The notes beneath the pieces were generated by a model. It made no database searches. It was not told the DNA's origin and was given only the letters and a program-made list of their open reading frames with translations. The position numbers and the translations under genes are program-made. A stretch of 63,959 nucleotides of DNA, the filler included, from Nemertoderma westbladi (taxonomy: Eukaryota > Animalia > Xenacoelomorpha), in NCBI GenBank assembly GCA_032718475.1. It is 3 parts of 3 records of this genome, joined end to end, with 100 filler letters (N's around TTAATTAATTAA, not from the genome) between each part and the next. Parts side by side here need not be neighbours in the genome. Positions count along the whole stretch, not along the records: positions 21,152 to 44,773 come from JAUCBJ010001233.1; 2 more parts are not named here. One strand, given 5' to 3'. The number at the start of each line of letters is the position of its first letter. The first letter of the stretch is position 1. Positions 1 through 63,959 of this stretch are shown here, piece after piece.

Positions 1-536
1 AGTCAGGATGTATGATCAGTTAGCAGTCCGCAGTAGTCGTTGGGGCCGCAGATCAGTTAAAGGATATATGCCCTTTATAATTAAACCTACTAGTGTACGA
101 CTAAAAAACAGTAAAGCACAAAATACTTCCAAGCCGTTCTTTCTTAGGCTCAGGACTGAATGTAAACACTGCACATAGGCATTGCGTCATTTCTCGGAAA
201 TTTTCTGTACAAGGAGCCACAAAAACGCTCTAATTGGCTGACTGAACTGAGAGACGCCGTAGAACAAAGGAAATCAACAGGTATGAATGTCAGCTGTTAA
301 CCGTAGTCATAGTAACTACTGTTCAAGAGTAGCTATCACCCCCTTTGCGTCACGAATTGCCATAGAATCATAAAATATGCCTTTCACAGTACACATACGG
401 AGGAAATAGGTCTTAGATCCTCTAAAAACACCGATACAGCAATAATACGGTCTCTTACACTTATTAAATCAACTACAGAGTATTTTACTGTAAAAGATAA
501 TAAAAATAACGGGGCAATTCAGCAAAGGCTTTTACA
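1..536 (-). mobile_element. Partial LTR of the BEL/Pao family seen elsewhere in the window (cut by the window edge)
   Basis: Ends in AAAGGCTTTTACA (536), like the other LTRs (AAAAGCTTTTACA at 25661, 34503, 54072). 52-150 closely matches LTR C 53615-53710 (TCAGTTAAAGGATATATG...AAGCCGTTCTTTC). Confidence 0.75.
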
Positions 537-726
537 ATAACTAAGCGAGTGGGCCATCATTAAACTACAGACAGCTTGTTGTATGAATGCTACACAATGC
601 ACAATGGGGGGTTACACGAGTTTGAGTTGGGTTTGAGATTGAGTAAACCAGAAACCAGACAGGTTTGAGTTAATAAGAGTGAGGTAAGAGAAAAGGTACC
701 CAGTTTGAGAAACGGTATCTAGAATG

Positions 727-870
727 TACGGTGGCTGATTTGGGCCAATTAGATTAGGATTTTTTCTTTTTCTGGGTGATAATAATATCACCCGGGTGAT
801 AAATAATATCACCCGGGTGATAAATAATATCACCCGGGTGATAAATAATATCACCCGGGTGATAATTATT
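727..870 (+). repeat. Left TIR with tandem 21-bp palindromic units (ATCACCCGGGTGAT-AAATAAT)
   Basis: Directly visible; four full palindromes; reverse complement of 5189-5332. Confidence 0.95.
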
Positions 871-977
871 TTCCAGACCATGTGCCGGCCCGGTCATCGC
901 CTCAATTTTAAACTCAGTACTGGTACTGTACTTTATTATTCTTAAAATTAATACCGGTCTAGGCCTATTGAAATGAT

Positions 978-1874
978 ATGTCAGATAGAACATCAAGCGC
1001 TCGAAACCGTGACTTTAGACGTAGGCGGTTATTGTTGGCTGACTTGCGGCAACAAATAGGCAATAGACTGAATGCGATAAATGGCAATGATGTAGACATG
1101 GGTGAGGATGAGGATGAGGGAGTCGAAGCGTACGTTCAGACTTTACCAATAGGCCCAAACCAGACTTTAAATGAAAATACTACAGCACTTACGTCAAACT
1201 GCAATAACAATCAATCAAACTGCAATCAGAATAACATGAAACGTACCAGAGGTAGACAAACTGTCAGTGTTTCGGCTGCTGCTGCTGGGCGTCCACCACG
1301 ATCAACAAACGTCGTCATTATAAAACTGAAAGTTTCGCAGGCTTCAGAATCGGTATTGATTCGAAAACCACTTGGAGAGTCGAATGCCATTAAATTGTCT
1401 CTCCCAATGGACGATAACATGAGTAATGCTATAGACACAGTCGTTACGAAAATATTTGGTGACACAAACTTTAACAAAGCTTTAGAAGACTTAGACTTTC
1501 CTTCTGATAAAGATTCGTATGATTTTTCATTTTGTTCCATGGTTGGGGAGTCGCTCGATATGTACAAAACTCTGAGGGAATATGTCATTGATAAATGTGT
1601 TTGCGGTACACCTAAGCTAATGTTAAACCTAAAGCTCCAGGAATATGAAGGTGGTTGCGTTAATAGTAGGCCTAGGCCTACTTTTCCGGGAATTGGTATT
1701 GCTGGTTCAGTTCTTGAAACTGAGGATAATGTTAGAGGAACTGACAATGATAAGAATTGTAAGCCTTCTGAAGCGGGTACTTCTACTTCTTTGGAGACAC
1801 ACTCTACATCTAGGTACCTCACTGAAAACCAAGCCAGTCAGTTTTTAGATACTTTAGTAGTTATTTTTAGATAG
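978..1874 (+). CDS. Transposon cargo ORF, probable N-terminal part of the HECT protein (possible beta-grasp/ubiquitin-like region)
   Basis: 298-aa ATG ORF directly upstream of the HECT frame, which is open from 1861. Could be joined by a frameshift or by a short intron (e.g. G|GTACTT at 1777 to TTTTTAG| at 1870 restores frame). Domain call is tentative. Confidence 0.6.
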   Translation: MSDRTSSARNRDFRRRRLLLADLRQQIGNRLNAINGNDVDMGEDEDEGVEAYVQTLPIGPNQTLNENTTALTSNCNNNQSNCNQNNMKRTRGRQTVSVSAAAAGRPPRSTNVVIIKLKVSQASESVLIRKPLGESNAIKLSLPMDDNMSNAIDTVVTKIFGDTNFNKALEDLDFPSDKDSYDFSFCSMVGESLDMYKTLREYVIDKCVCGTPKLMLNLKLQEYEGGCVNSRPRPTFPGIGIAGSVLETEDNVRGTDNDKNCKPSEAGTSTSLETHSTSRYLTENQASQFLDTLVVIFR

Positions 1875-1926
1875 GTCTAGGCCTAATGCTAATACCGGGG
1901 ATTTATTTTTTGAAGTTAACGAACCA

Positions 1927-3156
1927 TTGGCTAATCTTGCGTGTGATTCTGCGAATTATTCACATATTATTACTTCTACAAGTTTTAGAGAGGAACCTGC
2001 CTGCTCAGCGATTTTGACATTTCAACTGGGACAGACATTGGTTGAAACTTTAGAGAATAGTCTCTTTCAATGGCAACAATGTGAAAAAACCTATACTACT
2101 CTGGAAGTTCCCCGAAATACGATAGTAGATAGTGTCTATGAATTACTTGAGAGCGAGTCTCTAGATACACCACATGTGATGGTAAAGTTTATCGGAGAAG
2201 ATGCTATCGACACCGGGGGTCCTGTTAGAGAAATGTTTACATTATTTTTTCAATCGCAGACACCCAATTTATTTCGTGGTTCATATCCCTATATGACATT
2301 TCGTCATAACCTCGAGGAATTAGATAAATTCAAACTTCTTGGAAAAGTAACTGCCCTGGCACTGATCAATGGTATAGAAGGTCCACATTCGTTCACTCCT
2401 TCTCTTGCTAATGCTATAATGGGTATTAAATACGAGTCACAATTTGTCGAAGTGCCAGCTGACGAAGATTGTGTACAAAAGCTAAAGTTTCTCAATGAGG
2501 CTAACGATGAACAATCCTTCAAATTGGCGATTAGATCATTTACTGAAAGGTTTGAAATGGGTTTGTTAAAATCTAATATTCCTTTGAGTAAAAAAGCTGA
2601 AGTTATTTCGTTATTATGTCGGCATATTGTGGTGAGCTCTATTCGTGAGGAAATAGATAGCTACAGAGAAGGTTTAAAAAGCTATGGTGTGTTTGATTTA
2701 ATGAAGTCATTCCCAGAAGAGGCCATAGCCTCGCTTTCTCATCGACCTGTCACATATATTGAGGTAAAGGAATGCTTTACTCCCAAGTTTGATTCGTTGA
2801 CCAGTTGTGAACGCCAGAAAGCCGCTGAAATTGTTTTCAAATTTAATCAATTCCTCAAGAAAGTAGAGAAGGGAGAAATGAGTTCTAGCTATGTTCCAAT
2901 AGATGGAACTGAAGAAACCAAGGTACTGAATTTGGGAGATGTTCTACAATTCGGAAGCGGCTCCAGATTTCCAAACTTCCAGGGAGAATTGCGCTTCTGT
3001 CAAGCGGATTCACCTAATCGACGCCTTACAGTGAACACGTGCGCCACCATCATAACTTTTCCCCTTAATAATAGGTACTTGCACGGGAAAACTCAAAAAT
3101 TTTGCGAAGTACTTCTTGAGGACATATATAATAACCTCGGGTTTGGTCTTCCTTAG
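1927..3156 (+). CDS. HECT-domain E3 ubiquitin ligase (G2E3-like), transposon cargo
   Basis: HECT motifs VPRNTIV..VKFIGEDAIDTGGPVREMF, LQFGSGS, catalytic-Cys motif TVNTCATIITFP and C-terminal GFGLP. Confidence 0.88.
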   Translation: MANLACDSANYSHIITSTSFREEPACSAILTFQLGQTLVETLENSLFQWQQCEKTYTTLEVPRNTIVDSVYELLESESLDTPHVMVKFIGEDAIDTGGPVREMFTLFFQSQTPNLFRGSYPYMTFRHNLEELDKFKLLGKVTALALINGIEGPHSFTPSLANAIMGIKYESQFVEVPADEDCVQKLKFLNEANDEQSFKLAIRSFTERFEMGLLKSNIPLSKKAEVISLLCRHIVVSSIREEIDSYREGLKSYGVFDLMKSFPEEAIASLSHRPVTYIEVKECFTPKFDSLTSCERQKAAEIVFKFNQFLKKVEKGEMSSSYVPIDGTEETKVLNLGDVLQFGSGSRFPNFQGELRFCQADSPNRRLTVNTCATIITFPLNNRYLHGKTQKFCEVLLEDIYNNLGFGLP

Positions 3157-3500
3157 TCTAGTGCTCTTATATCCAAGAATGGGAATGTTTTTAATTAATA
3201 GGATTCATTAAATCAAAATCATTAAATCATAGATCGAGATAAATCATAGATGTTCAAATAAGACTCACGGTTTTATTAATAAACCTTAACGGACTGATCT
3301 TCCATTATTGTGTTATACTGTTAATTGTAGATAATTATTGTGTTTGTATTTGATTATTGTTCTTTTTAATTATAATAATTTGATTGTGTTGTGTTTTAAT
3401 CAAAATATTTTCGTTATAACGATCTACAATACATACATATTATTATGACCGAACACTCCAACTGGTTTAGTCATTAAAACTTAACTAATAAATCTTATTA

Positions 3501-3800
3501 GGGGTCATCCATAAATGACGTCACGATTTTTTGGGACATTCCCCCCCCCCCCCCATGTCACGTCACACATTATAAAATTAACTTGTTAATGAATTAAAAT
3601 TTAGAAAAAAATCATTATTTTAAAATCAACTGTAAATTATTATTTTATTTACTATTGTTAGGTGAATTTTACGCCCCCCCCCCCCCCCCCCCCCGCCCCG
3701 CCCCTGTCTCACATCGTCACGAAATAGTGTAACCCCCCCCCCCACCCTCCCCCCCCCCCCGTTCCTCCCTGCGTGACGTCATTTATGGATGGCCCCGCCC
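3501..3800. mobile_element. Harbinger/PIF-like MITE nested in the IS3EU element
   Basis: TIR GGGGTCATCCATAAATGACGTCACG / CGTGACGTCATTTATGGATGGCCCC; TTA at 3498-3500 and 3801-3803 (4 extra nt at the right end); poly-C tracts inside. Confidence 0.7.
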
Positions 3801-3862
3801 TTAGTATAAACAACCAACTACAGTGGTGAAAATGTTGGGCATAATATAATATATGTAGAAGT

Positions 3863-5037
3863 TTACAGATCCAGATGAATCTTGTTCCGTAAGTACATGT
3901 ATGTTTGCGAGCAGTGAAACAAGTTTTCACAATGATCGGGATGACGAACGTTATTATCATCTTGAAGATATAGTTCGCAGAGTTCGTTCACGGTTTTATT
4001 ACAAAAAGGTAACTTGTATCCGAAAACAGACATAAGTTCAATATTGTATTGGTTGGTTGGTTGAAAGTAATTTGGTTGTTCGAGGTATAATAGTTGTGGT
4101 TTGCCCGCCAATGCCATTACTCCGCTCTTTCTTAGCCTGTGAGAGTTCCACCGTGAACAAATATCATCTAAGGATCGTTGTAATAAATCGACATAAACAA
4201 ATCGCACAATTTCGATTTCTAAATAGTCGGATGTGTCCAATGCCCCGCGAATCTGAAGTTCCAAGAAATGATAGAGCCACTGATCCATTCCGAGGCCTGG
4301 GAACTTTGACCACCAGGACTCGATTCTTTGATTCCTAGAACTTTTCCCGTATAGGAAAGGACGGAAGTGGTAGTTGGCTTGTGGGTTAGATATAGAATAC
4401 AAGTATTTCATAATTATTTCAACATTGACATTCTCAGTCCCGCGGTCACTTCTGACTCGACGTGGAATTGCGTTGTGCTCTTTGATAAAATCTAAGAAGT
4501 ATTCCCCAACCAGAAATGGGACATTTTTGATCTGTGACACTTTAACCACAGCACTTTTCGACTAAAACCATCAATAGCCGCATGAACTGTTAGACCAAAT
4601 GGATTTAATTTATCCCATCCGTCTATGTGTACTAGGTAGTTTGGTCCTTTAGATCTATATGTTCTTCGAATAATTTTCTTTCCAAGACGAATGGCTGAAG
4701 AATCTGGGTCTACAATCTTTAAAAGTGCGGCTACAATACTCCTTGGCGCGAATAGTTTATGTTTTTACATCAAAATTTGTTGCATTTGGCGATAACCGGT
4801 AGAATTATATAAACCAGATGAACTTGTCTCGATTTCATTAAAGATAGCGTCCAGTATATCATCAAATCTGTTTGGATTCAGCCTTCTACTAAGACCCAAA
4901 CCTTTCAAAATTCTTCTCGTCGTTCTGACAGAGATTTCGATATTCTTACTCTTCAGCAACTTTGAGATATCCGAATTCGAAAATCCAGACCAGAAATAGT
5001 CAGAAACCAACTCAATTACATTATTCATACTGTACAA
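3863..5037 (-). pseudogene. IS3EU DDE transposase, disrupted (N-terminal HTH plus integrase core)
   Basis: HTH-like N-terminus (ISVRTTRRILKGLGL). Premature TAA at 4765-4767. The same frame continues with GPNYLVHIDGWDKL..HAAIDGFSRKVLWL, then frameshifts near 4530 into RVRSDRGTEN..NQRIESWW..WNSHRLR. Confidence 0.88.
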
Positions 5038-5188
5038 AACAATCTAATAAACAATCTAGCCTAACATACATACAGTAGTATCTCACATATATGTAAACAT
5101 TAGTAGGTGAGGATCACCGGACCGGTACACAGTCTGGAAAAGAACGATAAATCAATACCTGGGTGATATTAATTATCACCCGGGTGAC

Positions 5189-5332
5189 AATAATTATCAC
5201 CCGGGTGATATTATTTATCACCCGGGTGATATTATTTATCACCCGGGTGATATTATTTATCACCCGGGTGATAATATTATCACCCAGAAAAAGAAAAAAT
5301 CCTAATCTAATTGGCCCAAATCAGCCACCGTA
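5189..5332 (-). repeat. Right TIR; extra palindromic units extend inward to about 5155
   Basis: Reverse complement of 727-870. Confidence 0.95.
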
Positions 5333-5921
5333 AGAATGAGATAGGGACTGTATTCGTCCCATATTACTGTTCTGACTGTATTAATTTATTTAATGTTTTG
5401 TCTTTTGACAGTTTGACTAATAGTTCTGCTGTACTCGTACTGTATTAGGCCTACCGACTGACCGACCGAGCGACCGGTAATGATTCAATTGCTTAATTGT
5501 GTTTGTGTGAGTTGGCAGTGCTGCAGTGGGCAGTACAAATAAATTGTGTTGTGTTGATGCCCAGACAGCCAGATGCCAGACCTGCAGACTGCAGGACTGG
5601 TTACATGTTTTTAATGCTGTACTGTCTACTTCTGTACTTGACAGACTGATGTATATGTATAAGCAGGGCCTAGGCCTGTAGGCCAGTATAGCAGTAGGCC
5701 CTATCCACTATCCTGCTATCTGCCTACAGTAGGCCTATGCAAATACAGGAAATGCAATATTCAGATATAGGCTGATAGGCTGCTATCAGCAGTCAGACTA
5801 TAGTCTACAGTAGGGTAGGAAGGGGCAATTCCAGACAAAATTATACATTCAGGCTGTTGTACCCAACCTATTCTGCCTTCACAGCATAATTTAATCAGTT
5901 TCTGTAGGCCTACAGTAATTC

Positions 5922-7053
5922 GGGGTGACTTGATACAGCAAGTTATACTTTTTCTTTAACGGATTGTGTGATTGCGTGATGTTATGATAAAAATTGAAAT
6001 ACTAGAAGATGTCTGAATAAATTGCAGAATTGTCTGTCAAATAGTAAAATTAATTTGGTCATTGCTTCGCATTTGTGATCACTACCGGTAGAGCCAAAAA
6101 TGCATTTTTCAAAAATTCACTTTTTTCAATGTCAAAATATACTGGTAGGTCGAATTTTTGACACTTTGCTTTGGGTTAATGTTGTTCAAAAATTATTTTT
6201 ACAGATGCTAATAGATGAGTTTGAATATTATGATCGTAAAAAAATTTACAAATTTTCATACGAATTGGGGGTGGAGTGCCCGTTTTTTGAAAGTTTGTCT
6301 CAAAATGGGGTGACTTGATACATATTGGTTAACTGTAATTCTAGCCTCTTTGGCAGTACGGTATATTGTAGGCTAAAAAGTTCTGATACCTGTGACTACA
6401 CTCTGACAGTCTGATATAGTAGGACATATTACAACAGTATTTTAATGGAAGTACACGTCAGTAGGTCTTTCAGCTATTCAGTCTATTGTAAATTATTATG
6501 ATATTACAATGTTAATCAACTGATAGTACAGTGTTAACTTAACCATCAATCGATATATTTTGCAACATTTGTGCTTAAATAGGGCCTACATTGATTTAGT
6601 TTGCAGTTTTTTCTAAAATGTTTTGTCTTATTTACCGGTACTGGTCTGCTGGTGTCAGGATATCACAATGCAATGAAAGTCTTTTTCGTTTTTAAACTTC
6701 AATTTAACTTGTTAAATATTGTTAGGCCTATATGTTAAATTTTCTAAAATATTTTATCTTTACTTAAACCTTAAATTTGCAAAATTTGTGCTTAAATTCC
6801 TTGTTTTAGTTTCCAGTTTTTTCTAAAATGTATTGTCTTACTTACTGGCTGACTGGCAACTGGTGTCAGGATGTCACTATGTAATGAAGGTCTTTTTCGT
6901 TTTTAAAGTGCAATTTAACTTGTTAAATATTAAATATTTTGCCATAAAAAATGGAGTGATTTTTAATTTTAACCATAATTTTATATCCCCGTTATGCATT
7001 AGGTGGGGACTTCGTTCTTTTTTTTAAATTTCCAAGATGTATCAAGTCACCCC
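5922..7053. mobile_element. Probable non-autonomous DNA transposon remnant
   Basis: Inverted 16-mer GGGGTGACTTGATACA / TGTATCAAGTCACCCC, more copies at ~6307, ~7117 and ~7139; internal ~200-bp duplication (6560-6720 vs 6775-6930). TSD not identified. Confidence 0.45.
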
Positions 7054-8747
7054 CACAGCCTACAACATGATCTAAACTCATTCACAGAGTGGTATTATTG
7101 CGGAAAATTTGCTTGTGTATCAAGTCACCCTGTTATGTGGGGTGACTTGATTTGAAATTTTTAAATTTTTTTTAAAAAAGAAAATTTGTCAGGAATTTCC
7201 CTTCCCTGGGAAATTTCGGACAAATTGAATTTAAAAAAAATAAAGATGTAGAAACCTACATGCATGTCTGGAATTTCCCAATTGCAGGTTATTCCAGACA
7301 TTAATTCAGTGTAATTGTCAGATTGTTTATTTATACAGTCGGGGAGAAGTTCAATTTTCAACTGCATTGAAATTTAAAACTTTTTTTTTTAATTCAACTT
7401 TTACGTTGTAAATTCAACTCTAAAATGGCAGGAGGTGCAGAAGGCCCCCCCAAGACATCACAGAAGGGGTGTTTTGATTGTTTTTATGGATGTAACTCGA
7501 AAAATAAACCCTCATTACCGATGGAATTAAAACTTTCACCATCGGGAATAGGCCTACTTTTTTAAAAACATTGATAACATTGATTAACAAGTGATTACAT
7601 TTGCAAATTAGCTGAAATACTATGGGAATTTATTAGATGTATTAAATTACCGCTGAATGTCATAATTATTATATTATTAATCAGTTTAATCATCATTAGC
7701 AACAAGCACCAAGTGTGCTATTGTTGAAATTTGACACACAAATAATGCCACCACCACCTAAACTATACAATGTGTTACAATGCAATAGATGCATACAATA
7801 TACCCATACAATATACAATGCGATGTAAATAGTAATGAATATTGTATGTAGTAGACAATGCCTGTACTGCATCACAATTATATAAAAAGCCAGCACCGAC
7901 CCACAGCCAACAGTTTTGAAATAATAATACACGACACGATACATTAACCATTAATACTTTTATTTCGGAGCGCAAAAGCACTAAACAAAAATAAGGAATG
8001 ATTTTTTAGTCCATTATGGTCTCGCAAAGACAGTGATTTACGAAATTTGCGCAAATAAAGTTCTGGAAGGTACACTACTCTTAAATTATGTTATTCCGGA
8101 CAAACCAGTAGGAAGTGAAATTCGCATTCCACTAAAGAACAATGACACATGTACATAATCTCTCGCTCCGAGGAACTCCACGTCAGCGCCCCTCCTCTAT
8201 ACTTAGATTATGTGAAATGCACCGAAATCTGGTCAGGGTATTTGACAATCTAGGGTAATTACATAGGTAACAAGTTAAGGTACGAAAACGCTTCCGCTTC
8301 GAAAACATTTTTAATATAAAAGTCTCCTTTTGGGGAGTTAGCTAATGTAGACCACCACTGCTGCACATACTGGCTCTGCAATGTATCTTTGACTAATTCA
8401 ATAATATAAGTTGTGATTTCTGGATTTGGTGAGAATTGGTTTTGTAGGAATCGACTGGTTTGCGAATTTTGGCCGGTACCGGTGCAGGCCCGTTCTAAAA
8501 GAAACTGGCTTACAGGGCCGGTTTTTCATATTTATTTCATTGTATAATTAGTTAGCATGTCAAAAATCGTGAAACCAGCACCTGACTGCCTGAAAGGTAA
8601 CATTACTGCAACAGAACTCAGTTTATTAACAGATTAATGTGTGTATTATAGGCCTATGTAATATATAGTAGGATGGCTAAAACGTCTGTCCTTATCTGAT
8701 CTGATCTGATCTGACGGTATCTGACACTTGTTCCACCTTGGTTCAGA

Positions 8748-8915
8748 GTGCACCTTGGTGTAGTGGTTATATTCAATTCACATCTCTCGGAGGTTGTGGG
8801 TTCAACCCCGGCATGGGGCCAAGGTAGTTTTCTTTTCGGCACGAATGTTTTGAAGGGTTTAGCGAGGCATCTCTGCCTTGCATCCTTAAATGGTAGCTAA
8901 ATGAGTACTGGACCA
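8748..8915 (+). mobile_element. tRNA-derived SINE (partial)
   Basis: A-box-like TTGGTGTAGTGG and B-box-like GGTTCAACCCC. Core CCTTGCATCCTT..TAAATGAGTAC resembles the SINE core at ~28110-28145. Confidence 0.55.
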
Positions 8916-9097
8916 TGTGAAGTTTCCCCGGTATTCCCCTTAAACCCGGGGGGGGGGGGGGGTCAATATAATACTTCCCGCTCTGAAACTAACGATACTA
9001 ACTAAAAGACTAACTGAAATGAATTAAAAGGAATTCAAATAAAATAAGCTAGAAATTTTAAATTTGTTTTTAGCAGCTGGTGCCAAATTTTGGTGTC

Positions 9098-9430
9098 GGT
9101 CCATGTGAAGAATACCGCCCATGTGAAGAATACCAGGATTTCACTTTTCGGTCGACTTTTATTGGAATTTTATATTTGAAGATTTTAATTATTTTTTAAT
9201 TTATCTTTATTGAGTGTATTATAGAGCTTATTTATGTCTTATAACCTGTAAATATACTAATTTGTTTATTGTTTTGGTTATATTCAGCCCTTCTGTAACC
9301 TGTGTTTTTGGTGAAAACCTGGTATTCTTCACATGGGGGTAACTGCAAAGTGAAATATAACGGCATAATGTCTGGTATTCTTCACCAATGTGAAGAATAC
9401 CAGGATTTCATTTTTCGGTCGATTTTTTAT
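9098..9430. repeat. Cluster of direct and inverted ATGTGAAGAATACC motifs (MITE remnants)
   Basis: Motif at ~9103, ~9121 and ~9388; inverted at ~9322 and ~9374; related copy at ~8915. Confidence 0.45.
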
Positions 9431-10437
9431 TGGTCGATAATTTTTATTAAATTTATCTTTATTAAGTGTTTTATGCGCGTGCGCGATGTCCTATATTTTT
9501 TGAGGGGGATGATCTATTGATTAGTCAGTCGGACGGTTAGTAAGAAGGTGGGTGTAAACAAGCCACCACGGTAACATATTCTCCTTTCCCTCAATTGGTA
9601 GGTAACAAAATCGTTTATTGTTTTGGTTAGAAATTACAGCCGCTGTAACCTGCTCTTTTCCTTCAATTGGAAGGTAATAAGTGTTTATAAATTCCCACAT
9701 TCCCATCCACCTTCCCATATTCTTTAATAAATAGTAAAATTAATAAAATTCTTAAATTTCATAAATATTTTAAATGTAATATATTAATAAGTATCATTAC
9801 CGTACTTAATTAATAATATTAATTATAAATTATTATAATTATAATTAACTTTAACTATTAATAATGATAACTATTAACAAGAAAGATTTACGAAAAAAAT
9901 ATTGCAGCAAATGCTGTATTGTTTTTAATAAAAGTTTAATGTTTCAACACCAACTAAATCTACGAAAGTTGTTTACATCGGAAACTATCCATCTTTGCTG
10001 GGACAATCACACAACTTTCATACCCACCATCCTTCATCCTACTGTATATCGCATTTTTAATAATAACATGCCTTTGTGCATTAGATGCATACCGATATGC
10101 CTGTACTGCTACTTCATATGATGATACTGATCGTAACAGGCAACCTGAAACGTGATCCCCTATTCAGCTATTGGCTATTTACCTAACAGACAGTTAGGTA
10201 AATATTATATCTCTTTCTCCTGATTGGTTATAGAATCAGATGCTGTCAGATCAGATCAGATCAGATAAGGACAGACGTTTTATTCTACCTCAATATATAG
10301 AGACAGGTTTAAATATTTGTATCTGTTTATGGATCCCACAATAGTTTGAAATAAAACAATATTTTACAACAAATAAAAAATGTATAATTTCTGAATTATG
10401 TAAAAGCACAAACTGGAGCACGTTGATTAATTAATAA

Positions 10438-10700
10438 GAACTAATTAATAACTAAACTAAAACGAACTTAAAACGAATCCTGAACTAAACTAATAACTAA
10501 ACCCGGACCAAACTATACCTAATTAGGCCTAATAACTAAACTAAAACGAACTTAAAACTAATCCCGAATTAAACTAAACCCGAATGAAACTGAAACTAAT
10601 TAATAACTAAACTAAGACGAACTAAAAGTAATCTCGAACTAAACTAATAACTAATCCCAAACGAAACTTAAAAAGACTAATTAATAAATGCAGAACTGAA
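10438..10700 (+). repeat. Degenerate (AACTA)n-like minisatellite
   Basis: Repeated TAATAACTAAACTAAAACGAACT units. Confidence 0.7.
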
Positions 10701-13300
10701 CTACAATGTACACAATGCTGGAACTGGAAGCTGCCTGTAGTCTGGTCTAGTCACTACTGCACTATGATATGTAACAGCATGACATTGACATATGTATGCT
10801 AGTCAGTAGTCTGATGCTAGTACCTGAGTATGGTACGTACTAAAAGGTAGAACGGTATTGGCTGTTAGGACAGTCCCTTTTTGGCAGGAAGTTCCCAGCT
10901 GCTATGCAAAAGTGCAAAACAAACCACGCACAGACGTCATATTTATAATTTGATGATCATTTTTTGATAATTTTTTAGATATCCTGTGACTAAAAATCAT
11001 CAAAGGTTAAAAACAGGTAGGTACTGGTATAGTACAGCAGTACCAACCAGTAGATAGTAAAAACAAAAATAAAAGTTGATATTTAAAAACGATAACAATT
11101 AAATAACAATAACAAATATGGCCTAACAATATTTAAAAAATAAAAAAAAATTAGGTTAAAATTTTTTTTATGTGCTGCCAACAGGCCAATGCGATGCAAA
11201 TACATTAAAATACAAAATTATATTATTGGCCCTTTGGGCCAATAGCAAAAAGTCCCAAATTCCACAAAATTTATTAGATTAGAGTCTCATTATGCTTAGG
11301 GTTAGGGTTAAATTACTGCTTTAATTATGGTTTGTGCCTGACAAACAAACCATCACCCTAAAAAAACAAACCAATATCCCCATCTGTACCTACAAATCAT
11401 CCCCAAAACCAAGTCATTAAGTAACCCACAATAATATATAATAAAATATATAATAAATCCCTTAAATTAGAACTTCATTCAAGATACAGTGCAATATCTG
11501 CGATTTCACAAACTTTAATACACTGGATACTGGATCATTGATAATTTATGGAATATGGTTTCTACCATTTTGATCTTAACTGGTAAGGAACCAATTTTGA
11601 TAAAATTTTCTTGAAACTTTCACACAGTCAGAGTCAGTCAGACTATAGAGCTATATAGACCTAACACAAACTGAAACTTATGCTCCAGATAATAACTTTG
11701 AGAAGAGTTGTCACTTTCACTGATTCTCATCAACCTGCATTTAAAATTGTACTATCTGACTATATAATGTTTCTTTAACTGATTCATCTGACCATATGAA
11801 TGACATTTTCTATTTAGCGCTGGACAATTTGTTAAATGATATACTATACCATATTCTGATAGGCCTAGTCTGAAGTATTTCCATGGAATTATTTCTATGT
11901 TTATAACATTCCTTGAAACAGTATTGTTGCAATTTTTATGATTAATAGCACTACAAAAACACTATTAACAGAGGGATGCTGTGAACTTGAATACATTTAT
12001 ACAATTTATTTAACAACCTCTAGATTTTAGAGTCTCATTAAATGTACATATAATGATGCACTTTCAATCTTCGTAACTTTGTGGTTTGATGCATTGTAAG
12101 ATTTCATGATTTAAGAAGGCCTAGTGCATTTTCTTGTGTTGTTCTTGCCAACAAAATTTGATCTTGTACATGAACAGGCATGTACAGCTAGCTGTTTTGG
12201 TATCGGTAGCCATACATACTGCATATACATACATATGTCACTGATGCAGAGTGATGCACAATAAATACCAAAGTTTAGCTTCTTTATTGACTCAGTTTAC
12301 AGAAACATAAAAACGTGAAAAGTTGACTTTGTGCTGCTATGTCATTGTAAAATATCACTGTCATTTTGCATTTTGAGCAATATATCTAAATTGAAAGTTT
12401 GTTAAAACAGTTTCTGTTGGTTGAAAGTAAATACATTATTATATTTATAATTCCGACCATGAATATGTTAGTGTAAGCCTATATCAGTATCAGGATCAGC
12501 TGCTTTCATATCAGAGACTTCATATCAGAGACAAACCATCCATTTGGCAGAAAACATACTTGGGATTAGGTGGGACAGTTGTTCAGTGGATGACATTTCG
12601 TCTATCAGTGGTGCTCTCTATTGACAGTTTGGTTTTTTTTTCATTTTACAATGTTTTCTTAACTCACACATTAAAATCAACTTGTTGTTCAATGGTTATT
12701 TATTGCAAAATTTATAAGCTCTCTTCTACCTCATGCCTCACCTCATCATAATTAATGAACGACCTGAATATATGTATCAAAATAATCATTGCAATGGGTT
12801 ATATAATTATAAATCACGAGTAAAGTAAAGTGATCGATCTGTTAATTTAATGTGTGAAACATGAATCACTGGAGGCTACCTAAAGGCTCTTCTCTTTCAG
12901 CTGTTAGCAGGGATGGTGCTACACTAATTCCCAAGGTTCAATAATATTACTATTTTTCAGTTAATTAGTATATTGAAACATCTTATTCCTGCTGTCTAGT
13001 TTTTCTTATGTTGTTTTTACCTTTATGCTATTTTTGTACTCTGCAACGTCAATATTGTCAATTGAGTAAATTGCATCTTCAAAATGAGACTACCAGTACT
13101 CAGTAGCACCTTCAGACTTTACCACTACAAGTAATTAATTTATACATTATTTTATTTTATACATTATACATTTTTTTCATTTTATTTGTTATAATAACAA
13201 TTTACATACTGACGCAAGCTTGAGTTTAGTGATATTTTTCATAGCTTAATACTATATTTCATTGGAGTAAATTGAGACTATAAATATTATTTAAGTTAAA

Positions 13301-15136
13301 ATGTCAATTCCTGAATGTAATGCATCCACTGGAAGTGATCAGGATTGTTCTGATACTCTTGCTAACAATGTCCGAGATGATAACCATGAAGTAGTAGAGG
13401 ATGACAGTGACCAAATTGCTGTAGGTGATAATCAGATAATTGCGGATGATGAACATGAACCTAATGCATTTGATGTTGAAAAAACATTATCTGAAGATGG
13501 CACCATAAAAATTATAAAAGTTGAAGGAAATCTATCAGACCAAGGTCCAAGTAAAGATAAAAATTATGATATTGATCCCGACGATGAACTCCCTGGTGAT
13601 TATAGTAACTTCATTCCAGTTGATGAATGGGAAGGGGATGACAAGGATAAAATCGTATCACTTGAAGTTGATGATGATAATCATATCAAAGTAGATGATG
13701 ACAATGATGAAATTTCGGAAATTGAAAAACAAATAAAATTGCTTCAAAAGAAGCTTCAAGAGGAAAAGGAAAAAAAGAAAGAACTACAAGCATTATATCT
13801 ATTAGGTCCAGGTTGCCCATTTGCATATCCATGGAAATGTGTGGCCAGTAATGGCATGACTGTTTTAGGTATAGATAATTTTCTAAGACTGGAAAAGGCT
13901 ATTTTTCTTGATATACCAGTAACCGAGTTGGATAAATTTCCATGGATGGAAGTTAGTGCTGCTGAGTCTTTCCTGGACACTTGTCATTCTGCCAAGGATT
14001 CTTTTGACAATTCTAAGTGGGAAAGTTTAAAGATGGATTTGTGGAGTAAAGCAATGACCCATATTATTCAAGAAAGTGACGATTTGACAATATTCCTTAT
14101 AGGCACTGGCACCGATCAGTTAATTACTACAGGTGTATGTGAAAATATACACTGTGGATTGCCTAAAAGTAAAATTGTTATCACAGCTAAGGATAAACCT
14201 GCCCTAGCAGGTAAGAATTTAGGAGGTAAATTCCTTATGGAATTACGTACTAAACTAAGCACTCCAGATATGTTAAACAAGTGCAAATCTAAACAAGCTG
14301 TAATTGATATGCTAAAGAATGACTTTTGGAAGTTGGTTGTTGTTCCAATAAATGATAAAAAAGCACTAGATAAAGGGAGTGTACAGTCCAATACAACCAA
14401 TAAACCTCACTCCACCAAAGTGTTCAGCCTAAACAGTTCCTCTGTTATAGAATCTAAAGGCAAAGATGACAAGAAACTTTTCAATGTTTCTAATAAAAAT
14501 ACAAGCAGTAACTTGAAACGTAAACTACCACTTCTTGGGAATAATGTAGCAAAATCAAAACGCACCCGAAAAATTAAAGTTGCTATCATTAATGATGGCA
14601 TTTGCTCTGGTTTGCCTGCATTTATTATGGAAAAGATTCCTGGTATTATTTGCTATGACACTTCAAAACAAGGGTACAATTTGCTGTTACCTGATTTCCC
14701 AGGCCTTGTTTTTGACAATCTACGAGGTAATGAAGATATTATTGTCCTCATGGGTGGTAACAATAGTCAAAATCTCATTCAACCTGCTTTGGCTAATTGT
14801 ATGTGTCATATATTTCATGAAGCCCGATTAAAGAATGAACATGCTCTCCTAATTCTATGTGGAATGTTTGTTCGTATTGGTGACATATCAGTCCCACCCC
14901 ATGTTACCCAGAAAAATAATGAAATACTCTATAGTACAATGAAAGAATTTAACAGGCAAACAGGTGATAATATTACATTCATAGATCCAAATAAAGCAAT
15001 TGTTAACAAAGTGGAACCAGGCATGGCCTTTCATCAAAATGGGATCAACCTTAACTCATTTGGCACCATAAATCTTGGAGAAAGACTTGTTTGGCGAATT
15101 CGAAATATCCTTCAGAGTAGGACAAACATGCTCTAA
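13301..15136 (+). CDS. 611-aa single-exon protein: acidic N-terminus, coiled coil, C-terminal SGNH/GDSL-like domain (LINE ORF1-esterase-like) with degenerate catalytic residues
   Basis: Long uninterrupted ORF in AT-rich DNA. SGNH-block-like motifs KVAIINDGI (block I), IIVLMGGNN (block III) and FHQNGINLNSFG (block V). Coiled coil ISEIEKQIKLLQKKLQEEKEKKKELQ. Confidence 0.7.
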   Translation: MSIPECNASTGSDQDCSDTLANNVRDDNHEVVEDDSDQIAVGDNQIIADDEHEPNAFDVEKTLSEDGTIKIIKVEGNLSDQGPSKDKNYDIDPDDELPGDYSNFIPVDEWEGDDKDKIVSLEVDDDNHIKVDDDNDEISEIEKQIKLLQKKLQEEKEKKKELQALYLLGPGCPFAYPWKCVASNGMTVLGIDNFLRLEKAIFLDIPVTELDKFPWMEVSAAESFLDTCHSAKDSFDNSKWESLKMDLWSKAMTHIIQESDDLTIFLIGTGTDQLITTGVCENIHCGLPKSKIVITAKDKPALAGKNLGGKFLMELRTKLSTPDMLNKCKSKQAVIDMLKNDFWKLVVVPINDKKALDKGSVQSNTTNKPHSTKVFSLNSSSVIESKGKDDKKLFNVSNKNTSSNLKRKLPLLGNNVAKSKRTRKIKVAIINDGICSGLPAFIMEKIPGIICYDTSKQGYNLLLPDFPGLVFDNLRGNEDIIVLMGGNNSQNLIQPALANCMCHIFHEARLKNEHALLILCGMFVRIGDISVPPHVTQKNNEILYSTMKEFNRQTGDNITFIDPNKAIVNKVEPGMAFHQNGINLNSFGTINLGERLVWRIRNILQSRTNML

Positions 15137-17724
15137 GAGAAATTATTCATTAAAATTGTAAACTCTGCGCATCAGGGACCAAATCACTCCTCTAATAAGT
15201 TGTATTATAAGAACTAGTTGATGTACCATGGATAATTTCTAAATCATTTGTAGATGATCAAGAAATGGATAGTTATCAATGACTGAGATTGTTTCTATTT
15301 TTTTTTGAAGATTATATATAAAACTTTAGTAGGGTGGTAATGGGTATCATAACTCATTGGAATAGTAAATGCCTTTACCATTTTAGCTAGGCTGTTAGCA
15401 GTACCATATATTCATTAAAACTACAAAATTTGAAAGATATAAATACTAATATGGTATATAATATATTTGAAATATATTATAATATAGTAAATCAGGTTAA
15501 AATTAATGCATTGTTTCAGGAGAAAATGTTTTCTCTGTCACCCATAACTCATTTTCATAATGTTTACTAAGAAATAAGGTCCTTTCCCTGACTTCTACTC
15601 TACAATCCCTTTTAGCCGTGTTTATTAACCGAAAAGATTTGTTGTAATGTGGAGTTTACATATCGTAAACAAAGACTCTAATTATAATATATATAACACA
15701 TTTTAATTTTATACCTATTTGCAAATTAGATAAGGACTGTTTATTAAAATCACAAAGGCATTAAAAAATGTATATATATATTGTAGCGTGTAGCATTATA
15801 TATAGTCCAAATTAGCAATCCAGACTGGCTCACAAAATAAACTTTGCTAAATTCACATTATTTTTCATGGTAAATTCTATTAAATAAAAAACACCATGGT
15901 TTTTTTTTTATTTTTGTCTATAAAATAAAAAATATCATGGTTTTTTAATTTTTACTCTTTATTTTCTAACTGTATTATTTTGGCATATACCTTTTTAAGC
16001 TGGGTTTGATATGTACAATTTTTATTTCAAAAATGTCCCCATGAGCCATTAGCTGAAGAAATATGTATATAATTTGAGGTTCCACTTGTACAGCTCGAAA
16101 TTCAGTATAAGGCTCTAAAATTTCATGGCAATTGGATTTACAGATCTCGAGATAAAGGAACATCATGAATAAAATTACCTCTGCGATATCCCGAAAGGAG
16201 TAAAGGGAGCTGAAAGTCAATGCTCATATATATATATAAAAGGGGTCAAATTAATGCATATAAGTATTGAAGTATTCAGGTGATGTGAGTTGGATTTTCG
16301 GAGTCTACATAAAATTCTGCTCTAGTGGGGATGTTTGGGAGAAAATTCAATATAAATGAATTTCAAAAAATGAGCCAAATTTTGAAAAATTGATGCACCG
16401 CTTTGAAAAATGTCACTGAAAAAAAATCGCTTATAACTTTTGAATGCTTGGCATTCAAGTCATAGTCAGATAGTCATAGTCAGATCATCAAGTCAGATAA
16501 AAACAATTTTTGCATCTAAATTTTGATTCTTACTTGTCAATTTTGATTTTTACCTTAAGTTGTCAATTTTGATTTTTACCTTAAGCGGATTTAGCCTTTT
16601 AGACTATATTATATTATATAGATTCATTATGATTGTTTATCATTATATTCATTATTATTCATCAAACCCAACCCATCTGTCTCCTCAGTTGCTATAGTTC
16701 ATACATAGGCAGGCAGTATATTTATAAAAAATATAAGATTTATATCCAAATCAGGGATGTGTTATGAATATATGATTGATGTTGTTAGTGTTATGTAATA
16801 TATATATATTCTTATTTTATCCATTAGATTTAATTTGTTAAATTTTGTCAATATATATATATATATATATATAATAAGCACATTGGTGAAATCACATACG
16901 CGTCGATTTAGTGGGTGTAAACACCATCAAACTAGATTACTGTCATTAGTTATTTTTATAGGGTATCTCCCTAAATTTGTTACAGTATATACAACTTCAT
17001 TTTTTAAAGATATTTTAAAATTTTAACATGAATTTGAGGTGTATGATTCCAGACCAAGTGGGCAGTTTTTTTTCAAACTGATATATTATAAGCATATATA
17101 TCACCAAAAATAATAGTTTTGGCTGCATGCATACATTTGTATTTTATATACTGATGTCATTCAATTTTTGTATCTTATTAAAAGTACAAGATGATGTCAT
17201 TTTAAAACTATAAATATAATATGTCTTAAAAATGACATTTTATATAAAGGTATTTAAAATGACATATGTTGGTATAGTTTATTATTTGTTAAGTACAAAA
17301 TGAAAAAGGTCATTTGTAACATATTTTTTGACATACTGTAAAAATGTTATATCAAAAGTATAAAATGATATTAAATAAAACATCAATTTATACTTTTGCT
17401 GAAATGGTGGGAAGTTTAAATGACCATTTCAAACTTTCGTTACTTGGGTACATTTGTCAGCAGCTTTAATCAGCAGTTATTGAGCTGTACTGCAGTGGAG
17501 GTGGAGAATCATAACTTATGCTTCCTGCAATACATACCTAACAAAGTAAAAGATCTAATAAATCTATGCTTGTTATTTTCAATATAAAATGACATTTTTG
17601 TGTCACTTTGTACCTTTAAAAGGATACAAAAGTAAAATGACATACAAACATGTAAAATAAAAATGTATATGGCTGTAGTGGGCCACAGTACATTCAACCA
17701 GAAATAAATGATATATTTAGAGGG

Positions 17725-18664
17725 ACTCTCTTGTGCTTTACCGTGCCAATTTTGCTTATTTTTTTGCAATATTTGTATGTATATGAAAATAATAATAATT
17801 AATTTGCATTATATTTAAATGACGCCATAAAAAGAATTAGTAATAGTTTGACATATAAAATAATAAATAATTCATATACTGGTACTGTAGATAGCTCACT
17901 TACGTGTGGTTTATTCTAGGTAAATAGTGAATTCTAGTGAAAACTATTGAATTATAATTTAGGTTTCATATTTCCAATTAGCTAAACATTCCAGAATAAA
18001 TCAGATAAATTAGATGGTTAAGCAAGCATACCACCCCACAATCAATTAGCTTTAGATATTAGGTTGTCCTATTATTTATACAATTTAATTAGTTAAAGGA
18101 TTTCGTATTCTAGATTTCAAAACTAGCTAATGTTCTAGAATATCTAAACAGTAATAAAATTGTTAACATGCTTTGGAAGAACAGAAATAAAAATGAAAAT
18201 TGATTGAAATTTTCACGAAATATTTGATTTTTTGTTGTTTTTTACCTTAAATTTCCAAGTTTGGCTCGTAAATTCCGGGTGCTTGGTTTAGGACGCCCTC
18301 CTGGCTCACACGTCGGTTTTATTCTCGGTAAAACAAAACCATTTAATTCTTATTTAGTGTTCTGGAATTATTGTAACATTGCATTATGGGATATTTTGCA
18401 TTGCCATGTGGTATGTTCTCATCATAACAGTGGCACGGTAAATCACAAGAGATTCGTGTAACCCTTATGTGCTTTACCGTGTGACCACCACATTTGAATG
18501 TTTAACTCTTTTTCTGTTCTGTTGAGTACTACACAATTTATGAAATTGGTTTATTATTTTTCTAGAGTTGTTAAATGTGTTCTCCATTTTCTAGAATTGT
18601 TGAAAAATAGCTCTTAAAGCAATAAAAAAATAGCCAAAATGGCAGGGTAAAGCACAAGAGTGAG
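17725..18664. mobile_element. MITE-like element
   Basis: ~35-bp imperfect inverted repeat CTCTTGTGCTTTACCGTGCCAATTTTG / CAAAATGGCAGGGTAAAGCACAAGAG; internal copies at ~18432 and ~18468. Confidence 0.5.
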
Positions 18665-21051
18665 CACAAAAGTATGAACGCATTCAAAGTAACTGAATAA
18701 TAGTAATGTTATTGAATTGTTGCATAAAAAGCAGGTTCAGTCTTCCAAGATTGGATGGTAATTTGAACTACCCATTTTAGATGATGTGCCTACTTTGCAT
18801 TGATGCACTAATGTTGTTATTATGATATATGACAGCCACTACCTTGTGTATATTAACTTATATAACAATAACTACTTGATACATTGTGTTTGTGTGATCT
18901 TGTGTTGAAGGTATCTACACCATGTAATCTTGTTCTGAAGGTATCTACACCCACTAAATTGACTGTTACCTTTTGAATGATATAAAGATTAGCTATATAA
19001 AACCTCAATAAGTACATGTATGTTATAAATAAATGTACTGATGTGACTATATTGATCATTGAGAGATAATAAGTATCTCCAAAAAAGATGAGTACCCCTG
19101 AGGCTCCAAACCATTATTTCTTAGTTACCGGCAGACCGGTATACAAAAATCCCAACTTTTAAAATGGTATCTTCAAGGATTAGCCCAATTTTGGGCATCC
19201 CTCCCTACTACAACTAATAAACAATTTTTTCTCACATATAGTAAAATTTAATATCTAACTGGATATATATCCAGTATAAATTTACTGGATATCTAATCTA
19301 GCTGTATCTCAAAAAAGTGCTATTTAGTGCACACTAGATGAATGATTAGGGGGGTGTAAATATTATATATATATATACTGGTCCTATTTATTATATATAT
19401 AGCACAATATGCTGTATAGAATATGAATAATTTTATCTGTACTGTATCTGCATTTATACATTATGTCATACCAGTTATGTTAGTTTTGCTAGGGAATCCT
19501 CTTGTTGAAGGTACCTAATTACATGATATAGTGTTAGAGATATATGATACTATTTGATATATGTTAGTTATTTCTTATATTTCTGCTGTGTTCAAAACTT
19601 AATTAATTTTACTTTGTTTAGGCCAATGTTAATGTATATATAATTATATAATATATACTGTTATATATATTACTTATCTAATATAGTAATTCACAGGATT
19701 AGTGTCTGATTTATTGCATGCTTTGATTATTTGTTAATTGTTGATTAGTCATTACAATAGTTCCTGAGCACCTAAAATATAATATATTTATATTATTTAT
19801 AATATATCCTGGGTTGGTTTCACCATATGGGTGATATCTAAGGGTTAATCCGAATAATTGTGAAAATGAAAAATATTGCTGTAATAAATTCAAACCCCTC
19901 TGGCAGTCGTAAGTGAGTTAGTTGTGTACATTAAAGTATACATTTTAAAATTAATAATTATTGTAAAATTAAACAGCTCTCCAAATAAAATTGAAAAAAG
20001 CATTATGTATAAAAAAAAATTCAAACCCATATACATTAAGTGACATATTTTCTTATCCTAAATAATTGACAAAATATGTAACAGTGTAACTTAAGACAGT
20101 AATGTAAAGAACATCATTATTTATCAAAAATGTAAACCCTTATTTGTATACAAGTTGCAAGTTTAGCTCTGCATCTGGGTGAAATTATATAAGTCTTATT
20201 TTCAACCAATTACTTTTTTTAAATATATCCCTTTGATGGACACAATGACCAATATTCGTTTTTTAAAAGTAGCCAGTCAATAGGTGGATGAATTCTAATA
20301 ATTAATAACATTTGGTCAATTCCATAAGAAACGGGCAAAAGGGTTAAAAAATAAAATGCATAATTTGTTATCACTGAATACACTTTCTGGTGCCATTTTT
20401 CTCATAGATTATGAATATTATATTTAAAAAGTCATCACTAGGGCCGAGTGTACAGATTTAGTAAAATGAATGAGAGACTACCTCTTTTTTTGAGATAATT
20501 CTTCAAAATTAAGTCAGTTTATGATCCGTCATAAATTCTAAAGTACTCGGAATAAATTTGATGTTTTCGGTACCAATATCAAGGTTATCTATTACTGCAT
20601 CAATTAAGCTATTACAAAGTGGTAGTGCATACTTGCATGTAAAGAAAATTTGGAGTTAAATAAACTCTTGTAAATTTCACAAACGTCCGACACTTTTTTT
20701 CCAATTTTCTTTCTAGTTACATGCCAATCAAATAGTCCATAAATTAAAGAGTTGGTTTTGTAGAAGTTATTGTAGTGCCGAACTGAAAGCCTCTTGGCTA
20801 CAGGCATGTACAGAAGCCCAGAATATGCACCTTTGTTTTACAAACGTCCAGACACCTAAAATGTAACTGTAATGTGATTGGATGTAAAACATGATTATGG
20901 CTTTACCCGGCGTTAAAATGTCATAAAACAATAGTTAATTCCAGCAAGTAGTAGCCAATTTGTTCTGGGGAAAGGGCATGATCCGTAGTACATACCGTTT
21001 CGAGATTCCCACTTTTGAAGGTCTACCAAACTAATTTACTGAATCCATAGG

Positions 21052-21151
21052 NNNNNNNNNNNNNNNNNNNNNNNNNNNNNNNNNNNNNNNNNNNNTTAAT
21101 TAATTAANNNNNNNNNNNNNNNNNNNNNNNNNNNNNNNNNNNNNNNNNNNN
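21052..21151. other. Assembly gap with TTAATTAATTAA spacer
   Basis: N runs around an identical 12-mer in both gaps. Confidence 0.97.
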
Positions 21152-22318
21152 TTCCTCTATCCTTCTTTTCTTTATTTGTTCTTCTCGGACTCTAGTGAGG
21201 CGGAGTTTTTCATCACATTCAGCTTGGTTTGCAGCTAACATTTCGGCATCGATTGAGTCCAACACAAGCTTGGTTCCTTCACTATTAGGGGAAAGTCCAG
21301 ACAGCCGTCTCCTCAACTCTTCGTCTCCTAGGAATCGCTGATAGTCGGACAAATAAATGTCGATAGCGTCTCTAGTTCGCGGTTCCTCGGCGGCCTCTTC
21401 GCTTTTCGCTTGAGAAAGGGTGACATCAGTTGGTTCTTCATAGGTTGATCTCTCAGCCAGCTGGGATTTCCACTGGGCCGTTTCCTGGACTTTGAGATCT
21501 ACCCGATGTAACCAAGTTTTGACAGCAACCTGCAGCGACGTGTCTTGTCTTCTTTTGGAAGTTTCCTCAAAGGCTGAGAGGATTAGTCGTATGCGTAGGG
21601 TTCTTTCGCGTATTTGATATAGTAACTCTTCCTGCTCTTGAGGTCCGTGAGGTTGTCGAAACAGTTGTTCTTCCAATCGATCCAAGGATCCGAAGAATCC
21701 CTGCACATATCCTGCTGCCGACCTCTTCCAAACAGCTGGATCCATTGTATCTTTAGCCACTCCCATCCTGTGTATATCTTCCCAAGTAGCCTCAGACAGA
21801 TCCAACGGGAGTCCGAGTCCGGGAAAGTTCCATTGTGATTCAACAATAGATATCAATTCTTCCCTGGCGTATCCCGCGTAATTGTCTTGGGTCGCTCGCT
21901 TATTCCTCGCCCAGTCGGCTTGATGTTCTTCAACCGCAATGAATATAGTAGTTAGCACTACAGCAGGAAGGGTAAGAAGGGGGTCCGAGTAGACTGTAGC
22001 AGCCATCTGCACTCCGCCTTCGGGGGTCAGCTCTACAGTATCCGAACTGCTGGAGCTATCGGATCGCTGGGAAGTAGGTTCTTGACCAAGATGTTGCTGC
22101 GATAGGACAACTGCCTCTTGGTCCCGTTTTACCTGTGCCCGAGTGCCTATGATGGACCTATGGTGGACTAGCCTAGGGTCTGATACTACTGGAGGGATGA
22201 CCTTTTTTACAGTAGGAGGTGAGCCGAACTCCTTTCTTATTCGCTCCACACTCCTATCTGAATCACAAATAGTTGTATCGATCAGACTGTCTGACAGGTT
22301 TTGCTGAGTGTCAGACAT
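21152..22318 (-). CDS. BEL gag-pol N-terminal region, truncated by the gap
   Basis: MSDTQQNLSDS... is homologous to the first ~390 aa of the 1913-aa ORF. Confidence 0.85.
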
Positions 22319-23639
22319 GTTTAGTTATACAGTTGAATATCTACTACTATATTTTCAGTTAAAGCAAGTCTAGTAATTCAGTATGACCGCAAGCCTAGCG
22401 ATTTATTACCGGTACCGTTACTCAGTGTAACGTGATATATATACAATATATTAGAATACCGGTATGCTTATAATATATAAGTATTATTATAGACTAGATT
22501 TGTCACAGAGTACCGGTATGTAATTTAGCACAAATATATATATATATATAGTAGGCCTATAGTGAATACCGGTATACAGCTTACACTTATAGTATATAAG
22601 TATAATTATGAACTAGAATTAATTACAGAGTACCGGTATGATTTCAGCTCAAATTTATAGAGATAAATATAATAAGCCTATAGTGAGTACCGGTATGTCA
22701 ATTATTTTTAGAATAATTGAATTCCTGAATATTTTAAGGTTACTTAGCTACTTTAACTTACTTTATTACCGTTATTTAAGTAGTAGTCCAACTGGTAGTA
22801 AGACCTAGTTGTTGTATGACAAGCCTACTATTTATAAATCGTTTGATTTGATTTATAATATTTATATACCCGTTTAAATGGGTTTTTTGTCAATATTTGA
22901 AATAAATGTTATTATTTCTGGGGGAGTCACTACACAGAAGCTGTGCGCTCTCAGTGAAGTGCTATTTATTTGACACTAAAACTGATAATTCTAATTTACC
23001 TAAGTTACTTAATACTACAAATTACTTACGATATGGGTGAGATTAATTCTCTAATTAAACACAACAAAATATTACGTACGAAATTTTTAGGGTAATTTTA
23101 CAGGAAGTCTACAAACCAGCCTAACAAAGGGTTAGAATTCTGGTTATTACAACGGACAGGGTACTACGGTATTTGAAATAATAAGTAGTAGTAAATATAT
23201 TGTACTGTCCAGATAGGAAAATACCACCGCCTGACGACCTATAACCGTATCGCTATAGGTACTACGTTATGTATCACGGATTGTTCCTACCCAGAAGCTA
23301 ATAGAGCTAACGAATGTGCCTATCAACCACTTTACAACACAAATATACTGCCTACACTAATTACTTCGGAAAGCACTGTACACTAAACCCTAAATTAGGT
23401 ACAAGTACCGGTATAACAAATAATCAGTAGTTAAATATACTTGAACAGTTAAAAGAACCACGGCATCTGCTGGAGTGACCGAAGCACAAAATCTCCAGTC
23501 TTTACCTACGCCGAGCAGCCCTGATGTAGTACCGGGGTTAGTTTAACTATAACGGTATGTATAACAAGCACAATTACTGTAGGAATAAACTTGGGGACAT
23601 GAATGTTGCGAATAATCGCATAAACTCTGAATAATAAAT

Positions 23640-24200
23640 ATTACGCTACCCGTACAGAATACTCAAACAAATACAAACCAAACGCTGGCAAACTACTATC
23701 AAGCCTAAACAAACTACAGTATGTGCAGATTCTGAAACTGTTAGTTAGTATGCGTTCTAACACGGTAGTACGACTTACTCTTTAAGAGGGGATTGACCTT
23801 ACAGCTTATGGCTGCCCCAACTTACTAACGGCACTTTATCAGACCAACTCTACACACGCAGCAATCCCTTCAGACCTAAAAATAGCTAGACAACAATCCA
23901 GCCTACAAAATATTTGAGTAATAACTATTACGGTACCTGAACAGACCACACAAACAAACACAGGCTAAAACACTGGCAGACTACGATCAAGCCTAAATAA
24001 ACTACAGTATATGCAGATTCTGAAACTGTTAGTTAGTATGCGTTCTAACACGGTAGTACGACTTATTCTTTAAGAGGGGATTGACCTTCAGCATATGGCT
24101 GCCCCAACTTACTAACGGCACTTTATCAGACCAACTCTACACACACCGTAATCTCTCCAAACTCAACAACAGTCAGACAGCAGCTCAGCCTACAATTATC
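23640..24200 (-). repeat. Tandem ~290-bp duplication in the BEL leader (copy 1)
   Basis: CAAGCCTAAA..GCAGATTCTGAAACTGTTAGTTAG..CTCTACACAC occurs twice; same arrangement at ~51955-52520. Confidence 0.85.
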
Positions 24201-24467
24201 TGAACAATCTGAGCAGGGTCACACGCCTTCTGCTCAATATTAGCCTACTAGTAAATAAAACTGACAGAAATAGACCTAAGTAAAATCCCAATAAAAACCA
24301 GGCGTCCCCGATTTAATATCGAGACCTACCGGTATACAATAATCAAAATCGAATAATACTAAATGTATTTGTACAGCAGTACCGGTTAGGACAGTTGGGC
24401 CTACAGACCTACAGAAATACCGGTTACTACGGTATTTTGCAACCTTATTGCCTACTGCAATAAGATC

Positions 24468-24478
24468 ATAACTGTTAC
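24468..24478 (-). promoter_or_regulatory. Non-tRNA primer-binding site (GTAACAGTTAT), complementary to LTR segment 25218-25228
   Basis: Abuts the 5' LTR; no TGG; 11/11 complementarity to its own LTR. Confidence 0.7.
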
Positions 24479-25661
24479 TGTTCGCGCTTTTGAAGACCTT
24501 TAGCAGTTTAACCTGCCAAAATTTATATGTCTTTTAGTTAATTAACACACCTTTAGCATACGACAATATTTTATGCTAATAAACAAAACATTAGCCGAAG
24601 CCAGCCCATGCGCGATCATTCACCCGATGGATCTACACCCGGGAGGCTGAATTCGGATGCTTAGATTTTATTATTGCAGTGTAAGGTTGCAGTGTAAGCC
24701 TACTGTATTATTCGATTGATCGCTAATATGTAATTTCTGACAGATATTATTAACTTTCGGGAAATATTAACAGTTCCTTTAGGACGTGGCGCTCTATCTA
24801 TTTAAACAGAGCTAGGACTTATACTAAACGCAACGATAAGGCTTATGATTAAAGTATAAGTCGCATTCTTTAGGAAATGCTTTGTTACCAGTCACATCAC
24901 ACTCACAATCATGCACACTATTCTGCCGACCGTCAGTATATTTGATCACACATAAAGAGAACAGCAATTGACTCAGGTAGTGTCTACTAAATAACATTAG
25001 ATTCAATACACACCACATTGATATAAATCGCAATTGTTATATATAGCCTGTCTCTCTAACCTGTAGTGTATCAAGAAATTGGGAAATTTGGGTGATTTAT
25101 CAATATTCTCCAAATGACAATATTTCATCAACAAATCGATACAATTAATAACTGACGGTAAATAGCAGTACAAACAATATGATTAGTGCAGTTAAATTAA
25201 GTGAGGTAACACCGCCGGTAACAGTTATACTTTCTATAATCTAAGCAGTTTTACTAGAGTTGTTCCAAAAGCCGGTGTTATGGCGAAAAATGGGAACACA
25301 ATAACAGAAACATGTGACTACTACCACTATACGAGTATACCAAAAACCCTTATTCCACGAAGCCCCGTTCAACACAGAGGATGAGTATAGAGATAGGAAA
25401 TTCAGTTCAGTAGCGCTGGGATAGGTCGAAATCAACGCCTACGCAAATTCTATTGGCCGACACGAACAGCAAGGCTAAGGCAACCTCTCTAAGCTAGTTG
25501 GCCGATTAAACTGAGCCCAGATATCTCCGTACAGCACATCAGCCAATAAGCTGGTAGCTTGCACTATTTTAGTTATAAATCCCTTTGAGAGTATTCTAGC
25601 GACTGGGGGGGAACTGGCCAGCAAAGGCAAACGTATCAGTTATCCCACAAAAGCTTTTACA
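24479..25661 (-). repeat. LTR A (5' LTR of copy 1), 1183 bp
   Basis: TGTTCGCGC...CTTTTACA termini shared with LTR B and LTR C. Confidence 0.9.
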
Positions 25662-26357
25662 TAGTATATAATAAAAAATTCACTCTGAAAAATTAACTCT
25701 GAAAATTTATTCACCCTCTCTTACTCAAAAATCTAGAATTATCTACAATTCTCAATACAATTCTTCAATTTTCTACAATTATCTAATAACGTGGCGTGTA
25801 ATATGTGACGAGTTTTTTTTGGCTGTTTATTTTATTTTGAAAAATACATAGCCGAAACTAATATTATCATTAAAAACAGAGAAATATCATTATTATACAA
25901 TATCGAATTTATGAAAAAGTATCAGCAAGCGTGATAATAAAGAATATCGCGCTTGCTGTTTCTTTCATCCTTTCATCGCGTTTCCCTAAATCAATTCCAT
26001 TTAATATATAATTTATTGAAGTATTATCGCGTCGTTGAGTTTACGTAACATCTGAAACATTATTTTACGACCAAGAAGGTTTTATTATTAAAGGAAGGAA
26101 TATATACAGATCCTATTGGTGGTCGAACGGTACCGTACAGTTTGCAGGCAATGAGCTTTCTACTACTGACGTTCTCCGAGCCAAAATCCAATAAGTTCTT
26201 TACATAAAGGTTAAACATAAAACAGCGTGGGATAGTATCTCTTGGCTGTTACCTGTAATGAAGAGAGGTCGCCACATTAACTTCAAAACCCAAATGCTTT
26301 CTATATGCACTATATGCTACCCCTTTCTTTAACCCCCCCCCCCCCCCCCCCTTCCCC

Positions 26358-27520
26358 AATACAATGCTGTAATGTCCTCTAAAGTTGTGAAGTGCTAAAT
26401 AACAACTCGCTGTTAATACTAACGGCGTTGAGTAATGTTACTATTTTGGAATAAAGTACTTTGCAACAAAGTATGTATGTAGTTTTATTCCAAAATTGTA
26501 ACATTACGAAATGATTGTATATAGATTATAAGTAATAGAAACTGCACAAATTAAATTTAGTTGCTGTATAAATAAATGTAAAAATGACATAAATTATGTT
26601 ATAAATAAGTTAGCTTATATTTATGGTGGCATTTGGAACCATGTTAATAGTTTATAGCTACTGGTTATTAATAGCTACCGGTAGGTAATGCAGTAGGCCT
26701 ATCTGGCTGTCAGCCAATTAATAATAAATACCACCTATTGTTAATGTGGTAACCAATGACGCCGTAACTTTACAGCTCGCCGTCATTGGTTACCTCATAA
26801 ACAAGGGACATTTACAACACCAATACAATACTAAATGTACAGGCTAAATACAATGCTGTAATGTCCTCTAAAGTTGCCAAGTGCTAAATAACAACTCGCT
26901 GTTAATACTAACGGCGTTGAGTAATGTTACAATTTTGGAATAAAATTATTTTTTGAACATCGAATAATTGTAAGTTAATTTTTTCTTTTAGGTTTACGCG
27001 CCGACGATGTTTGAAGTTTATACTCGGACATTCCCAGTCGATAAACAATCCATTGCAATCACGGTGTGGGATAATTCAGGTAAAAATAAAACAATGACGC
27101 CGTAACTTTACAGCTCGCCATCATTGGTTACCGATTAAAAACAGGGGACATTACAACACCAATACAATACTAAATGTACAGGCCAATCAATACAATACTG
27201 TAATGACCTCTAATGTCAAATGCAAATGTAAATGGAAATGCAAATGTCATGGGTGATAGGGAGTTGTGGCGGTGCAATTTTGTCGATAAGCCGGCACAGC
27301 ATTCTTAAAAATGCAGCTGCAACGCAGCATGCCGATCCTAGTAGTAGTAGACCTCTAATGTTGTAAAGTGCTAAATAACAACTCGCTGTTAATACTAACG
27401 GCGTTGAGTAATGTTACATTTTTGGAATAAAGGTATTTTTTGAATATCGAATAATTGTAAGTTAATTTTTTCTTTTAGGCTTTCGCGCCGACAATGTTTG
27501 AAGTTTACACTCGGACATTC
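26358..27520 (+). repeat. Local segmental duplications (three copies of AATACAATGCTGTAATGTCCTCTAAAG...GTAATGTTAC)
   Basis: Copies start at ~26358, ~26847 and ~27189; the third is interrupted by an RTE tail. Confidence 0.75.
27217..27350 (+). mobile_element. 5'-truncated RTE LINE 3' end
   Basis: Matches the end of 42933-43412; (TAG)n tail; TSD ACCTCTAATGT at 27206-27216 and 27351-27361. Confidence 0.85.
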
Positions 27521-27669
27521 CCAGGAAAAAAATTTTTCGTTCTGTAATCATATTATAAAGTGCGACCTGATTTAGGTCTAGTCAGTATTCAATTATGTGT
27601 TTTTATGTTGTATATTAATATTACAGTGTTAAAAGTCATCGATTTCTTCAACCTCAGTATATTACAGTG

Positions 27670-27835
27670 TTAAAAGTCATCGATTTCTCCAACCTCATCC
27701 ATTTGATCAACCTCATTCATTTGATCAACCTCAATCTCATAGAAATCTCTCGCCGTCTTCGGGTAGTGTTTCTTACTCGGTTTCCTAGCGAATTTCATAT
27801 TCGCTTCAACCACATATCACTAGTAATCGCATCTC
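27670..27835 (-). CDS. Putative exon 3 of a secreted EF-hand protein gene (possible 1-nt frameshift)
   Basis: Acceptor TTAATTATAG|GA, phase 1. Reads GDAITSDMW, then either LKRI* or, shifted, VEANMKFARKPSKKHYPKTARDFYEIEVDQMNEVDQMDEVGEIDDF*. Confidence 0.4.
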
Positions 27836-28009
27836 CTATAATTAAAGTATTTTATGTTTAATATGTAGGTCTTATGTTTATTAAATCTGCATATACTGTA
27901 GTTTATTAATCAGTTATATTTAAGTATTTAAGATAGCCCCCCCCCCCCCCCCCCCCCTTCAATAATTTTAACTTTTCTTTTATGACGTTTTTTTTTCTTA
28001 CATATTGAA

Positions 28010-28267
28010 TGGGAGAATCTTTTAGGCTCGTTAAGCCAAGGAATGCCTGTTCACTACCATGGGTGATCTTCCACAGTAAACCCTTCCACTCTGTTTCCCA
28101 AGTTGCCTTGGTTCCCATTTATCGACCACTGAAGGATGAAAGCCGGGGTTGGGCTAGGCTGCAGCATTTAAAGCACTGTGCCCAAACAGTGCTGCCCCAT
28201 CTAGGGATCGAACCCGGGCTCCCTAATCGGAAGCACAGTAATGTCACCACTAGACCAAGCTACTGCT
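28010..28267 (-). mobile_element. tRNA-derived SINE, near full length
   Basis: A box TAGCTTGGTCTAGTGG, B box GGTTCGATCCC, core CTTTCATCCTTCAGTGGTCGATAAATG, and one copy of the unit amplified at 29515-31320. Confidence 0.75.
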
Positions 28268-28632
28268 GATCTTACATATTATATATCTAACAGTATATAA
28301 CTACTATATATCAAATCTATTAGACATACAGTTACAGTAGTGCACTTATAGTATATTGAATGAAGCGATATGATGGCGAGTGAAGCGAGCAGAGATAATA
28401 TACTCCCATATTTTAGCTTTTGACACACGTCCTGTAAATACTGACTTTTCATTGATTTTATCTATTTTTACAAGAACTTTTCCCTGGCATTTCAGCGCCC
28501 CTGGGTGAGTGCGCCCGGGGGAACATCCCCCCCCCATCGCTACGCCTCTGGCTAGCTTCGACGAAATAGTGATTGACACAACGACAATTTGTGGATTTCC
28601 AACCAACAATATCAATTTAGCCATTAACTCAC

Positions 28633-28787
28633 CTCCGCCTTGTTCCTCTACTATGCTCTTGGCGAGTTCGTATATACCATGGAAGTATTCGACAGTACTC
28701 TCTACCTCGTCAATATACACCGTATCATCTCCATTCACGTCCCAGTCCTCAAACACGTGATAATCTGGATCCCGTGCGTAACATGTT
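28633..28787 (-). CDS. Putative exon 2 of a secreted EF-hand protein gene
   Basis: Branch/acceptor CTAATTCGTAG| and donor GGAG|GTGAGT. Encodes EF-hand-like FEDWDVNGDDTVYIDEV. Phase 2 matches exon 1. Confidence 0.6.
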
Positions 28788-29050
28788 CTACGAATTAGTA
28801 ACAATAACGATTAAAGTGATAATCTGGATCCCGTGCGTAACATGTTCTACGAATTAGTAACAATAACGATTAACGTGATAATCTGGATCCCGTGCGTAAC
28901 ATGTTCTACGAATTAGTAACAATAACGATTAACGTGATAATCTGGATCCCGTGCGTAACATGTTCTACGAATTAGTAACAATAACGATTAACGTGATAAT
29001 CTGGATCCCGTGCGTAACATGTTCTACGAATTAGTAACAATAACGATTAA
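28756..29050. repeat. 5 x 59-bp near-perfect tandem repeat
   Basis: Unit CGTGATAATCTGGATCCCGTGCGTAACATGTTCTACGAATTAGTAACAATAACGATTAA; no spacers. Confidence 0.95.
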
Positions 29051-29215
29051 CAAAGTGGCTCAATACATACGGTATATATCGTAAACATTCTTCATACTGA
29101 GAATTTATCAACTTGTGCAGTTTATTGATTGAACTCGCAACAAAAATTAGAAAGGTGTTGCAAGGATACCAACTCATTACAAGTACTGGTTCGATCCCAA
29201 GATGTGGTAGCACTG

Positions 29216-29483
29216 ATCGCCTCCGCTTTGCAGGACATTGCTTTCGCCGTGAGGACCAGCCAGTGCATAATCTTGTACTTTGGCAGCCTCATGGAGTGAA
29301 TAAGCATGGTGGACAGCCCATGACTTTCTTGAGACGCATCTTAAAGGACACTGGCCTTAAAGATGCGGATGATCTAGCAAATGTCATGGGTGATAGGGAG
29401 TTGTGGCGGTGCAATTTTGTTGACAAGCCGGCACAGCATTCTTAAAAATGCAGCTGCAATGCAGCATGCCGATCCTAGTAGTA
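29216..29483 (+). mobile_element. 5'-truncated RTE LINE inserted in a SINE
   Basis: RLRFAGHCFRR..ELWR C-terminus identical to that in 42980-43210; TAG-repeat tail; TSD GTAGCACTG on both sides. Confidence 0.85.
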
Positions 29484-29514
29484 GTAGCACTGTTTGGGCA
29501 CATAGCTTTAAAGC

Positions 29515-31320
29515 ACGAACAGGCATACCTTTGGGAAGCAGAGTTGTGGGAGATAATGCATGGTGGTGAACAGACATACCTTTTTGAGAAGCAGAGTGGA
29601 AGGGTTTACTGTGGAAGATCACCCTTGGTGGTGAACAGGCATTTCTTTAGGAAACAGAGAACAGGGATTCCTTTAGGAAAAGGAGTGGAAGGGTTTACTG
29701 TGGAAGATCACCCATGGTGTTGAACAGCCTTTAGGAAACAAATAAGAAGGGTTTACTTTGTAAGATTACCCATGGTGATGAACAGGCATTCCTTTGGAAG
29801 ACAGAGTGGGAAGGGTCTACTGTGGAAGTTCACCCATGGTGTTGAACAGGTGTTCTTTTAGGAAACAGAGTTGAAGTGTTTTCTGGTGGAAGATCACCCA
29901 TGATGGTAAACAGGTATTCCTTTAGGAAACATAGTGGAAGGGTTTACTGTGGAAGATCACCCATGGTGATGAACAGGCATTCCAACAGAATGGAAGAATG
30001 GAAACAGAATGGAAGGGTTTACTATGGAAGATCACCCATGGTGGTGAACAGGTATTCCGTTAGGAAACATAGTGGAAGGGTTTACTGTGGAAGATCACCC
30101 ATGGTGATGAACAGGCATTCGTTTAGGAAACAGAATGGAAGGGTTTACTGTGGAAGATCACCCATGATGGTAAACAGGTATTCCTTTAGGAAACAGAATG
30201 GAAGGGTTTACTGTGGAAGATCACCCATGGTGATGAACAGGTATTCCTTTAGGAAACAGAATGGAAGGGTTTACTGTGGAAGATCACCCATGATGGTAAA
30301 CAGGTATTCCTTTAGGAAACAGAGTGGAATGGTTTACTGTGGAAGATCACCCATGGTGATGAGCAGGCATTCCTTTAGGAAACCGAACGGAAGGGTTTAC
30401 TGTGGAAGATCACCCATGGTGGTGAACAGGCATTCCTTTAGGAAACCGAGTGGAAGTGTTTACTGTGGAAGATCACCAATGGTGGTGAACAGGCATTACT
30501 TTAGGAAACAGAGTGGAAGGGTTTAATGTGGAAGATCACCCATGCTGGTGAACAGGCACTCCTTTAGGAAACAGAGTGGAAGGGAGTTATGTGGATGATC
30601 ACCCATGGTGGTTGAACAAGCATTCCTTTAGGAAACAGAGTGGAAGGGTTTACTGTGGAAGATTACCCATGGTGATGAACAGGCATTACTTTAGGAAACA
30701 GAGTGGAATGGTTTACTTTGGAAGATCACACATGTTGGTGAACAGGCATTCCTTTGGGAAACAGAATGGAAGGGTTTACTGTGGAAGATCAACCATGGTG
30801 GTGAACAGGCATACCTTTAGGAAACCGAGTGGATGTGTTTAATGTGGCAGATCAACCATGGTGGTGAACAGGCATACCTTTAGGAAACCGAGTGGAAGTG
30901 TTTACTGTGGCAGATCACCCATGGTGGTGAACAGGCATTCTTCGGGGTAACAGATTGGAAGGGTTTTCTGTGGAAGATCACCAATGGTGGTGAACATGCA
31001 TTCCTTTAGGAAACAGAGTGGAAGGGTTTACTGTGGAAAATCACCCATGGTGGTGCAAAGGCATTACTTTAGGAAACAGAGTGGAAGGGTTTACTGTGGA
31101 AGATCACACATGGTGGTCAACAGGCATTCCTTTAGGAAACAGAGTGGAAGGGTTTACTGTGGAAGATCAGCCATGGTGGTGAACAGGCATTCCTTTAGGA
31201 AACAGAGTGGAAGGGTTTACTGTGGAAGATCACACATGTTGGTGAACAGGCATTCCTTTGGGAAACAGAATGGAAGGGTTTTCTGTGGAAGATCACACAT
31301 GGTGGTGAACAGGAATTCCA
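29515..31320 (+). repeat. 63-bp minisatellite (~28-29 units) amplified from a SINE internal segment
   Basis: Unit GGAAACAGAGTGGAAGGGTTTACTGTGGAAGATCACCCATGGTGGTGAACAGGCATTCCTTTA. Preceded by a SINE head (~29186-29510) and followed by the SINE tail AACGAGCC..CCCATTCATTCATT. Confidence 0.92.
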
Positions 31321-31476
31321 TTGGCTAAACGAGCCCACAAGATTATCCCATTCATTCATTACAGTGACCAATGTTAGTGTATATTAATAACTAATATATA
31401 TATGTATTACTATAATAATATTCGATAACTACAGTAACATCATTTAGCAGTAAACTAACAGCTATCATTAACTAAC

Positions 31477-31685
31477 TTTTGTTTGAGAAGGACTTTGTCT
31501 TCCTCGAATGGTCGGTACCGTTTCTTGTGGCCTTTCTTACCATGGCCCTTCGCGGCGTGTCGCCTAGCAACTGACCCCGAACACCAGGACGGTGGTAAGA
31601 GAACTTTACACGAATATCTACGTGATTCTTCAACGAATGCTGCCACCGTCAACAAGGCAAATAATTGGAAATATATACCGATCAT
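31477..31685 (-). CDS. Putative exon 1 of a secreted EF-hand protein gene (signal peptide)
   Basis: MIGIYFQLFALLTVAAFVEE is a signal-like start; basic His/Lys stretch; donor AA|GTTAGT gives a 209-nt phase-2 exon. Confidence 0.55.
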
Positions 31686-32364
31686 ATTTCCTTCAGATTA
31701 TTATTAATCGAAAATTTAAATATTAGTTTCACACCCTTGGTTTTAATTATATGTAACTACTTAATAATTTATAGATAGGGATATTTTTATTAGTTCATGG
31801 AAATACTTGTAAAACTGGTAATAATTTATTGTGCCGCTTTATACAATTAATTAAAAATATTCCTGGTCCTAACCAAAACAACGATTACACTATAATTCAT
31901 TAATTTATTTATACCTTATTTTATCCACCTTTTTAATAAATTATTTTATTTATAATCTATGAATATTTGAACTGGAACGCGGGTACATCACGGGATCAAA
32001 AAGGACAAGAGAAAAATTATTCTAAGTTGCATCTTTTGTATGCGCTGTCTTTTATTCATTAATTAAATTAAATATTTTCGAGACATTTTGTTTATGTATG
32101 AATAGCTACCATGTTCCATTCCATGAATCTCGCAGGGCATTCGCACACACGCGACTGTAAGATACTCCCAACAACAAAATGGAGTTACAGAGAGAAATAA
32201 TAGGACGTTAGTTGAATCAGGTAGATCTATGATAGAATTTCTATTTATGTATATCTATCTATTTCTATCTATCTATTTATATATTTATTTATGATTATGA
32301 TAGAGTTTCTGTATATATTAATATTAATAATCGATGTAAAAAGGTAAAATGGTAAAAAGCCATC

Positions 32365-33357
32365 AGTTTCAGACTTTAAGTTCTTTGGGTCTGATGCATC
32401 GGTTCACGTCCCAAGTCAGAAAATAAAGAAGTGAGATCCTAACAGTGAGAGACACATCTTCGTTGGTTATGATGGCGAAAAGAAAGGTCATAGAGTATAT
32501 GACCCACACTCAAGGCGTGTATTTGGTAGTCGTGATGTTAGGTTTGATGAACATAGCTTTGGAGGTCGTATATCCCACATCAAGCATGAGATAGAGTCAA
32601 AGTGTCTTGACAATACTACTAATGGATGATATAGTGGTTCCAGTTGCTCCAGTAATCGTTACAGAGAAAGTAAATGACTAATTAAAAACAGACAAGAGTC
32701 TGAAGTGAGGAAGTTATAAAACTGCCAGATAGATATGGTGAGTGGATTGATGTAGATGAGTTTGTTAATATGGTTTTCTCAGTATCCATGGAACCAAGAA
32801 CCATCAACGAAGCATTGGAAGGTGATTCAAGTGACCAATGGAAATCAGCAATAGAAAATGAATATAACTCCTTAACCAACAATCAAACCTGGTCTTTAGT
32901 TTGCAATAAATGGACTTTTAAAGAAAATAAAGATTCTAATGGAGAAGTTATACGCTACAAAGCGCGGCTTGTAGCTCAGCGTCACTCAATGCCCCAATAT
33001 GGATTATCAAGAAACTTTTGCACCAGTTACACGTTGTATCTCTATTCGTATAATACTGACTCTCGTGATTGAGTATAACATAGAACTACACCAAATGGAT
33101 GTTGAGACAGCCTTCCTGAATGGTGTACTGGAGGAAGGGATCTTTATAAAACAACCAGATGGATTTATCAAGAAAGGAAATGAGAACTTGGTATGTAAAC
33201 TCCATAAGAGTATACTGTATAGTATAGGTACTCCTTTGTATCTGATACTGTATATGGCAACAAGCCTCTCGATGTTGGTATTAAGTAATGAATGATCACC
33301 TAAGGGATCTGGTTACGTACAATCGGATTCTGGTCCTTGCATTTACTTCAAACACAT
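32365..33357 (+). pseudogene. Decayed Ty1/Copia pol fragment (integrase C-terminal region and RT start)
   Basis: IFVGYDGEKKGHRVYDP..SRDVRFDE, EPRTINEAL, RYKARLVAQ, DYQETFAPV, LHQMDVETAFLNG; frameshifts; cut by the BEL insertion. Confidence 0.9.
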
Positions 33358-34503
33358 TGTTCGCGCTTTCAGACCTTTAGCAGTTTAACCTGCCAATTTT
33401 AGGTGTCCTCTTGTTTATAAATCGACTTTAGCCTATAACAATTATTTAATGCACATGAAGTAACATTAGCCGAAGCCAGTCTATGCGCGATCATTCACCC
33501 ACAGTTAAGGGAGACTGGATTCGGATGCTTTGACCTTATTGCGTTGCAGACCTACTGTATTATTCGATTGATCGTTACTATATAATCTCTGACAATATTA
33601 TTCACTTTCGGGGAAATATTAACAGTTCCTTTAGGACGTGGCGCTTTAAGTATAAAACAGAGTTATGACTTATACTAAACACAACGAGATGGCTACTGAT
33701 TTTCGTAAATATCGCATTCTTTAGGAGATGCTTTATTATCTGTCACACTGCTGCATACGACTTCACACTGCTGCACACTGATCTGCCGACCGTCACTGAA
33801 TTTAACCATATATAAGGAGGATAGCAACTGACACATGTAGGGATTATGAAATAGCATTTAATGCACACTAAAACCACTATAATGTAAGTCGCAGTTGCTA
33901 CCGGTAAACCTGTTCCTCTAACCTTTAGTAATCAAGAAGATTTTTATGATTATTCATCGGTATTCTCCAAATATATCAGCAATATACACCAACATATAAC
34001 AATTAATAACCGACAGTAAAATAATGCAGTTTTATTATACAGCAATGTTTAAGGTCAGATGTGTGACCGTAGTTTGGTTTGATAATAGATTTACGTTCTT
34101 GTAATCAAAGCCGTCTAATGTTGGCCAAAGTCTGAAACTTCTAACACAGAAGTACAGAAGAATTTCCAAGCAGTTGTTCTCGCTCAGAAAGGTAAACAAA
34201 GACCGTAATGCATTGCGCGGTTTTCTGTAGGCCTCTTTGCAAGATAAAATGAAAAGCGCTCTGATTGGCTGAGCGAGCTGAACAAAGAAGTTCCACATCG
34301 ACAGTAAATCAGCTGACAGATTTCGTCATCTGAACTACAATCTATTTAGAGTATTAGCGCATTGTGGCATAAAATGGCTTGTTATGTCCGCTAAAACACC
34401 TTCACGGTACATTGCGGAGAAAATGGCTTGTTATGTCCGCTAAAACACCTACACAGTATATTGCGGAGAAAAATGACCTGTTATATCCGCAAAAGCTTTT
34501 ACA
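33358..34503 (-). repeat. LTR B (3' LTR of copy 2), 1146 bp
   Basis: TGTTCGCGC...CTTTTACA; three ~50-bp AAAATGGCTTGTTATGTCCGC repeats near the U3 start. Confidence 0.9.
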
Positions 34504-34581
34504 CCGCTCTCAGAAAATGGGATTTAATTTTATAAAATATTAAAACTCACAGTTTCTAAAATATAAAAATACTCTAAACAG

Positions 34582-35875
34582 TTAGTCTTTCTTACGCGAA
34601 CGGCGTTTACGCAGTTTTTTGAGGCTAGCAAGAGTCCTTTTCTCTTTGGGGCGAGCCACTTTACTAGGAGGGCTATAACTCCTGGGTGAAGGGTGCAATA
34701 CAATTGCATCGGAAGGTTTAGGATTACGGTCGGTGTATCTGCCGGTCGAGGTACCCGGTTGATCGATATCAACCTCAGTGGAGCGAGGTCGAACAACCTT
34801 CAGAGCGCGTTTCAGTACAGCAGCTCTTACTGGTCCCTGACGATTCGTCTGCACAAGAGCGGTAGGTGGACCATGTGTAGTGAGAAATTTCCTCGGTTTG
34901 ATGGTTCTTTCCAACTCGCGTTCTCGGGCTCTATCGGAATCGATATGCTTCTCCTCGAGCTGATTTTCCTCCGCTTATCGTTGGAAGCATTCGTGCTAAA
35001 CTCTTGCAGAGAGTAGGGTCGTCCAAGTTCGATATCCTCTTAGAGATTCTGGATTTCCCGATCGAACTGGGGTAAGGCCAATTCCTTTACCGCTAGGACT
35101 TGCTGCTGCAATTTACGTTTCTCTAAACAATTGTAGGTTCCTTTTCTGATCTTTTGTCGAATAGTGTCTAACGCGTTTCGTTCAACTCTCTCCTCCACCT
35201 CGGTGACAGGTTGTATCGGGGTTAGATCGGGACGATTATACGGGTTGAACGGCGATATTAGGTGTCCGCGTCCCAATCCAGCTAGGTAGGATGAGCGAAT
35301 ATCTAGGGAGCTCACAACCGGAGTGCCACCGACTAATTGTTTGGGTAACACTAGATCTTTGAACAGTGAGTACAGTTCGGGAGGATCCGTGATACTATTA
35401 GGATCAAGAGTCTGAGGTCTCACTAGGGAGTGAGGAGGCCTGACTGAGTATTCCGGAACTCTGATCATAGGTTTATTTAAGGATCGTTTGAGTCGAGCGA
35501 GCGTAGGTGATACGTCGAACAAGTTTCGCTCGAAACTCCCGTAAATATAGCGAGTAAAACTGTGTTTAGCGCAATGTCTCCACGGACGTTTGTCTTTCCG
35601 TGTGTTGGTTGGGTCTAGGGCATTCATCGTAATAATACCAAAGACGCTCGTCTTGTAGGGGAAACGCGGGTGATCTTTCTCCAGTTTTACAATGCCTCTC
35701 TCAAGAATTCCAAATATACATTGAAGTCACTGCGTTTATCCGGTTCTTTAACGTCTTCTCTTTCGAGTTGGTTTCGAATAGAATTTTCGTGTTCAATTCT
35801 CAGTTTGTCGTTCCGACTCCGCTGGGTATGATATTTAAATAGGATCATTTCCCTTTCGGTGTCTACATCGTCCAT
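34582..35875 (-). pseudogene. Degraded extra ORF between pol and the 3' LTR
   Basis: Three consecutive same-strand ORF pieces (62, 195 and 110 aa) in GC-richer sequence; ends in basic KKLRKRRSRKKD. Confidence 0.5.
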
Positions 35876-37624
35876 ATCGTGTAAATCGATAGGATGGCTA
35901 TATGAGTTTATCGATATTATAATTAATTATAATTTAGGCTAGCGGTCGTTGCTGCCTACCCCTCAATGCCCCCGGACAGCGCAAGCTCCTCAGCGCTGAT
36001 GTACTGTCGCCGCTGTGTCTATCGCCAACATAGTAGCTACACAACGACAACAACAACCAGCGCGAGTCACTCCACTGTCCGTCCCAAGGGCTTAGATTTA
36101 CTTCAGGTTCTTACTGCAGAGGTAGGGCTACTTTCACAACTGCGACTCGCTACTGTAAACACACTTTAGTAGTAACATTCACCTATAAACGCACAAATTC
36201 CACACAACTGTCACAAATTGTACACATTCGGGCCATTTGTCCATTAGTCAAGTGCCTTCCAGAATGCCACGTTATTATTATGTATCCCTGGATACTAGCA
36301 GTGCGCTATTTATTCCGTATGCTATTCAATGGGGCAAGCTTTTTATTGTTCTTTTAACTCACTTCTAATTCTAGCGTGGTTGTTGCCATGGTGACATTAT
36401 GGAAAGCTAGCAGTAGAATTAGGGTAATTCTCATGCATACAGATCTGGGATGCTATTTAATAGTAATTCTTTAATTGTCAATACTCCCCCTCACACACGA
36501 TTTTATGAATTTTATCGGCTATTGACCACACACCGGAGACTCTCGCACACTAATACACTTAATAGGGTGAATCTCCGCTCCCATGATCTATTAATTAATG
36601 GAATTTTGGGAATATTATAAATCGTACAAAATAACAATCCATCAAATTCATGAGAAGATATGAATTTAAATTTATTCCCGTAAATTTTATTATTTAATAT
36701 TAAATAGGCACAATTTTATTCCAGAGCATGTCTGGGGACTGGGATCCTTGATTCTAGGAAATTTGTCCTTTTAAGAGTATCGGTAAGTACTACGATATCT
36801 TAATCGACTAGAATTTTTAAAGGATCTAAATTTTAACAGATTTTGATTTATATATTTTCTTGGTTTACAAACTCCTTAGAGTTTATTTGTATGCATTTAC
36901 TCTATTATAACATTTGTTTTAATAGATTTTTATAAATATTAACTATGTAATATTTAAGATGGGCACCAATTTATTCCAGAACATGTCTGGGGACGGTAAC
37001 CATTGATTCTAGAATTTTGTCTTTCAAGTATATCGGTGGGTGCCGCAATATCTTAATCGACTAGAATTACAGATCGTCAAAGGGTTTAACAGATTTATTT
37101 TGCGTTGTATGCTACTGTTAAAGGGACATCACACTACTATATGTATTATTTAATATACGGTATGAGAGCAATATTGCAAGAAGCAATGTCAGTGAGAAGA
37201 GGCAAGTCGTTTCCAAGGTCTACCCAGAGCTTGGTTTAGCCGAGACACGAGGATCTGAACTTTTTGCATTCCTAATACTCTACTTACCAATAATACTTGA
37301 GTATAGTAGGAGCTTTATTGTACTTTAATAAGTACGGATATTTCATCTTACTGTAGTCACGCATTTATAATATGATACGGACAGTAAGGAAAGAGAATAA
37401 AGAGTTATTTCTCGCCGTTCCACTAAATATATAATATAAGTAATTAAGTAATAAACACGAGTATATATTGCACTAATCTACTAAATAATCGCTAAAATAA
37501 CATTCTACTAAATAAAATTAAAGAAAACAATTATTATAAAATTACATAATAATACATACCTAAATATAAAAATAATAAAAAACGAATATAAAATAATATG
37601 GTCACACACCCACTCCAGACACTG

Positions 37625-40600
37625 TTACGTTGGGGAGTCCCTAGATGTTTGTTGGATTAGGGAGGTGGTCGTGGGAAGAGTATCTTGCCTTCCATAGTTT
37701 CCGGACAGTTCTCTGTCTCTTTCCAGTAAACATAAACGACCAACTGGGTGATTGAGCTGCTGTGTTTCGAACACAATTCCAGGTTTCTTAAAGTTACGTC
37801 GCATGACGACGAGTTCTACCGATCGCACTAAACCATCATCGGAGATATAAGTCTCGATGATACGACCTGTCTGCCACCGCTTCGTGGAAGATCTGATTCC
37901 ACAATAAGGACCATGTCTCCGGCGCTGACGTTTTCTTGCTGCGCAAACCACTTGGTTCGAAGTTGTAGCGTAGGCAGATAATGTTTTTCGAAATGGTCAG
38001 CGAAACGATGGGATAATAACTGCATAAGTTGCCAAGTTTGTCGGCAGTATTCGTCTCTGTCCGTGATTTCCGAACGTGGGAGCATGGCTACAGGTTTCTT
38101 CAGTAGGAAGTGCGCGGGTGTTAGCGCTTCCAGGGAGTCGGGACTCGATGAGACTGGCATAAGCGGTCTCTCGTTGAAATAGGCGGCGATTTCTTCCATT
38201 AACGACCGCAAAAGTTCGTCGGTGAGATACGCGTGGCACGGCACTATAAAGTAAAATGTGGTCTTCACGCTTCTTATTAATCTCTCCCAACTTCCTTCCC
38301 ACCAAGGGGCATCGGCGGCGTTGAAGGTCCAGCTAGATGCTGTTACCCTTAGCTGATCGTCCACCTGTCTTTGGTTCCAATCTCTAACGTAAGCCTTGAT
38401 CTCATTATTGGCGCCAATGAAGTTCGTTCCCTTATCAGATCTCATCGTGTTGCTAGTTCCAAAGCGAGCGATCTGTCGGCGTAAACTCAGTATGAAGCTG
38501 TTGGTAGATAGATCGTTCACCATATCTAGATGGATCGCTCTACAAGTCATACAGACAAAGATGACACACCATCGCTTGACTATAGTCCTAGCACGATATA
38601 CTTCAATAGGGCCAAATAAATCCATACCGGTATTAGTAAAGGGTGGTTCATAGAAGCTAATTCGTTCCCTAGGTAATTCTGCCTCTCGCTGTGTTAAAGG
38701 CCTACTGAATGCTTTCCTACAGGGTATATAGTTCCTAAGAACTTGGTTCAGAGCTCTACGGGGTTTATGAAAATAATAGCGAGTTCGAATTTCGCTAAGA
38801 ACTCGTTCTCTACCAGCATGGTAAAGCTTACTGTGAACATCTACAATCATCTTGATTTGTATTTCAAGATTTCTAATGAGTATGGGAAACTTAGTGTCAA
38901 AGGATAATGGAGCATTAGTTAGTCTCCCTCCAACACGTATTAACCCATCTATCATTGTGCTAGAGAAATGATCCCTTAAGCGCATCTGTGGATTTCTCAA
39001 CAACAGGAAATACTTATCGGAATCTTCATAGCATTGCAGGAGTTTCAGTATCTGCTTATTGGTTTCTTCATGCTTCTGGTAACTGATCTTCTCCGTCAGA
39101 AACCTATCTGATATTTTATATTTGGGAAGATCTTTAATAGCATGGACCTGCGCAGATGTCAGTGGAGCGGTATCACTAGCGATCTTCGTCCTGGAGTAGT
39201 GATGATGAAAGCATCGCTTTAAATACATGACGGCCTTACAAAGCCGATTCCAGGAGCTATAGTGATTTATCGCTCTCTGCAGGAGAGGTGATATTCCCTG
39301 CGAGACGTCTGGTGTTCCAGATTTCCAGTCTCTCTCTCTGATTTCCACAACAGACTTATTTGTGGCGGGGGAGTTTAGATCCACAGCGTCGTCCCCGGAA
39401 ATGTGTAGTACAGACAGATCTATCACGGGTTTAAATAACTTTGATTTACTCTTCCGGGTTTTAGGTTTGACTTTCTCCGCTCCCTTGGCTTGTCTAATCT
39501 CAGCCGTGGTAAGATGAGGAGGCCATTCATCTTCTTCTTTACTTAGGAAGTCGGGTCCACCTAACCAGTCCGGAGTATCTATCAGTTCTTGAGGAGTTGC
39601 TCCTCTGGAGGCGATGTCGGCTGGATTAATCATCCCAGGGCAATGTCTCCATTGATCTACACTAGTGCGACTAAGTATAATGGCTACTCTGTTGGTAACG
39701 AAGACGCTGAACTGACAGACTTCATTGGTTATATACTCCAAAACGAGTAAAGCATCAGTCCAATAGACAGTTTTCTCCAGTTGATAGTCGATCTGTTCTG
39801 TGACATTCCGGCCGATGGCTGTAGCATATAGAGCTGCCTTTAACTCCGCTCGAGGAACTCGTAGCTTGTTGTTTATCAAGGCCTTAGAGGTAACCAAGGC
39901 AACTTTAATTCCATCCGGAGTTTCAACTCTCAGGTAGGCTACTATACCTATTCCCATATCGCTGGCATCTACAAACACGTGGAGTTGATAGGAATACGTG
40001 GGGAGAACGTGACCAAAATATGAACGGGAAATTGTAAAGTTCTCGATGGATGGTAGAGAATCTTCCCATTTCATCCACTTCTTTAGTAGTTCTCCCTTAA
40101 GTGGATCGTCCCACGAGTGGTTTTCAAGCCACATTTGTTGAACTAAACTCCGAGCAACCAATATAACTGGGCTAATAAATCCCAATGGATCGAAATAAGT
40201 GCCCAGGATACTTAGACAAATCCATTTAGTTCGAACTGGATTATCTCGCTGTTTTAACTGGAAAAACAGGATGTCTCTCTCCGTGTCCCATTTCAAACCA
40301 AGCGTCTTGGTTTCTGGAAGATCGTCCTTGATTAGGTCCAGGTCTTTAACTCCTCGGTCTTCTACCGGGATCGATTCCAGAAACTCACGGGAGTTACTTG
40401 TGAATTTAGTTAGTCGACATCCACCTCGTTTCAAGCACTCTACCATTCCCTTGGCAACATCAATGGCTTCTTCCACCGATGGGAGGGACTTTAAATTATC
40501 GTCCATGTATATATCCCGTTTGATGTTGTCGATAACCGCTTTAGAGAAGGCGTCTCGGTTGTCATCAGCAGTGGTGCGCACTACTGAACAGGCGTTCGAG

Positions 40601-41079
40601 GGGCTCGAGATGATCCCGAAAGCCTGGATGGTCATCCAGTACTCCACCGGTTTTTGATTGAGGTCTCCTTCAGGCCAACACAGAAATCGTAGGCTGTCTC
40701 GATCCCTATCCAGCGCCTTAACTTGTAAGAACATGCCTTCTATATCCGAGGCGAAGGCGATCGAATATTGCCGTAATCTTAAGAGTATTCCCAACAAGGA
40801 TTGGAGTAAGTTGGGTCCCGGCAACAACTCAGAGTTAAGGGATTGGCCCATGTAAAGGGCGGAGCCGTCAAATACTACCCGAACTTCGTTGGGTTTACCG
40901 GGTTTGGGAACGTAATGATGTGTTAGATAATACGTTCTCTCAGTTATGGGTGTTTCTTCCGGTACTCGCTCCGCATATCCCTTATCGATGAATTTCTTCA
41001 GCTGGGTCTTGTACATCTCTTTAGCTGAAGCATTTGCCGTAAGGCGCTGATGTAGTTGCGCGATTCTCTTCTCCGCCAA
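37625..41079 (-). CDS. BEL pol: RT, Pao RNase H (peptidase A17-like) and integrase; C-terminal frameshift near 37870
   Basis: VRVVFDGS, ASDIEGMFLQ, IYMDD, LHVFVDAS, PRAELKAA, TGMDLFGP, SDKGTNF, WERLIRSVK. Confidence 0.93.
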
Positions 41080-41082
41080 AGG

Positions 41083-42850
41083 TCAGTTATTTATAAAGTT
41101 GGGTTCTCGCCTTCGGAATGGCAGACCAATCTCATACCTCCCTTGATCTCTAAGGAAACATGTAGTCGTTTCCTGGATCTGCTTGGCTCTTTCCTCCTCG
41201 ACCGATAGTGCTTTGTCGTAGGAATTAGGCTCTACAGCTTCTTGAGTAAAGAATCGTACGGCGTGTTTGTCACGAATCTTAGCGTTGTGTCGAACTATCA
41301 CCTCATTTAGCTCGTCGTTGTAGTCGAGTTGTCCGCCATGATGGATGAGATGGCAAAGGTGCACTTGGTTTCTCCAAGCTTCACTTTCAGTGAGGAGGTC
41401 GATTGTATTTTCCTCGTCAAACAATTGGGTAATATCGTCATTATCTGAGGAGTATGGTGTTCCCTCAGGTGTGATTTCTCCCTCACTGATTTCTTCTTCC
41501 CATTCACTCACCTGATGTATTTGTTCAGTGGGTAATCTTTCCATGAGCGTTCTACGGGAAGGTCCAGTGAAGTACCAACCTACTCTAGTTCTTCCCGCAT
41601 AGGTTTGCAATGGTTGCGGTCGAGCAGGTCGTTTCTCTAATGTCTCAAGCGCCTCATGCGCATTTTGGCCGATCAATATTTGCACCCCTGGGTAGTCGGT
41701 ATTGAATCTAGGGATATTATGTTGCTGGGTAAAATCGTCCTCATCCCAGTTGTAAGGTTCTACTTGGCTGGTAGCAAAGTTCTTTATCGCCACCATTTTT
41801 ACTGACCTTATGCTGTGTTCTCCTAGTTCGTCTTGGGGAGTGGACAACGCACCTACATAGTAGTCTGTAGCTACTGTAGATTTCCAAACCTGCATAATTC
41901 CTGAAAGGTTCAACTTAGTTTGGAACTTGGGTTGTCCAGCAAAGATGTCTTCGGCTAGTTCTTTGTCGATGAATGTTCCTGTGCTGCCGGAGTCCAGGAG
42001 GGCGTTGACTATAAAACTCTTACCTAATCCGTGGACTCTTAGCTGAACTACGGGGAATTCCCGGATTCCGACGTTGGAAGTTGGCGCTTTCCAAGATGGT
42101 TGTCTGTCAGGAATAACCGGGTGCGCTTCGTTATCGGTTTCAGTCTCATACGTAAGCGCTCGATACACCGTGGTGTTTATCAGATAACAGGATTCGTTTT
42201 CGTCGGAGAATTCGTCCGTGTAAAATTCTTCCATCTCAGAGCTGTGGTCAGTGTCATTCACATCACTGAATTGGACATGTAGTTCGGACTCACTTACCTG
42301 ACTCGGGCTGTTTCTTTCAAATTCGGTGTGCAGCAAGATATGATGTTTCACGCCGCACTTAGCACACCTCGCGTCGGAGTGACAGGTTCGCCGTTGGTGT
42401 CCTTGTCTGAGACAATTATAACACAACCGCTTATCCCACATGACTTCGCGTCTATCCTTTAAGGATTTCTTTAAGAATTCATCACACACACTTAAACGAT
42501 GGGGCCCGTCGCACAATGCACATTTTGGTTTGATGTTACTTACTTTACCTTGGGTAGTGTTGTGCACCCTCGTTCTTTCCTCGGGCTTTCTTCCATGAAT
42601 TCTCTTAGGAGACGTAGGAGGAGTTTTTGTTACCTGTTCTCTCCTGTCACTGGTTTGAGACTTAAATTTACTTACGTCTTTAGGTGCTTTGTTGACATAG
42701 TAAGATCTTTCGGTGTCTTTTCCGCTGTTCTCCTCTTGAGAGGTTTGGCCTTCGCCGTCGTCTGTATAACACACTGGTGTTACCTTTCTCCTAGAAACGG
42801 GTTTTTCACTCACCTTATTTTCCGGTGTCTTCTCTCGGGACTGCTTTAAG
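41083..42850 (-). pseudogene. BEL gag zinc knuckles and aspartic protease (copy 2); premature TGA before RT
   Basis: CALCDGPHRLSVC, CYNCLRQGHQRRTC, CAKCGVKHHILLH, ALLDSGS. FINN*PLAEK here versus FINNRPLAEK in copy 3. Confidence 0.9.
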
Positions 42851-42932
42851 GAGCTGTAATTTTACCTCTCCATTTAAGAATGACATGAGATCAGCCATGG
42901 TAGGGTCTCTTTGTTGTTGTTCCATCATATAT

Positions 42933-43412
42933 TACTACTACTACTACTAGGATCGGCATGCTGCATTGCAGCTGCATTTTTAAGAATGCTGTGCCGGCTT
43001 GTCAACAAAATTGCACCGCCACAACTCCCTATCACCCATGACATTTGCTAGATCATCCGCATCTTTAAGGCCAGTGTCCTTTAAGATGCGTCTCAAGAAA
43101 GTCATGGGCTGTCCACCATGCTTATTCACTCCATGAGGCTGCCAAAGTACAAGATTATGCACTGGCTGGTCCTCACGGCGAAAGCAATGTCCTGCAAAGC
43201 GGAGGCGAATTTGTTCTAGTGTCAAGCTTGGGGGAACCAATGAGACACCTCCAATGTTATATAGTGTCTGGTTGGAGATGTATGCATTGTACTTGACACA
43301 ATGAACCCGGCGTAGCATTCTTGTGAATGTGCCATCCAGAGATTTGGTGTCCTCAGCAGTTAGAGCCCAGCATGGACTCCCGTAGAGGAGTACTGGAACT
43401 ACTGCTGCTCTA
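42933..43412 (-). mobile_element. 5'-truncated RTE LINE inserted in BEL gag
   Basis: VVPVLLYGSPCW..RMLRRV..RLRFAGHCFR is an RTE RT C-terminus; (TAG)n tail; 11-bp TSD CCATCATATAT at 42922-42932 and 43413-43423. Confidence 0.92.
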
Positions 43413-44773
43413 CCATCATATATAGAACTCTTTTGTCCCAATGAGTACCCACTCCACCTAGCTCAGATGCTACAGCTCCAATAACCATAGAACTCTGATA
43501 TTCATGAGACTTACCTAGCCAATCTAATTGCCTACAGATCTCCTGGATCTCATCAGAAAATTCTATAATCCCGCAGCTAAGAAACTTTCGGGGCGCTACC
43601 AATTTCGCATACAAATACCTAGCTATGTTAGTCCTATTACCATACCTGATGTTTAGTGTATCCCAAACTTGTCTTAATCCATCTGGATGTCCAATAAACT
43701 TTAACGCCATTAACTTGGGAGATCCTTCCAAGCACTCGATGAGGAATCTAAGTTTCTCTCCGTTAGATAGCACAGAGTTCTGTATGTTATCTTTATAATA
43801 TTCATTAAAAGGTAACCATTTCATCTCATCTCCGTTGAACTTGACGATCTCTCCCACTTTTACCGCTTGACGGGCTTCGGTTCTAGCCATTTGACGCGTA
43901 AAACTTTCTTGGGCCATCGTATTATTTAATATCGAGTTATCGGTATATAAATTTCTCGGATTATGATCAGGTCTATATGGAATATCATTATCAACAGGTT
44001 TGTAATTACCCTTAATAGGGTTTACTATAGGAGTTTCTACTTCACTAGCAGTATAGATGCATGTAGGCTCCACACCTTGCGCATGAAATACTTCAGACCT
44101 AACAGGTTGACACATTGTTACAGGGGGTGGTGGTATACCCCTTTGTATATTTACTAGTTTATCGCGTTCTAAAGCGATACTCTGCTGCACTTCTTGCAGT
44201 TCTAACCTACCCTCTCTTAATGTTCCCTTTAACTGCTGCACAGTCCCTTCCATTTCTTGGAACTGCTGGGAGGAACGTAATCGATTTTCCTCCAATTGTC
44301 CGAGCAGGAGATCCATTCCCCGCCATTGCTCATCCACCCCCTCAACCGCCGAAGCGGGAGCCGCCAACATAGTAGCAGGTAGACGAGGGACGACGGGCGA
44401 TAAATCATTGATCTTTCGCTCGGCGTCCAGGACTGGGACAGGACTTCAGGGGCCATTCTACTGGGCATAGGTAGTTTAGTACTGTGCAAAGGGAATTTAG
44501 AGTTAGGTTCTGGAAGTACAGGGGGTCTCTATCACAGAGGGAGTGGCTTCGAGAACAGGCCTAATTATTTCAGGCTCATCTACTATAGTAGGGAGTCTTT
44601 CTACTCTAATAATTTGGTCTGTGGGTTCTGTACTACCTAAGTCTACATTAACTAGTTGCCTTCTCACAGCTGGGGGCAAATTAGGCAATTTCTGATGGTG
44701 GGGCGTTCTTCTACGTCTGCTGGAACGAGATCTATTTCCTCCACCTTCAGGATCTGTTGTATCGCCTTCATCA
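43413..44773 (-). pseudogene. BEL gag central region (DUF1759-like), frameshifted
   Basis: KFNGDEMKWLPF..EKLRFLIECLEG..LNIRYG; collinear with the copy 3 ORF. Confidence 0.85.
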
Positions 44774-44873
44774 NNNNNNNNNNNNNNNNNNNNNNNNNNN
44801 NNNNNNNNNNNNNNNNNTTAATTAATTAANNNNNNNNNNNNNNNNNNNNNNNNNNNNNNNNNNNNNNNNNNNN
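44774..44873. other. Assembly gap with TTAATTAATTAA spacer
   Basis: N runs. Confidence 0.97.
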
Positions 44874-44890
44874 AAAATATGAACGGGAAA

Positions 44891-47800
44891 TTATAAAATC
44901 CTCGATCGCTGGCAGGCTTCCCATTTCATCCACTTCTTTAATAATTCTCCCTTAAGTGGATCGTCCCATGAGTGGTTTTCAAGCCACATTTGTTGTACCA
45001 AACTTCGAGCAATCAATATAACTGGGCTAATAAATCCCAATGGATCGAAATAAGTGCTCAGTATACTTAAGCAAATCCGTTTGGTTCGAACAGGATTATC
45101 TTGCTGTTTTAGTTGGAAAAACAGGATATCTCTCTCTGTGTCCCATTTCAAGCCGAGTGTCTTGGTTTCTGGCAGATCATCTTTGATCAAATCGAGATCT
45201 TTCGCCCCTCGATCTTCCGCAGGGATCGACTCCAGAAACTCACGGGAGTTGCTGGTGAATTTGGTTAATCGAAATCCACCTCTTTTTAAGCACTCTACCG
45301 TTCCCTTAGCGACCTCAATGGCTTCCTCAACTGATGGGAGGGACTTCAGATTGTCGTCCATATATATGTCTCTCTTGATGTTGTCGATCACTTCCTTAGA
45401 GAAGGCCTCTCTGTTGTCCTCTGCAGTAGTACGCACTACCGAACAGGCGTTGGAAGGGCTTGAGATTATCCCAAAGGCCTGGATGGTCATCCAGTACTCC
45501 ACCGGTTTCTGGTTGAGGTCTCCTTCGGGCCACCATAGAAATCGTAGGCTATCTCGATCCCTATCCAACACATTGATTTGCAAGAACATGCCTTCTATAT
45601 CGGAGGCGAAAGCAATCGAATATTGTCTCAATCTTAAAAGAATTCCCAACAAAGATTGAAGCAAGTTGGGTCCGGGTAACAATTCAGAGTTAAGGGATTG
45701 ACCCATGTAAAGAGCGGAGCCATCAAACACTACTCTCACTTCATTTGGTTTACCGGGTTTAGGAACGTAATGGTGAGTTAAATAATACGTTCTTTCAGTC
45801 ACAGGTGTTTCTTCCGGTACCCTCTCCGCGTATCCCTTATTAATAAATTTTTCCAGCTGCGTTTGATACATTGCTTTCGCTGAAGAATTAGCCGTAAGGC
45901 GTCGATGGAGTTGCGCGATTCTTTTTTCCGCCAGGGGTCTATTATTGATGAACTTCGGTTCTCTCTTGCGAAAAGGTAAACCGACTTCGTATCTTCCTTG
46001 ATCTTTGAGGAAACGCGTAGTTGTCTCTTGGATCTGCTTGGCCCTTTCCTCTTCCACTGACAAAGCTTTATCGTAGGAATTGGGCTCTACCGCCTCTTGC
46101 GTAAAGAATCGTACAGCATGTTCATCTCGAGTCTTGGCATTACAACGCTCAATGACGTCATTTAACTCGTCGTTATAAGCTTCTCGTTCAGAGGGATAGA
46201 GAAGTTGACATAAGTTAACTTGGTTTTGCCAAGCCTCGTTTTCCTTAAGGAGATCGATGGTATTCTCCTCATCAAAAAGCTGGTGAACATCGTCGTTATC
46301 TGAGGAGTATGGAATTCCCTCAGTTGAATCGTCTCCCTCACTAGCATCATCTTCCCATTCACTCACCTGGCAGACTCTCTCTTGCGGTAGTCTTTCTCTG
46401 AGTGTTCTACGGGAAGGGCCAGTAAAGTACCAACCTACTCTAGTTCTTACCGCATAGGTCTGTAGGGGCTGCGGTTGAGCAGGCCGTTTCTCTAATGTCT
46501 CCAGCGCCTCACGCGCGTTTTGGCCGATGAGTATTTGCACTCCAGGATAATCAGTCTGGAATCGAGGTATGTTAAGATGTTGGATGCTCTCATCCTCGTC
46601 CCAATCATAAAGGTCTGCTTGAGTAGTAGCGAAGTTCTTTATAGCCACCATTTTCACTGACCTTATGCTGTGTTCTCCTAATTCGTCCTGGGGGGTGGAC
46701 AACGCTCCGACATAATAATCAGCTGTTATTGTAGATTTCCAAACTTGCATAATGCCTGACATGTTGAGCTTAGTTTGGAACTTGGGTTGTCCAGCAAATA
46801 TATTTTCGGCTAGCTCTTTATCGATGAATGTTCCTGTGCTGCCGGAGTCCAGGAGGGCGTTCACTATATAACTCCGTTTAGGTCCGTGCACCCTTACCTG
46901 CACCACAGGAAACTCTCGGATCCCTACATTGGAAGATGGCTCTTTCCAAGATGGTTGTCGTTCAGAAGTAGTTAGAGTAAAGTCGTTCTCTGTATCTTTT
47001 TCATATGTGAGTGCTCGATACACTGCGGTATTTATCATGTAACAGGATTCGTTTTCGTCGGAGAACTCGTCTGTATAGAATCCTTCCATCTCAGATTGAT
47101 CAGTGTCGTTCACATCACTGAATTGGACATGTAGCTCGGAATCACTTACCTGATTCGGACTATTTCGATCGAATTCAGCGTGCAACAAGGTATGATGTTT
47201 CGCACCACACTTTGCACACCTTATGTCAGAGAAACAGGTTCGTCGTTGGTGTCCTTGTCTGAGGCAATTATAACATAACCGCTTATCCCACATGACTTCG
47301 CGTCTCTCTGTTAATGATTTCTTTAGAAATTCATCACACCTATTCAAATGGTGGGTCCCGTCGCACAGCGCACATTTTGGTTTGATGTTACTTACCTTGT
47401 TTTGAGTCACATTGTGTACACTTGCCCTTTCTTCGGGTTTTCTCACCTGAATTCTCTTGGGAGACGTGGGAGGAGTTTTTCTTACCTGTTCCCTCCTGTC
47501 ATTTGTTCGAGACTTAAATTTACTTACCTGATCTTTAGGCATTTTATTCACGTAATAAGATCTATCCGTGTCCTTCCCGCTATCTTCTCCTTGAGAAGTC
47601 TGGCTTTCGCCGTCATCGGTATAACATACTGGTGTTACCTTTCTCCTAGATACGGGTTTTTCACCTACCTTGTTTTCCGGTGTTTTCTCTCTGGACTGCT
47701 TGAGGAGTTGTAATTTCACTTCTCCATCTAGGAATGACATGAGATCAGCCATGGTAGGGTCTCGCCGTTGTTGTTCCATCATATATAACACTTTCTTATC

Positions 47801-50632
47801 CCAGCGTGTACCTACTCCACCTTTCGGTAAAGTAGAAGCCACTGCTCTAATAACCATAGTGTTCTGATACTCATGAGACTTACCTAGCCAATCCAATTGT
47901 CTGCAGATCTCCTGGATCTCATCGGAAAACTCGATAATTCCGCTACTAATAAACTTTCGGGGCGCTACTAACTTTGCATACAAGTACCCAGCGATGTTAT
48001 TCCTATTACCATACCTGATGTTTAGTGTATCCCAAACTTGTCTTAATCCGTCTGGATGTCCAATAAACTTTAACGCCATTAACTTGGGAGATCCTTCCAA
48101 GCACTCGATGAGGTATCTAAGTTTTTCTCCATTAGATAGTACAGAGTTCTGTATGTTATCTTTGTAATATTCATTAAAAGGTAACCATTTCATCTCATCT
48201 CCATTGAACTTGACGATCTCTCCAACCTTTACCGCTTGCCGGGCTTCGGTTCTAGCCATTTGACGCGTAAAACTTTCTTGGGCCATCGTGCTATTTAATA
48301 TCGAGTTATCGGTATATAAATTTCTCGGATTATGATCCGGTCTATAGGGAATATCACTATCAACAGGTCTATAATTACCCTTAATAGGGTTCACTATAGG
48401 AGTTTCTACTTCGCTAGCAGTATAGATGCGTGTAGGCTCCACACCTTCCGCATGAGATACTTCAGACCTAACGGGTTGACACATTGTTACAGAGGGTGGT
48501 GGTATACCCTTTTTTAAGTTTACTAATTTATCGCGTTCTAACGCGATACTTTGCTGCACTTCTTGCAACTCTAACTTACTTTCCCTCACCGTTCCTTTTA
48601 AATGTTGGACAGTCCCTTCCAACTCTCGGACCTGTTGGGAAGAGCGTATCCGATTCTCCTTCATCTCTCCTAGGAGAATATCCATCCCCCGCCGTCTCTC
48701 GTCTACCCAATCAACCACCGAAACGGGATCCGCCAACGTCGTAGCGGGCAGACGAGGGACAACGGGCGACAAATTTGGAATATTTCGCTCGGGGTCCAGG
48801 ATCTGAACTGTCTCCTGGGCAGTTCTACGGGGCACAGGTAGCTTAGTGCTATGCAGAGGGAATTTATAGGTAGCTTCAGGGAGCACAGGTGTATCTATTA
48901 CCGAAGGGGTGATTTCAAGAACAGGCCTAATTATTTCAGGCTCATCTACTATAGTAGGGAGTCTTTCTATTTTAATTATTTGGTCTGTGGGCTCTGTACT
49001 ACCTAAGTTGGTATTATTTAGTTGCCTTCTAACAGCTGGAGGCAAATCAGGCAATTTCTGACGGTGGAATGTTCTTTTACGTCTGCTTAGACGAGATCTA
49101 TTTCCTTTGCCTTCAGTATCGGTGGTATCGCCTTCCTCCGATGATGTATATCCCTGTCTTTTGGGAGTAGATCGATCCATCATCTGCATATTGCTAGCCG
49201 TTAACTGTTTATTTATGCAGTCTTGATTCTCCTGAATGTTTTCCAATTCTAACTGGGTGGTTTCTTCAGTCGCTCTCCGTTCTGCTTCTGCCACTGCCTC
49301 TGCCGCCTTTCTTTCAGCTGCTGCTTCTGCCAAGGTCGCCTTTGCTTCTGCCGCTGCCTCTGCCGCCTTTGCCTCAGCCGCTGCCGCTTTTGCCTCTGCT
49401 GCTGCCTCTGCCGCTGCCACTTTTCTTTCTGCTTCTGCAGCTACCACTGCTGCTTTCTTTCTGTCTTCTATACATTTTTTCTTTACTTGTTCTTCTTGGA
49501 CTCGTGTCAGGCGGAGTTGTTCATCAAATTTAGCCTGATTCGCAGCCCTCATTTCCACATCGATGGCATCCAACACAAGCTTGGTTCCTTCGCTATTAGG
49601 GCTAAGTCCCTCTAACCTTCTCCTCAACTCGTCATCACCTAAAAAACGCTGATAGTCTGACAGATAGATGTCAATGGCATCCCTCTTATGTGGTTTCTCT
49701 GCCGTCGCTTCACTTTCCACTTGGGAAAAAGTGGCGTCTGTTGATTCTCCATGGGTTGATCGCTCCTCCAGCTGAGCTTTCCACTGAGCTGTTCCTTGAA
49801 CTTGGAGATTCGCCCTTTGAAACCAAGTCTTTACGGCAACTTGCAACGACGTGTCTTGTCTTCTTTTAGAAGCCTCCTCAAAGGCGGATAAGATTAGCCT
49901 AATTCGCAGAACTCTTTCTCTAACTTGATAAAGCAGCTGTCCCTGCTCTTGAGGTCCTTGAGGTTGTTTAAACAGTTGTCTTTCTACTCGCTCCATAGAG
50001 CTGAAGAATCCCTGTGCGTATCCGGCTGCGGACCTCTTCCATACAGCTGGATCGATGGTTTCCTTGGCTACTCCCATCCGGTGTATGTCTTCCCAGGCAG
50101 CTTCTGATAAATCAAACGGGAGTCCGGGTCCGGGGAAGTTCCATTGCGACTCGACAATAGACTTCAGTTCTTCACTCGTGTATCCCGCGTAACTATCTCT
50201 AGTTGACCGTTGACTTCTTGCCCAATCGATCTGGTGTTCTTCCACCGCGATCAATAACCCAGCGAGCACGGCTGCAGGAAGGATGAGAAGGGGATCCGTA
50301 TAAACTGCATCCGTCATCTCTGCTCCGCGCTCGGGTGTCAGCTCTACAGTATCCTCACTACTGGAGCTGCTGGGCCGCTGAGGAATAAATTCTTGACTAG
50401 CGGGTTGTTGCTGTTCCGCTGCTTGTTGGTCCCGCTTGACCTGAGCTCGGGTGCCTATGATAGACCTACGATGTTGGACTAGCCTAGGTTCTGTTATTAC
50501 TACTGGAGGGATGACCTTCCTCACAGTGGGAGGTGAACTGAATTTACGACCAGACTGTTGTACGTCTCTATCTGAGTCGCAGATAGTTACATCTAATATA
50601 CTGTCTGACAGGTTCTGCTTAGTATCAGACAT
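44891..50632 (-). CDS. BEL gag-pol polyprotein (long N-terminal extension, DUF1759-like gag, zinc knuckles, protease, RT, start of RNase H)
   Basis: Uninterrupted ORF with ALLDSGS, VRVVFDGS, IYMDD and FDPLGFISP. Confidence 0.95.
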   Translation of the reverse strand: MSDTKQNLSDSILDVTICDSDRDVQQSGRKFSSPPTVRKVIPPVVITEPRLVQHRRSIIGTRAQVKRDQQAAEQQQPASQEFIPQRPSSSSSEDTVELTPERGAEMTDAVYTDPLLILPAAVLAGLLIAVEEHQIDWARSQRSTRDSYAGYTSEELKSIVESQWNFPGPGLPFDLSEAAWEDIHRMGVAKETIDPAVWKRSAAGYAQGFFSSMERVERQLFKQPQGPQEQGQLLYQVRERVLRIRLILSAFEEASKRRQDTSLQVAVKTWFQRANLQVQGTAQWKAQLEERSTHGESTDATFSQVESEATAEKPHKRDAIDIYLSDYQRFLGDDELRRRLEGLSPNSEGTKLVLDAIDVEMRAANQAKFDEQLRLTRVQEEQVKKKCIEDRKKAAVVAAEAERKVAAAEAAAEAKAAAAEAKAAEAAAEAKATLAEAAAERKAAEAVAEAERRATEETTQLELENIQENQDCINKQLTASNMQMMDRSTPKRQGYTSSEEGDTTDTEGKGNRSRLSRRKRTFHRQKLPDLPPAVRRQLNNTNLGSTEPTDQIIKIERLPTIVDEPEIIRPVLEITPSVIDTPVLPEATYKFPLHSTKLPVPRRTAQETVQILDPERNIPNLSPVVPRLPATTLADPVSVVDWVDERRRGMDILLGEMKENRIRSSQQVRELEGTVQHLKGTVRESKLELQEVQQSIALERDKLVNLKKGIPPPSVTMCQPVRSEVSHAEGVEPTRIYTASEVETPIVNPIKGNYRPVDSDIPYRPDHNPRNLYTDNSILNSTMAQESFTRQMARTEARQAVKVGEIVKFNGDEMKWLPFNEYYKDNIQNSVLSNGEKLRYLIECLEGSPKLMALKFIGHPDGLRQVWDTLNIRYGNRNNIAGYLYAKLVAPRKFISSGIIEFSDEIQEICRQLDWLGKSHEYQNTMVIRAVASTLPKGGVGTRWDKKVLYMMEQQRRDPTMADLMSFLDGEVKLQLLKQSREKTPENKVGEKPVSRRKVTPVCYTDDGESQTSQGEDSGKDTDRSYYVNKMPKDQVSKFKSRTNDRREQVRKTPPTSPKRIQVRKPEERASVHNVTQNKVSNIKPKCALCDGTHHLNRCDEFLKKSLTERREVMWDKRLCYNCLRQGHQRRTCFSDIRCAKCGAKHHTLLHAEFDRNSPNQVSDSELHVQFSDVNDTDQSEMEGFYTDEFSDENESCYMINTAVYRALTYEKDTENDFTLTTSERQPSWKEPSSNVGIREFPVVQVRVHGPKRSYIVNALLDSGSTGTFIDKELAENIFAGQPKFQTKLNMSGIMQVWKSTITADYYVGALSTPQDELGEHSIRSVKMVAIKNFATTQADLYDWDEDESIQHLNIPRFQTDYPGVQILIGQNAREALETLEKRPAQPQPLQTYAVRTRVGWYFTGPSRRTLRERLPQERVCQVSEWEDDASEGDDSTEGIPYSSDNDDVHQLFDEENTIDLLKENEAWQNQVNLCQLLYPSEREAYNDELNDVIERCNAKTRDEHAVRFFTQEAVEPNSYDKALSVEEERAKQIQETTTRFLKDQGRYEVGLPFRKREPKFINNRPLAEKRIAQLHRRLTANSSAKAMYQTQLEKFINKGYAERVPEETPVTERTYYLTHHYVPKPGKPNEVRVVFDGSALYMGQSLNSELLPGPNLLQSLLGILLRLRQYSIAFASDIEGMFLQINVLDRDRDSLRFLWWPEGDLNQKPVEYWMTIQAFGIISSPSNACSVVRTTAEDNREAFSKEVIDNIKRDIYMDDNLKSLPSVEEAIEVAKGTVECLKRGGFRLTKFTSNSREFLESIPAEDRGAKDLDLIKDDLPETKTLGLKWDTERDILFFQLKQQDNPVRTKRICLSILSTYFDPLGFISPVILIARSLVQQMWLENHSWDDPLKGELLKKWMKWEACQRSRIL

Positions 50633-51954
50633 GACTATGTATACCGTTGAATGTCTACTGCTGTATTACAGTCTGAGTAAGTCTAGTAACTCAGTATTAA
50701 CTGCTAGCCTAGTAATTAATTACCGGTACTGCTACTCAGTGTAGCGTGATATATATATAATATATTAGAATACCGGTATACTTATAGTATATATAACTAT
50801 ATAAGTATTATTACAGACTAGGTTTATCACAGAATACCGGTATAATTTTAGCACAAATATATATAAATATATAATAGGCCTATCTGGAATACCGGTATAC
50901 AGCTTACAGTTTGTAGGATATATAATTCTGAAATAGAATTAATTACAAGTACCGGTATAATTTCAGCCTAGATTTATAGAAATAAAGATAATAGGCCTAT
51001 CGTAAATACCGGTATATCAATTATTTCAAATAATTGAATTTCTGTTACTTTAGGGTTACTTTGTTACTTTACTTACTTTATTACCGTTATTTGAGCAGTA
51101 GTCCAACTGATATTGAGACCTAATGGTTGTAAGGTAGGCCTACTATTTATAAATCGTTAGATTTGATTTATAATATATATATACCCGTTTTAATGGGTTT
51201 TGTCAATGTTTGAAATAAATGTTATTATTTCTAGGGAGTAATCACTACACAAAGCGGTGTGCTTTCAGTGAAGTGTTACTTATAGGGCACCAAAACAAAT
51301 AATTCTAATTTACCTAAGTTACTTAATACTACAAATTACGTACAATTCGGGTGAGATTACAATCTCTAACTAAACACAAAAATTTACAAAAACACAAAAT
51401 ACGAATTTCAGGGTAATTTTACAAGAAGTCTACAAACCAGCCTAACAAAGGGTTAGAAAACTGGTTATTACAACGGACAGGGTACTACGGTATTTGAAAT
51501 AATAAGTAGTAGTAAATACACTGCGTTGTCCAGATAGGAAAATACCACCGCCTGACGACCTATAGCCGTATCGCTATAGGTTCTACGTTATGTATCACGG
51601 AGTGTTCCTACCTAGAAGTTAATAGAGCTAATCGAATGTGCCTATCAACCACTTTACAACACAGATATAATGTCTACACTAATTACTTCGGAAAGTACTG
51701 TACACTAAACCCTAAATTAGGTACGAGTACTTGTACAACAGATAATCAGTAGTTAAATATACTTGAACAGCTAAAAGAACCACGGCATCTGCTGGAGTGA
51801 CCGATGCACAAAATCACCAGTCTTTACCTACGCCTAGCAGCCCGTGTAGTACCGGGGTTAATTTAACTATAGCGGTATGTATAACAAACACAATTACTGT
51901 AGGAACAAACTTGGGGAATGAATGTTGCGGATAATCGCATAAACTCTGAATAAT

Positions 51955-52520
51955 AAATATTACGCTACGCGTACAAACTACTCAAACAAAATACAGACCG
52001 AACACTGACAGACTACTATCAAGCCTAAACAAACTACGGTATATGCAGACTCCGAAATGATTAGGGAGTATGCGCTCTAACCCAGTAGTGCGACTTATTC
52101 TTTAGTTGGGGGTTTACCTTACAGCGTTCGCTGCCCCTACTCCCTAACCGTACTTAATCAGACAAATGATCTACACACACTGCAATCCGTTCAGACCTAA
52201 TAACAGCCGGACAACTATCCAGCCTACAACTTATCTAAATAAAATTATACGCTACCCGTACAGACTTACACAAACAAAGTACAGACTAAACGATGGCAGA
52301 CTACTCTCAAGCCTAAATAAACTACAGGACATGCAGACTCCGAAATGATTAGGGAGTATGCGCTCTAACCCAGTAGTGCGACTTATTCTTTAGTTGGGGG
52401 TTTACCTTACAGCGTTCGCTGCCCCTACTTCCTAACCGTACTTAATCGGACAGGTGATCTACACACACTGCAATTCGTTCGGACTTAACAGCAATCAGAC
52501 AACAGCTCAGCCTACAAATC
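51955..52520 (-). repeat. Tandem ~290-bp duplication in the BEL leader (copy 3)
   Basis: GCAGACTCCGAAATGATTAGGGAGTATGCG..CCTAACCGTAC occurs twice. Confidence 0.85.
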
Positions 52521-52879
52521 GTCTGTACAATCTGATCAGGTTTACACGCCTTCTGTTCAATACTGGCCTACAAATAAATAAAACTTGACAGAAATAAGTA
52601 AACCATATAAAGGTATAAGGGGTGATCAATCCCTAATCCCTTAAACAGCCTACCGGTATGCAACAATCAAATCGAATAATACTAGTGTACTTATACGGAA
52701 GTACCGGTTAGGACAGCTAGGCCTATGGACCTACAGAAGTACCGGTTCTGGCAGTTGGACCTACGGACCTACGGCAGTACCAGTTCTAGCGGTTGGGCCT
52801 ACTGACCTACAGATGTACCGGTTCAGGTTTACCGGTTGACCGGTACTTTCAACTTTATTGCTTACTGCAACAAAGAAGC

Positions 52880-52891
52880 TATATCCTTTAA
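52880..52891 (-). promoter_or_regulatory. Non-tRNA primer-binding site (TTAAAGGATATA), complementary to LTR segment 53620-53631
   Basis: Abuts the 5' LTR; no TGG; 12/12 complementarity to its own LTR. Confidence 0.72.
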
Positions 52892-54072
52892 TGTTCGCGC
52901 TTTCAGACCTTTGGCAGTTTAACCCACCAAATTAAGATGTCTTCTAGATATTAAATCGGTTTTTAGTCTATGACAAGTATTTGATTCACTACACTAGTCG
53001 AAACCAATCTGTGCGCGATCATTCACCCGCTGGATATTCCCGGGAGATTGGGTTCGACGGTTTAATTTTATTGCTATGTAAGCCTAATGTATTATTCGAC
53101 TGACAGTATTATATAATCTCTGACAATATTATTCACCTTCGGGAATATTAACAGTTCCTTTAGGACGTGGCGCTTTATCTATATAAACAGAGTTATGACT
53201 TAAACTACTCACAACGATATGGCTTAATTATAATTCACATATATGGCGCATTCTTTAGGAAATGCTTCTTTAACAGACTCACTCATACGCAATGCTGCAC
53301 AATACTGCACACTAATCTGCTAATCTTCACTGATTTTAGTCACATATAAAAGGAACACAGACTGACTCATGTAGGGTCTATCAAATAACATTAGATTCAC
53401 TTCAAACCACTTTAACATAAGTCACAATCGTTATTGATAACCTTTCTCTCTTACCTTCGGTATATCAAGAATATTGGGTGTCGGGGTTATTTCTCGTTAT
53501 TCCAATATAATAATTCATCAACAAATATAATGAATAACCGACAACAAATAGCAGTATGCAGTATTCACAGATCAATCGTGCCAGTTTGTTTTGAGTTAAG
53601 ACAATCAGTCAGTCATCAGTTAAAGGATATATGTCCTTATAATTAAACCTACTAGTGTTGAGCTAAAAAGCAGAAAGCACAAAACACTAAAAAGCCGTTC
53701 TTTCGTGGCTTTGAAAAACTCGTGACTACTGCTCTATACGAGTATACCAACCACTCTTATTCCACGAAGCTCCCGTTCAACACAGAGAAAGAGCAGTGAG
53801 ATAGGAAATTTTCAGTTCAGTACTCTGTGATAGGTCAAAATCAAGGCTAACTCAAATTCTATTGGGAGATACAAAAACAAGGCTATGACGCAACCTCCCT
53901 AGGCTTGTTGGCCGATTAAACAGAGCCCAGATGCCTGCGTACAGCAAATCAGCCAATAAGCTGGTAACTTGCACTATTTTTAGCTGTAGATCACTTTGAG
54001 AGTATTCTTAGCGACTGGGGGGGAACTGGCCAACAAGGCAAACGAATCAGTTATCCCACAAAAGCTTTTACA
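52892..54072 (-). repeat. LTR C (5' LTR of copy 3), 1181 bp
   Basis: TGTTCGCGC...CTTTTACA termini. Confidence 0.9.
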
Positions 54073-54535
54073 GTAATTAATAATAAAAGTAATAGGCACT
54101 TTAAGTACTTCAGCACCATCCTTAAGAAAACGGGCAGGTATTAGGTCTAGACCGGTACTTTTTGAGGCTGATAGGCTAAGTAGATTTTTAAAAACGAAAT
54201 CCTCAGAAACGGGTTTTAAAAATAACTTTTCTGAATTTTGTAACTTTTCTAAATAAAAATTATTTAGAGTTTCGGACCCTATACTATATTTATTACTTGA
54301 TAACGGTAATTTCTTAACTAAATTAGAGGCAACATTAGTAAAATAATTATTAAATAAATTACTAACTAGAGTATGATCATGAATCAGCTCACCGTTATCT
54401 TGCAGAACAATATTCGATTTAGATTTAAGGTTTTTATAACCTAAAGATTTTAGGGTAGACCATAGACTTTTAGGATTATCTTTATTCTCACTTATTTTGT
54501 TGTACAAATATTCAGATTTAGCTTTTTTTTATTTC
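54073..54535 (-). pseudogene. CR1/L2-type LINE ORF2 fragment (region preceding RT)
   Basis: NPKSLWSTLK..LFNNYFTNVA..SKSTGLDLIPARFLKD..PITFIIN; truncated at LTR C. Confidence 0.85.
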
Positions 54536-54879
54536 CCGTTGGACAAGGTTACCAGCATTCCATGAGCTGACATGATTGCAGTTGGGTATTCTCAGCGAGA
54601 TTTGGTTTCCTAATGCAACCAAATCTGGTTTCACACTTACTCTAAATTGAAACCAAATCTGGTTTCCATTGATATCTCAGGACATCAAAGGATGCCCGAC
54701 TTGGCTACTGGGTGAAAGGACATCTGGACATGTATCTGAGAGTCAATTCCCTAACAACAGAACAACAAGCATTGGCTGGAAGTTGGGGCTCTTCTATTTA
54801 ATGTATTTAGCCCTGTGCCATGTTCTCCTGTAGGAAGGTACCTACTGCACCTCCAGCTGTCTAGGCTGGAATCCATACA

Positions 54880-56045
54880 CTTTGCGCCGGATTAATCCGG
54901 CTGTCCAGCGCGCTATACAATAAAAGCGCGCCAATGTGGCGCGTGGCGCGCTCGAAAATCGTAAAGCACGCCGGCTTTGGCGCGTGGCGCTCCCATAAAT
55001 AAAAACCGGCGCCGATTTGTTGGTTTAACAATTACGGAAGTGCCTTAAAAATTGCATTAGCTGTTTTCGGAACGTACGGAAAATTAAAAACAACGGACTG
55101 TCCGTCTAAAACCAGGTTGGAATTTATGTAGAGTTTGCTCAACATGTGTGGCGCGGATTAAGGATCCTGGCGCGTAGTGACAGGGGCGTGTGGCGCGGAT
55201 TACTGGATTAAGGATCCTGGCGCGTATAGTGACAGGGGCGTGTGGCGCGCATTGAGGATCCTGGCGGTCCTGGCGCGAATATGGATGTAAGGTTAGGTTG
55301 GGACAGTAGGAGGTAGCGTAGCAGTGCACTAGCAACACATCCCACTCTACAGCTCTATTTGAAATTATTCCATAGGTTTAAAAAGATTGAAAAATGTCCG
55401 CTTTGCTTCGCTCGCGTTTATCAGTTTATACTGTACATCTACTATTTATAGTACTATCTGGCTGTGGACAAATGGAAACGGACAGATTGAGCATGACCAT
55501 TAAAAACATGACTTATTGTTTCAAAAGTTTTTCAATTGTCAGATTCTTCAAACCAATAAAACCATGAAAGCCTGCATGATTCAGCAGAATTTCCGTGCTC
55601 GCTACGCTCGCAATTTACCGGTAATGACATCTACATTTCTGCATTTGAAAACAGTCGGTTTGCCTACTTTAAATGCTGAAATGTTAAAATTTTCGTGCTC
55701 GCTACGCTCGCATCTTGATCACATCTGCATTTTAAAACAGTCAGTTGACGTTGACCTACTACTACTACTACAACAACTACAGCACTGTCTGACTATTACT
55801 GTCAGACTGTATTTATGTTAACATAATTGGAAAATTTCCTTGCTCGCTACGCTTGCATTTTAATGTTAACATACTGTAGGGCTACAGAATTCAGGAATTA
55901 TAAACTGATAAATTATTACAATTAAGCAATTACCGTACTGAATTACTGCAAAATTTCATAGTCAATTGTTGGCTTGGCGCGCATTAGATATCATGGCTGG
56001 CGCGATTTTCGTTTAATCAGAACGCGTGTGGCGCGCTTTTTGTCA
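54880..56045. repeat. Repeat region with many GTGGCGCG and GCTCGCTACGCTCGC motifs (unclassified DNA-element remnant)
   Basis: GTGGCGCG clusters at 54935-55280 and 55975-56035; CTCGCTACGCTCGC-like motifs at ~55405, 55598, 55697 and 55843. Confidence 0.45.
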
Positions 56046-56058
56046 GTATTCCATATAG

Positions 56059-56444
56059 GGTCTAAAACACCCAAATCTGCAAATCACAACAAATCACACA
56101 AACTGACAAAACCTGAAATCATAACAAAACCTGAAATCATAACAAATCCTGAAATCACACCAAAATCACAACAAATCACACCATTATCACAAACCAAATC
56201 GTAAACCAAATCACAAAAAATAATCCCAAAACCAAATCACACCAAATCACAAAAAAAAATTGAAAAGTAACTGAGTAAAGGAGCATGTTACAGTGGTAAC
56301 CAGAAGGAACCAAAACAATAAACTATTAGTGGTTAGAAAAAAATAAAAATTCGAATTTTTTGTGTGATTTGTTGTGATTTGGAGTGATTTGTTGTGATAT
56401 AGTCAATTTTGTGTGATTTGGGTGTTTCAGTGTTTAGACGGACC
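56059..56444. mobile_element. MITE with inverted AAATCAC / GTGATTT subterminal arrays
   Basis: GTCTAAAACACCCAAATC at the left; GATTTGGGTGTTT..TTTAGAC at the right. Confidence 0.55.
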
Positions 56445-56998
56445 GCAATAAAGCAGGTAAGAGTGTAAGACCTATCGCTATCAGTCTACTGGTCTATGTA
56501 GGCCTATCAGCCTATACTGCTATAGGCCTACCCAATACCGGTCTGCTGGTACCGTATTTGTTTTATCAGTTTATTTTATTTGATTTTTTTATGTCAACAA
56601 TAATTTAATCAATAAGCAGATAAAATCACGATGCACAGCGAGACAATGTTTTATATATAAATAATACTGTAATATAGGCCTAGTACCTACTGTAGTAGAG
56701 TACCGGTACTGTCAGACTGTACACCTACACATTGCTACATTGTACATATGGCAGTATGGCAAATGGCTGTATGGGTTAATCAACTCAATACAGCAATAGT
56801 CCTAACTATATCAGTATATACAGATATACTATACTACCGGTAGTGTACAGAAATAAGGTGTAGAACAGCACAAGTTGTCAATTTTATACATTATAGGCAT
56901 GTCAGCCTGTACCAGCTACCACTGTACCAGTGTTCCTTACTGTAATACTACTGTACTAACGAATCTAAACGTTAACTACTGGCTGACCGGGGATTTGA

Positions 56999-57874
56999 AT
57001 GGACGATGTTATGGGTTCACTATCATTATCTTGTCAATTGGTTCAGTTTGATGAAAGTATAACAACTCGTTTCAACCTTATTATTCCTGGCACGGTGAAT
57101 GAAGTTACAATAAGCGACGTCAAACAGAACATACTCAGTCGTAACTCAAGTAACGCTGGAATTAAAGACAGCAATGTGGTGATTATTAGTAAAGGAAATA
57201 AACTCAAAGACCCATCAACGTTAAAGGAATGTAACATACAGGATGGGGGTGTAATTCAGGCGGTTTGTGTAAATAGCGAACCTAAACTACCGCAAAGTAA
57301 ACAACTCACACCTTCGGAGGCCAAACGAATACTAATCAAATTCAAAACCATTGTTACAGACCCTAATGTAAGAATACAATGCGATGAACTTCTGCAATCG
57401 AAAGACTTATTACAAAAAGTCGCCAAAGAAATGCCACTTTTATTAACCGATAAAATAGCTGTGAAGGTTTTCAACGATTTTGATTTGTTGGTGCGGTTCG
57501 TAGACCCCAAACTAACCAATCGGCTGCTCGCTGAGCACCCACTGCTCGTCGAGGCGGTTGGCCATTTATCCACGATTATAGAAGCCGCCGTTGACGTTGG
57601 CGAGGATGATCTTCCCGCAGTTCGGTTCACCGCTTCCCAACTCTCGTCCGCTCTGCACGACGCCCTGCCAACCGGTCGTTCTCGGATCGCATCCGACGAA
57701 CTCTCCCAGGTCTTCGCTCCCGTCGCCTCCCACGAAGGCCACCAGGTAACCGAGGAGGATGTCAGACAGTTCGAGGAGATGGGAATTGATCGCGAGCGGG
57801 CGAGACGGGCGTTGGCCGCCAGCGGAGGAAATATAAATGCCGCATTCGAACTAATATTCGAGGATAGAATATAG
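56999..57874 (+). CDS. UBL7: Ubiquitin-like protein 7 (UBL-UBA protein)
   Basis: N-terminal UBL (ISKGNKLKDPSTLKECNIQDGGVIQ); UBL7-type middle segment (DKIAVKVFNDFDLLVRFVDP..HPLLVEAV; FTASQLSSAL); C-terminal UBA (EMGIDRERARRALAASGGNINAAFELIF). Confidence 0.8.
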   Translation: MDDVMGSLSLSCQLVQFDESITTRFNLIIPGTVNEVTISDVKQNILSRNSSNAGIKDSNVVIISKGNKLKDPSTLKECNIQDGGVIQAVCVNSEPKLPQSKQLTPSEAKRILIKFKTIVTDPNVRIQCDELLQSKDLLQKVAKEMPLLLTDKIAVKVFNDFDLLVRFVDPKLTNRLLAEHPLLVEAVGHLSTIIEAAVDVGEDDLPAVRFTASQLSSALHDALPTGRSRIASDELSQVFAPVASHEGHQVTEEDVRQFEEMGIDRERARRALAASGGNINAAFELIFEDRI

Positions 57875-58634
57875 AAGAATCTAGTATAATAATAAATTAA
57901 ATAAATAAATAAACTACTATTGTCTAAAAATATACATAGAAGTATTGATGGAATTATATTTGTTTGCAGTAAATCAATAACTAAACTAAACGGATTATAA
58001 CTGAGTAAAAAGTATAATACTTCACATAAAAATAAAAATATATACACAAAATAATAATATACAATTACCCTGTAATATAGTATTTAGTTCAATGTTTCAT
58101 AATATCACCACAACCCTAGAGGCTTAATATAATAATTTCTCTCTTGTTATTGGGATATACCGTACCATCATTTTAATTTTTTTTTACACCCCTACACGAT
58201 AAATCTGTAGTTGGTGTATTACTTTATTTCATCTCTTTTTATTTTATGCCTATGTTGTTTATTTAATTACTGTTGTCCTATCTTTTATAACTAATAATGT
58301 ACACTAATAATCCACTTTTTGTGTAATGGACCCAAACTTGTTACATCGAGACCATTATATTATTTACTATAGACCATAACCAATCATAAATACACTCACT
58401 TTATTTCAGTTTATACTACCATTTGGTACAGCATTACTGACCAGTGATACTTAATTATTATTTATTATATTAATTTCTTATCGTTGTTATTTTATCCAGC
58501 AATCCTTGCAGCTTTCATTTACTACTAGTGTTAGTGTAATTAGTATCATATGTTAACCTTCGACTGCATGATAGATTTATTCTCTAGTTCATTCATTGAT
58601 TAATTAAAACATATAACAACCCCGGAACACCGCA

Positions 58635-60035
58635 ATGGAATTGGTGTCTAACATACAAGAGATCCGAATTAAACTGTCCGGGTTGATAGTAGAAATTAGT
58701 TGTCAACAAGGAGTTTATCTTTACACCTTCATCCATCAACTGGCTCCTATTACACAAAATATTATAACGGAAAGTGATCCTGTGATTGTTTATTTATCGT
58801 GCAATATATTTGCTATCCTCATTATGGGTGTTGAATTTGACGAAGAAGCCAAATTACTCGTTCTAGACTCGGTTTTGTCTTTCGATTCGCTAAAATCGAA
58901 CATTAATGTCGTTGATGTACTGATTAAGTATTTAAATCTTGCAAAAGAACATATTCGTGCTGTAAAGGTGTCTGTCGTTGATATTGTTGATATGAAACGC
59001 AACAATTTATTGTTTGTTGTAGAGAAACTTGGCGAGTTGCTACCCAGATTAATGGACTGCGACCCACGGTTGTTAATATGGGAACGACTGGCAGCACTTC
59101 AAAAGGAACTTATTAAAACTATTCATAAAAATAACTTACCGAACTTCTTTATTAGTAATATAAACGGCGATAATTATTTTGTAACATTGCAGAATATTTT
59201 CAGCTGTAAATCTATTGGTAAATGCGAGTGTAGGGAGAGTTTCGACTGTCTATACCTTTACACCAAATACAACATGCCATTAGAGGACAATGAGTTAGAA
59301 ACATTATGGCAAGGATTACTCGGTCGATTACCCAAACCATCGCCAAGTAATTCTCTCGCCCAATCAGTTTGTTTTAACATCCTACCGTTACAGCTCCCGC
59401 TATGCGCCGCAATACGGGCCGCAGTGGCGCTACTCACTCGATTTCAGTCAACCGATATCTCCAACAAACTCCAATCACTGAGTCTTTCATATAACTCCTG
59501 TACAGTTCTGGAACATAATCTACCAGCGTTCCATTGGATACCTATGCTAATGGCCGACGACGATGCCTATTTAGTTTACTCCTGTACGACTTTGGTAACT
59601 TTAAACCGGAAATCTCAACTTCCTCACCAAATAAACCCGTTGGCTATTTTTTATCATTTTTTACGGATTCATTGTTTCGATGTATCGAGTATTATTGATT
59701 ATTTGATTAGCGATAATGCTATTGGAGTTGATATATTAAAGTATTTAGTTATAACTCTGAAATTATTAAACTGCTATAATGCGAGGTTAGAGAGTTATAC
59801 CCCTAGCTCAACCGGAGATTGGAGTGTTTGCTGCGACACACCAACTGCTCCAAACTCGACAAGTTCCGTATCAGTTGACTCACATCCTGTAGAACTGCAA
59901 CTGAATTCGTTTAGGATACGGGTTGACTCTTTTTTATTCGATTTACTAAATATATTAAATGAGTTGCAGGCTAATTTTCCCTACAATATTAATGCATTGC
60001 GATCAGCTATTAGACGTCTTATTAATGATACTTAA
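58635..60035 (+). CDS. LINS1: Protein lines homolog (Lines/LINS1)
   Basis: Lines-type motifs LMADDDAYL, NPLAIFYHFLRIHCFDVSSIIDYLIS..LKYLVITLKLL and C-terminal FPYNINAL. Confidence 0.75.
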   Translation: MELVSNIQEIRIKLSGLIVEISCQQGVYLYTFIHQLAPITQNIITESDPVIVYLSCNIFAILIMGVEFDEEAKLLVLDSVLSFDSLKSNINVVDVLIKYLNLAKEHIRAVKVSVVDIVDMKRNNLLFVVEKLGELLPRLMDCDPRLLIWERLAALQKELIKTIHKNNLPNFFISNINGDNYFVTLQNIFSCKSIGKCECRESFDCLYLYTKYNMPLEDNELETLWQGLLGRLPKPSPSNSLAQSVCFNILPLQLPLCAAIRAAVALLTRFQSTDISNKLQSLSLSYNSCTVLEHNLPAFHWIPMLMADDDAYLVYSCTTLVTLNRKSQLPHQINPLAIFYHFLRIHCFDVSSIIDYLISDNAIGVDILKYLVITLKLLNCYNARLESYTPSSTGDWSVCCDTPTAPNSTSSVSVDSHPVELQLNSFRIRVDSFLFDLLNILNELQANFPYNINALRSAIRRLINDT

Positions 60036-61388
60036 TTATATTCAAGATTTAGTTTTTATTCAATTATATATTTTTTTTAAAGTATACTGTTAAAAATATA
60101 CAGTCTGTATGTACATCTGGTGTGGTCTGTCTGTAGACATTTAGTAGAACAAATACTTTGTTGGAAATGTAATATCAAGAATGGCACATGGTATACACGT
60201 TGGCGGGGCCTTCGCGCAACACAAGGCTCAAATATGAGATACAAATTAAAATTGAGCGATTCTACATATTACAAAATCGGTATCTTAGAAATTTAACCAA
60301 AGCGCAATAAATCAAAGAAAGGGGACAGTTCCTTTCAAAGCCCTTTTAATCGTCACCCCAACGCAAAAGGGCACAGAGGGTGAGAGGTTACCAATCCGTG
60401 AGATTGACAGGTATTGACAGAGAATTTGTGTTTTATAACCGGGTCCAATAAAGTAAAATGAGGAGTATACGAGCCGAAGTGTTGATATCATGAGTGTACA
60501 ACGTAATTATTATGTGTGACGAACATACACACGTCAATTAATACCAAACAATGGGTTGTAATAGGCCCCTACACCTACAAGGAAGTGTTATATGGCCTTG
60601 TCTTATACACAGCCCAACATGTGAAAATACAACTAAATGGTGAAGGTTGTGTAATGTAAGAAGCACAGAGGTGGGGGGTATTATGAATTCTATGGTTATT
60701 AATCTTAGATCGAAACTGCCCACACAACGAATTGAATGTGTGAATATGTGTTAATTAAAAATATGATCAATCAAGTTCTTAATTATGTTTAGATCAATAA
60801 AAAAATACATTTCTTAACCCTCTACTGCATGTCTAATCATTATTTATTTGCAACAATTTTTTTCAATGTTTTTCCTGGGCAAATTGATCAAAATATACAA
60901 AAGGTTAAAAAAATAAAATTTTTAAAACAAATATTGTTACTGAATTTTCGTTAATTGTATCAACAATGCTACACCATGGTAATAAGCAAGTCCAAAATTG
61001 TAGCACATATGCTACAGTATTGTATTGTTTCAATACAAAATACATTATGGTGTGTTTTGCAGGATAGAACACCGGCATTATCATCACCAATACTCTGGTT
61101 TTGGGGATTCAAAGATCCATAGATTGACAAGCTACATAAGTATGATATTGACTACATTTAGAAAATCTTCCGGGATTAATGTTGTTAATGTCAATTCGAG
61201 GTCCATTACTACTGTATGTTGACCTGTGCACCTCTTTGAGCCACTCTCCTTGGCCTCAGTCACAAAGCCAAACCTGCTTCCGGTTTCTCTTAGGATTGAA
61301 GATGCACATTGAGATGCTATGCTGTCTTAACAAAACTATTTTTGCCACCATGCAGTCCATAATTATTGGCATATTCCAATGCAGGATG

Positions 61389-61493
61389 CATTAAGAATGC
61401 TATGCCGGTTTATCGTTTATCGACAAAATTGCAACTCCCTATCCACTATGACTTTCGCGAGATTATCCTCATCTTCAAGCCCAGTGTCCTTTA
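61389..61493 (-). mobile_element. Degenerate RTE 3' fragment
   Basis: TTAAGAATGCTATGCCGG..CAACTCCCTATC..CCAGTGTCCTTTA resembles 42980-43085. Confidence 0.6.
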
Positions 61494-62797
61494 CTGAGAA
61501 TCGATTCAAATCCGTTAGAACCTAGATAACCGAAGCTATAGGCACCAAATAATCTGTAGACTGAATAATACCGCTGTAAATAAACCAAATTTAATGGCGT
61601 CTTCGCTTACCCACGAATGCGTGTCCCTATGAACCCTGAGTAATTATTTGATTCTCCAGCATAGGCTATACATACTTACAAACAATCTAAATTAAGGGTT
61701 TAAGGGTTTTCCTTCTTTGCACTGATAGATGGCCTACTACTGTATTATTGTAAACTCAAGCAGCACCAAAGTTTATAAGCTTTTTAAATTATAATATTCA
61801 ATTACACAAACGCATAAACTTTGATGAGTAGTTACAAATTACTGTAAGTATAGGGATAACGTAGAACTACTTGTAAAGTAAAATTGATAATCAATATTTA
61901 GTAGTTAATGTTATAGTAGGCCAATATTGAATAGCAATGTATAATAAGTGTCAAAACTGCAATTATCCTATTGAAGAGACTGCATCTGAGTGTGGAACTC
62001 GGATTCTGGCTTTCAGTTCCAGGCCATGTGAACTGACATCGCACGACTGCAGAACGGGTATTCTAAATTATTAAAGGCCGTTTCTATCGTTTTGGAATAA
62101 GCCCTATAACTGTGAATTATCTATCGTGTAGGTTTCTTCAGTGGGATCACGTTTGCGTCTCACACAGACATTCCTTTGTAAATAGGATCCAAACGTGTAG
62201 GTTTGTGGTGTCACGTTTGTGCTTTTAGATCGAACCGAACCGTGACGGTTGTCCAGTGGGATCACGTTTGGTTTGCCAATTATGTCACATGACCCATGCC
62301 ATCGACTTCAGCCCTCGCCAGCCCATAGGTGCAATTGGATCGAAGCGCAACTGTTTGGCCAACCAGTAGCTCCGACCAATCAGGGACGAGCTACGGCCTA
62401 TCAGTATTCAGAACGTTCCGAACCCGATTTGCATAATGTATGGCTACAAAAGGGGCTGTTTTGTCACTTTCCTCACCTTATTGCTTTACACCTTTGACCC
62501 TCTGCTTGCGGAAGCCCCTGACTTTTACAACAGTAAAAGTTTTATTATATTTTTGGCGGCGTTTTTATATCTGTAAATACCGGTAGTATTTCTGCATTTC
62601 TGTAATATCGCCACTATCTGTACTTAATAATAACATAGTTCCGGCAGTTCTCATCGTTCTCTACTTGTTTTCATCTCAACTTCCATTCCTAGTCCTCTTC
62701 ATTCAACTCTTAACGGGAGGTGTCGAATAGCCCTCTCACTTAGTAGGACCCGACGGACAGGTGCAGTCTCCCTCTCTATCTCTGCTCCGCGCCGTTC

Positions 62798-63558
62798 CAC
62801 AATGGGCCAGGGGTGGCCAAAATACCCTAAAATGAAGTTTGTTTTAGTGGTATGAAACATATCCTACTTTGTAGCACATATTTCGAAACCTAAGAAAAAA
62901 AAATTTTTTCCGACAATAATTTTTTTCTGAGGTGAAAAATTAAAATTTTTCTATTTTTCACACAAAATTTCAGTTTCTATTAAAAATTTCCAAAAAAAGA
63001 TTATTTTTTTTTAATATTTTTTATTGTATTTATTTGTATTTTTTTTTAAATTGGACTACATTGGAAATTTTTTTTTTAATGTTCTCCATGGCGAGCTGAT
63101 TGCAAATATGTTTAGAGGTCCTCAGCGCTGTCTTCATGCTTCAAAAGTTTCATTTAAACATTTTTTTTTCCAAAATATTTCATTTTTCGTAATTATAGGC
63201 CAGACTTTTCGAACTAATCCGACCGCACTGAAAAGCATTATCAGACATTCAAATACAACGTTCGTACATCATAAATATGAACAAAAATGTTGCTGCGATG
63301 TTGATGACATGATGAAGAAAATGTTGAAATCTGCGGCATTCTGCCTGTGTCTATTGTGTTTGCCAAATACGCCAATTTTGGCACGTGCCAGAAATGGTAC
63401 AAAAAGCCACCCTTTGAGAATTTGAGACCCATCTCAGAAGATTCGCCTCTATCGAAAACCCGTATAAGTGAAAAATAGTGTCAAAACTACGAATATTTTT
63501 CGAAATAAGGAATTTTGGCCGAACAGGTTTCTGCTAAACAGGTTTCTGGCCCACTGTG
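62798..63558. mobile_element. Non-autonomous Transib/RAG-like DNA transposon
   Basis: Termini CACAATGGGCCAG / CTGGCCCACTGTG; perfect 5-bp TSD CGTTC at 62793-62797 and 63559-63563; no convincing ORF. Confidence 0.8.
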
Positions 63559-63959
63559 CGTTCCTCACATTACAGCCAATCATAGCCAGCGAATTAAGTA
63601 CACATTTCTTGAATTATTACGCACCTCCTATCTGCGTATAGTTCGAGTTTTAGCGCGCGATAAAATGCGATTATTACATTTTTGATCGAGAAAAAGAGGT
63701 TACGAAATAATAATCACGAATATTACAGAACTATTAACACACTAATTGTAGGTATGCCATATGCTGTACCCTGCAGAATCTAAGTTCGTTTTACCGTATT
63801 TCAGTATTTAATACAGTATTACTATCTCAGTCAGACAGTACAGCAGTAGCCAGGTACCAGGGTACTGAGGCAGTGAGGTAGCAGTACGCAGTATGCCTAC
63901 TGCGATTGCTGAGTTGCAGTTGCAGTACACAACATTCTCGCATTACTGCATTACATTAT

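Follow-up and report, generated by a model that had tools for sequence, protein, structure and literature searches.

Retrotransposons of the BEL/Pao superfamily are generally described as tRNA-primed, as an earlier note on this DNA stated, and the ICTV profile agrees: it gives them a host tRNA primer and an 18-nt primer-binding site (PBS), with a replication that is poorly understood (PMC8742986). The window considered here, a stretch of 63,959 nucleotides of DNA from Nemertoderma westbladi in three joined parts, holds BEL/Pao elements in which no tRNA-type site follows the 5' LTR, and the question is what primes their minus-strand DNA. On sequence grounds we hold with considerable confidence that the element's own LTR RNA serves as the primer in this family, instead of a host tRNA.

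The elements in the window

The LTRs and the parts of the elements described below all lie on the minus strand. LTR a, the 5' LTR of element A (24479..25661, 1183 nt), begins with TG and ends with CA, and its ends are common to three copies, the start TGTAAAAGCTTT and the end GCGCGAACA being shared by LTRs a, b and c of the window. LTR b, the 5' LTR of element B (52892..54072, 1181 nt), is about 80% identical to LTR a. LTR c, the 3' LTR of element C (33358..34503, 1146 nt), sits inside a Copia-like RT remnant and its PBS falls outside the window, and a partial LTR d (1..536) is cut by the window start. Elements A, B and C are themselves each cut by an N run or a window edge.

LTR a is followed by a leader of 2160 nt (22319..24478), which contains a 288-bp tandem duplication (23628-24195), and then by the start of a Gag ORF (21152..22318) that is cut by the N run at 21052-21151, where the pol of element A is lost. 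This Gag fragment gave no match in a Pfam search; it is 74% identical to the Gag of element B (286 identities, 102 mismatches). The Gag-protease-RT ORF of element B (44891..50665) has DUF1759, Peptidase_A17, Cys-His knuckles and LLDSGS and stops just before the N run at 44774-44873. The internal part of element C (34504..44772), with its 5' end lost at the N run, is an interrupted gag-pol that carries motifs of RT (YMDD), RNase H (the acidic motifs) and integrase (the core motifs), all in order, and the Pfam matches are Peptidase_A17, DUF5641, DUF1759 and a weak Integrase_H2C2. PF05380 is carried by all top database matches, and the closest database relatives are BEL proteins with 37-43% identity, the named ones being from corals, molluscs, echinoderms, tunicates and fishes. 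Judged by their proteins and the domain order PR-RT-RH-IN, elements A, B and C belong to the BEL/Pao family, and the assignment made in the earlier note is borne out by DUF1759, Peptidase_A17 and DUF5641 in B and C. As it has no 18-nt tRNA PBS, the element is filed here as BEL/Pao lineage and not as fitting the ICTV description. The candidate polypurine tract upstream of LTR c is only GAGAGCGG, weaker than the GGGGCCGG type of the relatives.

The gag of element C is interrupted by a 271-bp inverted copy, 100% identical, at 42938-43208 and 29217-29487, which by eye has a LINE-type RT-like frame and is read as a recent insertion. Between the pol and the 3' LTR of the same element lies a 228-aa ORF (35040-35726, minus strand) with no Pfam match, in the position of env-like or extra ORFs. 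Elsewhere in the window, a 4.6-kb element (727-5332) bounded by 147-nt terminal inverted repeats of 21-bp palindromic units holds a HECT-domain ORF (1861-3156, plus strand) and an integrase-core ORF (3863-4561, minus strand). A single ORF of 613 aa (13295-15136, plus strand) has a weak NADAR match below the cut-off. An apparently intronless host gene pair (56999-57874 and 58617-60035, plus strand) encodes a ubiquitin-like + UBA protein without database match and a LINES-family protein, and tandem arrays of 63-bp and 59-bp units are found at 29500-31400 and 28696-29110.

Pairing between the LTR and the PBS

The earlier note had placed the 11-mer GTAACAGTTAT directly after the 5' LTR with no TGG, and a re-reading of the sequence agrees: this PBS of element A (24468..24478) adjoins the LTR end ...GCGCGAACA at 24479, and neither LTR a nor LTR b has a TGG in the 40 nt that follow it. 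The exact complement claimed for the same LTR is also present at 25218..25228. This candidate self-primer, ATAACTGTTAC, occupies LTR positions 434-444, a numbering that can be given because the three copies fix the start and end of the LTR. The duplex of element A has 11 Watson-Crick pairs plus one G-U, at offset 0. The PBS of element B, TTAAAGGATATA (52880..52891), directly after LTR b, forms 12 Watson-Crick pairs with its own candidate self-primer TATATCCTTTAA (53620..53631, LTR positions 442-453). In both elements the 3' end of the primer pairs with the first base after the LTR, which is the U5-edge geometry that had been claimed for A, and the distance from primer to PBS is about 730-740 nt. 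No tRNA or Rfam match was found in the whole window. For element A a spliced partner (cut at LTR 440-601, 10 nt) was considered and discarded, its donor being poor and none being present in B.

A match of this kind could be due to chance or to a non-functional inverted copy. For a single 11-mer the empirical rate in the window lends this some weight, as 254 of the 62,549 11-mers have their complement within the 1183 nt before them. Dinucleotide shuffles of LTR a produced the 11-mer complement of A in 24 of 20,000 cases (64 of 20,000 with offsets 0-5), and the 12-mer complement of B arose in 3 of 20,000 shuffles. Chance is highly improbable given two independent matches with different letters at a homologous LTR site and the recurrence of the pattern in 11 of 15 relatives lacking TGG, and it is already contradicted by the matched changes between A and B.

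These changes affect four of the 11 pairs (1, 5, 6 and 8), each altered on both sides (G-C/T-A, C-G/A-T, A-T/G-C and T-A/A-T). The primers of A and B lie at the homologous place in the LTR, and pairing of the PBS of A with LTR b, or the reverse, reaches 5-6 nt at most. The LTR segment bearing the primer is 59% identical between A and B, compared with 88% upstream and 80% downstream; as this is the most diverged part of the LTR, pairing persists where drift is fastest. Elements A and B supply the only two complete primer-PBS pairs in the family, and LTR d carries the 12-mer of B at 68-57. On this comparison the primer-PBS pairing is real and under selection, the covariation being evidence of selection on pairing that says nothing on its purpose.

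Further copies of the PBS come from run X1, which consists of assembled contigs only, is guessed to be RNA and contains this family. PBS position 1 is changed in three X1 contigs, a base is added after position 9 in one listed contig (a second reads likewise from a loose end) and one low-depth contig has further PBS changes; positions 2-9 are without a listed difference. Against LTR a, these variants would be left with 9-10 bp of pairing; no partner in an LTR of their own is readable on the same contig. The PBS for LTR c was predicted beforehand from position, and the 2-nt gap of LTR c is in none of the X1 contigs listed, which leaves the prediction unconfirmed. The expectation that complementarity would be kept across copies holds for element B, which pairs with its own LTR at the homologous site; the X1 PBS variants, not matched to a partner of their own, count against it.

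The LTRs resemble mosaics (25661-25320, 54072-53730, 34503-34170 and 536-160), a and b being 88% identical in the upstream part and c and d 69%; LTR d is closer to c upstream, yet its primer region is that of b. The mosaics suggest recombination between subfamilies near the putative start site. Separately, the hexamer ATGTGT after the 3' LTR c (33352-33357, minus strand) complements LTR c positions 440-445 (34059-34064), which are near the primer place of A and B, and the flank after LTR c also reads as Copia RT in frame. Insertion of Tf1 guided by PBS microhomology has been described, and the ATGTGT match may be either chance or the mark of an insertion guided in this way.

Two hairpins of 8 bp flank the PBS, one in U5 near the LTR end (24499..24520, minus strand) and the other just past the PBS (24444..24464, minus strand). 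All pairs of both are standard in A and B, with three one-sided changes in the first and one two-sided and one one-sided change in the second; the shuffle control gave 241/500, with two sequences only. Lin and Levin (1998) reportedly dealt with a U5 stem-loop structure around the PBS, going by the title. The core duplex has an energy of -11.7 kcal/mol in A and -11.6 kcal/mol in B. When the whole RNA was folded, the duplex of A had a mean probability of 0.83-0.87 with one 3' boundary and of 0.00-0.01 with two others, and that of B reached 0.93-0.94 only if the RNA starts at most 10 nt from the primer. The modelled fold is thus boundary-sensitive, and in-cis folding is not robust.

Relatives, transcription start and mechanism

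Distant relatives were taken from two sets. The first comprises 80 metagenome loci, of which 30 with a terminal repeat were inspected. In 11 of these, two copies define where the LTR ends; no LTR start was found in L052 and L080, where the sequence counted from the end of the ORF took its place. The second comprises 31 loci from a genome collection, of which 21 were checked and eight have a fixed end, L104 and L107 being dropped for unclear ends, and it was scored with the rule unchanged from the metagenome set. The 19 scored loci with a fixed LTR end have 30-42% protein identity. Four of them (L052, L098, L102 and L105) have a TGG site, which we take to be a match to a tRNA 3' end, and there pairing with the own LTR is limited to 4-6 nt at most. 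The strict self-pairing rule was passed by 11 of the 15 loci without TGG (at most 6 of 1000 leader shuffles) versus none of the four with it. Pairing runs across a GT...AG junction over 10-15 nt in nine loci (L008, L041, L054, L056, L062, L072, L080, L084 and L085) and is contiguous over 11 nt in two (L057 and L087). Four of the 15 failed: L058 and L092 have 10-11 nt of pairing under a relaxed acceptor rule, and L059 and L082 show one wobble or mismatch, by eye. L058 and L062 are one family. The sisters L084 and L085 differ in three PBS letters and, to match, in three letters of the exon.

Ten loci with the LTR start only stand outside these counts; spliced matches occur in three (L024, L042 and L074, without a null), two are ambiguous or TGG-like (L025 and L027) and five show nothing convincing. 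A motif-free self-complement scan of all 80 metagenome loci was too noisy for use, an exact LTR motif search and protein alignment of viral contigs found nothing, and ARAGORN, applied to 33 of the 111 loci, gave two tRNA genes, a number too small for comparing tRNAs. The complete animal-type BEL elements L082-L107 come from contigs assigned to bacterial genomes assembled from metagenomes, for which contamination by host DNA is the simplest explanation.

Selection on pairing would also be expected of an RNA structure with another job, be it packaging, dimerisation or translation of the 2.1-kb leader, with priming left to a hairpin or a tRNA fragment. The two conserved hairpins flanking the PBS are consistent with this, and fungal GalEa elements, according to part of PMC5445492, have a conserved hairpin instead of a PBS. 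Against it, the duplex begins on the first post-LTR base in A and B and 0-4 nt after the LTR in the relatives. The pairing moreover replaces the TGG site and never accompanies one in any of the 19 scored loci, and priming by tRNA fragments would call for one fragment in A and another in B, each of which also happens to match the LTR of its element. This explanation is improbable. The tRNA-independent self-priming put forward in the earlier note, which we infer from sequence, gains from the A/B covariation (4/11 pairs) and from the split between TGG site and self-complement among the relatives.

In a quick tree, which included no named BEL reference lineages, the window RTs stand on a long branch (2.14) apart from all relatives; the relatives therefore back a clade-wide pattern, not the N. 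westbladi family directly. The splice label is not clearly clustered on this tree (34 of 500 shuffles as low). The contiguous form could have come from a spliced ancestor via reverse transcription of a spliced 3' LTR.

The transcription start predicted at 25228 is doubtful. An initiator-like GTAGTC found by motif scan (25316..25321, minus strand) lies 93 nt upstream of the primer and is a candidate alternative start; the corresponding distance is 98 nt in LTR b and 91 nt in LTR d, and all three of these LTRs have CCAAT boxes at some distance upstream of the primer. In L041 and L008 a TATA motif precedes the splice donor by about 140 nt, which would put the start about 100 nt before the partner. 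Together these motifs suggest that the primer is internal, about 90-100 nt from the cap. As the partner spans an LTR intron in most relatives, the RNA does not have to begin with it. The motifs count against a narrower version of self-priming, the strict Tf1 mode, in which the RNA begins no more than a few bases from 25228 and its capped first 11 nt are the primer, and the unstable folding of A does likewise. That version can draw on a length of 11-12 and offset 0, as in Tf1 (PMC7175516, in the part available), and on L080, which fits a start at the partner; the modelled duplex of B, which forms only if the RNA starts 0-10 nt upstream, also favours a start at the primer. We consider the strict mode rather unlikely.

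A strong pyrimidine tract followed by TAG, about 30 nt upstream of the primer in LTR b (53700-53650, minus strand) and LTR d (135-95, minus strand), has no obvious donor and might serve as an acceptor for splicing or trans-splicing. The most conserved LTR block, GCGCCACGTCCTAAAGGAACTGTTAATATT (24815-24765, with homologues in b and c), belongs to the R-U5 part, far from the primer.

A TATA-like run precedes the primer by about 10 nt in LTRs a, b and d; it would place the start just downstream of the primer and the primer in U3. This would suit another version of self-priming, in which the own-RNA primer acts in trans and is supplied by a second packaged RNA, the 3' LTR copy or a short LTR-only transcript. 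The loop of 730-740 nt is long and the fold in cis is not robust, and the relatives need spliced and unspliced LTR forms. A candidate polyadenylation signal AATAAA (24667..24672, minus strand; LTR position 990, and 1001 in b; motif scan) lies downstream of the primer in a and b, as does a poly(A) signal in six spliced relatives, so both RNA ends would carry the primer. The TATA-like run is missing from LTR c, however, and the sole tested precedent is priming in cis. A primer in trans is a tentative idea, towards which we do not lean.

In the self-priming that we prefer, the transcript would include LTR positions 434-444 and the duplex would form across about 730-740 nt, probably aided by Gag and the two flanking hairpins. 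The primer would perhaps be the internal one just described, not the first 11 nt as in Tf1. RNase H would cut at the 3' edge of the duplex and free a 3'-OH; the RNase H motifs of element C look intact, and cleavage is predicted. RT would extend the freed primer and copy U5-R, the primer stretch would be regained, once strand transfer has taken place, from its copy in the 3' LTR, and plus-strand synthesis would copy the primer back into the PBS. Because the primer would be copied into the PBS, both would change together in one round, which would explain the four clean double changes.

A wider reading, towards which we incline slightly, takes in the relatives. A large, mostly aquatic BEL/Pao branch would have dropped tRNA priming and would prime with internal LTR RNA, mostly formed only by splicing of an LTR intron. 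The N. westbladi family would be the intron-free, contiguous form, in which primer and PBS are rewritten in step, the PBS being a copy of the primer.

Comparison with known systems

In Tf1, an 11-nt PBS after the 5' LTR complements the element's own LTR and RNase H cuts between bases 11 and 12, according to the available portions of three papers (PMC7175516, PMC4600332 and PMC5341516), which confirm the self-priming via RNase H cleavage that the earlier note had cited as established. About half of the Tf1 cDNA keeps the PBS copied as single-stranded DNA (an excerpt of PMC11042837). Part of PMC6317226 names Tf1/sushi and Tcn1 (gypsy) as groups with reported self-priming and TAR (copia) as one with predicted self-priming. 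What is proposed here is a known mechanism that is new in a superfamily described as tRNA-primed. No self-priming BEL was found in the literature searched, which was mostly open-access and available in part, supplements and Repbase reports aside, and a prior mention is possible; no passage on PBS, priming or tRNA was found in the available parts of the BEL papers PMC3118150, PMC554778, PMC6238403 and PMC2774666, supplements aside.

If the proposal is true, each of the three LTR superfamilies has evolved self-priming, and the elements of animals include a whole branch that is independent of tRNA and would, we infer, escape host control via tRNA supply or tRNA fragments. Self-priming would also explain why PBS-based annotation would miss such elements, and it makes testable predictions: strong-stop DNA should bear a defined 5' RNA end, and the primer and the PBS should be inherited jointly. 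If the reading of the aquatic branch is true, self-priming has originated independently for a third time, and here for the first time in connection with splicing.

The N. westbladi elements resemble Tf1 and Tf2 of S. pombe, Tj1 of S. japonicus, the Tf1/sushi group and Tcn1 in that the PBS right after the LTR complements the own LTR and there is no tRNA site. They are not members of Tf1/sushi, which has Ty3/gypsy chromovirus proteins, as they carry BEL/Pao proteins. Unlike Tf1, they have an LTR of 1.18 kb, with about 730 nt from primer to PBS, the BEL/Pao primer may be internal, and most relatives build the partner across an intron. In the TAR lineage (Houba and Osr-1), self-priming was predicted by the same kind of test on sequence, which asks for 10 bp or more of complementarity at a site that begins 0-5 bp past the LTR (PMC6317226, in part), although TAR is plant Ty1/copia. 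The likeness to Belpaoviridae extends to LTRs of 0.2-1.2 kb with TG...CA, a Cys-His Gag, the order PR-RT-RH-IN and the Pao-specific Pfam families; the N. westbladi family departs from the description of that group in lacking a tRNA PBS, whereas four of its relatives do carry a TGG-type site.

What the first reader, a model, noticed from the sequence alone, without database searches (positions are those of the whole stretch)
52880..53631. Co-variation: copy 3 has a different PBS and a matching different self-primer
Seen: after LTR C comes TTAAAGGATATA (52891-52880), unrelated to the copy 1 PBS, yet its exact 12-nt complement lies at the equivalent LTR position (53631-53620, about 730-740 nt from the U5 end, as in copy 1). 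Both candidate primers are preceded on the minus strand by ATTATA plus 6 nt. Two different sequences each perfectly paired at the same location is hard to explain by chance or by a fixed tRNA primer. Inference: the primer is copied into the PBS during plus-strand synthesis, so the pair can drift together.
Basis: partly seen in the sequence, partly recalled or inferred. Interest (0 to 1): 0.88.

Follow-up and report, generated by a model that had tools for sequence, protein, structure and literature searches.

The report
Self-priming signature in BEL/Pao retrotransposon family
Two copies of an animal BEL/Pao jumping gene carry, where a tRNA normally lands to start DNA copying, different 11-letter sites that each pair perfectly only with their own terminal repeat, so the family likely starts copying itself with a piece of its own RNA, which current virus taxonomy does not list for this group.

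Summary
Observation confirmed, with one correction. The window holds four LTRs of one BEL/Pao family. Copies 1 and 3 have no TGG/tRNA site; the bases directly after the 5' LTR are the exact complement of an LTR site 750 nt (11 nt) and 740 nt (12 nt) upstream. The two sites are not unrelated: 7 of 11 letters match, and all 4 differences are compensated (about 4e-5 by chance). LTR B carries a third version, whose matching PBS shows in contigs of two public runs. Five of five non-TGG BEL/Pao relatives with defined LTR ends also carry an 11-14 nt self-complement, but across an intron in the LTR; the one TGG relative has none. Best reading: Tf1-like self-priming, the PBS being recopied from the primer each cycle (inferred). 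Not shown: the transcription start, the cleavage, or the copying step; Tf1's flanking helices were not supported. Self-priming is published for Ty3/gypsy and Ty1/copia lineages; my searches found none for BEL/Pao, which ICTV lists as tRNA-primed. This scan noted the same thing earlier in other genomes (7 notes).

The parts
52892..54072 (-). LTR C, 5' LTR of copy 3 (1181 nt, TGT...ACA)
52880..52891 (-). PBS of copy 3, no spacer after the LTR, no TGG
53620..53631 (-). Candidate self-primer of copy 3, exact complement of its PBS
24479..25661 (-). LTR A, 5' LTR of copy 1 (1183 nt)
24468..24478 (-). PBS of copy 1 (11 nt)
25218..25228 (-). Candidate self-primer of copy 1; 4 of 11 letters differ from copy 3, all compensated
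33358..34503 (-). LTR B, a 3' LTR (1146 nt), different upstream part, followed by non-PBS flank
34082..34092 (-). Third version of the candidate primer (7 of 11 identical to A and to C); its PBS is not in the window but shows in public contigs
1..536 (-). LTR D, cut by the window start; upstream part only about 60% like C
57..68 (-). Candidate primer in LTR D, identical to that of C
53012..53028 (-). 17-nt block invariant in LTRs A, B, C; can pair with the last LTR bases beside the PBS (not above shuffled controls)
44891..50665 (-). gag-pol frame of copy 3 (DUF1759, three Cys-His knuckles, protease motif, YMDD, start of Peptidase_A17); ends beside an assembly gap
37828..41082 (-). RT-RNase H-integrase frame of the second element (Peptidase_A17, integrase H2C2, DUF5641); RT 93% identical to copy 3

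Best explanation
These are BEL/Pao LTR retrotransposons whose PBS pairs with a site in their own LTR, and they likely prime minus-strand DNA synthesis with that 11-nt piece of their own RNA instead of a tRNA. Shown: the pairing, its position flush with the LTR end, its copy-specific co-variation. Inferred from Tf1: the LTR site folds onto the PBS across about 740 nt, reverse transcriptase cuts after its last base and extends it through U5 and R; plus-strand synthesis later copies the RNA primer, so the PBS is rewritten from the LTR site. A mutation in the LTR site can thus be passed to the PBS one cycle later, and the pair drifts together as fast as ordinary LTR sequence. Whether the primer begins at the cap, as in Tf1, or lies inside the transcript is open.
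For: Exact 11- and 12-nt complements at equivalent places; 4 of 4 differences compensated, own-pair duplex -11.7 and -10.3 kcal/mol against +0.9 and -0.5 for crossed pairs. No TGG in the 25 nt after either 5' LTR. C and D share the site and 87% of the 40 nt before it, while the parts on either side are 56-60% alike, near the random level of 54-55%. In contigs of runs X1 and X3, loose ends beside the LTR end match LTR B's site (8 of 8 and 7 of 8 letters next to the aligned part), and another X1 cell matches 9 of 11 letters of A's site. In copy 3 the pair forms in the predicted fold of the whole leader (P 0.52-1.0). Five of 5 non-TGG relatives with two-copy LTR ends have an 11-14 nt self-complement across a GT[AG]AG...AG intron, against 0 of 200 controls each with that donor; the TGG relative has none. 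Tf1 mechanism: passages of PMC7175516, PMC11042837.
Against: No transcription start was mapped; no TATA about 30 nt upstream, and a TATA-like word 12 nt upstream in D would put the start downstream of the site. In copy 1 the pair has only 0.07-0.08 probability in the whole-leader fold. Tf1-type flanking helices are not above shuffles (10-20 of 60 shuffles as good). Only two complete primer-PBS pairs were read on single molecules. A PBS variant at 52887 in about a quarter of the depth has no partner change among the 40 rows shown (142 hidden), so it is untested.
Confidence: 0.78

Rival explanations
1. The pairing is a conserved long-range RNA structure (packaging, dimer or translation switch) kept by selection, and priming uses something else.
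For: Co-variation proves pairing, not priming; the R-U5 part has other helices with compensatory changes (6 of 142 predicted pairs).
Against: The helix starts at the first base after the LTR in both copies and is 11-12 nt, the place and length of the Tf1 primer; no tRNA site is left; relatives keep it at offset 0 or 1.
Confidence: 0.1
2. Self-priming, but transcription starts downstream of the site, so the primer is cut from the 3' LTR copy of the RNA or from a second RNA molecule.
For: TATAAAGG lies 12 nt before the site in D and a similar word in C; nothing TATA-like 30 nt before it.
Against: A and B lack a TATAWA word there; cutting the 3' end would damage the strand-transfer template (inference).
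Confidence: 0.08
3. A tRNA half or other host RNA primes, and the LTR match is chance or a duplicated leftover.
For: ICTV lists the family as tRNA-primed (PMC8742986); I had no tRNA library to test internal tRNA matches.
Against: A fixed host RNA cannot fit three PBS versions; 4 of 4 compensated changes.
Confidence: 0.03
4. Assembly artefact in a high-copy repeat.
For: The window has N gaps and joined element parts.
Against: No gap between PBS and site in either copy; mis-joins would break, not make, copy-specific pairing; the LTR-PBS joint is spanned in runs X1, X3, X4.
Confidence: 0.01

Closest known systems
Tf1, Tf2, Tj1 and the Tf1/sushi and Tcn1 groups (Ty3/gypsy chromoviruses)
   Same: 11-nt LTR sequence complementary to a PBS beside the 5' LTR, no tRNA site (passages). 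Copy 1's site begins with ATAAC, the five letters quoted for Tf1 in PMC11042837; with n=1 this may be chance.
   Different: BEL/Pao proteins, no chromodomain found; site 735-750 nt before the LTR end; start of transcription unmapped; three-helix 'pretzel' (PMC10085805) not supported; at least three primer versions in one family.
TAR lineage (Houba, Osr-1) of plant Ty1/copia
   Same: Self-priming predicted from an LTR complement of 10 nt or more starting 0-5 nt after the LTR (PMC6317226); both copies here meet that rule.
   Different: Different superfamily and host kingdom.
Belpaoviridae / BEL-Pao LTR retrotransposons
   Same: DUF1759, Peptidase_A17, DUF5641, order PR-RT-RH-IN, LTRs of 1.15-1.18 kb within the 0.2-1.2 kb range.
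   Different: ICTV gives an 18-nt PBS for tRNA-Arg or tRNA-Gly; absent here.

Membership tests
BEL/Pao (Belpaoviridae) | Gag and Pol of BEL/Pao type, integrase after RT and RNase H | tested here: met
   Pfam PF03564, PF05380, PF17921, PF18701; the 120 listed homologues all carry PF05380
BEL/Pao (Belpaoviridae) | LTRs of 0.2-1.2 kb with TG...CA ends | tested here: met
   1146-1183 nt, TGT...ACA
BEL/Pao (Belpaoviridae) | 18-nt PBS for a host tRNA 3' end (ICTV profile) | tested here: not met
   No TGG in 25 nt after LTR A or C; this is the finding. Family placement rests on the proteins.
BEL/Pao (Belpaoviridae) | Paired LTRs with target-site duplication | tested here: inconclusive
   No whole element: gaps at 21052-21151 and 44774-44873; flanks of C and B do not match
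Tf1-type self-priming (mechanism) | PBS beside the 5' LTR complementary to about 11 nt of the LTR | tested here: met
Tf1-type self-priming (mechanism) | [quoted passage not shown] | not testable with these tools
   No raw RNA reads; only contigs. Motif scan gives no TATA at -30.
Tf1-type self-priming (mechanism) | Two flanking duplexes (pretzel) | tested here: inconclusive
   Candidates exist but 10-20 of 60 shuffles do as well
Tf1-type self-priming (mechanism) | Cleavage after base 11 by reverse transcriptase | not testable with these tools
   needs biochemistry
Tf1/sushi group (lineage) | Ty3/gypsy chromovirus Pol | tested here: not met
   BEL/Pao domains only

The most novel reading that the evidence does not exclude
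A broad marine branch of BEL/Pao has dropped tRNA priming and cuts its primer from inside its own transcript, not from the capped end as Tf1 does. In most members host splicing of an LTR intron builds the primer; this family is an intron-free form in which primer and PBS turn over as a self-copying pair (4 of 11 letters) while reverse transcriptase stays 93% identical, giving each subfamily a private primer.
Probability: 0.4. Interest if true: 0.82.

Novelty: new variant of a known kind. Interest (0 to 1): 0.66.

Why it matters
Self-priming would then occur in all three LTR retrotransposon superfamilies, against the ICTV statement that Belpaoviridae use a host tRNA. It would explain BEL/Pao elements with no findable PBS, free them from control through tRNA pieces (inference), and give a natural test of whether a PBS is rewritten from its primer: a high-copy family with several primer versions lets the lag between LTR site and PBS be counted.

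Tried and rejected
LTR motif scans: viral contigs 0 hits; metagenome contigs 16 hits, all chance word matches of 17-27 nt. Protein scans of viral contigs: none confirmed. Rfam: 0 matches in LTR C at E up to 1 and in the window at gathering score; ARAGORN 0 tRNAs, so no element-encoded tRNA. No RNA holder listed among runs; contigs cannot show a start. Spliced complement in the window's own LTRs A and C: none, the match is contiguous. TGTAAAAGC at 10399 (+) is not another LTR by inspection. Of 27 related loci, 6 had both LTR ends defined; 7 short ones were left out of the blind scan, and of the 20 scanned, 16 gave no hit, mostly with LTRs cut off (6 hits of 3274 candidates against 3 of 3274 shuffled; 4 of the 6 fall on true LTR ends, 2 on a hairpin inside the L019 LTR; the stricter acceptor filter missed L037 and L041). 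L019 has an 11-nt spliced candidate but no defined end and was not counted. Host taxon not found: no homologue of 56999-57874 at E 1e-15; the protein atlas did not answer.

Full report
What the region is. The window is AT-rich eukaryotic DNA with four assembly gaps. Its long minus-strand frames are BEL/Pao gag-pol: DUF1759, Peptidase_A17, integrase H2C2 and DUF5641, three Cys-His knuckles, a protease motif and YMDD. The best homologues are at most about 41% identical, and the named ones come from fish, molluscs, echinoderms, crustaceans and insects, so the host is an animal; I could not narrow it. Four LTRs begin TGTAAAAGC: A 25661-24479, B 34503-33358, C 54072-52892, and D from 536 off the window start. 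A and C are 5' LTRs whose internal parts end at gaps; B is a 3' LTR. No whole element with a target-site duplication is present.

The observation. After LTR C the next 12 bases are the exact complement of 53631-53620; after LTR A the next 11 are the exact complement of 25228-25218; the sites lie 740 and 750 nt before the LTR ends. Each 11-mer occurs once on the plus strand of the window, at its own PBS. Only 26 of 124,162 positions give such an anchored match 700-780 nt upstream, the real cases included. Given four changes in the PBS, the chance that they hit those places with those letters is 3.7e-5. Own pairs are stable (-11.7, -10.3 kcal/mol), crossed pairs are not (+0.9, -0.5). Neither PBS region has TGG.

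More copies. LTR D has C's site unchanged and 87% identity over the 40 nt before it, but 60% further upstream and 56% over the 55 nt after it, near the random 54-55%: the site and its lead-in are a conserved island. Public contigs agree: summed depth is 328k at 53631-53679 against 82k just downstream in X1 (196k against 60k in X3), two X3 joints resume at 53621, and loose ends fall at 53617-53618 in X4 and X5 (depth is not copy number). LTR B has a third 11-mer in register, 7 of 11 like A and like C. Laying 4 of the 7 listed runs on C's PBS, the loose-end cell at 52888 ends in the letters of window 34093-34086 (minus strand) in X1 (8 of 8, 7 contigs, overall agreement 0.56) and X3 (7 of 8, 3 contigs), so a B-type PBS exists beside a family LTR end; an X1 cell at 52892 matches 9 of 11 letters of A's site. 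These are majority cells of mixed contigs, so they support but do not prove linkage; X1 may be the window's own source. One search also lists G at 52887 in 112,937 of 446,007 depth (X1) and 72,896 of 267,322 (X3), the letter copy 1 has there. Its predicted partner, C at 53624, is not among the 40 rows shown (142 hidden): untested. The short stretch hid a variant known (52871), so one search is not a full list.

Relatives. A profile scan of prokaryote genomes returned 27 BEL/Pao loci, likely animal DNA in bins. Six had both LTR ends defined. One, L033, has TGG and no self-match. The other five have none of 11 nt contiguously, but, following a lead from earlier scan notes, each has an 11-14 nt complement across an intron with a GT[AG]AG donor and pyrimidine-rich acceptor; 0 of 200 control 25-mers per locus reach that with such a donor, and 0-2 of 200 with any GT. 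In an RT tree of 44 rows the window's two RTs (93% identical) join a 29-row group with four of those five (L024 had no RT segment), L033 outside; support is only 90/90, below the starred level. Because as few as 3 of the paired bases lie in the first exon, these primers can hardly start at the cap (inference).

Mechanism. [quoted passage not shown] Applied here (inferred): the LTR site primes, is copied in plus-strand synthesis, and rewrites the PBS, while the new LTR site comes from the 3' LTR. A change therefore enters the LTR first and the PBS one cycle later. That fits sites diverging 4 of 11 between subfamilies while LTR ends are 78-80% alike and pol DNA 82%. Stepwise selection could give the same end state; only many copies can separate them.

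Against. The start of transcription is unknown: no raw RNA reads, no TATA 30 nt upstream, and TATAAAGG 12 nt upstream in D. The pair forms in the predicted fold of C's leader (0.52-1.0) but hardly in A's (0.07-0.08). Tf1's two flanking helices (PMC10085805, passage) have candidates, one using a 17-nt invariant block, but 10-20 of 60 shuffles do as well. Only two pairs were read on single molecules.

What is known. Self-priming is described for Tf1/sushi and Tcn1 (Ty3/gypsy) and predicted for TAR (Ty1/copia) (PMC6317226, PMC4600332, passages). The ICTV profile, read whole, gives Belpaoviridae an 18-nt tRNA-Arg or tRNA-Gly PBS (PMC8742986). Term searches within two BEL/Pao surveys found no mention of PBS, tRNA or priming (PMC554778, PMC3118150). 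Ten library searches (listings) and passages of PMC3601003, PMC5443660, PMC2864245, PMC5341516, PMC13524379, PMC6934838 and PMC8220671 showed no self-priming BEL/Pao. Subscription journals, Repbase reports and supplements were not seen and may hold it. Seven earlier notes of this scan report the same in other genomes, none on this genome or sequence; they are leads, not support.

Verdict. A real, co-varying self-complementary PBS in a BEL/Pao family, likely self-priming (0.78). It works like Tf1 as far as tested but is not a Tf1/sushi member. New variant of a known kind; interest 0.66.

Noticed in passing
L023, L024, L028, L037, L041: BEL/Pao elements in prokaryote genome bins (likely mis-binned animal DNA). 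Each PBS pairs with 11-14 nt formed only across a GT[AG]AG...AG intron of 76-697 nt in its LTR; 3-7 nt lie in the first exon.
   Followed up: yes
L017-L043: 27 loci in the prokaryote genome collection encode BEL/Pao Pol, pointing to animal DNA in those bins.
   Followed up: partly
window 52892-53560, 24479-25170, 33358-34020: The last 650 nt of the LTRs are 78-80% alike with invariant blocks and hairpins with compensatory changes, while the upstream parts differ by subfamily; no Rfam match. May be a structured RNA element.
   Followed up: partly
window 53662-53690 and 100-125 (-): Pyrimidine tract plus AG, like a splice acceptor, 32-33 nt before the candidate primer in LTRs C and D; not found in A or B.
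   Followed up: no
window 51945-52518 and 23626-24207: Two-copy tandem repeat of about 288 nt in the 2.2-kb leader of copies 3 and 1.
   Followed up: no
window 34504-37827 (-): 3.3 kb between pol and LTR B with extra frames (228 aa at 35040-35726, 130 aa at 34582-34974), no Pfam match.
   Followed up: partly
window 54073-54528 (-): Copy 3 interrupts a frame that resembles the part of a LINE ORF2 before the RT domain (recalled likeness; no Pfam match).
   Followed up: no
window 42938-43208 and 29217-29487: A 271-nt insert, 100% identical at two places in opposite orientation, splits the gag of the second element: a young small mobile element.
   Followed up: no
window 56999-57874 and 58617-60035 (+): Intron-free frames: ubiquitin-like plus UBA domain protein, and a weak Lines-family match.
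   Followed up: partly
window 972-4561 and 13295-15136: Frames with HECT, integrase core (rva_4) and NADAR matches, perhaps other large mobile elements.
   Followed up: no
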